Below are positions 1 to 64,000 of a DNA stretch of 64,000 nt, in pieces. Location: positions 2,047-66,046 of the forward strand of contig MWEM01000010.1 in NCBI GenBank assembly GCA_002071085.1, given 5' to 3'. A model generated the notes under the pieces. It worked only from the letters and a program-made list of their open reading frames with translations. It made no database searches and was not told the origin of the DNA. This DNA is from Thermotogota bacterium ADurb.Bin062 (GTDB taxonomy: Bacteria > Thermotogota > Thermotogae > MWEM01). Numbering within the stretch: position 1 is the first letter of the stretch; each line of letters starts with the position of its first letter. The translations under genes were made by a program, and so were the position numbers.

Positions 1-3000
1 CTGGTTGAAAAACTCGAGTTCAGAAGCGGGTAAGCGCTCAGGGGCGAATAGATCCCGGAAATTGCCTCCGGGGGGATCCAACAGGTCTTTCACGTCCTGA
101 TACGTCAGGCTCCAGACGTAAAAGTTGCCGCTCCTTAAAACGGCCATGCGTTTGTTCAGATCGTCTGCGAGACGGTTTCGGTGATAGCTGAACCCGTCGG
201 TATAGATCACGATGGGTAAAAATTGCTCGTCCGAGTCAGGATCGCGCGGGTAGATCACGAAATCCGCGCGCGTTGGTAAGAAGACGCCGTCTTTCTCGGA
301 AAGGAAGGTCTGCGCCGCGATAAAATATCGGTTCTTTCCTATCTGTAGGGTGAACCCTTGGCTTCCGTGGTCGATATCTTCGTAGAGCTCTATCGGCCGT
401 TCCGGAGACGAAGCTTTTTTCAACGCCTCCAAAAACATACGTTCGAGTTCGCTTTCCATCAACGCTCCGGTGTCGATCTCGTTGATCGTTGGGATTGCCA
501 CGAGATGTTCCCGATTGTTCAAGAGGCCCGAGAGGATGTCTATTGCCACTTTTTTAGAGATCGACCCCAGATACCGGCTTTGCTTGTACGCGAACAGACA
601 GCGGTAACATCCGTCGCGCTTGGGTTGGCTGGCGCATTCACACTTGACGAGTACCCGCAGGCACTTATCGAGCATATCGAAGATGGCGTCCGGCGTTTTG
701 CTCAGGTGCTTCAAATACCCCGTGCCTCCCGGTACCGAGTCGTAAAGGACGAGATAGTTTTTCCGATACTCGTTTCCCGGCGCCGGTTCTTCGGTAACGG
801 TCGCTTTCAGATGCTCCACGCTGCCAAAGGTTTCTTTCAGTCCTAACATAACCGCCGCGATGAACGTTTGCTTCACAGTCTCGTTCCACTCGAGGGTCGT
901 CGCGGGGATCAGAATCCGCAGGACCTCGGACTGGAACTCCCGGTAGAGATACACTTTCTGCTCGTAATTGTCAGGATTGGCGTCTCCTGCGGCCGAGCAG
1001 AAAGGGTAATGTTTTCGTTTCTTTTTTTTCGCGAGGCCCTCAGACTGGACCATCCCACAAGATCGGCAGATCCTGAAGCCGTTCCGTTCTTCGCTTCTTC
1101 CGGCGACCATCAAAGACTCGCTTCCGTTGCCCTGTCCGCCAAAGTTGATTTCGCGCAGCGTGGCCTTTCTCACGAATTCGAAACCGAAGGGTTTTTCCAC
1201 ATTCGCCAGCCAATAGGCTTTCAAAACATCTTTGGAGGCGTCCACATCCACGTACAGGTTCCTTCTGAAAAAGGTTTTTTCACGATCGTCGCTCTCGTCG
1301 CCGCTAAAGCTCCTGTCATATTCCTCGGAAGCGAAGACCTGCCGCAGCTTCAACATCGTTCGAACCTGCCCGATGTCCGCCCAAGCGCGGCTGCCGCACC
1401 GTGGGCAACTGCCCGTATGCTCCACGGCGCTGCTCAGTTCCGCGTGCGAACAGTTCGGGCACAGCCGCCACTCCGCTGGTTTCGAAACGCGCGTGTCGAT
1501 CTGGTCGATCACAATTTTCCGGCCCTCGGAGTAGAAGGTGTTTTCGGGCGCGAACTCGGCGATCGCGGAAGCGGCGGGGCGCATATATTCATAAACATAG
1601 TGCTCGTATTTTTTCGTTTCATCGGGCTCGCTGTCATACTCTCGGTTTTTTCCCAATCGTCGATAGATGACCGCTTTCAGCGACACACCGGCCTCCGGGA
1701 ACGCATAGTTCGGGAGCAATCCCTCGTCGGACAGGAAGTTGTAGACGTTCTTCGCGTTGATCGCCTTCTTCACCTCAGCCAGCGCGCCGATCTCTTTTTC
1801 CAGGTCTTTCATTTCCTGCTCCCGACTCGAATCGGTGGGGAGCGCTTTAACTTTCGCGAGCTTGTTCTGGAGGGATGTGATTTGGGCCGTGATCGATTCG
1901 CGCTCAGAGCGAATATCTCTGAAACCGATCAGAATCCTACTGGAGAGGCTGCCTTCGCTCTGGTCAGAATCGTCCGCGAAGGCCTTCAGTTTGGCGATGG
2001 TCTCCTCTTCAAGCGCGGGGCCGAACAGGCTGAAAAAACCTTCGAGCAAACTCTCGCGTTCCTGCCGGATGAATCGGAGCAGATTGTGGGGGAAAACGTC
2101 CTTTTCGGGTTGGTCTATGTTCGCGAGAACGTTAGCGATCGTTTTCGGAACGCTTTGGGCGCCTTTTCTTATTTTTATCCATCGGTCGAAGCAAAAGGCG
2201 AGCAACTGACGCTCCAACACAGCGGATGCGTTGAGGAACACGGCCGGGGGTTTCACCTCGCCGGCGATCATCTCTTTCGGCTCTTCAAAGAAGTACATAT
2301 CGTGGGGAACCAAATTCGTAGCCACGAGAGACAGCGCGTTTCCGTCACGTCGGCCCGCTCGCCCGATACGTTGGAGGAATTGCGTCTGAGCCGGTGGTAC
2401 AGAGCACAGCGCCACAGACGAGAGGTCCCCGATGTCGATTCCCAGTTCCAGCGTAGGTGTGCAGGAAAGCAGGTTCACATCCCAACGTTTCTGCTCAGCG
2501 CGAGTTTTCTTGAACCGTTGCTCCACGTAGGCGCGTCGTTCGGCGCTCACCAGCGACGAATGCTCGGCCGCGTATATGCGGCGGATATCGCCGTTTTCGT
2601 ACAACCGGCGATAGAAGTCGTCCTCGAAGGGCTTTTCCGCGTAGCTGCCGGGGCATCCCGGATGGAAGCAGGGCAAGCCGAGGGCGCTCTCGAGATCGTC
2701 CCCCGGGATCGATAGGGTATGCCCGCACCGGTCACAGGCGATCCGCGCGACGTCGCCCGTCACCCTTGCGTGTTTTGGGGACAGCCCGTAAATCCGTTCG
2801 CGTTTTTGAACCTCCCGTTCCTCGAGGACCTTCGCTCTGACGAACTCCTCTAACAGCCGGGTGAAAACGGGATACACCCTTTCCATATCGAGGGCGGTGT
2901 CGCTTTCAGACGCGCCGTTCAGCGCCCGCAAAGCCCAGCGGAAATAGAGAGAACGGCGCGATAAGTCGTCAAACGCGCCCTTGTGCGACCGCTTTTGGGT

Positions 3001-5493
3001 CATTTCCAAAAACCTCGGGACACGCCGCGCCCGCGTCAATCCCGGCATCCATTTGACTTTATCGCTGGAAAGCAGATAGGCGCTTCCCCCGCTTTCGATA
3101 AACGCGTTCAGTACCTCGGAAAAGATACCCCCGGCGTTTTTCATCCGCAGGAAGAACCCGAACGCGAAATGCGACAAGACGCTCTCCTCCGCGTTCCTAA
3201 ACTCTCCCAACTCGTTGCGAACCCTTTGGATGAAACGATCCAGCGCTTCGGCGTAGGCCTCCCCCGTAAAAGCGAGAACCGAGGACCCGCTCTTTTCCAA
3301 AGTTCGCCCTATTCGGCAGTTAAATCCGTACTCGTAGAGCGCCTCGAGGCGCATTCGGCTGCGGATAGACTGCAGAAGGCGGTCCGTCTGTTCGCTCGCG
3401 GAAGGGAATTTCCCGTGTTCGAGCAAATGCTCGAAGTCGCGAAACCAGGTCATATTCGGCGCGATGAAAGTGGCGGCGAAATCCTCCAGCGTCATCCGCC
3501 GCTCCCAATCCTCGACGAACTCGGTCGTGAAATCCGAAATGCTCTTGTCGGCGCCCGCGGTTTTCAGGTATTGTTGGATCGCCAGCCGAAGGTTGAACCG
3601 CCACGTGCGCGCGTTGAAAAAGCCCGCGCGGTGCGAGGCGTCTTGAACGGAATCTGAAAACGCGAGCAGCTTCTTGTCGTCGTTGAAACGCGAAGCGAAG
3701 AGCTCGGAGATCCCCGCGCTGATCAACGTGGAGTTTTGCGCCCCTATCAGAGTCATACCGCCGCGGCTGCCGCAGATGGGGCAATAAGTGGTCGATTTCT
3801 CTTCGCCGCCCTCCGCATTGGGCCGTTCCAGAAGTACCGGCACGGTCTTCGAGTTTCCGCACCCGGAGCACACAGGCGCTTCGTTCCATTTCAAGCAACG
3901 CGGGCACAGATAGCCGCCCCTGTCCGGGTCTTCCTGAGCCCGTTTTTCAGAAACGGGAAAAAAGTAGGCCGTATGGCGCGAGGAGCTGAAAAAGTCTTCG
4001 TAGAAGCCGCGAAGATCGATGATTTTGGTGTTGAAGGAATCGCTCATCATCGAAACCCAACCGGTCACGCCGCAATCGCGACAGTTCACGACGGGTAGAT
4101 ATTGGCCACGCTCTCCTTCGGTCAAGTCGTCGGAGAGCGCCAAGTCCGGCTTCTCGGGGTCCACTTTCCCCAATAGGCGCCGGAGTTCGCGGAACCATAT
4201 CTGAACGTGTACCTGTAGGATCCGGGCGTATGAAACCAATCCGATCAGGGAGAGAAGCAACAGGTGACGATCGGGTTTGGAATAAAAGTCCAATATCCGA
4301 TTGCGGCGAGATAGCTCGGCGAGGAGCTCTTCATAACTCGACGCCCCGCCTTCCAACGCGCGCAGGAGCTCGTGGAAGAAATAGTGTCCGCGTAAGCGTT
4401 CGCCCATCAGCTCCCGACCTCGCGCGTCGTTATCATCGTCGCCGAGCGTTGCGTCTCCGAACCAGCGGAGGCTCGCCAGGCGTATGAAATCTCGTTCGCT
4501 TCCCGAGGTCATCGCGTTTGCGATCTCCGACAGCGCCTTCTTATCCGGTAGGGCCGTGTATTGAATCTCCGTTCCCCGGAGGAATTCGTCCGCCGTCTGA
4601 CGCTGTTCTCCGATGACGGCATCCTCGGGGAAGGGTTCGCCGAATACTTCGGAGGCGAAGGCGACCATTTCGGTTTGGCTTTGGGCGTCGCCCAGCGTGG
4701 CGGAGGTGCCCACGCAGCACAGGAACCCCTCGGGGATCTCCAGCCGCTTCTTCAACCGCCGAAGGAGGCAGGCGAGGTCCGTGCCCTGCGCGCCGTCGAA
4801 GGTGTGAAATTCGTCGACGACGATGTATTTCAACGTTTCCGGCCCGTTTTTTGACCACAGCGGGAAGTCGTCGGAACGGATCAGCAGGTAGTCGAGCATC
4901 TTGTAGTTGGTGAGCAGGATATCCGGCGGATTCTGGCGCAGCATCTCGCGATCGGTGATCAGCTCTTGCTCCCCCATTCCGCGGGAAGCGCCCGGCCCGC
5001 TATCCCCGGTGTACTTGCCCGCGACGACGTTCCCTTTCAGCTTCGCGTTCCTATAGATCAGCCCCGCGATGCGGCGCGCTTGGTCTGTCGCGAGCGCGTT
5101 CATCGGGTAGATCAGGAGCGCTTTGATCCCTTTTTCGCCCCGATGGCGCCAGCAATGCTCCAGCAGCGGGTAGAGGAAACATTCGGTCTTCCCGGATCCC
5201 GTCCCCGTTGCGACGAGGGTGGAACGCGGGGCCTCCCCCGCCAACCGGTCGAAGGCGCGCTTCTGGTGGAGGTACGGGGCGAAGGGCAGTTCGAGCGCCT
5301 CAAACCAGGGATTCTCTCGCGCAGCCTCTCGGAAAGGCATCCGTAGGGTGACATACGGCCCCTTGAACATCGAGCGGGCATCGAGGAACCGGTCGATGCA
5401 TCCGGCGAAGACCTCGCTCGAGATCGGGAATGTGGTCTTGAGGTACTCGGTCAAACCGCGTTGCAGTTGTTCGCACACGATCGATGGAATCAT
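1..5493 (-). CDS. Giant DEAD/DEAH-box helicase with C-terminal DUF1998 (MrfA/DrmB-type Zn ribbon) and a Vsr/DUF559-like endonuclease tail (fused DrmA-DrmB-like). The 3' end lies beyond the window start, so the protein is longer than 1831 aa. It is absent from the ORF track because it has no in-window stop.
   Basis: Hand translation of the minus strand from ATG at 5493 (RBS GGAGGG 4 nt upstream) gives an open frame all the way to position 1. Walker A VATGTGSGKTE (~5190), LIYPMNALATDQ, DEFH box VVDEFHTF, GTSATL, motif VI QRIGRAGRR (~2360). DUF1998-like Cys cluster ICRSCGMVQSEG...HYPFC (~1050-1075) and LVLYDSVPGGTGYL (~722-750). C-terminal ADFVIYP...IVIYTDGFSYH...DDLNKRMAVLRSGNFYVW matches the DUF559/Vsr fold pattern. 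Confidence 0.8.
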   Translation of the reverse strand, partial: MIPSIVCEQLQRGLTEYLKTTFPISSEVFAGCIDRFLDARSMFKGPYVTLRMPFREAARENPWFEALELPFAPYLHQKRAFDRLAGEAPRSTLVATGTGSGKTECFLYPLLEHCWRHRGEKGIKALLIYPMNALATDQARRIAGLIYRNAKLKGNVVAGKYTGDSGPGASRGMGEQELITDREMLRQNPPDILLTNYKMLDYLLIRSDDFPLWSKNGPETLKYIVVDEFHTFDGAQGTDLACLLRRLKKRLEIPEGFLCCVGTSATLGDAQSQTEMVAFASEVFGEPFPEDAVIGEQRQTADEFLRGTEIQYTALPDKKALSEIANAMTSGSERDFIRLASLRWFGDATLGDDDNDARGRELMGERLRGHYFFHELLRALEGGASSYEELLAELSRRNRILDFYSKPDRHLLLLSLIGLVSYARILQVHVQIWFRELRRLLGKVDPEKPDLALSDDLTEGERGQYLPVVNCRDCGVTGWVSMMSDSFNTKIIDLRGFYEDFFSSSRHTAYFFPVSEKRAQEDPDRGGYLCPRCLKWNEAPVCSGCGNSKTVPVLLERPNAEGGEEKSTTYCPICGSRGGMTLIGAQNSTLISAGISELFASRFNDDKKLLAFSDSVQDASHRAGFFNARTWRFNLRLAIQQYLKTAGADKSISDFTTEFVEDWERRMTLEDFAATFIAPNMTWFRDFEHLLEHGKFPSASEQTDRLLQSIRSRMRLEALYEYGFNCRIGRTLEKSGSSVLAFTGEAYAEALDRFIQRVRNELGEFRNAEESVLSHFAFGFFLRMKNAGGIFSEVLNAFIESGGSAYLLSSDKVKWMPGLTRARRVPRFLEMTQKRSHKGAFDDLSRRSLYFRWALRALNGASESDTALDMERVYPVFTRLLEEFVRAKVLEEREVQKRERIYGLSPKHARVTGDVARIACDRCGHTLSIPGDDLESALGLPCFHPGCPGSYAEKPFEDDFYRRLYENGDIRRIYAAEHSSLVSAERRAYVEQRFKKTRAEQKRWDVNLLSCTPTLELGIDIGDLSSVALCSVPPAQTQFLQRIGRAGRRDGNALSLVATNLVPHDMYFFEEPKEMIAGEVKPPAVFLNASAVLERQLLAFCFDRWIKIRKGAQSVPKTIANVLANIDQPEKDVFPHNLLRFIRQERESLLEGFFSLFGPALEEETIAKLKAFADDSDQSEGSLSSRILIGFRDIRSERESITAQITSLQNKLAKVKALPTDSSREQEMKDLEKEIGALAEVKKAINAKNVYNFLSDEGLLPNYAFPEAGVSLKAVIYRRLGKNREYDSEPDETKKYEHYVYEYMRPAASAIAEFAPENTFYSEGRKIVIDQIDTRVSKPAEWRLCPNCSHAELSSAVEHTGSCPRCGSRAWADIGQVRTMLKLRQVFASEEYDRSFSGDESDDREKTFFRRNLYVDVDASKDVLKAYWLANVEKPFGFEFVRKATLREINFGGQGNGSESLMVAGRSEERNGFRICRSCGMVQSEGLAKKKKRKHYPFCSAAGDANPDNYEQKVYLYREFQSEVLRILIPATTLEWNETVKQTFIAAVMLGLKETFGSVEHLKATVTEEPAPGNEYRKNYLVLYDSVPGGTGYLKHLSKTPDAIFDMLDKCLRVLVKCECASQPKRDGCYRCLFAYKQSRYLGSISKKVAIDILSGLLNNREHLVAIPTINEIDTGALMESELERMFLEALKKASSPERPIELYEDIDHGSQGFTLQIGKNRYFIAAQTFLSEKDGVFLPTRADFVIYPRDPDSDEQFLPIVIYTDGFSYHRNRLADDLNKRMAVLRSGNFYVWSLTYQDVKDLLDPPGGNFRDLFAPERLPASELEFFNQ

Positions 5494-5592
5494 ACGTCCC
5501 TCCTCTGTACGCCATATTGCGCGGCCCGGGGTTTCACGTCGCGATAGAGACGCCAAACTGTCGGCGGCAGCGCGATCCGGTATTCGGGCATT

Positions 5593-8500
5593 TTACAACC
5601 CGCGCCTCTCGAACTCACGCCAGGCGACGGCGTAATCGGTCTCGCGGTCGGCGAGGGTGAAAGGCGCGAAATAGCGCACCTCGCGTTCGAAGGGCCCGCC
5701 GGGCCGGGTATCGTCCTTCACCATCCTCGAACAGCTCTCACCGTCCTTCAGTTCCTGCAGGGCCTCCCACTCGGAGCGTTCCCGAAGCCCGACGCCGGTT
5801 AGCCCTTTGCTGTTCGTCCACACAATCCGACCCTTCCGATCATAGTAGGTGTCCTTCTCATACTGCCGCATCACAGGAAACTGGATCCGGTAGATGGAGA
5901 TCAGCTCCTCCAAGGTCAATCCCAGCGCCATCGCGGTGAGGACGTCGATTTCCACGAGCGCCTGGCGACGCGCGTAGTCGTAGCGCAACGCGTTGTGGCG
6001 CTGCCAGGTGGGGGTGAGGTTCCGGAAAAAATCCCGGTCGAGCCGCGGGTCCTCGCTCGTCCAGGTATCTTTCTGAAACCGGGGATCGAACAGTTCCTCC
6101 CACAACTCGGCATAAGGGGTCGTGAGACAGTTGAGGGTGAGGGCGCGTGGAAGCGCGTATAGAAAACGAGAGTCGTCTTCCAAATAGAACAGGTCATCGA
6201 CATTCCCGGTAGTAAAATCTTCTTTTCCGCTGGTTTTGACGAAAAAGTCACTGAGAAGGGAACAAGCCGGAACGAAAGCTTGAAGCAGGCGCCGCGGTTC
6301 CAAGAAAAAGGTAGATATCACGGTATGCACATGGGCTATATTTTTGGGTATCAACGCGGAGATGAAGGTTCTTTCTCCAAATTGGCTCAACCGCCTCCGA
6401 TGGATCATTCGGAAATAATCGGTCACAAGATCGGAACGGTTCCCCTGGTTAAGACTCCATTTCGCGGTCGGAATGCGGTTCTGGTAGAGCATTCTGTCTG
6501 GCGCCGGAACATAATTCGTTCTCGGCAGATAATCGTCGGGGAGTTCGGCGAGATCGAGAGGATCGTAATGACCCTTCTCTGTGCATATAGCCCTCGGCGT
6601 TTTGTAAAAAGGCGTTCCCACGTGAAAATGTGGGCCGGAAAGGATCAGTTCTTCCGCGGTCTTAGGAAAGATGGTCTCTCTTTTGATCGTGCCGTCCTTT
6701 TGGGCGTTGGTTTCATCCCACATTACAGTAGAGTGGTATTCGCCTTTGAGATCCCTCAGGCGATGCGGATAGGCGGCGAACTTCTTCAACACGCCGACGA
6801 TGGGTTGGGCGTGTACGGAGGGGAGTTTCGACTCCAAGGGGGGTGTCCCCTCCTCGTCGAAAAGTTGACTGAAGACCGTTAGCGCCCCTTCATCCACGTG
6901 CACGACCCTTAGATGATGACCTTTCAAGTTCCATTCATCCTGTTCGTTCTTGATTCCCTCAAGCGGTTCATCGCCTTGATGGTCGAAGGAATCATCGATC
7001 GTCTTTGGTAAAAATAGGTTGGAAAGACTGTCAAAAGATATCTCGTGAAAATTGGATTTGTAGATGTTAATCCCATATTTGACTCGGTGCCCAATTGGGA
7101 AAAGCATATATTGGTTTTGAAATTGAAAATGATACCGCAACCGCGGATAGAGCTCGCGGCGCAGCGCGCCGCCTTTCGCGTCGTCATACACCCCTTCCGG
7201 ATGGAGGAAGCCCTGGACGCCGTTTCGGTTCGCGAAGAGCCAGCTCTGCGGTAGAAAGCACTTGAACAGGTTCGACTGTGATCCTTGAAGGAGCGGGTAG
7301 TTCTGGACAGCGTTGAGGAAGCCCTTCGTCGCCTCCATCGTTTCATACTCCCGCACGTAGTCCTCGAGCAGCTCCGGCTGGCGCTCGAAACTGTCGTTCC
7401 GTAGTTTACTGACCTGATCGGCGGAGTATTTCCGGATCGCGAAGAGCGGTTCCGCGTCCGAGAGGATCCCGCCCTCCTCCCATCCCAGTTTGATCCAAGG
7501 GGGGTTCCCAAGGATGAGGTCGAAGCCTCCGCGCTCGTCGAAAACGTCGGCGAACTCCAGCTCCCAATGGAAAAAGGCGATCCGTCGCGCGACCTCGCGT
7601 ACCACGCGCAATGGCTCGAGCTTTTCGCAGAGCGCGTCCAAATCCACGAGGTCCAGGTCGGAAAAGAGCGTCTGCAACTGTTTTTCCGCGTCGTTCTCGA
7701 CGAACAGGGGTCGCTGCGCGGGCGCGGTCGGTATCAGATTCACTTCGAGGATGAGCGAGAGGTGCATCAGGAACTCCGAACGCGACGGCAACAGATCGGC
7801 CTTATCGATCGGCCAGAACCATAGCGCGCACCAATAGTCCATCGCTAACTTCAACCGGGCGTATGGGCCGGCGTTCTCCATCTTTTCGGTATGAAAGAGG
7901 CTCTCGTAGATCGCGTCCTTCTCTTTCGTCGTGTACGGACGGCGGCGCGCCTTCTCCTCGTGTCCAAAGATGGATATCGCGCTCTCGGTGAGCTCTTCGA
8001 CCTTTTTTCGCGCCTTCAGGTGTTTTTCCCAGAGGAGGTCGACCTGGTCGCTCAGCCGCTGCAACGTTTTGATCTCTTCCGCGTCGTAGGGTCGAGAGAA
8101 GTCTTTGTTCCACTCTTTGAACCGCTTGAGTTCTTCGGCTTTCAGTTTTTTGACGACCTTGTCCTCGTACGTCGCCATCGCAGGATCCGCGAGCAGGAAG
8201 TGATAGACGCTGCCCGCCGGTCTCGTCGTTTTCGGTTCCACGCGTTCGGGGGCGACGGTGTGCCACTGTTTCTCCTTCTTCTTCTCCCGAATCTGATCGG
8301 GACGGTAGACCTGTCGGCGCGCGCCGATCAGGGAATTGCCGTTCATCAGCTGCGTTCTGAACCACGGAACGTAGCCGCCCTTGTAGATCGTGTTCAGCCA
8401 GACGGAGACCTCCGCCAACTCCACGGCGATCGGGTTCAGGTCGATTCCGTAGACGTTCCGGTCTGACAGGCGCATCTTGACCTTCTGCTTTTCTTCCGCG

Positions 8501-10281
8501 TACCGGTCCACTGCGATCGTTTGCCCCGTCTCCCGCTGTTTCAGCTGTAAATAGGCTTCTGCGAGTTGCGTGACCGCTTCGTTGATGAAGGCGGCGCTGC
8601 CCATCGCGGGCTCGCAGATTTTGAGTTCGAGGATCTCGTCGGCGGTTTTGTCTTTCAACAGCTCTTTCAACGCGTATTTGACGAGGCATTGGGTGAGCGT
8701 TTCCGGCGTGTAGTACGAAGCGGACTTTTCTCGTTCCCTGCCCGCCAACCGGTAGATGAACGTGCCTTTCGGGTACAATTTCAGGCTGCCGTCGGGGTTG
8801 CGTACCCGCTCCGTTTCTTCGTACTCTTCGAGCCGCGAGGCGGGGACGAAATAGCCGACTTGCAGCTCATCCCACGATTCGCCTTTCGGCTGTACTTCGT
8901 AGAGGTCTTCCTCGGCGAAGAAGCCGCGGTAGCTCAGCAGCCCCTCGTAGACGGCGCCAAGCTGGTTGATCCCCAGGTGGGAGTAGGAAACGCGTCCGGC
9001 ACGCTCCCTTCCTCGCGGCCTCGTGATCGACATTTCGCGGATGACGTCGCGCAGCGTTTCGTTCCTAAAACGCGCGCGGTTTAAGAGGGGCGTTCTTTCC
9101 GGATCGAAGAGGTGGGACTGCAGCGGCGGAATCTCGAAGGCGTCCGCGCCGACGCCTTCCAAGCCGAGCGCCTCGGCGCGAGCGGTTTTTACCGTTCCGT
9201 TGCGTTTCGGATACCCTTCGTAGATCAACGAAAAGAGTTTTTTCAACGACGTGTCGAGGAAATAGCCGTTTCGACTTTCCTCGCCCTCCAACCGAACCTT
9301 GTCGACGAGGTCGCGGAGGCTCTCGAAGCTGTATCCCTTCATATAAACGTCCGATTGGACCGGCGCGTATTCCAGCTCTTTCCGTGATTCGATGAAAAGG
9401 ATGAAAAGGATCCGGTACATAAAGCGCAGGCACTCGAGGGTCAGCTGCTCCGCGAGGTCGGTATCGTACACCTTCACCTTCTGCCGCTCTTTCATATCCC
9501 GCACCGCGTCGTTGCCCAACCATTCGATGCATCGGCGCAGCGCGTATTTCAAGTCTTCGGACACGGATATCGCGTGTTTGTGGGAGGTGTCGTCGAAACG
9601 GTCCAGCAGGGGTTCCCCATCGAATGGGGCGAGGCTTGACTTGTCCAGCAAAACGGCCATCGCTTGGAAGGTCGTGTCCTCGCGCCGCGCGTAGATTTCA
9701 TCCAAAATGAACTGGAAGAACCGCTTTTCGTTCCACTTGTACCGGTCGAGCAGCGCGATCTCGCGCATCGAGCAGAGGATGACCCAACGGGGCGGCTCCG
9801 GCGCGTTGAAGATGTACCGGTTCAACGCCTCTTCGTAGTCGCAATCGGGGAAGGCCTCCGCAACGCTTTCGAGCGCGCTGCCGTTATCGGTTTCATCTGT
9901 TTCTATCAGCAAGAGGTAGGGCGCGCCGTCGGGTTTTCGCAGGATTTGCCATACAGGTACCGTGATCCCGTCGTTTCCGATGAACTCTTCATCCGCCTCC
10001 GAGAATAGAAAACCCAGGGCGCTGAACAGCTCTTTCAGAAACGAGCGCCGTATTTCACGCCGTCGGTGTTCGTCGCGCTCGCGCGTGTACTCGTCGAGTC
10101 GGTTGAAGTACGCCCTACCCAGGGACTTGATCTTGCGCCAAGGCTCCTTCTCTTCCGACTCCTGGGCCTGCGCCTTCCACATCGACAGCGCTTCTCGGAT
10201 GTTTTCCTCGAAAATCGTGCTCAGGTAGTGCGCGGTGTAGTATTCGTTCACGTTGTGGATACCGGACAGGTCGATCGCCAT
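5593..10281 (-). CDS. Large gamma-class N6-adenine DNA methyltransferase (PglX / DrmMI / Eco57I-like), 1562 aa.
   Basis: AdoMet motif I ICEPAMGSAAF (~8592-8618) precedes catalytic motif IV GNPPW (~7497-7511). N-terminus MAIDLSGIHNVNEYYTAHYLSTIFEE resembles PglX/DrmMI-type enzymes. RBS GAGGGGAG 4 nt upstream of the ATG. The upstream SNF2 gene's TGA stop lies inside this RBS. Confidence 0.8.
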   Translation of the reverse strand: MAIDLSGIHNVNEYYTAHYLSTIFEENIREALSMWKAQAQESEEKEPWRKIKSLGRAYFNRLDEYTRERDEHRRREIRRSFLKELFSALGFLFSEADEEFIGNDGITVPVWQILRKPDGAPYLLLIETDETDNGSALESVAEAFPDCDYEEALNRYIFNAPEPPRWVILCSMREIALLDRYKWNEKRFFQFILDEIYARREDTTFQAMAVLLDKSSLAPFDGEPLLDRFDDTSHKHAISVSEDLKYALRRCIEWLGNDAVRDMKERQKVKVYDTDLAEQLTLECLRFMYRILFILFIESRKELEYAPVQSDVYMKGYSFESLRDLVDKVRLEGEESRNGYFLDTSLKKLFSLIYEGYPKRNGTVKTARAEALGLEGVGADAFEIPPLQSHLFDPERTPLLNRARFRNETLRDVIREMSITRPRGRERAGRVSYSHLGINQLGAVYEGLLSYRGFFAEEDLYEVQPKGESWDELQVGYFVPASRLEEYEETERVRNPDGSLKLYPKGTFIYRLAGREREKSASYYTPETLTQCLVKYALKELLKDKTADEILELKICEPAMGSAAFINEAVTQLAEAYLQLKQRETGQTIAVDRYAEEKQKVKMRLSDRNVYGIDLNPIAVELAEVSVWLNTIYKGGYVPWFRTQLMNGNSLIGARRQVYRPDQIREKKKEKQWHTVAPERVEPKTTRPAGSVYHFLLADPAMATYEDKVVKKLKAEELKRFKEWNKDFSRPYDAEEIKTLQRLSDQVDLLWEKHLKARKKVEELTESAISIFGHEEKARRRPYTTKEKDAIYESLFHTEKMENAGPYARLKLAMDYWCALWFWPIDKADLLPSRSEFLMHLSLILEVNLIPTAPAQRPLFVENDAEKQLQTLFSDLDLVDLDALCEKLEPLRVVREVARRIAFFHWELEFADVFDERGGFDLILGNPPWIKLGWEEGGILSDAEPLFAIRKYSADQVSKLRNDSFERQPELLEDYVREYETMEATKGFLNAVQNYPLLQGSQSNLFKCFLPQSWLFANRNGVQGFLHPEGVYDDAKGGALRRELYPRLRYHFQFQNQYMLFPIGHRVKYGINIYKSNFHEISFDSLSNLFLPKTIDDSFDHQGDEPLEGIKNEQDEWNLKGHHLRVVHVDEGALTVFSQLFDEEGTPPLESKLPSVHAQPIVGVLKKFAAYPHRLRDLKGEYHSTVMWDETNAQKDGTIKRETIFPKTAEELILSGPHFHVGTPFYKTPRAICTEKGHYDPLDLAELPDDYLPRTNYVPAPDRMLYQNRIPTAKWSLNQGNRSDLVTDYFRMIHRRRLSQFGERTFISALIPKNIAHVHTVISTFFLEPRRLLQAFVPACSLLSDFFVKTSGKEDFTTGNVDDLFYLEDDSRFLYALPRALTLNCLTTPYAELWEELFDPRFQKDTWTSEDPRLDRDFFRNLTPTWQRHNALRYDYARRQALVEIDVLTAMALGLTLEELISIYRIQFPVMRQYEKDTYYDRKGRIVWTNSKGLTGVGLRERSEWEALQELKDGESCSRMVKDDTRPGGPFEREVRYFAPFTLADRETDYAVAWREFERRGL

Positions 10282-10290
10282 AAGCTCCCC

Positions 10291-12504
10291 TCATTCGCTC
10301 AGGAGAAGGGCAACCACGCGGATATAGGGGTTGTCTTTCTCGAGCTTCATCGTGTTTACGAGCCAATGTTGAAATTCATTGAATATCTCATCAATCCGAC
10401 GCTTTTCTATCTCGTAGCGCTGGGCGTTCCTTCCGTCAGATCTGTCGTAACTCTGAAGCAGGTCGTCGTGTTTCTTTCGCAGCTCTTTAAGCTTCGCGAT
10501 TTCTTCATCGAGTTTCGGGGTCATCGTCTCTTCGAACTCCTCTTGCTCCGCTTTCATTTTTTCCTTTGCCAGGCCAATCGCCGTCGGCAGTAACTTAGCG
10601 GCCCAATCCGAAACTTCTGCGTTCCTCGAGGCCTGGTTCGGAAGCGCGCCTTTGAATACGTCTGAACGGAGAAAATCCTCCGGGGACAAAAACTCGGCGG
10701 GGTTATCTTCAACGAAGCGGATGACGAACCATCGGTCGATAACCGGCTCGGACTGTCGATTCGGAATCAACCCGGAGATGATGAAGACGGCGGTCCGCTT
10801 CTCCGCAAAGGGGACGAAAAGTACCGGCGCCTCCTGCCTTCCGAAAAACAGCCCCGCTTTATCGTTCATCCAATCGATGATGGGGTGAAGCGGCCAGAGG
10901 TAGTGCGAGCGCGGCCACGTGTCTTGCGCCTTCTGTCGGCTTTCTTTGATCTCACGCATCAGCGCTTTCTTGTCCGTCGTCAGGCGCAACCAGTCGTCGC
11001 TCGGAAACGCCTCCTCGGGTATCTGCGGCTCCAGCGACCGCTTCATCGATTCGGACATCCGGATTTCCATCACGTCGACTCGTGGGGCTTCCAGAGGTAT
11101 GGTTTCCCTGTTAGAGATCGTTTCCAAGAGGGTTTTCAGATAACTCGTTTCGTCAAACAGGGTCACGGGATCGGCCTTTTCGACGTTCGTCGCCTTCGCG
11201 GCTTCGTCGGGAAGGTTCCAACCCGCGTTCATCATCGCCAAAAACGGGTTTTCGGGAGCCGATAGCAGGCGCTCGAAAGCATTCACGCTGAGGCTCTTTT
11301 CGAAAACGCGGGCTACCGTCCGTTCTTCCTCTTCCACATCGTACCGCCCCAAGAGGGAGGCGGGGTCGCCGATATTCTTTTCCGCCTGCTCTTCCTTATC
11401 GATGAGTATTTCCAGGATGCGCATATCCCCGCGAATGCGCTCGTTTTTCGCTTTGGTCACCAGATAGCGGATGTCCGGCGTTTTTTCTTGGCCGTACCGG
11501 TCGATCCGGCCGTTCCGCTGTTGGAACACCATCAGTGACCACGGGATGTCGAAATGGATCAGGCGATGGCATAGAAAATGGAGGTTGATGCCTTCGGACG
11601 CCACGTCGGAGGCGATGAGGAGACGAACGGGGGAGTCGGTCGCGCCGAACTCATCGACCGCCTGCTGTTGGTCCACATCGCTCATACCGCCGTAAAGACA
11701 GGAGAGTTGGCCATCGCTCAGCCGGAGGTCCTCTTTCAGGCGTTTGGCCAAAAACCTCATCGTCTCGATTCGTTCCGTGAAGATGACGAGGCGGTCGTCC
11801 GGGCGCTCGCGATTCCAACCGTATTCGGGGCTTTGGAGCAGGCGGACCAGAAGGCGGTATCGTGAAAAATGCTCGGGTGTGATTTTTTTCAAATGGTCGA
11901 TGAGGGTCTCTAGAGCGCGGATATCGGAGGCGCTCTCGGACCGCCCCTCTTTTTTCAGTCTATTGATGCGCGCCTGCGCCGTTTTTTCGCAGGCGACCGG
12001 TGAGGAGAAGAGGGACTTTTCCAGCAGCGTTTTAAACAGCATGGTCTCCCCGCGAGCGGGGTCGATCCAGGTGAGATTGAGAGTCTCGAAAAAGTCGTAG
12101 AACGCTTCTTCTAACGGGGACGCCTCGCACGTTTCCCGACTGATCACACGTTCCTTGAAATGGGCGGAAACCTGGTTCTGCACATCCTTTTTGAATCTGC
12201 GGAAGACCATCCCTTGGATGTCCTCGCGCCGGTAGTCCTCCTCGTTGGCGATGGCGGTCGGCTCCAACATATTCATCAAGGAGGCGAAACTCTGCGGGCG
12301 GCCATCGTGAGGAGTCGCCGACAGGAGGATGAGCGTGTCCGAGCGTTTGGAGAGCAATTCGGCGAGGCGGGACCGTTGCGCTTGCGTTTTGCCACGTCGC
12401 GCGACGTTGTGCGCTTCGTCGATCACGATGATGTCCCACCGGGTTTTTTCGAGCAGCGTTCGGTACTCGCGGTCCATCTTCAGGGTGTCGATCGAAATGA
12501 TCAC
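10291..12504 (-). CDS. SNF2-family helicase (DrmD-like), C-terminal fragment (motifs II-VI). The gene is interrupted by a frameshift.
   Basis: DEAH box WDIIVIDEAHNV, LLSATPHDG, HELICc-type region ...LIASDVASEGINLH...QRNGRIDRYGQ. The frame stays open and SNF2-like (IQRIRANIPTNHNPFYYFDKVIISIDTL) upstream of the annotated GTG, as far as the T5 tract at 12615-12619. Confidence 0.75.
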   Translation of the reverse strand: MIISIDTLKMDREYRTLLEKTRWDIIVIDEAHNVARRGKTQAQRSRLAELLSKRSDTLILLSATPHDGRPQSFASLMNMLEPTAIANEEDYRREDIQGMVFRRFKKDVQNQVSAHFKERVISRETCEASPLEEAFYDFFETLNLTWIDPARGETMLFKTLLEKSLFSSPVACEKTAQARINRLKKEGRSESASDIRALETLIDHLKKITPEHFSRYRLLVRLLQSPEYGWNRERPDDRLVIFTERIETMRFLAKRLKEDLRLSDGQLSCLYGGMSDVDQQQAVDEFGATDSPVRLLIASDVASEGINLHFLCHRLIHFDIPWSLMVFQQRNGRIDRYGQEKTPDIRYLVTKAKNERIRGDMRILEILIDKEEQAEKNIGDPASLLGRYDVEEEERTVARVFEKSLSVNAFERLLSAPENPFLAMMNAGWNLPDEAAKATNVEKADPVTLFDETSYLKTLLETISNRETIPLEAPRVDVMEIRMSESMKRSLEPQIPEEAFPSDDWLRLTTDKKALMREIKESRQKAQDTWPRSHYLWPLHPIIDWMNDKAGLFFGRQEAPVLFVPFAEKRTAVFIISGLIPNRQSEPVIDRWFVIRFVEDNPAEFLSPEDFLRSDVFKGALPNQASRNAEVSDWAAKLLPTAIGLAKEKMKAEQEEFEETMTPKLDEEIAKLKELRKKHDDLLQSYDRSDGRNAQRYEIEKRRIDEIFNEFQHWLVNTMKLEKDNPYIRVVALLLSE

Positions 12505-13118
12505 CTTATCGAAATAGTAAAATGGGTTATGGTTCGTCGGAATGTTGGCGCGAATACGTTGGATCCCTCGGGAGTCCAGCCGTTTGAGCGGAATGGTGAA
12601 CCGGTCCAGAGTTCTTTTTGGAGCTGGAGCATCATACTTTTCAGCGCGACGACGAGGATACGTTTCCCTTTACCGCGCGCGATCAGCTCGCTCATCAACA
12701 CGCCGGCTTCGAGCGTTTTCCCGAGGCCGACACCGTCTGCCAGCAGAATGCGTTGACGGGGCCGGGCTAAGGCGCGCTGGGCGGGCTCCAGTTGGAAATC
12801 GATCACATTCATCGCCGCTTTGTGCCCGATGCGCAAGACGTTTCCCGGCGGGGTTCGTCGACGCAGGAGGCTCTCGATGTAGAGCCGCGACTTCCTAAAC
12901 ATCGGCGACCGGTCGACAACGAACTGGGTATCAGCCGGATCGATCACGCGTATCTCCTCGAGATCGGACAGGAACGCGGCCTCCTGCCCACGCACAAAAT
13001 CGGAAACGCCCGTCACGCTTAAAATGTATTTCCTATCCGCGTTGTAATCGGCCCGCCGAACTACCCACTCCTCACCGCGTACCTGTATCCGCATACCGGG
13101 CGCGTATATCTGTGTCAT
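12501..13118 (-). CDS. SNF2-family helicase (DrmD-like), N-terminal fragment (motifs I-Ia). Reading is lost after ...LQLQKELWT at an A5/T5 homopolymer.
   Basis: Walker A LADGVGLGKTLEAG, motif Ia ILVVALKSMMLQLQKELW. Adding one base in the T5 run (12615-12619, plus strand) joins this frame to the downstream fragment and gives a continuous SNF2 protein. Confidence 0.7.
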   Translation of the reverse strand: MTQIYAPGMRIQVRGEEWVVRRADYNADRKYILSVTGVSDFVRGQEAAFLSDLEEIRVIDPADTQFVVDRSPMFRKSRLYIESLLRRRTPPGNVLRIGHKAAMNVIDFQLEPAQRALARPRQRILLADGVGLGKTLEAGVLMSELIARGKGKRILVVALKSMMLQLQKELWTGSPFRSNGWTPEGSNVFAPTFRRTITHFTISIR

Positions 13119-13170
13119 TTTGTGCCCCCCGTTTGGTTTTATTGGATGGACCTATCGAGCGTGGAACCGG

Positions 13171-15186
13171 CTATACCTTCCAGAAAGAGAAGAGCATGAA
13201 CACGATCAACGCCACCCATTGGCTCGCGAATACCATCAATTGAAAGAAGTAGGTGCGATCCATCTTTTCTTTGACGCGCTTCTCAAGGGCAGTTAGGCGG
13301 TCATCGAAGGCCTGTTGTTTCTCGGCCGTTTTCTTTTCCAGTTCATCGAGCGCGGTCAGAGCGCTCTCGAACGCGGCGGTTTTTTCGGTCAGGGTTGCGA
13401 TCGACTCGCTGTAATGGCCTTTCAGCAGCTTAGGTAGGGCTTCAACGGTTTTCTGCGTTAAAACCGCGAGGTTTCGGGAATCCTGGAGAGAGGCGTGGAC
13501 ATTTTCATCCATCTCTCTCAGGGCATCCAAAGTCTCCCGATTTCCTTCGCCAAACGACGCAATGAGGTTGCCAAGCTTGCGGTCAACCGTTGACACGAAT
13601 GCGGGATCCAGCCGTGATAAACCGGTTTTCTCATCAACGAGCGAGCGCAGGCGTGCGCCCAAGTCGCCGGTCGAATCGGCGAGGCGCTTCACCAAGTCAG
13701 AAAACTCGGCGTGCTCCGCGCGGTCGTGCTCCCGTTGATTTGCGGCCTCTTCGGCTAATTGCCGTATCGCGGTTTGAATTCCACCGCTCTCAGTATTGAT
13801 TTTGCTTGTGTTTTCGAGCAGTTCGGTGTATGTCGAGCTGATCAAATCGGCGAGTTCTTTCGTTAAGCTGGACAGCCCGGCGATTTCCGCGCGGCCGCGC
13901 TCCCGTTGATTTGTGGCATCTTCGGCTAACTGCCGTATCGCGGTTTGAATTCCACCGCTCTCTTCATAGATTTTACGCGTGTTTTCCAACAGTTCGAGCT
14001 GCGCTACGCCTGCCGATTCGGCAAGATCTTTCACCAGGCCGGACAACTCAGTGAGTTTTGCCAAGTCGTGCTCCCGTTGACTCGCGGTCTCCTCAGCTGC
14101 TTGCCGTATCGCGAGTTGAATTTCACCGCTCTCTTCGCTGATTTTGCTTGTTTTTTCGAGCGACTCGGTTTGTCTTGAGCTGGTCGATGCGGCAAGTTCC
14201 TTAACCAATCCGGCTAACTCGGCTACTTCTGTTCGATTCTGTTCCCATTGACTCGCGACCTCTTCGGATACTTTCCGTATCGCGGTTCGTATCACACCGC
14301 TTTCTTCATTGATTCTTCTTGAGTTTTCAAGCAATTCAGTGTGTGTGGAACTGATCAAATCCGCGAGTTCCTTCGCCAAGTCGGATAGCTCGGCGAGATT
14401 CGCGCAGCTGTGTTCTCGCTGTTTCGCGGCTTCCTCGGTTGCTTCGCGAATAGCGGTATGAAGCTTCTCGCTTTCCGTATTGCCCCTTCGGGCATTCTCG
14501 AGCATTTCCGCTTGCGTGGCGCCAAATGATTCCGCGAAGCCCTTCACCAAGCCGGACAGCCCGGCGATTTCCGCGCGATCGTGTTCACGTTGATAAGCGG
14601 CGCCTTCGGCTAACTGCCGTATCGCGGTTTGAATTCCACCGCTCTCTTCATAGATTTTACGCGTGTTTTCCAACAGTTCGAGCTGCGCTACGCCTGCCGA
14701 TTCGGCGAGATCTTTCACCAAGCCGGACAACTCAGCGAGTTTTGCCAAGTCGTGTTCCCGTTGATCAGTGGCCTCCTCAGCCGCTTGCCGTATCGCGGTT
14801 TGAATTCCACCGCTCTCTTCACTGATTTTGCGCGAGTTTTCAAGCAATTCAGTGTGTGTGGAACTGATCAAATCCGCGAGTTCCTTTGCCAAGTCGGCAA
14901 GCTCGGCGATATTCGCGCAGCTGCGCTCGCGCTGTTCGGCTGCGCCTTCGGTTGCTTTTTGTAACGCAGCGTGAAGTTCGCCACTTTCCGTATGGATTCT
15001 GCGCGTGTTTTCCAATAGTTCGGCGTACTTGGCGTTGAGCTCTCGGACGGACAGCGTGAACTCGTTCAAAACGGCAACGAGCTCGTTATCCGCGTTTCCC
15101 AGCGAAAAACCCTCCTCTAGCCTTCTTTCTTCGTTTCCATCGATATCATTCATTCGCGCCCTCCTTCGAGCATTTCTTCTATCCAT
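13171..15186 (-). CDS. Tail-anchored coiled-coil protein built of ~45-aa tandem repeats with a C-terminal transmembrane helix. The start is probably the ATG at 15153.
   Basis: Repetitive low-complexity sequence (...LAELSGLVKDLAESAGVAQLELLENTRKIYEESGGIQTAIRQLAE... repeated more than 6 times). C-terminal hydrophobic FFQLMVFASQWVALIVFMLFSFWKV. RBS GAAGGAGGG lies 5 nt before the ATG at 15153 and inside the 3' end of the upstream helicase gene. Confidence 0.7.
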   Translation of the reverse strand: MDRRNARRRARMNDIDGNEERRLEEGFSLGNADNELVAVLNEFTLSVRELNAKYAELLENTRRIHTESGELHAALQKATEGAAEQRERSCANIAELADLAKELADLISSTHTELLENSRKISEESGGIQTAIRQAAEEATDQREHDLAKLAELSGLVKDLAESAGVAQLELLENTRKIYEESGGIQTAIRQLAEGAAYQREHDRAEIAGLSGLVKGFAESFGATQAEMLENARRGNTESEKLHTAIREATEEAAKQREHSCANLAELSDLAKELADLISSTHTELLENSRRINEESGVIRTAIRKVSEEVASQWEQNRTEVAELAGLVKELAASTSSRQTESLEKTSKISEESGEIQLAIRQAAEETASQREHDLAKLTELSGLVKDLAESAGVAQLELLENTRKIYEESGGIQTAIRQLAEDATNQRERGRAEIAGLSSLTKELADLISSTYTELLENTSKINTESGGIQTAIRQLAEEAANQREHDRAEHAEFSDLVKRLADSTGDLGARLRSLVDEKTGLSRLDPAFVSTVDRKLGNLIASFGEGNRETLDALREMDENVHASLQDSRNLAVLTQKTVEALPKLLKGHYSESIATLTEKTAAFESALTALDELEKKTAEKQQAFDDRLTALEKRVKEKMDRTYFFQLMVFASQWVALIVFMLFSFWKV
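13748..14960. repeat. Intragenic tandem direct repeats (~135-bp unit with a 684-bp higher-order period) inside the coiled-coil gene. 13920-14032 and 14604-14716 are 100% identical over 113 bp.
   Basis: Direct comparison of the sequence lines. ttcggctaactgccgtatcgcggtttgaattccaccgctctcttcatagattttacgcgtgttttccaacagttcgagctgcgctacgcctgccgattcggc occurs twice. The sub-motif ctgccgtatcgcggtttgaattccaccgctctc recurs about 6 times. Confidence 0.9.
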
Positions 15187-18100
15187 TCTACCGCATATTT
15201 CCTCTTTAGTATCTCATGATACCTTTGGTTGGTGTAGTTACGCAAACAGCCGTAACAAGAGGAATCCCCCTCTTCGCCCCCACATAGGCAACCCTTTAAA
15301 AAGGACTCGGTAAGCTTGAGGATTCCCTCGAACGCTCCATCTTCCATACACCAGCGTATGTGACCGGCGCCCCCCGCGACGTTGTCGAACAGAAGCAAAT
15401 TCGGATACGACCTGCCCTCCACGGGAAAGACGATTCCATCGAGGTCGTTCCGGTCTATGTCCAGGAACAGGCTAACCCCCTCTAAAAGCGCGTAGAGGAT
15501 AGAAAGCCAGTATTCTTTCTCATCGTTTGTCCGTTTATTTTCCGGAGGGGTGATCTCCAATATTTCCGTTTTAAACTGGTAGCCGAGCGCTTTTCTACGG
15601 GCGATCTTTCCTGGGCACCTCTTGCCTTGAGGGTTATTGTGCTCTCTTTCCAGCGTCTTTTTGGCGTCGGAGTAACCGCAAGCCAAACAAACGTTGAACC
15701 CCCGCGGGCCGCCGGGATTGATGGTCACCAAATTGCCCAACATCGTTTTCAGGTGAACCGGATACCTCAGCAGGAGGGTTTTTTCTTCGATGGTGTACTC
15801 TTCTTTCCCGAGCAGGCAGCGCGTTTGAGAGAGCTGTGTCTTCTTTATCACACCCGCTTTCTCGGGCTGTCCGGAGATGAACCCAAACTCGGGGAAAAGG
15901 TAATCGCCAACGTTTAACTGACTGCCGCAAATCTTGCACGTCTTGGTTGTCGAGCGCTCCTTGATCGACACCTTCGAAAACCCGCATTTTCGGCAGAAGG
16001 CATAACTCTCCTCGATCAACGCCTTGTCGGGCACTTTCTTGATATACTGCGTCGACCACTTCTGCTTGTTCGCGTAGACGGGATTGTCCGGCGCATATTC
16101 CCAAAGGGCGGTTTTCATATCCCGCGAGAGCTCCAAGTCGTCCATCTTTTCGTCGAAGGGCGCCATCAATTCTATGACGTCGACCGGAAACCCGTAGCGA
16201 GGTAGAATCCCTTTTCCGGCCAGGTATTGCATGAGATTACGGCCTAAAAGGGTTTGCACCTTTCTATGGAGCGTGTCCGCTTTTCTGAAGGTTCTCTTTT
16301 TGGTCGCCGCATCGATCAAGTCCGTCAAGACCCGTATGTCTTCTTTCAATTCTTTGCCGATGTGGTAGAGAGAAGCGTGCGTAACCGGAGAATCGGAAAA
16401 CAGGAGGTACGCCCAGGGCAAAAATTGTTTTTGGCGCAGCTCGTGTTCGGTAGCAGGAATGGTCTCTCGTATCGTTTTGTCCAGCTCCTCTTGATGCGTC
16501 GCGACGAAGTGTTCGAAGCGCGCGACCCCTTCGAGGTCATCGTCCGTTTCCGGAAAAAAGAAGGCCTTCACGTCTTTGAAATGGTTCGGATACTGACGCC
16601 AATACTCGGCCAATGCGATCGCGGCCATATGACGATAGCGTATTTTCTCGTTTTCCAGCACAAAGGAAGGCGGGGCAATCTCGCCTTTAATCATTTTTTC
16701 CGGGTCGCTAAAGAAGTAACGGTCGTGAGGCCTTCGTAACGCGTAGGTGAGAATGAAAGCCGGATTGGAGGTTCTCCTGCCGGCCCGCCCTGCCCTTTGC
16801 AGGTAGTTCGACGCGGTTGGGGGCACGTTTTTGAGAAAGATCGTGTCCAAATCCCCGACGTCCACGCCTAACTCGAAGGTCGTCGAGCAGCTGAGGATCT
16901 GTATTTTTTTATGATAGAAGTCTTCTTGAAACTCCCGCGCTTTTTCATATTTAAGCTGGGCTGTGTGCTCTTCCACTCGAAGCGGGGAGAGCTCGAGCGT
17001 GCGGTACAAGTCTCGGTAGTGGTTAGGGCCTAACGCCGAAAAGTTCGTCTCCCTCACCGTCCCTTGACATCCATAAGAAGGACAGACCCCCCGTACCGCA
17101 AAAAAGAAAAGTTCTTTACACCGATCACATTGGTAAAGTTTCATATCCGGAGTCAGGAGCGGCGAAAGGATTTCCAGGGCGTCTATCTTCAATCGCTTCC
17201 CGCTTTGGTTGCGCTTTGTAAAAGAGGTTTCGAAACAGTCCCTCCAATCCGGATGGTCGAATTCTTTCCAAATCCATTGAAGTAACTCCGGGACCTCCTC
17301 CTTTCTCGCTTTTGGAAATAGGCGGCGTAAATAATCGGAGCGCGCGTTTTCGAAACGATAGGGGACCCAACTTTTCACGCCTGCTTGGGTTTGCGCCGAC
17401 AGCGTCATCAACGTTTTCAAATTCCTCGGCGCGAAAAACTCGTGTTCGGGTTCTATGTCCGGTAAGTAGGTCAAAGCGCCGCACTTTCTGAAACTGGAAA
17501 GTAAGAGTTGATACAGGCTGTGGGCCTCTTCCGGAGTCAAATTCCAAGGCGCGTTCAGGAGCGGGCTTCGCTTTTCGAGAGACTCGTAGAGTCCTTTGGA
17601 AAGAGGGACCTTGAAGCCCAGGAGCCCGGCGCCTTCGAGACCCGTGCGCCGATCGTAACTCATCGCTTCGTATTGTGTCCATAGGTAAGCGGTCGTCTCT
17701 ATTGTCTGCTTATCCATTTGGTAGTCTTCCGGGAGGCGTTTTTTGGCGAATTCCGCCAGGTTTTTGACGATCCAATCGTTCTCGATGGCCTTTTCTCGAT
17801 AGGTTTCGAGCGTGTTCACCAAAATGCGCCTCCAGAAGATCCTGTCATAACTCTCTTGAAGGTACGGCGCGAAGTACGCCGCGCCTTGGCGACTGTCCGA
17901 AAAGACGATAAAGCCGTTTTGCCGCTTCCTTTCTTCGGGAGACAGGCCGCTATACAGGTTCTGAAAGAGGGCCGTGGCGATAACGCTTCCCGAGGCGTCC
18001 GCCCCGTCTAAAAACCGCCAAAGAACGGGGGTTAGACTTGATTGCGCGCCGCAATTCAAGCACTTGTTCACGCGTCCTTCCTTCGATTTTGCCTTTTTTG

Positions 18101-19946
18101 CGGAAAGAAGAGCCACCCCGCAGTCGCAGGCGTTCCCGATCAAGTTTTCTTGAGAGACCTTCCCACATCGGGGACAGATTTGGAAAAGGTTGCGAGTATC
18201 CCGTTCTTCGGATGCCCCATCTTCTTCATCCTCATTTTCGGCAACCGCTCTGTCGGGTTCTATGAGGAGATACCAGTCGAGAAATTCGTCCCCTTCGGTT
18301 TGATCGTATTCGGTTTGTCTCAAAATCCCCGTGTCCTTGTCAACGGTCCCTGTCAAATAGACCGCCCCGCAGTTTTTACAGGACCCGATCTCGAAAAACA
18401 ACCGCTCTGTGGAAGAGTCGTCCATCTTCTCTATGGTTTTCCGTTCGAGTTGGAGGGTTTTATCCGGGTAGAAAGAGACGAAAGCGCCTTCCAAGGCCTT
18501 GAGAAATAGATGGTACTTCATAGAGGACAAGGAGGTTTGCGGAAAGAGGTGGCACACGAGGTTTATCAGTAGGACCAAATGGAAGGACAGTACTTCACGT
18601 TGCGCGTCTTTTGGAAAGAGGATTTCCGTTAGTTTGGAAAACTCACAAGGTCCGCTTTCCAATATTCGATTGACCTCTTTCACCTTCTCGTCGTTTTCGA
18701 CAATCCTCAGAAACGTGTCCGAGAGGTCGAAAGGCGCATTCGGTCCTTCCGCCCTTTTCAATGTCGGCGATCCGTCGGGATTGTGAGCGCGGTTTCCGAT
18801 GGTCTCCCCTATCCACCGGCTCAATTTCTCAGTCACCAAGGAGTTGGCTTCTCCTTTAAAATAGGCGATCAGATCGGTATAGAACTCCGGTGGGATAGTG
18901 ATTGGCCCGGCTTTGACTTGGAGCTCCCTCGGCGTGTAGGGCAATTTTTCGCCGACGATGATATCCTGACGCTCCGGATCGTTTTTGTCCCATTCGACGC
19001 GAGTGTGAAAAAGGTTTTGTGCGAATTGCGCGAGCTTCGAACACGCGTCCGGGGAATAGCCGAGAGAGGCGCTCGTGCCGAAGTATTGCAGGGCTTGGCC
19101 TTGCGCGCTTCGCCCGATACGGTGAGCGAGACGCCGCAGCAGCAACGCGGTTTCGATCCCTTTCGCGCCGCCGTAGGTGTGCACTTCGTCCAATATGAGG
19201 AACTTCCAAAAACGCGCGTGTTCTCCGTCGAAGAAAACGCAATCGTCCGGTCTCAGGAGCAGGTATTCGAGCATCGCGTAGTTGGTGATTAACAGGTGCG
19301 GCGGCGAGCCACGCATCCGAGCTCTACTGATGAGCTCGTTGGGTAAGGGGTCGTGCGCGAAAAGCCTCACGAATCGGCTCAGCGCGCTCTTTTCCTCTTG
19401 TTCGGTTTCCCCGGTATAGATGCCGAAGGTCACTTCCGGTATCCTTTTCAGAATACTGCGCAAACGAAGTAATTGATCGTTTGCCAGCGCGTTCATCGGA
19501 TACAGTAAAAGGGCTCTGACTCCGGGCGTCAACTTGGATTCTTCGATCTGCCTGAAAAGGTAATTCAAAACCGGGATCAGGAAGGATTCCGTTTTCCCGC
19601 TTCCCGTACCGGCGGAGACGATGAAGCTTTTTTTCTGCACAACCGCCTTTCTCACCGCCATTTCTTGATGCGCGTATAACGGTCGATCGGAAGGCAGCGT
19701 TTCTTGGTCGATCCTAAGGAAGATCTCGGAGAGGATTCCCTCCCGCACGAGCTCCCCGATCGATTTCCCAGTTCTATAGCGGGACAAACGTTCGATGTAG
19801 GGCCCTTTGCATAGCGCGTTTTCTTTTTCGATTTCTTCTTGGAATTTACCGTGTAGTTCCGGGTCGGAGAGGTGGAAGGTCGTCAGGAGATAACTACGGT
19901 ACTTTTCCAAGACGTCTTCGGTCATTCTTATCGGATTAATCGGCAC
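15150..19946 (-). CDS. DEAD/DEAH-box helicase fused to a C-terminal DUF1998 domain (DruE / DrmA-DrmB / YprA-MrfA family), 1598 aa.
   Basis: LYAHQEMAV, Walker A SAGTGSGKTESF, LLLYPMNALANDQ, DEVH box LILDEVHTY, GTSASL, motif VI LQRAGRAGRR (~16770-16800). DUF1998 signature VCLACGYS...CPGK...LLLFDNVAGGAGHI...CLCGG...CYGCL (15170-15800). GTG start with GGAGG 7 nt upstream. The gene overlaps the upstream gene by 11 nt. Confidence 0.85.
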   Translation of the reverse strand: MPINPIRMTEDVLEKYRSYLLTTFHLSDPELHGKFQEEIEKENALCKGPYIERLSRYRTGKSIGELVREGILSEIFLRIDQETLPSDRPLYAHQEMAVRKAVVQKKSFIVSAGTGSGKTESFLIPVLNYLFRQIEESKLTPGVRALLLYPMNALANDQLLRLRSILKRIPEVTFGIYTGETEQEEKSALSRFVRLFAHDPLPNELISRARMRGSPPHLLITNYAMLEYLLLRPDDCVFFDGEHARFWKFLILDEVHTYGGAKGIETALLLRRLAHRIGRSAQGQALQYFGTSASLGYSPDACSKLAQFAQNLFHTRVEWDKNDPERQDIIVGEKLPYTPRELQVKAGPITIPPEFYTDLIAYFKGEANSLVTEKLSRWIGETIGNRAHNPDGSPTLKRAEGPNAPFDLSDTFLRIVENDEKVKEVNRILESGPCEFSKLTEILFPKDAQREVLSFHLVLLINLVCHLFPQTSLSSMKYHLFLKALEGAFVSFYPDKTLQLERKTIEKMDDSSTERLFFEIGSCKNCGAVYLTGTVDKDTGILRQTEYDQTEGDEFLDWYLLIEPDRAVAENEDEEDGASEERDTRNLFQICPRCGKVSQENLIGNACDCGVALLSAKKAKSKEGRVNKCLNCGAQSSLTPVLWRFLDGADASGSVIATALFQNLYSGLSPEERKRQNGFIVFSDSRQGAAYFAPYLQESYDRIFWRRILVNTLETYREKAIENDWIVKNLAEFAKKRLPEDYQMDKQTIETTAYLWTQYEAMSYDRRTGLEGAGLLGFKVPLSKGLYESLEKRSPLLNAPWNLTPEEAHSLYQLLLSSFRKCGALTYLPDIEPEHEFFAPRNLKTLMTLSAQTQAGVKSWVPYRFENARSDYLRRLFPKARKEEVPELLQWIWKEFDHPDWRDCFETSFTKRNQSGKRLKIDALEILSPLLTPDMKLYQCDRCKELFFFAVRGVCPSYGCQGTVRETNFSALGPNHYRDLYRTLELSPLRVEEHTAQLKYEKAREFQEDFYHKKIQILSCSTTFELGVDVGDLDTIFLKNVPPTASNYLQRAGRAGRRTSNPAFILTYALRRPHDRYFFSDPEKMIKGEIAPPSFVLENEKIRYRHMAAIALAEYWRQYPNHFKDVKAFFFPETDDDLEGVARFEHFVATHQEELDKTIRETIPATEHELRQKQFLPWAYLLFSDSPVTHASLYHIGKELKEDIRVLTDLIDAATKKRTFRKADTLHRKVQTLLGRNLMQYLAGKGILPRYGFPVDVIELMAPFDEKMDDLELSRDMKTALWEYAPDNPVYANKQKWSTQYIKKVPDKALIEESYAFCRKCGFSKVSIKERSTTKTCKICGSQLNVGDYLFPEFGFISGQPEKAGVIKKTQLSQTRCLLGKEEYTIEEKTLLLRYPVHLKTMLGNLVTINPGGPRGFNVCLACGYSDAKKTLEREHNNPQGKRCPGKIARRKALGYQFKTEILEITPPENKRTNDEKEYWLSILYALLEGVSLFLDIDRNDLDGIVFPVEGRSYPNLLLFDNVAGGAGHIRWCMEDGAFEGILKLTESFLKGCLCGGEEGDSSCYGCLRNYTNQRYHEILKRKYAVEWIEEMLEGGRE

Positions 19947-22900
19947 GGGTCAACCTCCGGAATGCGAAGTATACCCTTTCTACGAGGATATCTTCGCGGC
20001 GATGTTTTTCTATCCAGTAGAGGAGTTTCTCGTCCACGTCATAATAGGCGCCGTCCCCTTCTTTGTCTATGAGAAACGGAAGGGTTTGATGATCTTCGTT
20101 AATGAAAAAGCGGACCGGGTTCGTATTCAGCCAATATTTTCTATAACCCTTGTCATCCAACCAGACGATATCGCCTTCGTAGGGCTCTCCCTCCTCAATC
20201 TTATCCGTGGGCCTGATATTCCGGATGACGCATTTTGGTCCGGCCAGGGCGTATTCTCGGTCTTGCTCATCGGTGACCTTGAGGATCTCCAAGCCCGCAT
20301 CCTTTGCAAATATATCATCTTTTGTGAAGGCAAGTGAAACATCGGGTTCGTGGAGACCGTGAAATTCCCGCGCGACCCGGTTACCAACAACCCATTCGAC
20401 GGTGAAAGGGCCGGAAGGAAATGCGCGCGTTTGAACCTTAAAACTGTACTCGCTCCGCCCAGCGTCAAGAAAGGCTTCGAAGTGTTTATCACCCTCAGTG
20501 GAAAGGCGCAAGCGCAGTCCGGAGGGGTTGTCTTCACGAGACCAGCGGCAATGGACGTGAGTCACCTGCGCGTCGGCATCTTCTTGGAGCGCGACTTCGG
20601 CATCCGCGAAGGGGACGCGAAAGGAAAAGGTTGCGATCGGTGGTGTCTCGGCGTATCGAAGCCCCCGTTCGTAGATAGAAAAAGATTGCTCGGCGGTCTC
20701 GCTGGCGCGTATGTTGTCGAAAAAAGGCCGCATGTCGACGCTTAATCGATCCTTCTTCACGGAGCAACGAGTGATTTGCCCCGTTTGATCGTGTCGGCAT
20801 TCGAACTGTTTTCCCCTCAAGTCGTACGGGAGTCGGAACTCTTTTTTAAGGGGATAGCCGTAGAAGATCGGGGAGTACTCGGATAGGGATTCTGAGGTGT
20901 CTTCATCGACGAAGGGCCTTTCGAATTCGCAGGAGAACGTTAATCCATCCGAGCCGGAGGGGTTGAGCGTCAGAACGGCTTGAACCGTTTGAACCCCGGG
21001 GTCTATACGACAACGGATCTCCATGCCCCCCTCTTCCGACTGGATTTCGGAAGGATCGAGCGCGGGAAAAGAAAAATGGATTTCGTCCTCCGCCTTTATT
21101 TCCAAGCGCCCCGGCGCGTGGAGGGACCTATCCTCCGAAGACCAGCGGAATCTAAACCGCGGCAGCACCCAGAAGACCATATCGATCGGAAGCCTTTTGA
21201 CCCCGAAGATAGAGATGCGATACCGACCATAAGGGGAATCGAAAAATTCCGCGGGGCATACCTCCATAGACTCGCTCGGGCTATCGCTTTCCGCGGGGTT
21301 GTTGGCGACTTGAAAGGTTGAAACGCGTGAAGGGCCTGATTCGAGAACAACCTCCATTTTCCAGGCGCCCGCATCGCCGGTGGCCGGAGGCATCCGTATC
21401 GTCGGGCAACGGAAATAGACGTTCTCTCCACGCGCCGTGACCCCTTCGACAGGACTTTCGCTGAGCTTTCCATAGAAACCGGCCCGATAAAAAGCGAGAC
21501 TTCCACCGGTCGGGCTTCTGATTTGGAAACAGTCCGTATCCGACAGATCGAGAGCGGCGTAGTCAAAATTCGGGGCTCCATACCATCGGGTTCTGTCTGA
21601 GACCGCTTCGGCCGGTGTGATTTCGTTCTCGCCGGACAGAATGAGGTAGAGGTAGTCGGTCGCATACTCACGCTTCTTCAACGCCTCCCCGTTCTCGTCG
21701 AAGACCAGTAACGGGTACTCCTCACAGAGCTGTGGTTTTATGGAAAATTCGCGGATGGGCTCTTTGCTGTTCATCAATCTGTTCACTTTAAAGGCGCGGA
21801 TTTCTAGTGTACCGAAAAACGGTGAAATTTCGCACCGTTCCCTCTGGGTTTCTATTGAGCCGCCCTGATTAAAAAGCGAACATTCCCTGACAAAGACCTC
21901 TCGGTTTGCTTTCGCTTCCACGACGGACAGAAAGATTTTTTCTTGTTCATCAATCTCATTGAGAACGATTGGGGGGATAACGAGCCACAGCCGCTCCAAA
22001 TCGAGGTCCAACTCAAGGTAGGGAGCGCTTTGCCTGGGTGTCTGAACTATGTGAGTCCGATGTTCTATTTCGCTTCTTATGCCTTTTCTCAGCCTTTTTG
22101 AGAGTAAGGGCCACCGGTCAGCTTCATCGAGAAGCGCCTTGTCGAGGCCTTCGAGCGCGCGGATATACTCGATGGTCGACCTTATAAAAATATGCGCATC
22201 GTTTCCGGATTGGGAGAGGAAACACCGTGTTCCCTCGCACAAGAACCTATTCCTTGTAGCATCCCCAGATTCTCCGAAAGGAGGTTCTGCTGAATCTCCA
22301 AAAGGAGGTTCTGCGGGAATCTCTTGGTCTGTGAATAGAGAATCCGCGAAATCGAAGAGCGCCGTTTCTGAGAGGTTCAAAGCATCGGGGTAGTGGTTTT
22401 TTATGAAATGGTACAGGGCCTTCACGACATCCCAACTGAGAGGTCCCGCGTGCTCTTCCTTCCATTCGCGTACCACCTCGAGCTTCGCGCGAAGGTCATC
22501 CAAAGAAATCGGCTTCCCCGGAGAGAGAAGGTTTCGCACGCGGTTGATCCGGCTGACGGCTTCTTTCAATACGACATATCGGTCGATCGCTCTTTGATAG
22601 GTGTCTTTCAATCGAACGAGGCGCGTCCGATGTCTGTCTTCTTCGACGAACGGCGAGTCCGCTAAAAAGACGACCAATTCTTTCTTCAACTGGTACCGGG
22701 AGAGCTCGCGCGCTTTTTCCGCCCAGCGATTCGGCAATTCCTCTTCGATCACGCGCATCATCATAGGGTTATCAAGAAATTCGGTGTAATAGGAGGTCGC
22801 CTCCGGCGCCTCTCTGTACAACATAATTAAAGGCCAGTAAGCCAATGATTTTTCCAGAGACTTACGTAACTGGGCGGTTTTCTCTCTACCCGCGATTACT

Positions 22901-23484
22901 TCAGGCTGGTAGGATTCTTTGATTTTCCGGAGTTCTTCCGCGATCTTCTCGTCGCTCACCGGTCGATCACTTTCGATCTCAGGAAAAGCCCAGCGGATAT
23001 AGCGCGCCCATTTCGGAATGTATGAGTCGGGAACGAAACTGTGAGCGAGGATGGCCACGACGAACCGAAAGCCGGTATGAGGGAAATAAAAGCCCAGCCC
23101 ATCTCGACAGGTTTTTAGGAACAATTCTCCGATTTTTTGTTCCAAAGCTACGGAGGGTGTTTGGATGTCCAGCGCTTGAAAAATCGAACTCCAAAAGTTC
23201 CCTTCTTCATAGGTTTTGGCCCCAATATGAACGAGAAAGGCGCAGAGGGTTCCCCGGTATTTGAAATCTTCGATAGGCGATCCCCGATTCAGGAATTCCT
23301 CTTTCAAGTAAGCGCTCAATTCCGGGCGAATTTCTTCCATTTCTTGGTCCGAGAAGCCTGCGAGCTCGTAATACTTACTTTTTCTCATTGCCTTATACAT
23401 TTGAAAATCAAAAAGGGTAAGCTTCGCGCTCAACGGTATCATTCCTTTCCGAGGCGATCGCGATCTACATCGATTATACATCAT
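19936..23484 (-). CDS. Large hypothetical protein (1182 aa) with no recognisable catalytic motif. It is translationally coupled to the downstream DUF1998 helicase and may be a DruH-like partner. An alternative start is at 23442.
   Basis: A long ORF with an ordinary, non-repetitive composition (not low-complexity). It overlaps the helicase gene by 11 nt. No P-loop, nuclease or methyltransferase motif found by eye. The start codon lacks a clear RBS, so the start is uncertain. Confidence 0.55.
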   Translation of the reverse strand: MMYNRCRSRSPRKGMIPLSAKLTLFDFQMYKAMRKSKYYELAGFSDQEMEEIRPELSAYLKEEFLNRGSPIEDFKYRGTLCAFLVHIGAKTYEEGNFWSSIFQALDIQTPSVALEQKIGELFLKTCRDGLGFYFPHTGFRFVVAILAHSFVPDSYIPKWARYIRWAFPEIESDRPVSDEKIAEELRKIKESYQPEVIAGREKTAQLRKSLEKSLAYWPLIMLYREAPEATSYYTEFLDNPMMMRVIEEELPNRWAEKARELSRYQLKKELVVFLADSPFVEEDRHRTRLVRLKDTYQRAIDRYVVLKEAVSRINRVRNLLSPGKPISLDDLRAKLEVVREWKEEHAGPLSWDVVKALYHFIKNHYPDALNLSETALFDFADSLFTDQEIPAEPPFGDSAEPPFGESGDATRNRFLCEGTRCFLSQSGNDAHIFIRSTIEYIRALEGLDKALLDEADRWPLLSKRLRKGIRSEIEHRTHIVQTPRQSAPYLELDLDLERLWLVIPPIVLNEIDEQEKIFLSVVEAKANREVFVRECSLFNQGGSIETQRERCEISPFFGTLEIRAFKVNRLMNSKEPIREFSIKPQLCEEYPLLVFDENGEALKKREYATDYLYLILSGENEITPAEAVSDRTRWYGAPNFDYAALDLSDTDCFQIRSPTGGSLAFYRAGFYGKLSESPVEGVTARGENVYFRCPTIRMPPATGDAGAWKMEVVLESGPSRVSTFQVANNPAESDSPSESMEVCPAEFFDSPYGRYRISIFGVKRLPIDMVFWVLPRFRFRWSSEDRSLHAPGRLEIKAEDEIHFSFPALDPSEIQSEEGGMEIRCRIDPGVQTVQAVLTLNPSGSDGLTFSCEFERPFVDEDTSESLSEYSPIFYGYPLKKEFRLPYDLRGKQFECRHDQTGQITRCSVKKDRLSVDMRPFFDNIRASETAEQSFSIYERGLRYAETPPIATFSFRVPFADAEVALQEDADAQVTHVHCRWSREDNPSGLRLRLSTEGDKHFEAFLDAGRSEYSFKVQTRAFPSGPFTVEWVVGNRVAREFHGLHEPDVSLAFTKDDIFAKDAGLEILKVTDEQDREYALAGPKCVIRNIRPTDKIEEGEPYEGDIVWLDDKGYRKYWLNTNPVRFFINEDHQTLPFLIDKEGDGAYYDVDEKLLYWIEKHRREDILVERVYFAFRRLTRAD

Positions 23485-23657
23485 TTATTCGAGTAAAGAA
23501 AGGAACGATAAACCATTCGTCACATTGAGCGGGGTTTTCCAAAGTTAGGAAATTTGTAGTGGTACGGGGGTGCGTTTGAGGGAAGACACGCAAAAAAGCC
23601 AGGTGTTCCTTTTAAAGAAAAGATAGAAAACATACCAAACGTAGGGTCGAGAGGTGG

Positions 23658-24095
23658 TCATCGCGGCGTAAGCGTTTCATCATTTTGCGACGGGGCGATA
23701 CGCTTGGGAACGCCTGGGAACGCCAAACTTTAGTTTGGCATAGTTTTAAGTTTTGTCAGACATCCACAGGAAAAACCTGCCGACTTAAAAGTTGGCGTTC
23801 CCAGAACCCCTGCCGACTGGGAAGTCGGCGCCACCCCGGGACGCTGTGGGGGCACACAATGAGGTGACATAACAAAACGGGTTATCGCGGGGTAACCAAC
23901 GGGACCCCGCGATAACCCCTTGTTTTCTTTCCACCGCGATGACTTCCCAAAAACCTAAAACATGCCAACTTAAAAGTTGGCGTTCCCAGCAGTGCGACGC
24001 AAAAAAGTACGCCGGCTGGGGAGTCGGCGCCACCCCAGGGAGTTCTCAGGCGCTGCAAATGTGGCTTCCCTGAAATCGAGCGTTCCCAAGTGCTT
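23658..24095. repeat. Intergenic cluster of palindromic repeat modules (REP/BIME-like), upstream of the defence operon.
   Basis: Contains the hairpin+GTTCCCAG modules (ccaacttaaaagttggcgttcccag x2, ccaaactttagtttggcat, ccgactgggaagtcggcgcc x2), the gttatcgcggggtaacc...ccccgcgataacc palindrome, and the tcatcgcggcgtaagcg...gcgacggggcgatacg module. Confidence 0.8.
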
Positions 24096-24147
24096 CGCAG
24101 GTTCTGTGCTATAATCTTTCCAAACACAAACAAAGCGGGTGAAAGCA

Positions 24148-25440
24148 ATGTTCACGGTGCCGGAAAAGATAATCTACGCCTTACCGGAGCAAATAGGAAA
24201 CACCGAGCTTTTCGTTGGGAGAAAGAAGGAATTCGACTACTTTCTGGGAGATTGGTACGATTACCTGGTCAATAATATGGCTCAAAGCCAAGCGATCGTC
24301 GCCAGGCGAAAGAAAGGGAAGACGGCGTTTCTGCAGCGACTATTCAATATCCTGTGGAGCTGCCCGGAAACAGGTGTCATCCCGTTCTATTATGTGATAC
24401 AAGATAAACCTGTCACGTTGTCTGGGTTCGCGGAAGATTTCTTTACCCAATTTATGTGGCAATACCTTTCCTTTAGAGATAGGAAGGAAGAGTATCTATC
24501 TTACCCGATCGGCTTTGAAAAGTTAGCCCCACTCGTAGAAGGCGATAAGCATTTAACAGATGCGTACGAAACGATGGCGATCAAAAAGAAAGAAGACGAT
24601 TGGGATGGGATGTGGAACACAGCCAGCAGGTTGCCCGCAGCGTTGGCGACAGTTAAAAAGATGAAAATAGTCCAAATCATAGACGAATTTCAAAATATCA
24701 ACACCTATATTGTTGATGAGCGAAGGAATACGATCGGCTCTCTGAGCGGGACGTACCTGGATCTCGGAGAGAAGAGAGAGGCGCCACTCATCATTTCGGG
24801 GAGCGAGGTCCACGGGTTGCTGGAGATCGTACGAAGACTCACGGCACGGTTCGAGGAGAATGTCTTGGAGAACCTCCCGGAAGAGGAGGCGAAAGAAGCG
24901 ATTAGGAAGTACGCCGAGATATATCGGACGAAGATCGACGACATCGGTGTAGACAAACTCAGGAATCTCACCAACGGGGACCCTTTGTATATCAAAGCGC
25001 TTTTCTCATCAAAGCGCAACACTAAAAAAGACTACGTTCAAGAAGACAACATCATCGAAGTATACACGCAAGAGATCACGGGCGGGCAGATTTTCAAGAC
25101 GTGGGGCGAATACATCGCAAAGATCTTTTTGGAAGTAAACAAAAGAAACGCGAAGAGGCTCTTACTATACTTGTTTCAGGCCGGAGAAGAGCGCACTCGA
25201 GCGCAGATGATCAAAGACCTGAACCTCGATATGACCGACTCCGAACTGGAAACGAAACTACTCCAATTGATCAAAGCGGACCTGATTTCTCAGGGAGAAA
25301 CAAACTTCGATTACAAGATCGGAAAAGATAAAACCTACGAACTCGTCTTCCGGCGCCTCTTTCAAAAAGAGATCGACTACTTTGTCCCGGACATAAAGAA
25401 AGAGCTTCGTCAAGAGATGGGTGGGAACGCCAACTTTTAA
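24148..25440 (+). CDS. Archaeal-type AAA+ ATPase (Arch_ATPase/COG1672-like), C-terminally truncated paralog.
   Basis: Walker A ARRKKGKTAFLQRL and Walker B IVQIIDEFQNI. About 70% identical to the downstream paralog. Start moved to the ATG at 24148 by paralog alignment (MFTVPEKIIY), whereas the track uses GTG at 24139. The reading frame ends inside a hairpin repeat (..QEMGGNANF*), with the C-terminal domain replaced by repeat sequence. Confidence 0.7.
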   Translation: MFTVPEKIIYALPEQIGNTELFVGRKKEFDYFLGDWYDYLVNNMAQSQAIVARRKKGKTAFLQRLFNILWSCPETGVIPFYYVIQDKPVTLSGFAEDFFTQFMWQYLSFRDRKEEYLSYPIGFEKLAPLVEGDKHLTDAYETMAIKKKEDDWDGMWNTASRLPAALATVKKMKIVQIIDEFQNINTYIVDERRNTIGSLSGTYLDLGEKREAPLIISGSEVHGLLEIVRRLTARFEENVLENLPEEEAKEAIRKYAEIYRTKIDDIGVDKLRNLTNGDPLYIKALFSSKRNTKKDYVQEDNIIEVYTQEITGGQIFKTWGEYIAKIFLEVNKRNAKRLLLYLFQAGEERTRAQMIKDLNLDMTDSELETKLLQLIKADLISQGETNFDYKIGKDKTYELVFRRLFQKEIDYFVPDIKKELRQEMGGNANF

Positions 25441-25790
25441 GTTGGCAGGTCTTTCAAAGAGCAAAACCGGGGTTCTCAAGGAGGGCAAAATGAGCCAATA
25501 CGAGGTTTATCGCGGGGGTAAGTGATATTTTCGACCCCGCGATCCGCTCCATTTCTCTCTAAAAAGGGTATCGCGCCCTCGCAAAAAGAAAGGGCGCTTA
25601 CGCCGCGATGCCTGTTTAAGGTTATCGCGGGGTAAGTGATTTTTACGACCTCGCGATCCCCGCTTTCTCCCTTCTAAAAAGCGTATCGCGCCGTCGCGAA
25701 AAGAAGAAGCGCTTACGCCGCGATGCGTGTTCTCTCCGTGCCCTCTGTGTTCTCTGTGCGAACCCTTTTTTCCTTCCCCGCGCGCTCCCA
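25424..25790. repeat. Intergenic repeat-module cluster between the two AAA ATPase paralogs. It supplies the stop codon of paralog 1.
   Basis: gccaacttttaagttggc hairpin at 25427-25447, two copies of gttatcgcggggtaagtgatttttacgacc(c/t)cgcgatc, two copies of cgtatcgcgcc..cgcaaaaagaa..gcgcttacgccgcgatg, and ccctctgtgttctctgtgcgaaccc. Confidence 0.8.
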
Positions 25791-25845
25791 GCCTTCCGCT
25801 CTATGCTATAATCTTAATCAAACACAAATAAAGCGGGTGAAAGCG

Positions 25846-27507
25846 ATGTTCACGATGCCGGAAAAGATAATCTACGCCTTACCGGAGCAAATTGGAAACA
25901 CCGAGCTCTTCGTCGGGAGAAAGAAGGAGTTCGACTATTTTCTCGGAGATTGGTACAATTACCTCGTCAACATTATGGCTCAAAGCCAAGCGATCGTCGC
26001 TAGGCGCAAGAAAGGGAAGACGGCGTTTCTGCAGCGACTGTTCAATATCCTGTGGAGCTGCCCGGATACAGGTGTGATCCCGTTCTACTTCAGCGTAAAA
26101 GAAATGAACGTGACCCTGGCCGAATTTGCGAAAGAATTTTTTTCTTCTTTTGTCAACCAATGGATTGCGTATATGGAAAGAAAGCCGGAACTGGTTTCCA
26201 ATCCCTTGTACTTCGAAAGGTTAGACCGTCAAATAGAAGATGCTGAATTCAAAGAGATCTACGAATCCATCAAGGGATTTGAAAGAGTCGGGAACTGGGG
26301 ACTGATGTGGGAAACGGTGGCAAGACTGCCTTTTGAAACGGCGATAGCGAAGAAATGCAAAATCGTCCAAATTTTCGACGAGTTCCAAAACATCAATGCA
26401 TATATCTTGGATAAGCGACGGAATGTGATCGATACGATGAGCGGGTCGTACCTTGACCTTGCCGAGAGGAAAGAGGCGCCGCTCATCATTTCGGGGAGCG
26501 AAATCCACGGGTTGTTGGAGATCGCGCGAAGACTCACTGCCCGGTTCAAAGAGCTTAGGAATCTCCCGGAAGATGAAGCCAAAGAATCAATTCGGCGGTA
26601 TGCGAAGACCTCGCGGACCAAAATCAACGAACAAGCGGAGGAAAAGATATGGAACTTGACGCAAGGGGATCCTTTGTATTTCAAGGCTCTGTTCTTTTCT
26701 CGACACAACGATACAAAAGACTATACGAATGAAGACAATATCATCGCGACGTACACACAGGAGATCACTCAAGGAGAGATCTACCGCACCTGGATGGAAT
26801 ATATCGCGGCTTTTTTCCTGGGCGCAAACGAAAGGAATGCGAAACGGATTATGCTGTACCTATTCCAGGCGGGCGAAGAACGCACCCGGGCGCAGATGAT
26901 CAAAGACCTGAACCTCGATATGACCGACTCTGAACTGGAAACGAAGCTGCGCCAGTTGATCAAAGCAGACCTGATTTCGCAAGGTGAAACAAACTTCGAC
27001 TACAAGATCGAGAAAGACAAAACCTACGAACTGGTATTTAGAAGATTGTACCAGGAAGAAATTGACGGCTTTATTCCAGACATACGCAAAGAGCTGCGCC
27101 AAGAGATGGGAATCACGAGCTACGAGAAAGGGAAGTTCAGAGACTACCTCGTACGAGAACGGATCAAGAAACCGTTCAACTTGAAAGGCCTCGCGGAAAA
27201 CGGGATCGATCTCACCATCAAGCCTAAATCGATACACGAACGCGAAACGGTCAAAGTCGGCTTACGGGATCGAGAGATCGACCTGATCGTGAAAGGCAAC
27301 GTCGAAATGTGGATCGACGTGAAAGACACGAAAGGGAAGTACGGGAAACGCGAAGCGGACCGTTGGATAGAGGTCAAGAACATAATCAACGAAAAGAGCC
27401 CCAAAACCTTATTCGCGACCTACTCCCAAAACGGTTACACGGCTTCCGGGAAAGAGCTCCTCGTTTCGAACGGGGTGTACGTGCTTAAGGGGGAAGTAGG
27501 AAAATAA
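25846..27507 (+). CDS. Archaeal-type AAA+ ATPase with a C-terminal PD-(D/E)xK-like (DUF234-like) domain, full-length paralog.
   Basis: Walker A ARRKKGKTAFLQRL and Walker B IVQIFDEFQNI. C-terminal ...DLIVKGNVEMWIDVKDTKGK fits a D..ExK nuclease-like motif. The track's start at 25723 runs through repeat elements. The ATG at 25846 matches the paralog and follows the conserved gcTATAATc..gcgggtgaaagcg leader. Confidence 0.75.
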   Translation: MFTMPEKIIYALPEQIGNTELFVGRKKEFDYFLGDWYNYLVNIMAQSQAIVARRKKGKTAFLQRLFNILWSCPDTGVIPFYFSVKEMNVTLAEFAKEFFSSFVNQWIAYMERKPELVSNPLYFERLDRQIEDAEFKEIYESIKGFERVGNWGLMWETVARLPFETAIAKKCKIVQIFDEFQNINAYILDKRRNVIDTMSGSYLDLAERKEAPLIISGSEIHGLLEIARRLTARFKELRNLPEDEAKESIRRYAKTSRTKINEQAEEKIWNLTQGDPLYFKALFFSRHNDTKDYTNEDNIIATYTQEITQGEIYRTWMEYIAAFFLGANERNAKRIMLYLFQAGEERTRAQMIKDLNLDMTDSELETKLRQLIKADLISQGETNFDYKIEKDKTYELVFRRLYQEEIDGFIPDIRKELRQEMGITSYEKGKFRDYLVRERIKKPFNLKGLAENGIDLTIKPKSIHERETVKVGLRDREIDLIVKGNVEMWIDVKDTKGKYGKREADRWIEVKNIINEKSPKTLFATYSQNGYTASGKELLVSNGVYVLKGEVGK

Positions 27508-27527
27508 CGGTAACGCCAGACTTAATA

Positions 27528-27950
27528 GGTTATCGCGGGGTAAGTGATTTTTACGACCCCGCGATCCCCGCTTTCTCCCTTTTAAAAATCGTATCGCGCC
27601 GTCGCAAAAAGAAAGGGCGCTTACGCCGCGATGCCCGTGTGTGTTATCGCGGGGTAACCAGCGGGCTGACTTCGGAAGCCCACGAAGTCTCGCGATACTA
27701 ATGAAGTCCAGCAACCCGCTCGAATAAAATCGTATCGCGCCGTCGCAAAAAGAAAGGGCGCTTACCCCGCGATGCTGCGCTTTAGAACGCCGCACTTTAG
27801 TGCGGCATGTATTCTATGTTATCTCGGTGCCCTCTGTGCTCTCTGTGCGAACCCTGTTTTTTGTGAAACAAGCCAACTTAAAAGTTGGCGTTCCCAGAAA
27901 GGCAAAGACATGCCGAACTGTAGTTCGGCGTTTCCAGGCAAAACGCGCGC
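27528..27950. repeat. Intergenic repeat-module cluster.
   Basis: The same module families as above, plus ccagcgggctgacttcggaagcccacgaagtctcgcgatac, gccgcactttagtgcggc, gccaacttaaaagttggcgttcccag and gccgaactgtagttcggcgtttccag. Confidence 0.8.
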
Positions 27951-28099
27951 GTCCGGTGAATTCAACAACCCTGTTCGCCTGATGACCGCGCCCACCCAGT
28001 CACGATCTTTCCTTTTCCAGCGTGATATAATATTCTTGGAAGGGGTTATTTCATCGAGCCGTTCAAGTCGGAGCACCAAAGGAGAGATGCAAGAACCGC

Positions 28100-29104
28100 T
28101 TGACCCAAAAGGAGGGTTCGGTTGTGGTGATGAATTTTTACGAACAGCAGAAAAAGAACCTTATAAAGACCACCCTGTTGGTCTTCGTGATGCTGGCAGT
28201 CGTGACGGTGGCCGGAATAGCTTTGGATTACAGCTTTGGAACTGGGTTTTTGATCACGGGTGTTCTCATCGTGATCACGTTGATCCAAACGGTCGTTTCC
28301 CTCTCTTCAGGCGCTGGGATCGTACTCAAGTCTGTGAATGCGAAAGAAGTGAATCCCAACACCCGAGATTTGGAAGAAAAGCAACTTTTGAATATCGTCG
28401 AAGAGTTGTCCATTGCTTCGGGGACACCGAAGCCGAAGGTGTACGTGATGCGCGACGCGTCGATCAACGCCTTCGCGACGGGTAATAAGCCGGAAAACGC
28501 CTATGTTTGCGTTACGACCGGTTTACTCCAACATCTCAACCGCGAAGAGACCGAAGGCGTGTTGGCTCACGAGCTGGCGCACATCAAGAATCGCGATATA
28601 CTGTTGATGACGATGGTGAGCGCGCTTGCGGGAGGGGTGCTGCTCCTCTCCCTGATCGCGTTCCGCGGAGGGCTGACGCTTTTCCAAACGAGCGGGAGGT
28701 CCAAGAAATCGAAAGACAGCGGGAGCATCGCCGGAATCGCTTTGGCGATGCTGGTGACGGCAGGGGTGATGTTCTTGGTCGGGCAACTCAGTCGGTTTAT
28801 GACCTTTGCGATCTCCAGAAAGCGAGAGTTCCTGGCGGACGCGACCGGCGCGGAGATGACCCGGAATCCGATGGGGTTAAGTTTGGCCCTGCGGAAGATA
28901 TACAATCTTCCGGTCATCACAAAATCGGCCAACAGCGCGACCGCGCATCTCTTTATCTCCGAGCCGAAGAAGAGGAGCTTGGCCGAACGGCGTGATCTGC
29001 TCGCGAACCTACTGAGCACCCATCCGCCTCTGGTCGACCGCATCGCGGTCTTGGAAGGTAAAGATCCTCTAACCATCCAAAGAGAACTCACTCAAAAGGG
29101 ATAG
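28100..29104 (+). CDS. htpX: HtpX-like M48 zinc metalloprotease (membrane).
   Basis: HEXXH motif HELAHIKNRD and N-terminal TM helices. Downstream Glu-containing region ...REFLADATGAEMT. TTG start at 28100, or ATG at 28130, with AAGGAGG upstream. Confidence 0.8.
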   Translation: MTQKEGSVVVMNFYEQQKKNLIKTTLLVFVMLAVVTVAGIALDYSFGTGFLITGVLIVITLIQTVVSLSSGAGIVLKSVNAKEVNPNTRDLEEKQLLNIVEELSIASGTPKPKVYVMRDASINAFATGNKPENAYVCVTTGLLQHLNREETEGVLAHELAHIKNRDILLMTMVSALAGGVLLLSLIAFRGGLTLFQTSGRSKKSKDSGSIAGIALAMLVTAGVMFLVGQLSRFMTFAISRKREFLADATGAEMTRNPMGLSLALRKIYNLPVITKSANSATAHLFISEPKKRSLAERRDLLANLLSTHPPLVDRIAVLEGKDPLTIQRELTQKG

Positions 29105-29109
29105 AACGG

Positions 29110-39499: not shown

Positions 39500-39990
39500 A
39501 GGCTCACTGGAGTGCTGCGCTTCAGCTCGGCAGGGGTTTGGGACCGCCGCCGGAACCGCCTGGGAACGCCGAACTTCAGTTCGGCCTGTCTTTGGGAGTG
39601 CCCTGGGAACGCTGCACTTTTGTGCGGCACGGATTTGGGACCGCCAGCTTTTAAGTTGGTATGTCTTGAAAAAAGGTTCCGCACAGAGAGCACAGAGAAA
39701 GATTCTTGGGAGCGCCGAACTTTAGTTTGGCATATGTTTTACCCAGGAGCTCTTCACTTTAGAGTGGCTTGGGTTCGATTTTCTCTTTACCCTCTGCGTT
39801 CTCTGTGTTCTCAGTGCGAACAATAGTCTTTGTTGGTTTGACGGGACACTTCCAGACAATTTGTCGAACAAAAGTTCAGCGTTTCCAGAAAATATGCCTG
39901 CTTAAAAATAGGCGTTCCCAGACGTTCCCGGCGCTAATCTCCCCTCCGCGTTCTCTGTGTGTTCTGTGTGAACCCTTTTCCTCATTTCAT
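39500..39990. repeat. Intergenic repeat-module cluster.
   Basis: gccgaacttcagttcggc, gctgcacttttgtgcggc, ccagcttttaagttggt, gccgaactttagtttggcat, several ...gggaacgc...gttcccag motifs and the cacagag-rich module. Confidence 0.8.
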
Positions 39991-40075
39991 GTTCTAAACC
40001 GCTTCGCTTGTTCCGACTTCTTTGAGCGGAAAATTAATCGCTTTCATAACCTCGCTAAAAGTAAAAATCTAAAAG

Positions 40076-41146
40076 TTAAAAGACTGTCCTGGAAAGGCGA
40101 AAGCCTAGCTTGTCGCCGCTGACCGTCGACGTACCGCCGATCCGAAACGCCGTGCGGCAGTACGGCGCGCTTTCGCTCTGGCTGCCGCCCCGAACCGCTC
40201 GGAGGGCGCCGCTGCTCGGCCCTGTCGGATTCGTCTGCGGCCCCTGCGAATAGTAACTGTCATCCCACCTGTCGTGGCACCATTCCATCACGTTCCCGCT
40301 CATATCGTATAACCCTAGTTCGTTCGGTTTCTTCTCGCCTACCGGGTGTGTCTTCTTTCCTGAATTGTCCAGGTACCAGCCCACTTCGTTTAGGTCGTTG
40401 CTCCCTGCGTATTTATACCCCCTTGAGTTTTGTCCCCCCCGTGCCGCGTATTCCCATTCCGCTTCCGTTGGCAATCGATACCCTTCTACTTTCGTGATGT
40501 CTGTCGTTACCTTTCCGCTCTTGTCCAGCAGGTTTCCATCGCCGTCGTACGCTTTCTTTAACCCTTCTCTCTCACTCAGCCAGTTGCAGTACCCGATGGC
40601 GTCCCACCAGCTCACGTTGATCACCGGACGCGTCCCGCGGCCCCAGCCTGCGTCGCTTGGCTTGCTCTTTCCCGTCGCCGCACAGTATGTGTCGTACTCG
40701 TTGAACGTCACTTCGTACTTCCCGATCCAGTAGTCGTACGTCAGGGTTACCGTGTGGACCGGTTTTTCCCAGTCGAACGCTGATTTGTCATTCTCCACGT
40801 TCCCCATCTGGAAGCGTCCGCGATTCACCCGTACCATCCCCGACGGCGTGCTCGATACCTGAGTTTGCGCTAACGCAAGGGCTAACTGCTCCGTCGCGAC
40901 TTGCCCCGTTACGATCCCGACCGATTTCTTCTGTGTTACGTAACCGCCCTTTTTGACCTCCGCTTCTATCTTTCCCGCTTCGATAAGTCTTTTTTCCGGG
41001 GGAGCCTTTATGAATCCCTGTGACAAGATTTCTTGTAGTCCTTTGGCGTTGGATTGTCGGGCCTGACCTGCCAGCACTATGGTGCCGACAGCTAACCCAA
41101 TTATCAATAGCAGTAGCGTGAGGAATCTTATCCTTGCGTTTTTCAT
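40076..41146 (-). CDS. Formylglycine-generating-enzyme (SUMF1/FGE-sulfatase) domain protein with an N-terminal signal or membrane anchor.
   Basis: N-terminal hydrophobic LTLLLLIIGLAVGTIVL. FGE-domain motifs GYRLPTEAEWEYAARGG and WEWC...RGGS. Confidence 0.75.
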   Translation of the reverse strand: MKNARIRFLTLLLLIIGLAVGTIVLAGQARQSNAKGLQEILSQGFIKAPPEKRLIEAGKIEAEVKKGGYVTQKKSVGIVTGQVATEQLALALAQTQVSSTPSGMVRVNRGRFQMGNVENDKSAFDWEKPVHTVTLTYDYWIGKYEVTFNEYDTYCAATGKSKPSDAGWGRGTRPVINVSWWDAIGYCNWLSEREGLKKAYDGDGNLLDKSGKVTTDITKVEGYRLPTEAEWEYAARGGQNSRGYKYAGSNDLNEVGWYLDNSGKKTHPVGEKKPNELGLYDMSGNVMEWCHDRWDDSYYSQGPQTNPTGPSSGALRAVRGGSQSESAPYCRTAFRIGGTSTVSGDKLGFRLSRTVF

Positions 41147-41329
41147 TTTTTCTTCCTCCTCTCTTTTTTAATGATTTTTCCGTTCGCTTTCTGTACTAAA
41201 TTACTCGCGATTATCGAGGTTATTCTGCGGTTTTTCTTGAGCGGATCCCTTTGGTTGTCTTATCCCGATTTTCTGGCACACCTCCTTTCCGGCGCGGATC
41301 GCGAGGTTTCCAAAGTTCACTCCCGGTAG

Positions 41330-41830
41330 CTCGCGCAGCCATTGCAGTGTAAGCGCTTCTTCTTTTCGCGACGGCGCGATACGGCGGTTTTCCCTCTTTT
41401 CCAAAGATCAAAAAAACAAGGGGCACACAGAGGGCCCAGAGAAAAGAATTTTGGGAGCGCTTAGGGAACGCCGAACTTTTGTTCGGTATGGGTTTGGGAA
41501 CGCCAACTTTAAAGTCAATACCGTCTAATTGTACCACAATCGCGTGTGTATTTTCCGAAGGGGGGCTCGAAAGTGAAGTGCCAAAGCGAATCGCGGAGGT
41601 ACCTGTAAAAATGAGAATCCTGCGCGGTCATCGCGGTGTAGGCGCTATGGACAAAGGCGGATCGTGGGGTGGCAATAACCGCTTACCCCGCGATAACCCC
41701 ATAGGCTCATCGCGGCGTCTAAAAAAACAAAATTCGTATCGCGAGACTTCGCGGGCTTCCGAAGTCACCCCGCTGGTTACCCCGCGATGAACCTCTTAGT
41801 TATGTCACCCCATAATTTGACTAACACACC
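41330..41830. repeat. Intergenic repeat-module cluster ending in a MITE right-end-like sequence (..cttagttatgtcaccccataatttgactaacacacc).
   Basis: gcgcttcttcttttcgcgacggcgcgatacg, gccgaacttttgttcggtat, gccaactttaaagtcaat, the gtatcgcgagacttcgcgggcttccgaagtcaccccgctggttaccccgcgatg module, and the TIR-like end at about 41790-41825. Confidence 0.75.
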
Positions 41831-41897
41831 GCGCCAGAAAGCCGAAATGCGGTTCGTGGTATAATCCCGGAAGACTTTATTTTTGGAGGGACTGGGT

Positions 41898-42611
41898 ATG
41901 TTGAAAAGGCTTTCTTCGCTAGGCTTATTGGTTCTCCTTGCTCTCAGTGCGTTCTCGCTCAACTTCACCGACTACGCTGTCTATAACGACATAGAAAACG
42001 GACTAAAAGCCGCCGTTTTGTTGGAGAAAAGTGTGCTGATGGTGTTTACGTTACCGAATTGCTCCACCTGTGGGCGGTTGAAGAACGAAGCCCTTTCGAA
42101 CCCTACCGTAGAAGCTCTTTTGAGAGAACACTGCGTCGTGATCGTGGCGGAAGCGGAAAAAGACCGATACGCGAAATTCCCGTTCAGCGCCTACGTGAAC
42201 CCCTCCAGCCAATCCTTCGAAACGGTCAACTACTACGAGCTGATCACGAAAAAACTCGGGAGTAACGCGGTTCCCTTTACGATATTTCTTAACCCTGGAC
42301 TGGAAATGATCGGATCCACCCAGTCCTACAACGGGTACGAGTCTTATGAGTCAGCTTTAAAAACGTTCATTCGGCTGAACGCACGAAACCCGAAAAAGGT
42401 ATTTAAGAAAATCACGGCAAGCGAAAAAGAGCTGATATTGGACACCCTCCCGTACGCGCAAGAAATTGGCTGGGAGGAGTTCAAAGCGGCGATCAACAAT
42501 TTGGACCCTCTTAAGGTCTATATCCTCAGTAAAGTCAAAGTGGAAGAGGTACGGGCAGTTTTGGACCCGCTTCCCCTACTCCGGGCCGACGTATTGATAC
42601 AAACCAAATGA
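41898..42611 (+). CDS. Secreted thioredoxin-fold protein with a CxxC motif.
   Basis: Signal-like N-terminus MLKRLSSLGLLVLLALSAFS. CSTC motif in a thioredoxin-like context (VFTLPNCSTCGRL). Start moved to the ATG at 41898, with GGAGGG 7 nt upstream and a TATAAT at 41861-41866. The track uses TTG at 41883. Confidence 0.5.
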   Translation: MLKRLSSLGLLVLLALSAFSLNFTDYAVYNDIENGLKAAVLLEKSVLMVFTLPNCSTCGRLKNEALSNPTVEALLREHCVVIVAEAEKDRYAKFPFSAYVNPSSQSFETVNYYELITKKLGSNAVPFTIFLNPGLEMIGSTQSYNGYESYESALKTFIRLNARNPKKVFKKITASEKELILDTLPYAQEIGWEEFKAAINNLDPLKVYILSKVKVEEVRAVLDPLPLLRADVLIQTK

Positions 42612-42733
42612 AATGAGCGAAAAACCACAGGGCCCTCTACACGGGCAGCGGACTTTTTGATATCATGTAGAATGTGAAGTAGAGAAATAAATTCCACGGC
42701 TTAACCCGGAAACCTGGCGGCCCTGAAAAATGC

Positions 42734-43534
42734 GTGAAGGTGTTGTTGGAGGCGATAGGTTTGAAACACAATGAAACGATCTCTTTATTATTGAACCGAA
42801 AATCCGTCCGAAAGTTTCAAGAAACGGTGCCGGATCTCGAGACCATAGAGGCAATCGTCCGAGCGGGACAGCAAGCGCCTTTTGCGTCCCAACTGTATAG
42901 CGTCGTCTATCAATCTGGGGGAAAATACGCCTTTCAAGCGCCCTTATGGTTCTTAATCTGTGCGGACATACACAAATTGCGGCTGTTTATGAAACGAAGG
43001 GGCTGGGAGATCGTCACCAACGGCGTCACCCTCCTGCTCTTCGCGATCCAGGACGCCTCCTTTATGGCGGAGAACATGGTGATCGCGGCAGAAAGCTTGG
43101 GGTTAGGCTCTTGTTTCTTGGGAGAGTGCAGCACCAACGCGAATCGTATGCGCGCTTTGGTGAAGAAACATCATCTCCCGAAAGGCGTCTTTCCCGTGGT
43201 CGAACTCGTGATGGGGTTCCCGGCTGAAGAGTATCCCCCGCGACCACGATATCCATTGGACTTCACCCTATTCAAAGATCGGTATCCAGAGCTCACAGAA
43301 GAGGGGTTGACGCAGGCGATGGCACAGATGGATGATGGGTATCGCGCGCAAGGGTACTACAAAAACCAAAACATCAAAGTCAAAACCCCAGGTAGAGAAG
43401 ACACGATGTCCTTCGACGAGTACGGATGGACCGAACATATCTCGAGAAAATGGGGCCAATGGGAACCCTCTCCGGATAAACTCCTCGAAGTCCTGAAAGA
43501 ACAGGGCTTCGCCTTCTCAGAAGAAGACGAATAA
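42734..43534 (+). CDS. Nitroreductase family protein (NAD(P)H-flavin oxidoreductase).
   Basis: LLNRKSVRKF (nitroreductase N-terminal signature) and a conserved dimer-interface region ...ENMVIAAESLGLGSCFLG. Alternative start TTG at 42761, with GGAGG 8 nt upstream. Confidence 0.7.
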   Translation: MKVLLEAIGLKHNETISLLLNRKSVRKFQETVPDLETIEAIVRAGQQAPFASQLYSVVYQSGGKYAFQAPLWFLICADIHKLRLFMKRRGWEIVTNGVTLLLFAIQDASFMAENMVIAAESLGLGSCFLGECSTNANRMRALVKKHHLPKGVFPVVELVMGFPAEEYPPRPRYPLDFTLFKDRYPELTEEGLTQAMAQMDDGYRAQGYYKNQNIKVKTPGREDTMSFDEYGWTEHISRKWGQWEPSPDKLLEVLKEQGFAFSEEDE

Positions 43535-43584
43535 ACGCCACGCGTTACACCGTAGGGAGTTCTTTTCATAGTCGAAGAGAAAGC

Positions 43585-43860
43585 CTAAACCTGCTTAAAT
43601 TCTATATGCAGCTCTTTGTCGAGGCCTTTCGCCAGGCGCTTTAATTGTTTGAGGGTGGGGTTGTATTTCCCGTTTTCAATCCGGCTGATGTGGGCTTGCG
43701 GGATGCCGGTTATCTCCGCGAGTTGCTGTTGCGTAAGGCCTTTTTCGGCTCGCGCGCGTATAATCTGCTCGATGATCTCGTACTCCGGTCCGAGTTTGTC
43801 GTATTCTTTAGCGAACTTCGGATTCTTTTTCAACTCCTCCAAATGTTCACGATAATTCAC
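43585..43860 (-). CDS. HTH XRE-family antitoxin (HigA-like).
   Basis: HTH motif LTQQQLAEITGIPQAHISRIENGK. Overlaps the upstream toxin gene by 4 nt (ATGA). Confidence 0.8.
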   Translation of the reverse strand: MNYREHLEELKKNPKFAKEYDKLGPEYEIIEQIIRARAEKGLTQQQLAEITGIPQAHISRIENGKYNPTLKQLKRLAKGLDKELHIEFKQV

Positions 43861-44207
43861 ATCCTCACTCTCCTTTCGTAATCGTTTTTATACTCTATCG
43901 CTCTCTCAATCTCTCTCTGCGGTGTTTTATTCGTCTTTTTCATAAACCCGTTCGTTAAAACGATTCTCTTACCGTAAAAGAAAAAATAGAATATCCTCGC
44001 GATATTGCTGGAAAACTGGATGCGTAATTCAAAGAGCCCGCTTCCTATGGGTTTGGAAAAGGGTTCGCGCATTTCCGATCCCAAGCTCTCCAACAATCCG
44101 ATATCCCGCAACGCTTTCGCTTGCATTTTCGGAGACGGAAGGGAATCGATGAACTCTTTCACAGGGCAAGACTTTTTACCTGTTTCGTAATACTCCACTG
44201 TCCACAT
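43857..44207 (-). CDS. Type II toxin, RelE/HigB-like (Gp49/PF05973 family).
   Basis: ...LPSPKMQAKALRDIGLLESLG...GSGLFELRI...IARIFYFFFYGKRIVLTNGFMKKTNKTP matches the Gp49-like toxin family. A consensus promoter (TTGACA-17-TATAAT) and a palindromic operator lie upstream. Confidence 0.75.
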   Translation of the reverse strand: MWTVEYYETGKKSCPVKEFIDSLPSPKMQAKALRDIGLLESLGSEMREPFSKPIGSGLFELRIQFSSNIARIFYFFFYGKRIVLTNGFMKKTNKTPQREIERAIEYKNDYERRVRM

Positions 44208-44236
44208 TTCACGGGCTCCTTGTATAGGGTTTCTCC

Positions 44237-44265
44237 ATTATATGTCATATAAGACATTTTGTCAA
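44237..44265 (-). promoter_or_regulatory. Consensus promoter (TTGACA-17-TATAAT on the minus strand) for the toxin-antitoxin operon, with an ATGTC-N6-GACAT inverted repeat (probable antitoxin operator) in the spacer.
   Basis: Minus-strand TTGACA is the reverse complement of 44260-44265, and TATAAT of 44237-44242. The inverted repeat is at 44242-44257. AGGAG lies 8 nt before the toxin ATG. Confidence 0.6.
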
Positions 44266-44299
44266 TACCTGGTCGTCGGGAGGGTTATGTTGCCTCGAA

Positions 44300-44835
44300 T
44301 CGGCGAGCGCTTTCGACTGTCATCGAGGCGCAAGCGCGCCTTCTTTTCGCGACGGCACGATACGTTTTTGAGGGAGGGCATCGCGGCGTAAGCGCCCTTT
44401 CTTTTCGCGACGGCGCGATACCCCTTTCATTCGTTCCGAAGATCAAAAAACAGAGTTCTCGCAGAGGCCACGGAGAACACAGAGGAAAAACTGGCAAGAG
44501 ACAGGGCTCTCCCGGAAAAAGACGATACGTGCCAACTTAAAAGCCGACGTTTCCAGGCGTTCCTAGGCGTGTGGCGTTCCCCTGGGGTTTCTCTGCGCCC
44601 TCTGTGTACTCTGTGCGAAACTTCTTTTGGTTTTGAAAAGACTTGCCGACTAAAGTTCGACGTTACCAGGCGTTCCCAGGGTGTTCCCGGCGAGAATCCC
44701 CCCTCTGTCTTCTCCGTGCGCTCCGTGTGAACTCCCGTTTTGTTTTTTAGACATACCATCTTAAAAGTTGGCGTTCCCAGGCATTCTCAGTGACAATCCA
44801 AGAAAGATGTTCCCAGAGATACTCCCAGAAAGGCC
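44300..44835. repeat. Intergenic repeat-module cluster.
   Basis: ggcgcaagcgcgccttcttttcgcgacggcacgatacg x2, gccaacttaaaagccgacgtttccag, ccgactaaagttcgacgttaccag, ccatcttaaaagttggcgttcccag, and the cacagag-type modules (tctgtgtactctgtgcgaaac, ctctgtcttctccgtgcgctccgtgtgaac). Confidence 0.8.
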
Positions 44836-44867
44836 GTTCGCCTCTCTCTCGGAAAAACTGTACTCTC

Positions 44868-44905
44868 TTGACTTCTATATCGGAAGCTGATATAATATAT
44901 CGGAA
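44868..44905 (+). promoter_or_regulatory. Consensus sigma70-type promoter for PadR (TTGACT-17-TATAAT) overlapped by a GATATaatATATC palindrome and two TATATCGGAA direct repeats, read as a probable PadR auto-operator.
   Basis: TTGACT at 44868-44873, a 17-nt spacer, TATAAT at 44891-44896. Palindrome at 44889-44901. Direct repeats at 44876-44885 and 44896-44905. Confidence 0.6.
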
Positions 44906-44944
44906 TACGATATAACGTCAGGCGTAATAGAGGAGGCAGGGGAT

Positions 44945-45274
44945 GTGTCAGAAAATATCGGGCGGGGCGCGTTGACGGAAGCGGTGTTCTACATCCTGTT
45001 GTCTCTAATGACGCCTATGCACGGATACGGCATTATGCAAAACGTGAGTCAACTCAGCAAGGGACGCCTGGCATTAGGGGCGGGTACCCTATACGGCGCG
45101 ATCAACACGCTTTTAGAAAAAGGATGGATACGGTCTGTTCCGGGCGAAGCGGACTCTCGAAAGAAGGAGTACATCATATCGGACCTAGGAAAAAACGCTC
45201 TCGAGAATGAGCTCGTCCGGTTGCAAGAGTTGTTGCAGAACGGGGCAGCGATAATGGGAGGGCGAATTTCGTGA
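44945..45274 (+). CDS. PadR-family transcriptional regulator.
   Basis: PadR winged-helix signature ...HGYGIMQNVSQLSKGRLALGAGTLYGAINTLLEKGWI. GTG start with GAGGAGG 8 nt upstream. A consensus promoter lies upstream. Confidence 0.8.
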   Translation: MSENIGRGALTEAVFYILLSLMTPMHGYGIMQNVSQLSKGRLALGAGTLYGAINTLLEKGWIRSVPGEADSRKKEYIISDLGKNALENELVRLQELLQNGAAIMGGRIS

Positions 45275-45825
45275 AAAGAGCAATCTGGAGACTATATCTT
45301 AACTTCGAAAAAGAAGAAAAGTGGCTGAATGAAATGGCCACGGCAGGCTGGATGCTCACCGATTATTCCTGGTGTCGGTACGTGTTCGAAGAGGGACGAG
45401 AGGGCGAATACGTCTACCGAATCGAGTTATTAAAAAACTTGCCCACGTACCCATTGTCTCAAAAATACCTCCGTTTTCTCGAAGAGGCTGGTATTGAATA
45501 TGTGGCCTACTACGCGAGATGGGTGTATTTAAGAAAAAAAACCGCCGACGGTCCGTTCGACCTCTATACCGATTTGGAGTCGAAGATCGCGCACTACCGA
45601 CGCGTCTTGCGCTACTGGCACGTGTTCGCAGGGATCGAAATGACGATCGGCCTTTCCTCTTGCGCGCCCGCACTGAACGCTTGGTGGCGCGGCGGCGTTC
45701 TATCGTATAGCCTATGGATGAGTGTCATCCCGTTCGCGTTTGGGATTCTGTTCCTATTCATTGCTGCGCCCATAAAAAGGCAGTTGAAGCGTTGGAAGAA
45801 AGAGCTGCAGATTCGAGAGTCTTAG
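45271..45825 (+). CDS. DUF2812-like membrane protein (the usual PadR-linked partner).
   Basis: Overlaps the PadR stop (GTGA). N-terminal WRLYLNFEKEEKWLNEMATAGW is typical of DUF2812, followed by two TM helices. Confidence 0.6.
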   Translation: MKRAIWRLYLNFEKEEKWLNEMATAGWMLTDYSWCRYVFEEGREGEYVYRIELLKNLPTYPLSQKYLRFLEEAGIEYVAYYARWVYLRKKTADGPFDLYTDLESKIAHYRRVLRYWHVFAGIEMTIGLSSCAPALNAWWRGGVLSYSLWMSVIPFAFGILFLFIAAPIKRQLKRWKKELQIRES

Positions 45826-45936
45826 GAACGCGCGATCGTGTTATAATGGCGGGAGTATTCGTGCAGACATACGGACGAAGGAGGGGTCTACACGTATCGA
45901 CGCTTCGAAGAACGAGGAAACAACGCCTTACCGGCT

Positions 45937-46638
45937 TTGGAAACTGTATTGTACGACGGGTGGCTTCTCCGTTTCGCGTCTGGGTATACCCGTCGCGCGA
46001 ACTGTGTGCATCCGCTTTACCCATCAAACGTAAAACTGATCGAGAAGATCCCCTACTGCGAAGCCCTCTTTCGAGAAAAGGACATCCTTTGCCGTTTTAA
46101 ACTGAACGACGACCCCGATTTGACCGAACTGGACACCGCGCTGGCAGCGCAGGGTTACACGCTCGACGCGCCCGCGCTCTTAATGCATCGCCCGAAGGGT
46201 TGTGACATCCCGCGAGAGCAGGGAAATATCGAGGTTTCCGACTCTTTTAACCCGGAATGGATGCGGTTTTTCGTTTCCGCGAAAGGGCTTGATGACCGTG
46301 ATGCGCGGACCTTTGAATATATGCTCCGTCACATCTTGCCCGAACGACGGTTCATTTTGAAGACCGAGGGCGGACTGACTGTCGGGTGCGTTCTGGCCGT
46401 ATATGAGCGGGGATTCACCGGTCTATTCGATCTTTACGTTGATGAAGCGCATCGTGGGAAAGGGCTTGGATTGTCTCTAGTACAGCAGGCGCTTGTCGAA
46501 GGCGCTAGAATCAACTGCCCCGAAGCGTATTTGCAGGTCGACGAGACGAACGAGCGTGCGATCCGTCTCTATCGCGGCATGGGATTCGAAGTGGCGTATC
46601 GGTATTGGTATCGTTACTCGGCGGCCTTAAAATTGTAG
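45937..46638 (+). CDS. GNAT-family N-acetyltransferase.
   Basis: C-terminal acetyl-CoA binding region VDEAHRGKGLGLSLVQQAL...AIRLYRGMGF. The TTG start is uncertain, because a strong GGAGGGG at 45879 has no nearby in-frame start codon. Confidence 0.55.
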   Translation: METVLYDGWLLRFASGYTRRANCVHPLYPSNVKLIEKIPYCEALFREKDILCRFKLNDDPDLTELDTALAAQGYTLDAPALLMHRPKGCDIPREQGNIEVSDSFNPEWMRFFVSAKGLDDRDARTFEYMLRHILPERRFILKTEGGLTVGCVLAVYERGFTGLFDLYVDEAHRGKGLGLSLVQQALVEGARINCPEAYLQVDETNERAIRLYRGMGFEVAYRYWYRYSAALKL

Positions 46639-47798
46639 ATCGGGCGGATGATCCGACGAACGTCAACGGTTTGGCCGAGCACGGGTAAAATCTCTTCCAT
46701 CGCCTTGTAGACCATCGGGGACTCGTCGATCGTCGTTCGATCCACGCAGGTGGAGAAAACCCCTTTCATCTGATCCCGAAATTCATCAATCGACAGGATT
46801 CTTTTCGCCTCTCGCCGGCTCATCAAGCGTCCCGCGCCGTGGGGAGCCGACCAATTCCACTCCGGGTTGCCCTTTCCAGTTCCCAAAATGCACCCGTCCC
46901 TCATATTCAAAGGGATGATCACGGGTTGTCCCACATGCGCCGCGATGGCCCCCTTGCGAAGGATATTTTTCTCATCGATGTAGTTGTGAACCGATTCAAA
47001 GCTGGCCAGTTCTTTGAGCCCCATCTTCTGCAGGATCCTTTCGGCGATCCGTTCCCGGTTTCGTTTCGCGTAGGTTTGGATCAGCCGGATGTCGTGCAGA
47101 TAGTTATTCCTGTCCGATCCCGTCAGATAGGCTAAGTCTTTAGGTGTGCCTTTTGCGCGTGAGCGGCGAGCTTCGCCGTTTTGTTGCATCTTGCTTGCCG
47201 CTTTCGCCTGATACAGCTGGGCCACGGTCAACCCGAAATGACGGGACCCGGTGTGAACGGTCAGATACGAGCGCCCCTCTTCATCCACATCGACCTCGAT
47301 GAAATGATTCCCGCCTCCTAACGTACCGAGCGACCGTTCGAGCCAGCCCATCTTCTCGCGGCTCTTGATTTGATCCTTGATGATCAGGTCGTTGAACAAA
47401 GAATAAAAGAAGTCGCGATCTTCCGGAAATGTGTGACGATGGACGTTCTGTCCTGAAGGAACGGACTCGCGGATATCCTTATCCAACTGTTGCAAATTGA
47501 TTGGAGTTACTCCCAACTCCGATACGCGGACGCCGCATCCGATATCGACGCCGACAAGGTTCGGGCAAACGGCGTCGGAACGGTTCAGGTCCATCGTCAA
47601 GCCTATCACGCAACCCGCTCCGCTGTGGACATCCGGCATCACTCGAATATGCGTCCCTTCGGAAAAAGGCTGATTGCAAAGCGAAACGATCTGCGTGATG
47701 GCGTTCTCGTCCACAGTCCGCGCGTAGACCAAAGCCGTGGCAAACTGGCCTTTCAATCTGATCGTAGGGATACTGTGATCATCGTTTTTCTCTTTCAT
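46614..47798 (-). CDS. rtcB: RtcB-family RNA ligase.
   Basis: Metal-binding motifs MPDVHSGAGCVIG, GGNHF and HGAGR. Start moved to the ATG at 47798 with GAGGAGGTG 4 nt upstream. The track's GTG at 47813 lies inside the RBS. Confidence 0.85.
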   Translation of the reverse strand: MKEKNDDHSIPTIRLKGQFATALVYARTVDENAITQIVSLCNQPFSEGTHIRVMPDVHSGAGCVIGLTMDLNRSDAVCPNLVGVDIGCGVRVSELGVTPINLQQLDKDIRESVPSGQNVHRHTFPEDRDFFYSLFNDLIIKDQIKSREKMGWLERSLGTLGGGNHFIEVDVDEEGRSYLTVHTGSRHFGLTVAQLYQAKAASKMQQNGEARRSRAKGTPKDLAYLTGSDRNNYLHDIRLIQTYAKRNRERIAERILQKMGLKELASFESVHNYIDEKNILRKGAIAAHVGQPVIIPLNMRDGCILGTGKGNPEWNWSAPHGAGRLMSRREAKRILSIDEFRDQMKGVFSTCVDRTTIDESPMVYKAMEEILPVLGQTVDVRRIIRPIYNFKAAE

Positions 47799-47949
47799 TT
47801 TCCACCTCCTCACTAAGCGCGTCGTGGGCGTTTCTCACAACATTATAACACTCAAAACCGAAAGACGCGGCACATGACGCCTTGCGCCTTCGTAAGCCTT
47901 TATGAGAGAAAACGTCGTATGGCGTGTGTGATTAGCCACACAGCACGCT

Positions 47950-48480
47950 CGGTATGAAAGCGCGGGAAATGGGAACGCCGAACTTTAGTTCGGCACGTTT
48001 TTTGCTTTTCTGTAAGCTCTCGGGAACCCTTAAACGCTTACGCCGCAATGCCCGCGCGAGGTTATCGCGGGGTAACCAGCGGGCTGACTTCGGAAGCGCA
48101 CGAAGTCTCGCGATACTAAAGAAATCCAGCGATGCGCTCTCTCCTGTCTTTCGTTTTTAAGACACGCCAACAAAAAAAGTTGGCGTTCCCAGAGAGGCAG
48201 GCCGACTGAAAGTCGGTCCCACGAGCTTTCTTCGGTCTTTTCTCTGTGTTCTCTGCGCCTTCTGTGCGAACCCTGTTTTTCAAGACAAGTACAAAAGTAT
48301 ATCGCGCCGTCGCATGAAGAAGGGGCGCTTACGCCGCGATCACCGTGTGGCATTATCGCGGAGTAAGTTGTTTTTACGACCCCGCGATCTGCGCTTACGC
48401 CGCGATGACTATGTGGGCTATACGCGATTGATTCTGGTCTTGTTTCTTGATTACGCCTCATAGCTTGACCCACACGTATA
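47950..48480. repeat. Intergenic repeat-module cluster ending in a MITE right-end-like sequence (cgcctcatagcttgacccacacg).
   Basis: gccgaactttagttcggcac, gttatcgcggggtaaccagcgggctgacttcggaagcgcacgaagtctcgcgatac, gccaacaaaaaaagttggcgttcccag, ccgactgaaagtcggtccc, and two gttatcgcgg...cgcgatc-type palindromes. Confidence 0.8.
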
Positions 48481-48705
48481 GAAGATTCGCGGCCGCGATT
48501 TGCTATAATCAGAAACGGGGCGCTTAGGGTTAGGCTCGCGAATCCGAAGGCCGTAGGGTTCATTCATTGCCAGAGCGAGCCAAATCTCACTTTCATTCTC
48601 TTTTCGAACCGAAGGTCGGAAATGACTCGTTTCATTAATGTTCGCCTAAGGGGTTAGGAGCTTATTGTGAGTCGGGTAGACTCGACTCGAACGCATAAGG
48701 GGTGA

Positions 48706-49743
48706 ATGATGATTAAACCAAAGAAACTCAAGCGGGGCGACACGATCGCCGTTCTGTCCCCCTCTTCCGGAGCGCCACAAAAATTCCCACATATCTTTGA
48801 ACACGGACTTAGCATACTCGAGAGAGAATTCGGTTTTCGTGTCAAGGAGTATCCGACAACCCGAATGTCGTCGAAAGCGCTATATGAGAATCCGAAAGCG
48901 CGTGCGGAGGATATGAACCGGGCGTTCCTCGACCCGGAGGTGAAAGGCATCATCTGTTCCATCGGCGGGGACGATTCCGTTCGCATTCTCCGGTATTTGG
49001 ATACCGAATCGATCCTCAAGAATCGCAAACTCCTGATGGGATACTCGGATAGCACCACCTTCCTCGCCTATCTAAACAAGTTAGGATTGGTGACCTATTA
49101 CGGGCCCTCGATCATGTCCGGGTTTTCGTATTTGAATTGTTTTCCTGAAGCGCTGGAGGAATACAAGAGGGTGTTCTTCGAAAACGCCCCGTATGAAATC
49201 CAACCCTTCTCGGTTTGGGCCGACGCGTATCGACGTTGGGAATACCCCGAGAATACCGGGAAAGTCGAGAGAATGAGAGAGGACCATACCCATCACGTCT
49301 GGATCAACAAGGGCGCAGTCTCGACTGGTTGTCTGTGGGGCGGTTGCCTGGAGGTCCTGGATATGATCAACGGCACCTTCGTTTGGCCGGAGAAAGCGTT
49401 TTGGGAGGGTCGGGTTCTGATGATCGAAACCTCCGAAGACAAACCCAGCCCAAGACAGGTCGGGTACCGTTTGAGGAATTATGGGGCGCAGGGGATCCTC
49501 TCCTCCATCCAGGGGCTCCTCATCGGAAAGCCCAAAGGTTACACGGTAGAGGAAATGCGGGCGCTTAATGAAGAAGTGAAAAAGGTCGTCGTCGGTGAAT
49601 ACGGATGTGATGGTTTGAATATCGTCGGCAACATCGGCTTCGGACATACCGATCCCCACCATATCCTACCCATGGGCGTACCCTTGACGCTCGATCCGGA
49701 GAACGAAACCCTCACCTTCGTCGAGCCCCTCTTCTCTTCGTGA
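48706..49743 (+). CDS. LD-carboxypeptidase (peptidase S66, MccF/LdcA-like).
   Basis: IGGDDS and GYSDSTTFL serine-nucleophile region. Conserved C-terminal Glu/His region. RBS AAGGGGTGA before ATGATG. Confidence 0.75.
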   Translation: MMIKPKKLKRGDTIAVLSPSSGAPQKFPHIFEHGLSILEREFGFRVKEYPTTRMSSKALYENPKARAEDMNRAFLDPEVKGIICSIGGDDSVRILRYLDTESILKNRKLLMGYSDSTTFLAYLNKLGLVTYYGPSIMSGFSYLNCFPEALEEYKRVFFENAPYEIQPFSVWADAYRRWEYPENTGKVERMREDHTHHVWINKGAVSTGCLWGGCLEVLDMINGTFVWPEKAFWEGRVLMIETSEDKPSPRQVGYRLRNYGAQGILSSIQGLLIGKPKGYTVEEMRALNEEVKKVVVGEYGCDGLNIVGNIGFGHTDPHHILPMGVPLTLDPENETLTFVEPLFSS

Positions 49744-49754
49744 GTTCGGTTTTC

Positions 49755-50020
49755 TGGGAGCGCCTTTAGGGCGCCGCACTTTAGTGTGGCATGGGCTTCA
49801 TTGTAGCTCCTGGGAACGCCACAATTTAGTGTGGCGTAGGTTGTGACTTATTTCATTTCAAAAACTGGAAAACCTGCCAACTTAAAAGTTGGCGTTCCCA
49901 GGTGTTCCAAGGCGTTACCAGCGTGAATCTCCCCTCTGTGTTCTCTGCGGCCTCCGTGTGAACCCCTGTTTTTTTAAGACATGCCGAACTGACGTTCGGC
50001 GTTCCCGGCGGCGCTCACAG
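49755..50020. repeat. Intergenic repeat-module cluster.
   Basis: gccgcactttagtgtggcat, gccacaatttagtgtggcgtag, gccaacttaaaagttggcgttcccag, gccgaactgacgttcggcgttcccgg, and ccctctgtgttctctgcggcctccgtgtgaacccc. Confidence 0.8.
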
Positions 50021-50119
50021 AGCAAAACAAGCCGATAATAAAAAATGGTGTGTAAGGCTAAAAAAGTGGTATAATACCGCAATTTTTATAGGGAGCGTGA
50101 AAATCGTGGGGAACTGAAA

Positions 50120-51121
50120 TTGCCTAAAGGCTACAAAAGCAAGTTGAACCTGCGCGACACAGAAAGTGCGATTAAAAAATTCAAAGACTTCTTCGAAAGA
50201 GCCTTATCTTATGAACTTCACTTGATGCGCGTCTCCGCGCCTTTGTTTGTAAAACCCGAATCAGGATTGAATGACAATTTGAACGGGGTAGAGCAACCCG
50301 TGGGTTTCGTCATTCCTGACGCGGGTCACTGCCAAGCGGAGATCGTCCAATCCTTGGCGAAATGGAAGCGTATGGCGTTGAAGCGGTATGGATTCAAGAT
50401 CGGGGAAGGCCTTTACACCGATATGAACGCCATCCGTAAAGATGAGGCGCTGGACAATCTCCACTCGATCTATGTGGATCAATGGGATTGGGAGAAGATT
50501 ATCCCGAAGAAGGATCGAACCCTCGAGGTACTGAAAGAGACCGTGAAAAGTATCTATCGGGTTTTTAAGAACACCGAACGCTTTATCGCTTTTGAGTACA
50601 AGGTTTTGGAAGAAAGCCAAAGCCTTCCGGACGACATCGCCTTCATCACGACGCAAGAGCTCGAAGACCTATTTCCCGACCTCACACCCAAAGAGCGCGA
50701 GCACGAGATTGCCAAGGAAAAGAAGGCGCTCTTCCTCCTGAAGATCGGTGGCCCGCTCAAATCTGGGAAACCCCACGATGGGAGGGCGCCGGATTACGAC
50801 GATTGGGAGTTGAACGGGGATATCCTGTTTTGGTATCCCCTTTTAGAGACCGCTTTCGAAGTCTCTTCTATGGGCATCCGTGTGGATGAAGAAGGCTTGG
50901 TCAAGCAGTTAAAGGTCGCCGGGTGCGAGCAGCGTTTATCCTTGCCCTTTCATCGAGCACTGCTGGATAGACAGTTGCCGTATACGATCGGCGGAGGGAT
51001 CGGGCAATCCAGGATTTGTATGTTCTTTTTGCAAAAAGCGCACATCGGAGAGGTCCAAGCCTCTATCTGGCCGGAAGAGACACATCAGGTTTGCTCGGCC
51101 AGCGGAATCTGCTTATTATGA
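50120..51121 (+). CDS. asnA: Aspartate--ammonia ligase (asparagine synthetase A).
   Basis: Collinear with AsnA: SAPLFV...[60 protein letters not shown]. Confidence 0.85.
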
Positions 51122-51218
51122 TCCCGATTCCTTTCTCCCGCGCGAGGTAGGTTTCTCCAAACATCAAAATAACGAACGAAAAACGGTTTTTTGGGTGAGC
51201 AAACTACGTGGCGGCGGA

Positions 51219-52310
51219 TCAAGCAGAAAACACGAGTTCTCCCTGAAAGACCGTTTTTTTGAGGTTCAAGCTTTTATCAAGCAACACGAAATTGGCCAGA
51301 TATCCCGGATGGATTCGCCCGACGGTCGCTTCGAGCTTCAGCTGCTTCAGCGCGTTCCACGAGGATACCTTGACGAGGTCTCCGTAAGAACAGCGGGTGA
51401 AACGATAGAAGTTTCGTACCCCTTCTATGAACAGCAGCGTGCTGCCCGCGAGCGTTCCGTCTTTCAAGACGGCCTTACCGCCTTTGACAAAGACGGCCAA
51501 TCCTCCGAGTGTGTACTCCCCGTCCTCTAGCCCGGCAGCCGCCATCGAGTCGGTAATTAATAGGATGCGGTCCGACCCTTTGACGCGGTATACCAAATCG
51601 ACGAATTCCGGGGAGGAGTGTATGCCGTCGACGATCATCTCTAGGTCGAAGTCCAAGTACAACCCCGCGCCGGTTGCGCCAATTTCACGATGGAGCAAAG
51701 GGCTAAGCGCGTTTGGGAAATGTGTGATTCTTCGCACCCCCATCTCGTAGGCGCGTTTCATAGTCTCGTAGGTGGCAGCCGTATGGCCTATCGAAAGCAC
51801 GGCATCTTTTTTCTGGCATTCCTCGTGTAGGGTGTCAAACCCCTCGACTTCCGGCGCGGCGGTCACAATTCTAACGGGTTCTTTGATGATCTCGGATAAG
51901 TCGCAATCCTTTGCGGAGATAATGAATTCGGCATTTTGCGCGCCTTTTTTCGCCGGATTGATGAACGGCCCTTCCAAATGGATGCCGTCGATCGATAAAG
52001 GGAGCCTGTCCGCCTTCCTCAAGACGTTTTTCAAGTTCTTGATAGAGGCGGAAACGGTCGTGGGCAAAAAGGTGGTCACCCCTTGTTCGAAATTGTTCTG
52101 CGCCCATCGGGTGTATTCTTCCTGGCCTGCGAACATCGTATCGATCCCCTTTTGCGCGTGCGTGTGGAGGTCCACGAACCCCGGCATTAAGAGATACTCC
52201 GGTTTGCACTCCTGTGGAATAACCGCGCTGATCAGGTGATTGTGCGTTTCTACGCGTCCCGGGGCGCATCCGATAACCGGATCAACGATCAATACCTCGT
52301 TAAAAACCAT
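51219..52310 (-). CDS. nagA: N-acetylglucosamine-6-phosphate deacetylase.
   Basis: GFVDLHTHAQ metal-binding motif, HLEGPFIN, SIGHTAATYE and ITHFPNAL: a NagA-type amidohydrolase. Confidence 0.8.
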   Translation of the reverse strand: MVFNEVLIVDPVIGCAPGRVETHNHLISAVIPQECKPEYLLMPGFVDLHTHAQKGIDTMFAGQEEYTRWAQNNFEQGVTTFLPTTVSASIKNLKNVLRKADRLPLSIDGIHLEGPFINPAKKGAQNAEFIISAKDCDLSEIIKEPVRIVTAAPEVEGFDTLHEECQKKDAVLSIGHTAATYETMKRAYEMGVRRITHFPNALSPLLHREIGATGAGLYLDFDLEMIVDGIHSSPEFVDLVYRVKGSDRILLITDSMAAAGLEDGEYTLGGLAVFVKGGKAVLKDGTLAGSTLLFIEGVRNFYRFTRCSYGDLVKVSSWNALKQLKLEATVGRIHPGYLANFVLLDKSLNLKKTVFQGELVFSA

Positions 52311-52669
52311 AGAACCACCGCCTTTGATGGAATATGAAGCGGGTTTCCGCGACAGTATAACTATTCTCCATATTATGAAACTCTCTTATGGACTGTATCA
52401 TACCATTTTTCGCATGATATGTCAATTGACGTGAATCAGTAAACTATTAAGCACTTTATTTGATAATAAGTTTTCTTGATTCACTGAATTCTCGGTATAA
52501 GTGAACGATAGGTGTCTATTGATCTCTAAATTCCTTCGAGTCTTGTCCTCAGCGATTTTTCCAGGAGGATGAAATGAATGCGGTAGCGGTCGGGGGTTGT
52601 TTTTTGCTTTTAAGGCTGAGAGATGTCGAGTAAAGGACGAGCGAGGGAAACGAATCGGAGCGGCCGGTT

Positions 52670-52698
52670 AAAAAAGAGCGCGGGTAGATCCGCGCTCT
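52670..52698 (-). terminator. Rho-independent terminator downstream of the MCP gene (9-bp GC-rich stem AGAGCGCGG/CCGCGCTCT followed by a U6 run on the minus strand).
   Basis: Plus-strand sequence aaaaaagagcgcgggtagatccgcgctctttt. The stem is 52675-52683 paired with 52690-52698. The A6 run at 52670-52675 gives a U-tract on the minus-strand transcript. Confidence 0.65.
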
Positions 52699-52725
52699 TT
52701 TAGGCTTTTCGATAACGAGCGTCGA

Positions 52726-54984
52726 TTATCCAATTTTGAAGTGTTCCACTTCGTTCTGCAATTCTCCGGAGAGTTGTAGGAGAGCTTCGGACGATTTCAG
52801 GACGTTTTCCGCAGTCGCGGTTTGACCCCGTGTTCGCTCCATCATCGAACGGATGCCCTCCCCCACTTTCGCCAGCGCGCGTGCGTTGCTTTCCATTTTT
52901 TGTGCGATATCTCCGGAGTCGTCGCTCTGGTCTTTTGAAGCCGCCGCGGTTTTTTGCGTGATGGTTGAAATTTTGTTGAATTTCTCCAAGATTTGGGCGT
53001 ACTGTTTCTGTATCTCGTCGGTTTTTCTACTGAACTCTTCCACAAATCCGGCTGTGAGCTGAGTGGCTTCGTTCGCTTGCACGACGCTGCCCTCGATCTC
53101 CCCAAGTATCTTGGATATGTCTTGCGTCGATTTTTTGCTTTCTTCGGCGAGTTTTCTGATTTCGTCGGCCACCACGGCGAACCCTTTTCCGGCCTCTCCC
53201 GCTCGGGCGGCCTCTATCGCCGCGTTAAGCGCCAACAGGTTCGTTTGTTCGGAGATATTGGAAATGGTGTTCAAAATGTCGCCAACGTTTTGGGTTTTCT
53301 CCGTCAACGTCGCCACACGTTTGGACGTTAAAACGGTGTTATCGCGCGTTTTCACTGCCATCGCCGCGATCTCTTCCACGATGGCTGCCCCTTCTCGCGT
53401 TTGTTTCGCGGCGTCGACGGACTCTTTCGACAGCGTCAGGGAGAGCTGCGAAGATTCTTTTGTCGCGTCGGACAAGGTTCGGATAATACGCGTGGCCTCC
53501 TCGATCGAGTCGCTCACCGTTTGGATAGAGTTGACGACGGTCTTATTCTGCTCCAACACCTTCTGAGCTCCTTGTGAGGACTCTTCGGCTAACCCTCGAA
53601 GTTCCTCCGAGGCGTCACCGAGGCTGTTGGACGCCCCGGATATGCCTTTCAATGTATTTCGAAATGCGGTAACGACGTGTTTGAGTTCGTTTTCTGCCAC
53701 GCTGATCTCATCTTTGGCCTTCGTCGAAAAATCGACGGTCAGGTCGAGCCCCGCTATCGCCCTCACCTTTTCTTTCAATGCTTTCAACGGTTTCCGGAAC
53801 CCACGCACGATCCAGATGATCACGATGACTGTAATGACGAGCATGCCTATCAGAATCATCACGAACAGGCGATTGGTGTCGGCGAGGGAGTCGACTGTCT
53901 CGCGTACACTTTTCTGGAAGGTCGCGTAATTGGCGTCGATTTCCTGGGCTTTCTTTAGGAAGAGCGATCTCACCAACTGCTCGAATTTCGTGACCGTTGT
54001 CGCCATTCCCTCGTTTACAATGGTCAATCCTTCTTCCCTCTGGGTGTAAAGACGATCCTGCAGGCGTGTGATACTTAGGTTCGTATCATCGATCTCTTTC
54101 TGTGTGATCGTTAGCTCGATGAACAACTCGTCGTAGACGGAGAAGCTTTTCCCATACGCCCATTCGGTCGCGAGGTTAACGAAAGCATATCTTTCTTCGG
54201 GAGACAACTCGGATTTTTGCAAATACGTCGATAGTTTTTTCTCCGATATCAGCTTCTGGTTAAATTGGTAGAGAAATACCGAATCTTCCATCAATTTCGA
54301 CAAATAGCTTCGAATCAAGAATTCCCATCCAAACACGACGTCCGTATCGAACACGTATTGTTTCGAGGCCCACAGCTGTTCAACCTCTCGAAAGGTGAAA
54401 GCAGATAGGGCATCCTTAAACTCTTTGGGGGAAAAGGCGGTGTCCGCGTTGACCAGCATTTTTTCGACCGTGGCTATCTTCGTCGCATCTGGACGAGTAT
54501 AGACGTCTATCTGACGCAGGATTTCGTTGAGCCGCGCTTGTTGTTTAGGAATCCGCTCGTTTTTCGTGGTGTCCATGATGCGCTGTGAAGAAAGCTCTTT
54601 GTCTTTGGATGCCATAACTTTCTGAATGAAATCGTCCAGTTCATCGAGGATCGCTTCAACCTCTTTTCCAAAACCGTATTCTTTCGCCATTGCTTCCGCT
54701 TTCGCGTAGTTTTGGAAATAGACGTCACCCAATTCCGCTCTTTGGTCTTTATCCGAAACGAAACCCACCCTCAAAAAATCACGGACTGTCTGCAATATCA
54801 AACGTTCGAATTCAAAGGAGTTTCGGTTTTCTTGAGTGAGCGCCTTCGTCTTTTGAATGTTAGCGAGAATCGCTTGGCTGTCCCTCTCCGTTTTTTGTGC
54901 CACCATTTGGAAAATCCAAAAGTTCGCTACCAACAGTAACAGAATCAGAGAAAACCCCAAAAGCAATCGAGTCGTTATTTTCAT
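52726..54984 (-). CDS. Methyl-accepting chemotaxis protein.
   Basis: N-terminal TM helix, a second TM before the HAMP domain, and the highly conserved signalling domain [43 protein letters not shown] 9 nt upstream. Confidence 0.85.
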
Positions 54985-55214
54985 ATTCTATGACCTCCCA
55001 TAGAGAGAATTGCATATTCGTGCTCTATTATAACACCCGCCGCTGTTCTAGGCTATACATTTCGGTATGCGTTGTGTAAAGGTATCGCGTTGACTTATTC
55101 ACTAAGAAACAAGTCCTCATTTGGCTTGTCTGAGTCGCAGGTTTTGCAACGTCGAGTGTTCTATCACGCTCGAAAAGATTTAAGACTTCCGTCTCCGGTT
55201 ATTTTCGACTTTCT

Positions 55215-55688
55215 GTGTGGGTCAAGCTATGGGGTGTAATCAAGAAACAATGTCAGAATCGTCCGTACGATTTTTATTCTTGTAGTCATCGCGGCGTAAG
55301 CGCTTCTTCTTTTCGCGACGGCGCGATACGCTTTTGTACCTGTCTTGAAAAACAGGGTTCGCACAGAGGGCACAGAGAACACAGAGAAAAGAGTGAAGAT
55401 AACTCGTGGCGCCGACTTCCAGTCGGCCTGTCGCTCGGGGAAGACCATTGGAACGCCAAACTTTAGTTTGGCATGGTTTGTGAAAATTGAAATGCAGCAG
55501 AGCGTATCGCGAAGGTATGAAAGTATCGCGAGACTCCGTGGGCTTCCGAAGTCAGCCCGCTGGTTACCCCGCGATAGCTCCACACGGTCATCGCGGCGTA
55601 GAAGGGGAAGGGCAGATCGCGGGGTCGTAAAAATCACTTACCCCGCGATAACCATCTTAGTTACGTCACCCCATAGCTTGACTCGCAC
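55215..55688. mobile_element. Second MITE-like copy (~475 bp) with the same terminal inverted repeats (GTGTGGGTCAAGCTATGGGGTG ... CACCCCATAGCTTGACTCGCAC).
   Basis: TIRs at 55215-55236 and 55667-55688. The left ~115 bp are near-identical to copy 1 (30139-30255). Internal modules are shared with the other repeat clusters. Confidence 0.7.
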
Positions 55689-55823
55689 TTCAGATATTAT
55701 GAACATCGCGGGTATGGTATACTTGATACAGGCAGCCTTAGAAGAGCCTCGCGACGTTTCTTAGGGAGCAGCGAGGAAAAACGCGTCGGGCTGCGTCAGG
55801 CTCAAACCGCAAAGGGTGAGAAG

Positions 55824-56936
55824 ATGGCGCTCAATTACATTGGAAGCAAACTGTCCCTTTTGGATTTCATCGAAAACGTGGTTGGTTATGCGATAGACGA
55901 GAAGATCGACGTCGTTGGGGACTTGTTCGCAGGAACCGGCGCAGTGGGTAAGCTCTTCAAAGCGAAGGGTTGTAAGATCGTATCGAACGATATCCAACAC
56001 TACAGCTATGTGATGAACAAAAAGCATATCGGCATATGCGCGCCGCTGAGCTTCAGCGGGTTGGTTTCGGAATTGCCGGGGTTAGAAGCCGCAGAGGATA
56101 AGACAAGCTTCGTCCTTGACCATTTAAACAACAGTACGGCGCTGTACTCTGGATTCATCGTCGAGAACTACAGCGAAGCGGGGACCCGCGGAAAGAAGCA
56201 CACTCGGCTGTATTTTTCGGATGAAAACGCCCTGTTGATCGACACGATCCGGCAGCGGATCGAAACCTGGGCGGTCGACCGGAAGATAACCGAAGACGAA
56301 TATTATTATCTACTAGCAACGCTCCTCGAAGCCGCGGATAGGGTGGCAAACACCGCCTCCGTGTACGCCGCGTTCCTGAAGGTCTTGAAAGCGCCCGCCA
56401 CAAAAAGGTTGGAGCTCCGACAAGACGAGATCATCCCCAGCAATAGAACCCACAAGATCTTTAACGACGACATCCGTAACATCCTCAACCGAGAACCGAT
56501 CGACCTCCTGTACCTGGATCCGCCATACAACGGGCGGCAGTACGATACGAATTATCATCTGCTGGAGACGATCTCACGATATGACAACCCGGAGATCACC
56601 GGTAAAACGGGGCTGAGAAAAAGCAAGGATCAAAAGTCCGATTTCTGTCGAAAACGGACGGTGAAACAGGCCTTCGCGCAAGTGGTGCTACATACTCAAG
56701 CGAAATACATCCTGGTGAGCTACAACAACGAGGGTCTGATGAGTCTATCAGACGTTGTAGAGATCTTGACTCTTCGTGGCACGCCCAAGACCTACCTCCG
56801 CCAATACAAACGGTTTCGGGCAGATAAAAGCGAGAACCGGAACTATAAAGCCGCGGCTACCGACGAATTCCTACACGTCGTCAGGTGCGATAGAAGTTTC
56901 AAACGCTATTCCGAGGAAAAAAGGGTATCTTGGTAA
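55824..56936 (+). CDS. Dam-like (D12-class) N6-adenine DNA methyltransferase. No adjacent restriction enzyme is evident, so it looks like an orphan.
   Basis: N-terminal NYIGSKLSL...DLFAGTGAVG (Dam motif I region) and catalytic DPPY (LYLDPPYNGRQYD). Confidence 0.8.
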   Translation: MALNYIGSKLSLLDFIENVVGYAIDEKIDVVGDLFAGTGAVGKLFKAKGCKIVSNDIQHYSYVMNKKHIGICAPLSFSGLVSELPGLEAAEDKTSFVLDHLNNSTALYSGFIVENYSEAGTRGKKHTRLYFSDENALLIDTIRQRIETWAVDRKITEDEYYYLLATLLEAADRVANTASVYAAFLKVLKAPATKRLELRQDEIIPSNRTHKIFNDDIRNILNREPIDLLYLDPPYNGRQYDTNYHLLETISRYDNPEITGKTGLRKSKDQKSDFCRKRTVKQAFAQVVLHTQAKYILVSYNNEGLMSLSDVVEILTLRGTPKTYLRQYKRFRADKSENRNYKAAATDEFLHVVRCDRSFKRYSEEKRVSW

Positions 56937-56948
56937 ACCTTTCTCCAT

Positions 56949-59900
56949 TCAATTTACGAAAGCCCTCTCGTAATCGCCAATCCTTCGGTCGAGCTCTTCC
57001 TCGAAGCCCGCATCCCAGACCACATCCATCGTTTCTCGCTCGTCGAGGAAAAACAGGGTGGCCTTTTCCGGCTCCGGTTGTACCAACCCTTTGACCAAAA
57101 AAAGATAGAAACGCATCTGAAACCGATACCTCTCGAGGTATTGCGGATTTGCACGCGAGGCTTTAAAGTCGAGAATATGCCATTTTCCGTCCAGAAAGTA
57201 CAGCTTGTCGATCGTGCCGGATAAAATGTAACGACCCCGCAGCTTTCGGATGGGTTTCTCGCTGAAGCACGGGTGCGCCTTCCGAAGGTCATCGAACAAC
57301 GGATGGCCGGCGACACGACGTATCTTGGCTTCCGTCGCTTCAACGACCGAATCTGGAAAGCCAAACGACCGGTTCAGTCGGTCCACCGTCTCCCTCGTTA
57401 TCCCCGAAAGGTCTTTGTCTCCATACCGTTCCAAGACCTTATGGACGAGCGTCCCGACTTCTTCCGTATACCCCGGGGCCCCAAACGAGAGTTTGAAGAG
57501 CTCGGGTAAGAGGTCATCGGTCTTTTTTTCCTCGTGCCTCCACAGGATACGGCGCGTTGCTTGCGCGTCGGTTTTCTCGACAGATGTGAGCAATGAGGGG
57601 CTGAGGTACTTCTGGTAAGGCCGATCTTCCAAGGGAAAAGCGGTCTGTGGGATACGCTCGACCGTTTCTCCCGTCGAGGGGCCCGAAGGTTCCACCGCCT
57701 GATCTACCGCTCGAATCGTTTTGAGATCCTGCGGCGCTGGCGTGAGGAGTCCAGCGTATTCTGATTCTTCTATCGGCGCCCATTCCGTCCCGGGCACGAT
57801 TAACCCTCCGGTATGCAGCAAGGGCAGGAATCCTTTTTTCGGCGGGGCAGGTCGATTTTGCCTATTTCTCGGCCTTTCGGAGAAGCTGAGCACGATCTCT
57901 TCTTTGGCTCGCGTCATCGCAACGTATAGAAGGCGTTTGTTTTCTTCGTATTCTCGGGCTTTTTCCTTCTGTTTCAACTCGGAATAGTCCTTCGCGGTCT
58001 CGGAAGCACGAACGGCGTTGTCCTCTTGATCCACCGGGTCTTCCCCCGCTTCCCCTTCGGCGTCTCCGGAGAAAAAGATCAGCCGGTTTTCCCAATCCGT
58101 GAGAAAGATGTGGGATCGAGGGCTCTGATTGAATCCGAGGTTGGGGAGTATCACGATCGGGTATTGCAGCCCCTTGGCCTTGTGGATCGTCATCACCCGC
58201 ACCACATCGTCGTGTTCCGATTCGATGGCGGCCTCTTCTTCTTTGATGACGTTTTCTTGCGCCATCTGCTCTAAAAACTCTCGGGTCGACGCATTTCCGG
58301 TGAATCCGTCGGCTATTTCCAAAAGCTTTTTCACGTTTAGCCACGCCTTGGGGCCGTTGGGCAACGTGGCCAGATACAGGTCATAATCGAAGTCCTGGAT
58401 CGCTTCTCGCAAGAGTTCTCCGATAGACCGCAAAGGCAGGTGTGCGCGCAATCCTTCGATTCTTTCCAGGAACAAACCTTTTTGCGAGTCGGTGGAGCCG
58501 ATTTCTTTCACGTATGCCTTTAAACCGGTATAAAGAAAACGCCGATCGCGTTGGCGCATTTCGAGGATCTCCTCTTCGCAGAAGGGCGAGAGATAACTCG
58601 ACAGGAGTTGTACGAGGGCGTATTCGTCCGCGGGGTTATAGAGCGCTCGGACGAGCGAGAGGAGCGAGAGAATCTCCGGACGCCGGTAAAAGTTCGTCGA
58701 GCCCACCTGATAGTAAGGCAGGCCGTACCTTTCCAGCACCGCGGTCAAGGTGTCGACGGCGGTCATCGCGCGCAACAGCACCGCGAAATCTTTGGGTTGC
58801 CGATGCTCCTTATCTATCAGATGCGTGATATAGGCGCAGAGGTTGAAGCACTCCTCGGCGAAGTCTTTGGCTTTAGGGAGGAGTCTCACCCGACCGGCGT
58901 GGGCGGAGAATCGATCCTCTTTGTCCGTCTTTCCAGGCGTCAGCGGCTCGTATGCGATCCCATAACGATCCGGTTGATTGCCGAAGACCTTCGGGAAAAA
59001 CCGGTTGTAGAAGTCGATAAGCTTCTCGTGCGAGCGGTAGTTCTCTTCCAATGTCACATACCGCGTTTCGTCGAATTGCTCGCGGGTGACGTTGAAGACG
59101 CCGATCTCCGCGCCGTTGAATCGATAGATAGATTGCTTGCCGTCTCCGACGTAGATCAACGTGGTCTTTCCACACTCTGCGAAGCGGTCCAGGATGCGTT
59201 TCTGGAGAACGTTCGTATCCTGGAACTCGTCCACGATGATGGCGTGGAAGCGCTCGGCCAGGTGTTCTCGGACGCCTTCGTGCTCATCTAACAGGCGGAG
59301 GGTGTGGAGCAAGAGGGCTTCGAAATCCACCGCGTTGTCGCGCGCGCACTCTTCCTCGTAGACGGCCAGGATTCTTTTAAAGAGGTTTCCAAACGCCTTT
59401 GCCACCTCGTCTGTCGGTTCGCTTTCTCCCGCTCGAGGGGTAAAGATGTCCCACACCTCGAATCGCTTTCGACTGAGCGCTTGGATGAAAAGGTCGATCA
59501 ATCCGTCCAGGCGAAACTGGTTCAGCAGGAGCTTGACCTCCTCCGGTTTCTTTCCTCCGATTTCTTGATCGAGTTCGCGTAAGACGATTCCTCGGATTTT
59601 GCGTTCTTTCTGATACTCGTTCAGTACTTCGAAAGAAGGATCCAGGTTCATTTCGAGCGAAAACTCCCGCAGGATTCGGGAGCAAAACCCGTGTATCGTG
59701 TCGATCCAGACGAATGGCATCGCGTTGAGAATCCGTTCGGCCTCCGTCGCCATATTTGGCTTGCCCGAAAGGTCTTCTAGGTGGCGGATGATCCGCTCTT
59801 TCATCTCGCCCGCTGCTTTTTTCGTGAAGGTGATTGCGGCGACGGAGAGGGGGTCCACTCGTTTCAGGGGATCCTGAATCAGCGCGAAGAACTTCTCCAC

Positions 59901-60002
59901 GATCGCGTGGGTTTTTCCGGTACCGGCGCCCGCGCTGACAAAAAGGCTCCCTTCGGTTTCTAGTATCCTTTTTTGACTCGCGTTAAGGCCTACCTCGCTC
60001 AC
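56949..60002 (-). CDS. addA: AddA-type helicase-nuclease (UvrD/PcrA-like SF1 helicase with a C-terminal RecB-family nuclease).
   Basis: Walker A VSAGAGTGKTH, UvrD-type motifs, and C-terminal ...HILDFKASR nuclease motif. GTG start with GAGGAGG 5 nt upstream. 4-nt overlap with addB. Confidence 0.75.
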   Translation of the reverse strand: MSEVGLNASQKRILETEGSLFVSAGAGTGKTHAIVEKFFALIQDPLKRVDPLSVAAITFTKKAAGEMKERIIRHLEDLSGKPNMATEAERILNAMPFVWIDTIHGFCSRILREFSLEMNLDPSFEVLNEYQKERKIRGIVLRELDQEIGGKKPEEVKLLLNQFRLDGLIDLFIQALSRKRFEVWDIFTPRAGESEPTDEVAKAFGNLFKRILAVYEEECARDNAVDFEALLLHTLRLLDEHEGVREHLAERFHAIIVDEFQDTNVLQKRILDRFAECGKTTLIYVGDGKQSIYRFNGAEIGVFNVTREQFDETRYVTLEENYRSHEKLIDFYNRFFPKVFGNQPDRYGIAYEPLTPGKTDKEDRFSAHAGRVRLLPKAKDFAEECFNLCAYITHLIDKEHRQPKDFAVLLRAMTAVDTLTAVLERYGLPYYQVGSTNFYRRPEILSLLSLVRALYNPADEYALVQLLSSYLSPFCEEEILEMRQRDRRFLYTGLKAYVKEIGSTDSQKGLFLERIEGLRAHLPLRSIGELLREAIQDFDYDLYLATLPNGPKAWLNVKKLLEIADGFTGNASTREFLEQMAQENVIKEEEAAIESEHDDVVRVMTIHKAKGLQYPIVILPNLGFNQSPRSHIFLTDWENRLIFFSGDAEGEAGEDPVDQEDNAVRASETAKDYSELKQKEKAREYEENKRLLYVAMTRAKEEIVLSFSERPRNRQNRPAPPKKGFLPLLHTGGLIVPGTEWAPIEESEYAGLLTPAPQDLKTIRAVDQAVEPSGPSTGETVERIPQTAFPLEDRPYQKYLSPSLLTSVEKTDAQATRRILWRHEEKKTDDLLPELFKLSFGAPGYTEEVGTLVHKVLERYGDKDLSGITRETVDRLNRSFGFPDSVVEATEAKIRRVAGHPLFDDLRKAHPCFSEKPIRKLRGRYILSGTIDKLYFLDGKWHILDFKASRANPQYLERYRFQMRFYLFLVKGLVQPEPEKATLFFLDERETMDVVWDAGFEEELDRRIGDYERAFVN

Positions 60003-63000
60003 TGGCTTACCTCCTCTTCCCCTGAATCCTCGTCTTTATCCGAGCGGAACCGGCAAATGCCGACGTATTCGCACTGCCAGCATCGAGCGGTCTTTCTAGA
60101 GAAATCCCCGCGTAACACCCCATCAATCGCTTCTCTTGCCGTCTTCACCACCTGGTCGCGGTCTTTGAAATGGACGCGGCGGTTTGTGGGGTCGTCAAAT
60201 AGGTTGGGCGATTCGCTATTCGAGACCAGGGCCTTTATTCCATCCTTGTTTGGCGCCCCTGGCTTCGATACGATCTGCAACAAGGAAACCGCGGAAACCT
60301 TTTGTTTCTCGAGGGTCTCCAATGCCCAAGCGTAGAGGAGCAGCTGTTCGACTCCCGCGGGTGCGATCGTGCGTTTGTAATCGATGATCACGGCGCTATC
60401 GTCTGGGAGGGTGTCCACACGGTCGATCTTCCCAATCAGGTAGATCGGTGATGCGTCTTTTTTATGATGAAACGGGGTGGCGGCGTTTTCCTTAAACGGG
60501 ACCTCGAACCGGGTGGGGACGAGCGCTTCCAATTCAGGAACACGTTTTCGAATTTTGCCCGTCAGCGACTCGAGCCGCTCGGGGTAACTTCGGGCAAACT
60601 GACCCAACACGTTCGAGAAATAGGCGTTTTCTGCGCGTTCCAACAGGGATGAGGGCGCGTACATTCTCGGCTCGATCTCGCTTTTCAGTATTCTTTCCAC
60701 ATCCATTCTAAAGGCTTCGGGATTGACCATTCGATTTCGAATCGCTTCGTCGGAAAACACCCTCTTCAACGTGTTGTGGAAGATCACGCCCTCCGTCAGG
60801 TAATCGAACCCGTAGAAGACTCGTAGAGGGCGATAGAGCTTTAGCATATACCGATAAAGGAATTTTCGCGGACACTCGAGTAGCGTCGTGTGTTTAGACG
60901 CGCTATAGGTCTTTCCGAAGAGCGACGAAAGCGTTTGCTCGTAGCGGCTTTGATCTATTGGCGTGGGCGCGCGTTCGGGTTGGGTTGGGCGCACTCTTTC
61001 CAAATCGATCCTCGCGCGTTTCAAGGTCGCGCGAACTTCCTGAGACGGCGTTCTTTCCGTTGCGATCGTTTCGATCGCGAACTGGCGCAACGAATAGGCG
61101 GAAGGCGCGCCAACGTCGGGATGCAGGAGGGAATCTCCAGGTTTTCCCGCGGTCTTCATCCGTTCTTTCCAGCGAAAAAAGGGCTTTAAAAACAGGGAAG
61201 GGAGATAGGTGTTCCCCGAGATGTCCGCCTTCGGGTAGGTGAACAGCACGAAGTCTTCGGTCGATCGGACGGCGTTCATAAAGTCTCGCCGCTCTTTCTT
61301 GACGATGGTATCGCGCATCGAACTGCTCGAGGGCGCGGCCGCGCCCGTTCCTCCCGTTTGCTCTTTTGGCCATTGGGCGCGTAGAAACACGGAACCGGAG
61401 GCGAGCAGCGGATAGTTTTGATCGGTCATCCCGACGAACACCTTAACCCGCTTCTCCCGAAACCGCGCATCCTCCAGGTTTGACAGGTACACCCGATTGT
61501 CGATCCGCACCGATTGGCGGTACCCGGAGAGATCGACGAACAGTTTCAGATACTTCCAGTATTGCCGTTGGGATACCGGTTTGGATCCATCTTCGGAGGG
61601 GTCGATCGTATAGAGAAAACGGTTCAGCTCCGGCAGGACCTCGTTCAGGAAGACCCGAGTCGCGTTCTGTTCTTCCTGAGTATCCGACAGCAGGCCCCTC
61701 TTCGAATAGTCATCGCTCAGCTTCTGAAAGTATAGAATATAGCCCTCTTTCGCCGTTGGGGCGTTTTTTGACTCGAAGAAGGAAAGCTTGGAGAACAACA
61801 TTCGAATCAATTCATTGGCGTATTTGAGCCGGTTGCGTTCCTCCTCAGCCTGTTGTAGGGCTTCCCCGTCGTCGTCGAGGGCGCCGGCGCTTCGCGCTTT
61901 CCGCTCCACCAATTTGGTGTATCGCGTCAACCGTTCGTTCCAATCCCTCTTTCTCCATTCCAAAGTGACGGGGGCATCATTGTAGAAGGCGTTGGAATAG
62001 GCGAGTTTCGCTCGCATCGCCAACGTTTCGAACTCCGGGAACGGTAGTGACTCCGGCAATTCCACGAATCCGGTCTCCAGAAGCGCTAACATCGAATCCG
62101 GAGAAAAACCGCCCGAAAAGGCGCGAAACGGAAGGAGAAGCTTGTTCACGTTTAGGCTGCGATTAAGGGGCAAATCGCCTTCAAATCGGAAGGGAACCCC
62201 GTTTTGCGAAAACCCTTCCTTTAAGAGGGGGAGGTACTTTCGCTCGTCCCTAACGACGATCCCGATGTCTTCCGGAACATATTTTTTTTCCTGAATCAAC
62301 TGCTTCACCCAGTTACACGCGTAGATCATTTCTTGATGGGGGTTTGAGCATTCCAGGATATCGAAAGGTGTCGCGGAAGAGGCCGAGCTCGAAGCGCTTA
62401 TGAGAGAAGGCGGTTTATCCAACAGGTTGAGCGTGTCCTTCAGGGAGCCAGACAGTTTGTCCTCGGCCCCTTCCGGCGAAATCGTTTCCCAGCGGTGGAA
62501 GGTTCTTAGATGGGACGGTTCCGTTTCGAAGGCATCGAAGGAAAGGTCCATCAAAGACCCATCCGGGTTCAACGGCGCGGAGAGGTAGACCTCTTCGAAA
62601 AAACAGAAGAAGGTGTAGAAGAACCGGCGCGTCTTCGGTGTCAGGTCGAAGAACCCATCCAGGAACAATTTACGATAGGGAACTTCTTGAGGTTGCACCG
62701 CCTTCTTCTCTATCAAATCCAAAACGCGGTAGTAGGCGTCCTCGACCGTGAACAGGCGCTTCTCGCGCAGCTGAGTGTCGATGATCCTGTACAGCCCCGC
62801 GAACTCTTTTAGAAGCGTGTCTTCGGTCTGTTCCATCTCGCCGAGCAGCGCGGACGCGTCATGGTCTTTCAGCCAAGAGTAGAATTGCAGGAACGCGTCG
62901 ATCATTCCTTGGCCTCTCTGCAGCAGCGGGTACAACCGATGCTCCTCCCGCACCTTCCCGGCGACGAAGCCGGCTAGGAAACTGCGATTGATGTAGAAGC

Positions 63001-63241
63001 CCCCGTCACCACGGTTGAGAAGGAACTGAACCACGTATTGATCTAACAAGAGAAAGCTGTCGTTGAAAAAATTCCCGACAAGCGCAAGGAAGCGTTCGCG
63101 TAAATTGCGGATGAAACTCCCTGAAGGCCCAAGCACCAGGTACGAGAAAGGATCTTCCCGATGGGCTTCGGCCACTCGATTCAAAATGTGTCGCGTTTTG
63201 CCCGAAGAGGGTATGCCTTTGACTATGACGATCTTGGCCAT
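59999..63241 (-). CDS. addB: AddB-type helicase-nuclease subunit B. The start is set at the ATG at 63241, and the track's 63508 start is a spurious extension.
   Basis: N-terminal Walker A KGIPSSGKT preceded by RBS AAAGGAGAA 8 nt upstream of ATG 63241. C-terminal ...IDYKRT... and Fe-S cysteine cluster CWQCEYVGICRF, typical of AddB/RexB. Confidence 0.75.
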   Translation of the reverse strand: MAKIVIVKGIPSSGKTRHILNRVAEAHREDPFSYLVLGPSGSFIRNLRERFLALVGNFFNDSFLLLDQYVVQFLLNRGDGGFYINRSFLAGFVAGKVREEHRLYPLLQRGQGMIDAFLQFYSWLKDHDASALLGEMEQTEDTLLKEFAGLYRIIDTQLREKRLFTVEDAYYRVLDLIEKKAVQPQEVPYRKLFLDGFFDLTPKTRRFFYTFFCFFEEVYLSAPLNPDGSLMDLSFDAFETEPSHLRTFHRWETISPEGAEDKLSGSLKDTLNLLDKPPSLISASSSASSATPFDILECSNPHQEMIYACNWVKQLIQEKKYVPEDIGIVVRDERKYLPLLKEGFSQNGVPFRFEGDLPLNRSLNVNKLLLPFRAFSGGFSPDSMLALLETGFVELPESLPFPEFETLAMRAKLAYSNAFYNDAPVTLEWRKRDWNERLTRYTKLVERKARSAGALDDDGEALQQAEEERNRLKYANELIRMLFSKLSFFESKNAPTAKEGYILYFQKLSDDYSKRGLLSDTQEEQNATRVFLNEVLPELNRFLYTIDPSEDGSKPVSQRQYWKYLKLFVDLSGYRQSVRIDNRVYLSNLEDARFREKRVKVFVGMTDQNYPLLASGSVFLRAQWPKEQTGGTGAAAPSSSSMRDTIVKKERRDFMNAVRSTEDFVLFTYPKADISGNTYLPSLFLKPFFRWKERMKTAGKPGDSLLHPDVGAPSAYSLRQFAIETIATERTPSQEVRATLKRARIDLERVRPTQPERAPTPIDQSRYEQTLSSLFGKTYSASKHTTLLECPRKFLYRYMLKLYRPLRVFYGFDYLTEGVIFHNTLKRVFSDEAIRNRMVNPEAFRMDVERILKSEIEPRMYAPSSLLERAENAYFSNVLGQFARSYPERLESLTGKIRKRVPELEALVPTRFEVPFKENAATPFHHKKDASPIYLIGKIDRVDTLPDDSAVIIDYKRTIAPAGVEQLLLYAWALETLEKQKVSAVSLLQIVSKPGAPNKDGIKALVSNSESPNLFDDPTNRRVHFKDRDQVVKTAREAIDGVLRGDFSRKTARCWQCEYVGICRFRSDKDEDSGEEEVSQ

Positions 63242-63351
63242 CCGAAGTTTTCTCCTTTGTTTTGTGTTTATCGAAAAACGCCGCTTTTTGTTAAGGAATC
63301 GGTCTTGAGTTTTCGTATCATTATACCATAGCCTACGGCCCACACAGGATG

Positions 63352-63378
63352 TTGACAAACGCGTGTTCATGGTATGAT
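63352..63378 (+). promoter_or_regulatory. Promoter of the alpha-amylase gene: -35 TTGACA and an extended -10 TGgTATGAT.
   Basis: TTGACA at 63352-63357, a 15-nt spacer, TGgTATGAT at 63370-63378, followed by RBS AAGGAGGGAGG and the ATG at 63411. Confidence 0.5.
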
Positions 63379-63410
63379 TCAGAGACGCGCAACAAAAAGG
63401 AGGGAGGAAG

Positions 63411-64000
63411 ATGTCGAGAGAAAAACGGAATATCTTGTTCGTAGTACTGTTCATGTGCGCTTTACTGACCCTTTTTGCCGAAAGGCTTCCCTGGGATGAC
63501 CAAATCATCTATTTCGTCATGATCGACCGGTTTTGGAACGGTGATCCCTTGAATGACGTGCAGACCCCGGACGGTGTCGAAGCCGGTGTGGAAAACTCAA
63601 AGTACAATGGCGGTGACTTGAAGGGACTGATCGAGCGATTAGACTATATCAAAGAGTTGGGAGCCACGGCTATCTGGATCACGCCGCCTGTGGCCAATCA
63701 GTGGTGGGATGGAAGCGTTCAGTACGGAGGGTATCACGGATACTGGGCGCGTAACTTCAAGGCGATCGACGAACACTTCGGGGACCTCGAGCTGTACCGG
63801 GACTTCATACAAGCGGCCCACGAAAAGAACATCCGCGTGATACAGGACATCGTGGTCAACCATGTCGGGAATTACCTCATATACGACCCCGTCACTCTTA
63901 TGGGTTCTGTAAACGAGCAGAGCATTCCGACGAAAAAGCCCACACAGTACCCGTTTGATCAAAACGACTACTACGACCCGGCGCAAAGCGCGTTGAACAT
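63411..64000 (+). CDS. Secreted GH13 alpha-amylase-family protein, 5' part (it continues past the window end). Absent from the ORF track.
   Basis: Signal peptide MSREKRNILFVVLFMCALLTLFA, followed by GH13 N-terminal regions DQIIYFVMIDRFWNGDP, YNGGDLKGLIERLDYIKELGATAIWITPP, GYHGYW and IRVIQDIVVNHVGN. RBS AAGGAGGGAGG upstream. Consensus-like promoter upstream. Confidence 0.8.
   Translation, partial: MSREKRNILFVVLFMCALLTLFAERLPWDDQIIYFVMIDRFWNGDPLNDVQTPDGVEAGVENSKYNGGDLKGLIERLDYIKELGATAIWITPPVANQWWDGSVQYGGYHGYWARNFKAIDEHFGDLELYRDFIQAAHEKNIRVIQDIVVNHVGNYLIYDPVTLMGSVNEQSIPTKKPTQYPFDQNDYYDPAQSALN

Follow-up and report, generated by a model that had tools for sequence, protein, structure and literature searches.

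The short gene described here, an AAA+ ATPase gene whose stop codon lies inside a palindromic repeat, is best read as an old product of domain loss within a multi-copy ATPase-nuclease family, and we put the probability of this reading, with the origin and retention set out below, at roughly 60%. The comparison on which it draws is a family survey of about 100 fetched loci, holding 73 full-length gene copies and 32 internal 3'-truncated copies. The junction between gene and repeat is taken up first, followed by its possible origins, the age and upkeep of the short form, and the systems that it resembles.

The locus, the junction and the M1 hairpin

The window, that is the whole 64-kb stretch of DNA that was analysed, comes from an uncultured Thermotogota lineage of anaerobic digesters. 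It carries the short gene and a full-length paralog on the same strand, between a defence island and htpX, and both are set among repeat modules that we call M1 to M5. The features needed for what follows are these, in window coordinates.

23705-24040, no single strand: repeat cluster A, which precedes the short gene and contains M5 hairpins, one M2 hairpin and M1 hairpin modules of either orientation
24107-24115, + strand: TGCTATAAT, extended -10-like motif of the short gene, read from the sequence
24148-25440, + strand: short paralog, AAA+ (ORC/Cdc6-like, ATPase_2-type) plus winged helix, 430 aa, ending ...KELRQEMG-GNANF*
25421-25422, + strand: junction, G25421 being the last base in common with the long paralog and T25422 the first base of M1
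25422-25453, + strand: M1 element core, 32 nt, with TGGGAACGCC head, 18-nt hairpin (25429-25446) and GGCAGGTCTT tail
25454-25503, + strand: spacer and degenerate reverse M4, making up with M1 the M1-M4rev composite common to all short-form junction classes
25504-25726, + strand: M2-M3 unit twice in tandem (25504-25611, 25619-25726), the later one 94% identical to 27527-27634
25728-25771, + strand: M4 module (GTGCCCTCTGTGTTCTCTGTGCGAACCC), 91% identical to 27817-27860
25804-25812, + strand: TGCTATAAT, -10-like motif of the long paralog
25846-27507, + strand: long paralog, of the ancestral type, 553 aa, with AAA+ and hypervariable helical insert (aa 81-200), winged helix, disordered linker (419-429) and PD-(D/E)xK domain
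27112-27504, + strand: C-terminal 131-aa domain of the long paralog, of predicted PD-(D/E)xK nuclease fold, absent from the short paralog
27508-27528, + strand: degenerate M1 head (CGGTAACGCCAGACTTAATAG), directly after the long gene's stop and fused to an M2-M3 unit (27527-27634)

The two proteins are 70% identical and collinear through G425 of the short and G422 of the long one, and the leader of the short gene is conserved with that of the long copy (24103-24389 against 25800-26087, 92% identical); a simple promoter scan did not flag TGCTATAAT at 24107-24115. In the nucleotide alignment the homology stops after GAGATGGG at 25421, which is where the preliminary description had placed it in saying that the paralogs are collinear up to ...KELRQEMG. 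Past this point the short copy reads TGGGAACGCCAACTTTTAAGTTGGCAGG (G-N-A-N-F-stop) and the long copy AATCACGAGC. M1 thus supplies the last five codons of the short gene and its stop, a TAA at 25438-25440 in the loop of the hairpin GCCAACTTTTAAGTTGGC (25429-25446), and the same description's account of GNANF* running into a hairpin and then into a repeat cluster proved accurate in every detail. The long copy runs on for 131 residues past the junction (27112-27504), against an estimate of about 130. A remnant of the lost domain, which had been proposed as something to look for downstream, was not found in 25400-25900 or elsewhere in the window, either by tblastn with the 131 residues (best non-self E 0.28 window-wide and 0.73 for the spacer alone) or by blastn with 27112-27504 as query on the window and on the 25400-25900 spacer. 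Between the junction and the long gene's TGCTATAAT motif and leader there are repeat modules only, namely the degenerate reverse M4, the two M2-M3 units and M4.

In an AlphaFold model of the long protein (mean pLDDT 74.8, from a 35-sequence alignment), an AAA+ core carrying a confidently predicted all-helical insert (81-200) is followed by a winged helix, by residues 419-429, which are disordered with pLDDT below 50, and by a domain at 430-550. This C-terminal domain is modelled as alpha-beta-beta-beta-alpha-beta with pLDDT of about 85 (H430-440, E460-471, E474-484, E488-493, H501-517, E522-527), and within it D479, D491 and K493 are invariant and E438 nearly so. Foldseek matched it to NucS/EndoMS (2vld, 5gke), AF1548 (1y88) and the Can2 nuclease domain, each with probability 1.00. 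For the N-terminal part its matches were ORC/Cdc6 chains, with a best E of 2.4e-4, and winged helices of the MarR/ArsR type; the Walker A and B motifs are present, GKT at 57-59 and D178-E179 being invariant. The model fold, the Foldseek matches and the invariant D479, D491 and K493 together support, at the level of fold and motif, a predicted PD-(D/E)xK nuclease domain as the part that was lost, as had been proposed from the letters alone, and the model places the truncation point in the predicted linker between the ATPase/winged-helix part and the nuclease domain. Neither paralog receives a name from Pfam, NCBIfam or PADLOC: PF01637 at its gathering score hits neither window protein, no Pfam model matches the C-terminal domain, and a profile search against PDB sequences returned nothing informative on the paralogs. 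PF01637 matches two of 17 relatives (E down to 2.5e-8) and nSTAND1 four of the 17, and precomputed PF01637 matches exist for some relatives.

The consensus layout of M1 is (C)TGGGAACGCC, an 18-nt hairpin and ATGTYTT, its conserved 5' end being (C)TGGGAAC and its conserved 3' end A-T-G-T-Y-T-T; CGTC or TGTC follows the stem in some copies. The 10-nt head TGGGAACGCC is present in 18 exact copies in the 64-kb window, where shuffles predict 0.15. Across 120 intact hairpin copies in unique contexts, base conservation jumps at C(-3) and T(-2) of CTGGGAACGCC, and because conservation sets in at these positions the homology break between the paralogs falls at most 1 nt from the left edge of M1; the boundary of gene and repeat is thus the edge of the repeat, as initially described. 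The hairpin sits after GGAACGCC, and in 225 unique-context copies its stem positions 4-7 covary (AT/GC/TA etc.), which shows that the hairpin itself is maintained; at least six outer pairs are kept in 120 of the 225. Stem variants include GCCAAC/GTTGGC, GCCGAAC/GTTCGGC, GCCGGAC/GTCCGGC, GCCACAC/GTGTGGC and GCCAATC/GATTGGC. M1 is mixed with M2-M5 in variable mosaics in about ten intergenic regions, and the combination of the five modules changes between clusters A, B and C and again in related loci. When coordinates are read against gene-sized ORFs, the hairpin-bearing M1 copies are intergenic except for the junction copy; one lone head match without a hairpin lies at 6611-6620, inside a gene of 1562 aa. 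Rfam returned no family for any module, whether gathering scores were applied to the whole window or a cutoff of E up to 1 to 23400-28100.

The founding event and the turnover of the repeats

The favoured history would begin with an ancestor in which codon 422/423, in the flexible linker, became joined to the left end of M1. The simplest route would be one deletion of about 0.4 kb (around 405 nt), taking out everything from the nuclease domain through the stop codon to a few bases of spacer, an M1 having already been present just downstream of the stop in the orientation of the gene. Read in frame, this M1 would add G-N-A-x-F/L and, with its stop in the hairpin loop, would leave a clean ATPase-only protein. 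The allele would afterwards have been kept by selection and would have spread to many loci and lineages through duplication and through homologous recombination with full-length paralogs, while the surrounding repeat clusters gained, lost and swapped whole modules.

We infer that the founding event was a deletion and not an insertion. Among close-clade full-length genes, most distinct 3' flanks carry, a few to about 30 nt past the stop, an M1 head that is in gene orientation and either complete or degenerate; it is degenerate in the window's long gene (27508-27528) and complete in L040 and L005, and homologs as distant as about 58% identity still have an M1-like hairpin behind the stop. Within the window, a post-stop M1 is found at the two family genes and one other gene, the rate otherwise being one gene in thirty. 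Since M1 already stands after the stop of full-length genes, a deletion of about 405 nt yields the junction without any transposition. The preliminary description had taken the hairpin in the short gene as direct evidence that the repeats are or were mobile, and this claim does not hold, because a post-stop M1 is normal in full-length genes and either a deletion or M1-M1 recombination gives the same product. Among the surveyed loci there is also a 5'-truncated copy made by plain deletion, without promoter and 25 codons (L006), and a 103-nt indel flanked by M1 distinguishes L029 from L033. There is a counterpoint to the deletion in that its right endpoint lies no more than 1 nt from the conserved left edge of M1 without usable microhomology, which is a coincidence if the deletion was random; use of the shared TGGGAA as microhomology would give GAGATGGGAACGCC, and this is not the observed sequence.

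The match between homology break and element edge is directly explained if M1 (M1-M4) instead transposed into the linker at codon 423, the nuclease-domain sequence being lost later, for example by recombination with the post-stop direct M1. We regard such a course as possible, if doubtful. It fits with M1 being a high-copy dispersed family with a covarying hairpin, and with its having spread in the window's lineage, as its absence from the sister species discussed below implies; a deletion between direct M1 copies, moreover, is seen between strains (L029 against L033) and would erase any remnant. Two events would nevertheless be needed where one suffices, and neither an intermediate among the 32 truncated copies nor an orphan C-terminal fragment was found in the roughly 100 loci. 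The same loci gave no target-site duplication and no filled/empty pair, the module indels between close relatives are all flanked by repeat-derived direct repeats and so point to recombination, and the other M1 copies of the window appear outside gene-sized ORFs, save the hairpin-less head already mentioned. Of what would mark a transposon or MITE insertion, the junction offers a definable left end only, with no target remnant to the right. As the founding event we consider a deletion more likely than an insertion followed by recombination.

That the repeats have spread is supported by evidence independent of the short gene, namely their copy number, their absence from two sister species and whole-module differences between strains. 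No M1 repeat occurs in 30 kb of the two sister species (HtpX 83-89% identical). These keep the HtpX-DHH pair and are also without the defence island and both ATPase genes; with all three missing, their HtpX loci were rejected as a candidate for the pre-truncation state. Filled and empty sites were sought by all-against-all comparison of the roughly 100 loci, with pairs 88-99.9% identical and indels of at least 15 nt. This gave 12 indels, about nine of them in repeat modules and flanked by repeat-derived direct repeats, the remaining three being unrelated short duplications or a unique 24-nt indel; among the loci compared at this identity there was no clean filled/empty M1 site and no target duplication. 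L019 and L021, for example, differ by an M2-containing indel of 84 nt, L060 and L061 by an M3-M2 indel of 154 nt, and the window and L018 by some 100 nt swapped in cluster C, between flanks that are 100% identical. As the module indels are bounded by repeat-derived direct repeats, they speak for turnover driven by recombination and not for demonstrated transposition. L018, a strain variant of the window locus, was set aside as a comparison for the short gene, its contig beginning 270 nt upstream of the long gene in an ORF-less group II intron, with the upstream short-gene region outside the contig.

Age, upkeep and exchange of the short gene

Truncation had at first been pictured as a local event in the upstream member of a tandem pair. 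The same junction turned out to be shared by 11 distinct short genes, all intact, which sit at many loci and in several lineages. All 32 internal 3'-truncated copies end at residue 421-422, and the junction, GAGATGG(G/A) followed directly by TGGGAACGCC, is base-identical across the short genes. The 18-nt junction string GAGATGGGTGGGAACGCC occurs in 24 loci, in four downstream classes, and the short junction as such in at least seven genomic contexts in several lineages, one of them (L008) a second locus in the window's own MAG. All 11 distinct short coding sequences have 429-430 codons, with the tails GNANF, GNAKL, GNAEL and GNAAF, and the junction hairpin, perfect in the window's class, has decayed in classes B-D, with two or three stem mismatches. 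The statement that the repeat array replaced the 3' end of the gene goes too far: what the junction classes all share is M1 and a reverse M4 after it, and the rest of the array varies from locus to locus. The identical junction suggests a single origin of the short form, which segment comparisons cannot confirm as one lineage because recombination is rampant.

Pairwise dN/dS among the short coding sequences is 0.10-0.32, with dS commonly near or above 1 and up to 1.9; gene conversion with full-length copies as donors could make this constraint look stronger than it is. The short gene appears to be old, conserved and under purifying selection, and the event behind it is neither recent nor local; the short protein is probably functional, as ORF integrity and dN/dS suggest. 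To regard it as a recently inactivated, decaying pseudogene is very hard to sustain. A whole domain is missing, and the family does contain clear wrecks in the form of the 5'-truncated copy and of frameshifted copies, yet every one of the 11 distinct short sequences is intact, with dN/dS of 0.10-0.32 and dS above 1, the short genes retain their own conserved -10-like motif and leader, and the break falls at a domain linker. What fresh inactivation looks like in the ATPase-nuclease family can be seen from the frameshift variants P0092 and P0072, which carry small internal deletions and retain an out-of-frame remnant of the nuclease domain downstream. These two were considered as repeat-linked truncations and rejected, being ordinary small deletions or frameshifts with no repeat association.

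The DNA identity of the window's two genes is 93% over the first 80 codons and only 57-82% beyond, and their nearest relatives differ in each segment, so the pair is not a simple tandem duplicate. Over codons 81-200 the short gene matches a full-length copy (L040) at 94% DNA identity, and for codons 201-425 the nearest sequence is another short copy (L005). Mean identity across the family is 62-65% in the segment 81-200 and 83-86% in the first 80 codons. With relatives differing from segment to segment in this way, segments have evidently been exchanged freely between short and long paralogs. A further pair consists of L017, which is short, and L020, which is full-length; their 3.85-kb upstream flanks are 100% identical, and within the gene they show only 16 clustered differences, up to 8 nt before the junction. 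The pair was rejected as a full/short polymorphism, since the 3' end of L017 is the standard class-A short end and not a deletion of the L020 flank. It may represent recombination between paralogs or, given a 140-nt identical stretch, a k141 assembly chimera, and it is used here solely as a sign of sequence exchange between short and full-length copies.

That the window's own junction is an assembly chimera across repeats is exceedingly improbable. Its one point of support is this related contig, L017, which could be such a chimera, being identical to L020 for 140 nt before the short-type base. Against it, the window arrangement is identical in independent ENA, JGI and NCBI assemblies, with the 13.3 kb around the locus 100% identical in the four loci shown (e.g., GCA_035417985.1), and the junction recurs in diverged sequence contexts. 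The exact 430-aa protein is found in 71 indexed blocks of the sequence collection, and 24 of the contigs carrying it were read.

Judged from sequence comparison, the long form is ancestral, a length of about 550 aa being the norm even at 52% identity. The 73 full-length copies include the most distant homologs, at 52-53% identity; in a protein search the length stayed at about 550 aa as identity fell to 53%, with one of the proteins carrying a Bacteroidota annotation, and a scan of GTDB genomes with the long protein gave one partial locus only. The reverse order, in which the short form is ancestral and the long paralog later gained its nuclease domain, had been named at the outset as what would overturn the reading of a truncation; it has next to no probability, as homologs down to 52-53% identity are full length and carry the domain, short forms are confined to the close clade, each with a tail derived from the repeat, and no supporting point was found.

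Related systems and meaning for the family

M1 recalls REP/BIME elements in several ways: it is a short palindromic hairpin whose unpaired head is conserved, it has a high copy number and an almost wholly intergenic distribution, it occurs in variable mosaic clusters, its hairpin is kept by covariation, and it contributes C-terminal residues to a protein. REPs overlapping gene ends have been catalogued by Di Nocera et al. 2013, who also found CGTC-type REPs in Kosmotoga olearia and Mesotoga prima (PMC3733652). Proteins may tolerate REP-encoded residues in flexible linkers or at their COOH-terminus (PMC3733652), and REP-encoded peptides of K. olearia given in the supplement are VILDGRNIEF and RILDFKFAEF (PMC3733652), which do not resemble GNANF. 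REP/BIME is the nearest described kind to M1; the comparison with the CGTC REPs of Thermotogae (PMC3733652) covered the peptides, which gave no match. Unlike these elements, M1 has the head (C)TGGGAAC and the tail ATGTYTT with no clear GTAG or CGTC tag, and in the short gene it marks a domain deletion and not an in-frame insertion.

Rickettsia palindromic elements (RPE) are in-frame insertions in genes that leave both sides of the host protein intact. They are like M1 in that a palindromic repeat gives coding sequence to a protein that remains functional, a function that for the short protein is probable; they are unlike it in that everything 3' of the junction is gone from the short gene and the repeat supplies the stop. 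RPEs are also taken up by Di Nocera et al. 2013 (PMC3733652). Shyamala, Schneider and Ames reportedly described in 1990 enterobacterial REP sequences at the join-points of chromosomal rearrangements. There, as probably at our junction, a palindromic repeat marks the end of a rearrangement without itself having transposed, but the enterobacterial cases are REP-REP recombination making duplications, whereas the short gene has one endpoint in unique coding sequence. As for the proteins, the "Archaeal ATPase" architecture consists of ATPase_2 (PF01637) followed by a restriction-endonuclease-like domain (DUF234, PF03008). The window proteins share with it the ORC/Cdc6-type P-loop ATPase, the winged helix and the PD-(D/E)xK-fold domain; they differ in falling below the PF01637 thresholds and in a C-terminal domain without a Pfam match, and the family differs in being multi-copy, in having the hypervariable helical insert, in adjoining a defence island and in matching no PADLOC model.

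The case is a further example of known phenomena, namely repeat-encoded gene ends and domain-loss paralogs. A gene that stops at the very edge of a repeat looks like an event caught in the act; the comparative data point instead to an old, selected domain-loss allele and to a repeat that was probably already present. What is documented in this lineage is a REP/BIME-like mosaic repeat system without a match to a described family (Rfam; K. olearia REP peptides), together with a large ATPase-nuclease family that has a hypervariable insert, segment exchange between paralogs and a recurring ATPase-only variant. A more speculative and rather improbable extension, drawn from the associations above, is that the short form is a maintained nuclease-less partner or regulator of the full-length ATPase-nuclease, within a large, hypervariable and recombining set of paralogs next to defence islands, and that M1 is a cis element tied to the family, be it a terminator, an mRNA stabiliser or a DNA or RNA site recognised by the winged helix and the nuclease. 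If M1 were a site recognised by the family, the family would be a candidate for the enzyme that processes or mobilises the repeats, analogous to a REPtron, and if short and long forms work together, they would offer a natural experiment in switching a nuclease effector on and off.

Repeat modules around the ATPase paralogs

The REP-like hairpin M1, whose left edge coincides with the end of homology in the short ATPase gene, is found at the following places in the window:

~23.7, 30.4, 39.6-39.9, 41.5, 44.6-44.8, 48.0-48.2, 49.8-50.0 and 55.4 kb, M1 copies

Start codons lie mostly 120-360 nt downstream of these copies, with M1 pointing against the direction of the gene, whereas M1 placed directly after a stop codon in gene orientation was seen in the window only at the two family genes and at 48706-49743. 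This pattern of position and orientation suggests either an orientation-dependent role or an insertion bias.

Exchange of modules inside a repeat cluster can be followed in a strain-variant contig, L018. Window 27776-27870 and the counterpart at ~2200-2310 of this contig are bounded by 100%-identical flanks and differ in the modules between them, the window holding an M1 variant and M4 and the strain variant a long-loop M2 with a tail identical to window 23915-23963. The difference is a recent module swap within the cluster. A further element was located downstream of one paralog in a related locus, L038:

2165-2725 (L038), ORF-less group II intron (Rfam RF02003 and RF00029)

Contig L018 begins, at 1-203, with sequence 94% identical to the 3' part of this intron, just upstream of the promoter of the long gene.

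Exchange and decay among family copies

The family also varies within its coding sequence, most strongly in one segment:

26086-26445 (residues 81-200 of the long paralog, with an equivalent part in the short gene), hypervariable helical insert

This insert is confidently predicted as all-helical and lies between the Walker A strand region and Walker B. DNA identity across the family is 62-65% here as against 83-86% in the flanks; the insert is the hypervariable segment of the family and is shuffled between paralogs. In one pair of related contigs (L017 1-5124 and L020 1148-6271), a short-form and a full-length gene share a 3.85-kb upstream flank that is 100% identical, and all 16 differences are grouped within the gene, the result of genuine recombination among paralogs or else of a k141 assembly chimera. 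Contigs of a single sample, Ga0209718, hold at least 10 family copies.

Several copies are damaged by deletion. At a second locus, L006, which is found in the MAG of the window too (as L008), a plain deletion at 4100-4200, with its breakpoint between ccttccgct and caaagaaggag, has removed the -10 motif, the ribosome-binding site and the first 25 codons of a family copy, and the short-form gene P0094 lies directly downstream of this 5'-truncated copy. Two other family proteins, P0092 and P0072, are truncated because small internal deletions cause a frameshift in the nuclease domain (L100 1540-1835; L101 1535-1780), the remainder of which persists out of frame.

Genomic setting of the family

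On their upstream side the paralogs adjoin a defence island (window 5593-23484, - strand), which encodes:

1562 aa, type IIG restriction-modification / DrmMI-like protein
10291-13118, - strand, SNF2 DrmD-like helicase
671 aa, unknown protein
1598 aa, DruE-like (Druantia) helicase with an MZB domain
1182 aa, protein without a family match

The SNF2/DrmD-like helicase is made up of two overlapping ORFs of 205 aa (12501-13118) and 737 aa (10291-12504), and one PADLOC model covers both, the former as the N-terminal part and the latter as the rest. This split could be a frameshift or natural.

The HtpX-DHH gene pair is kept in the sister species (L097, L098), whose HtpX is 83-89% identical, but no ATPase paralogs, defence island or M1 heads were found in ~30 kb, which marks the entire block upstream of htpX as a lineage-specific island. 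Elsewhere, in L013 (402-4312), a short-form gene has a Bro-N domain gene on one side and a PDDEXK_2 / Rpn-like gene on the other, neighbours which suggest that some family members reside in mobile or phage-related contexts.
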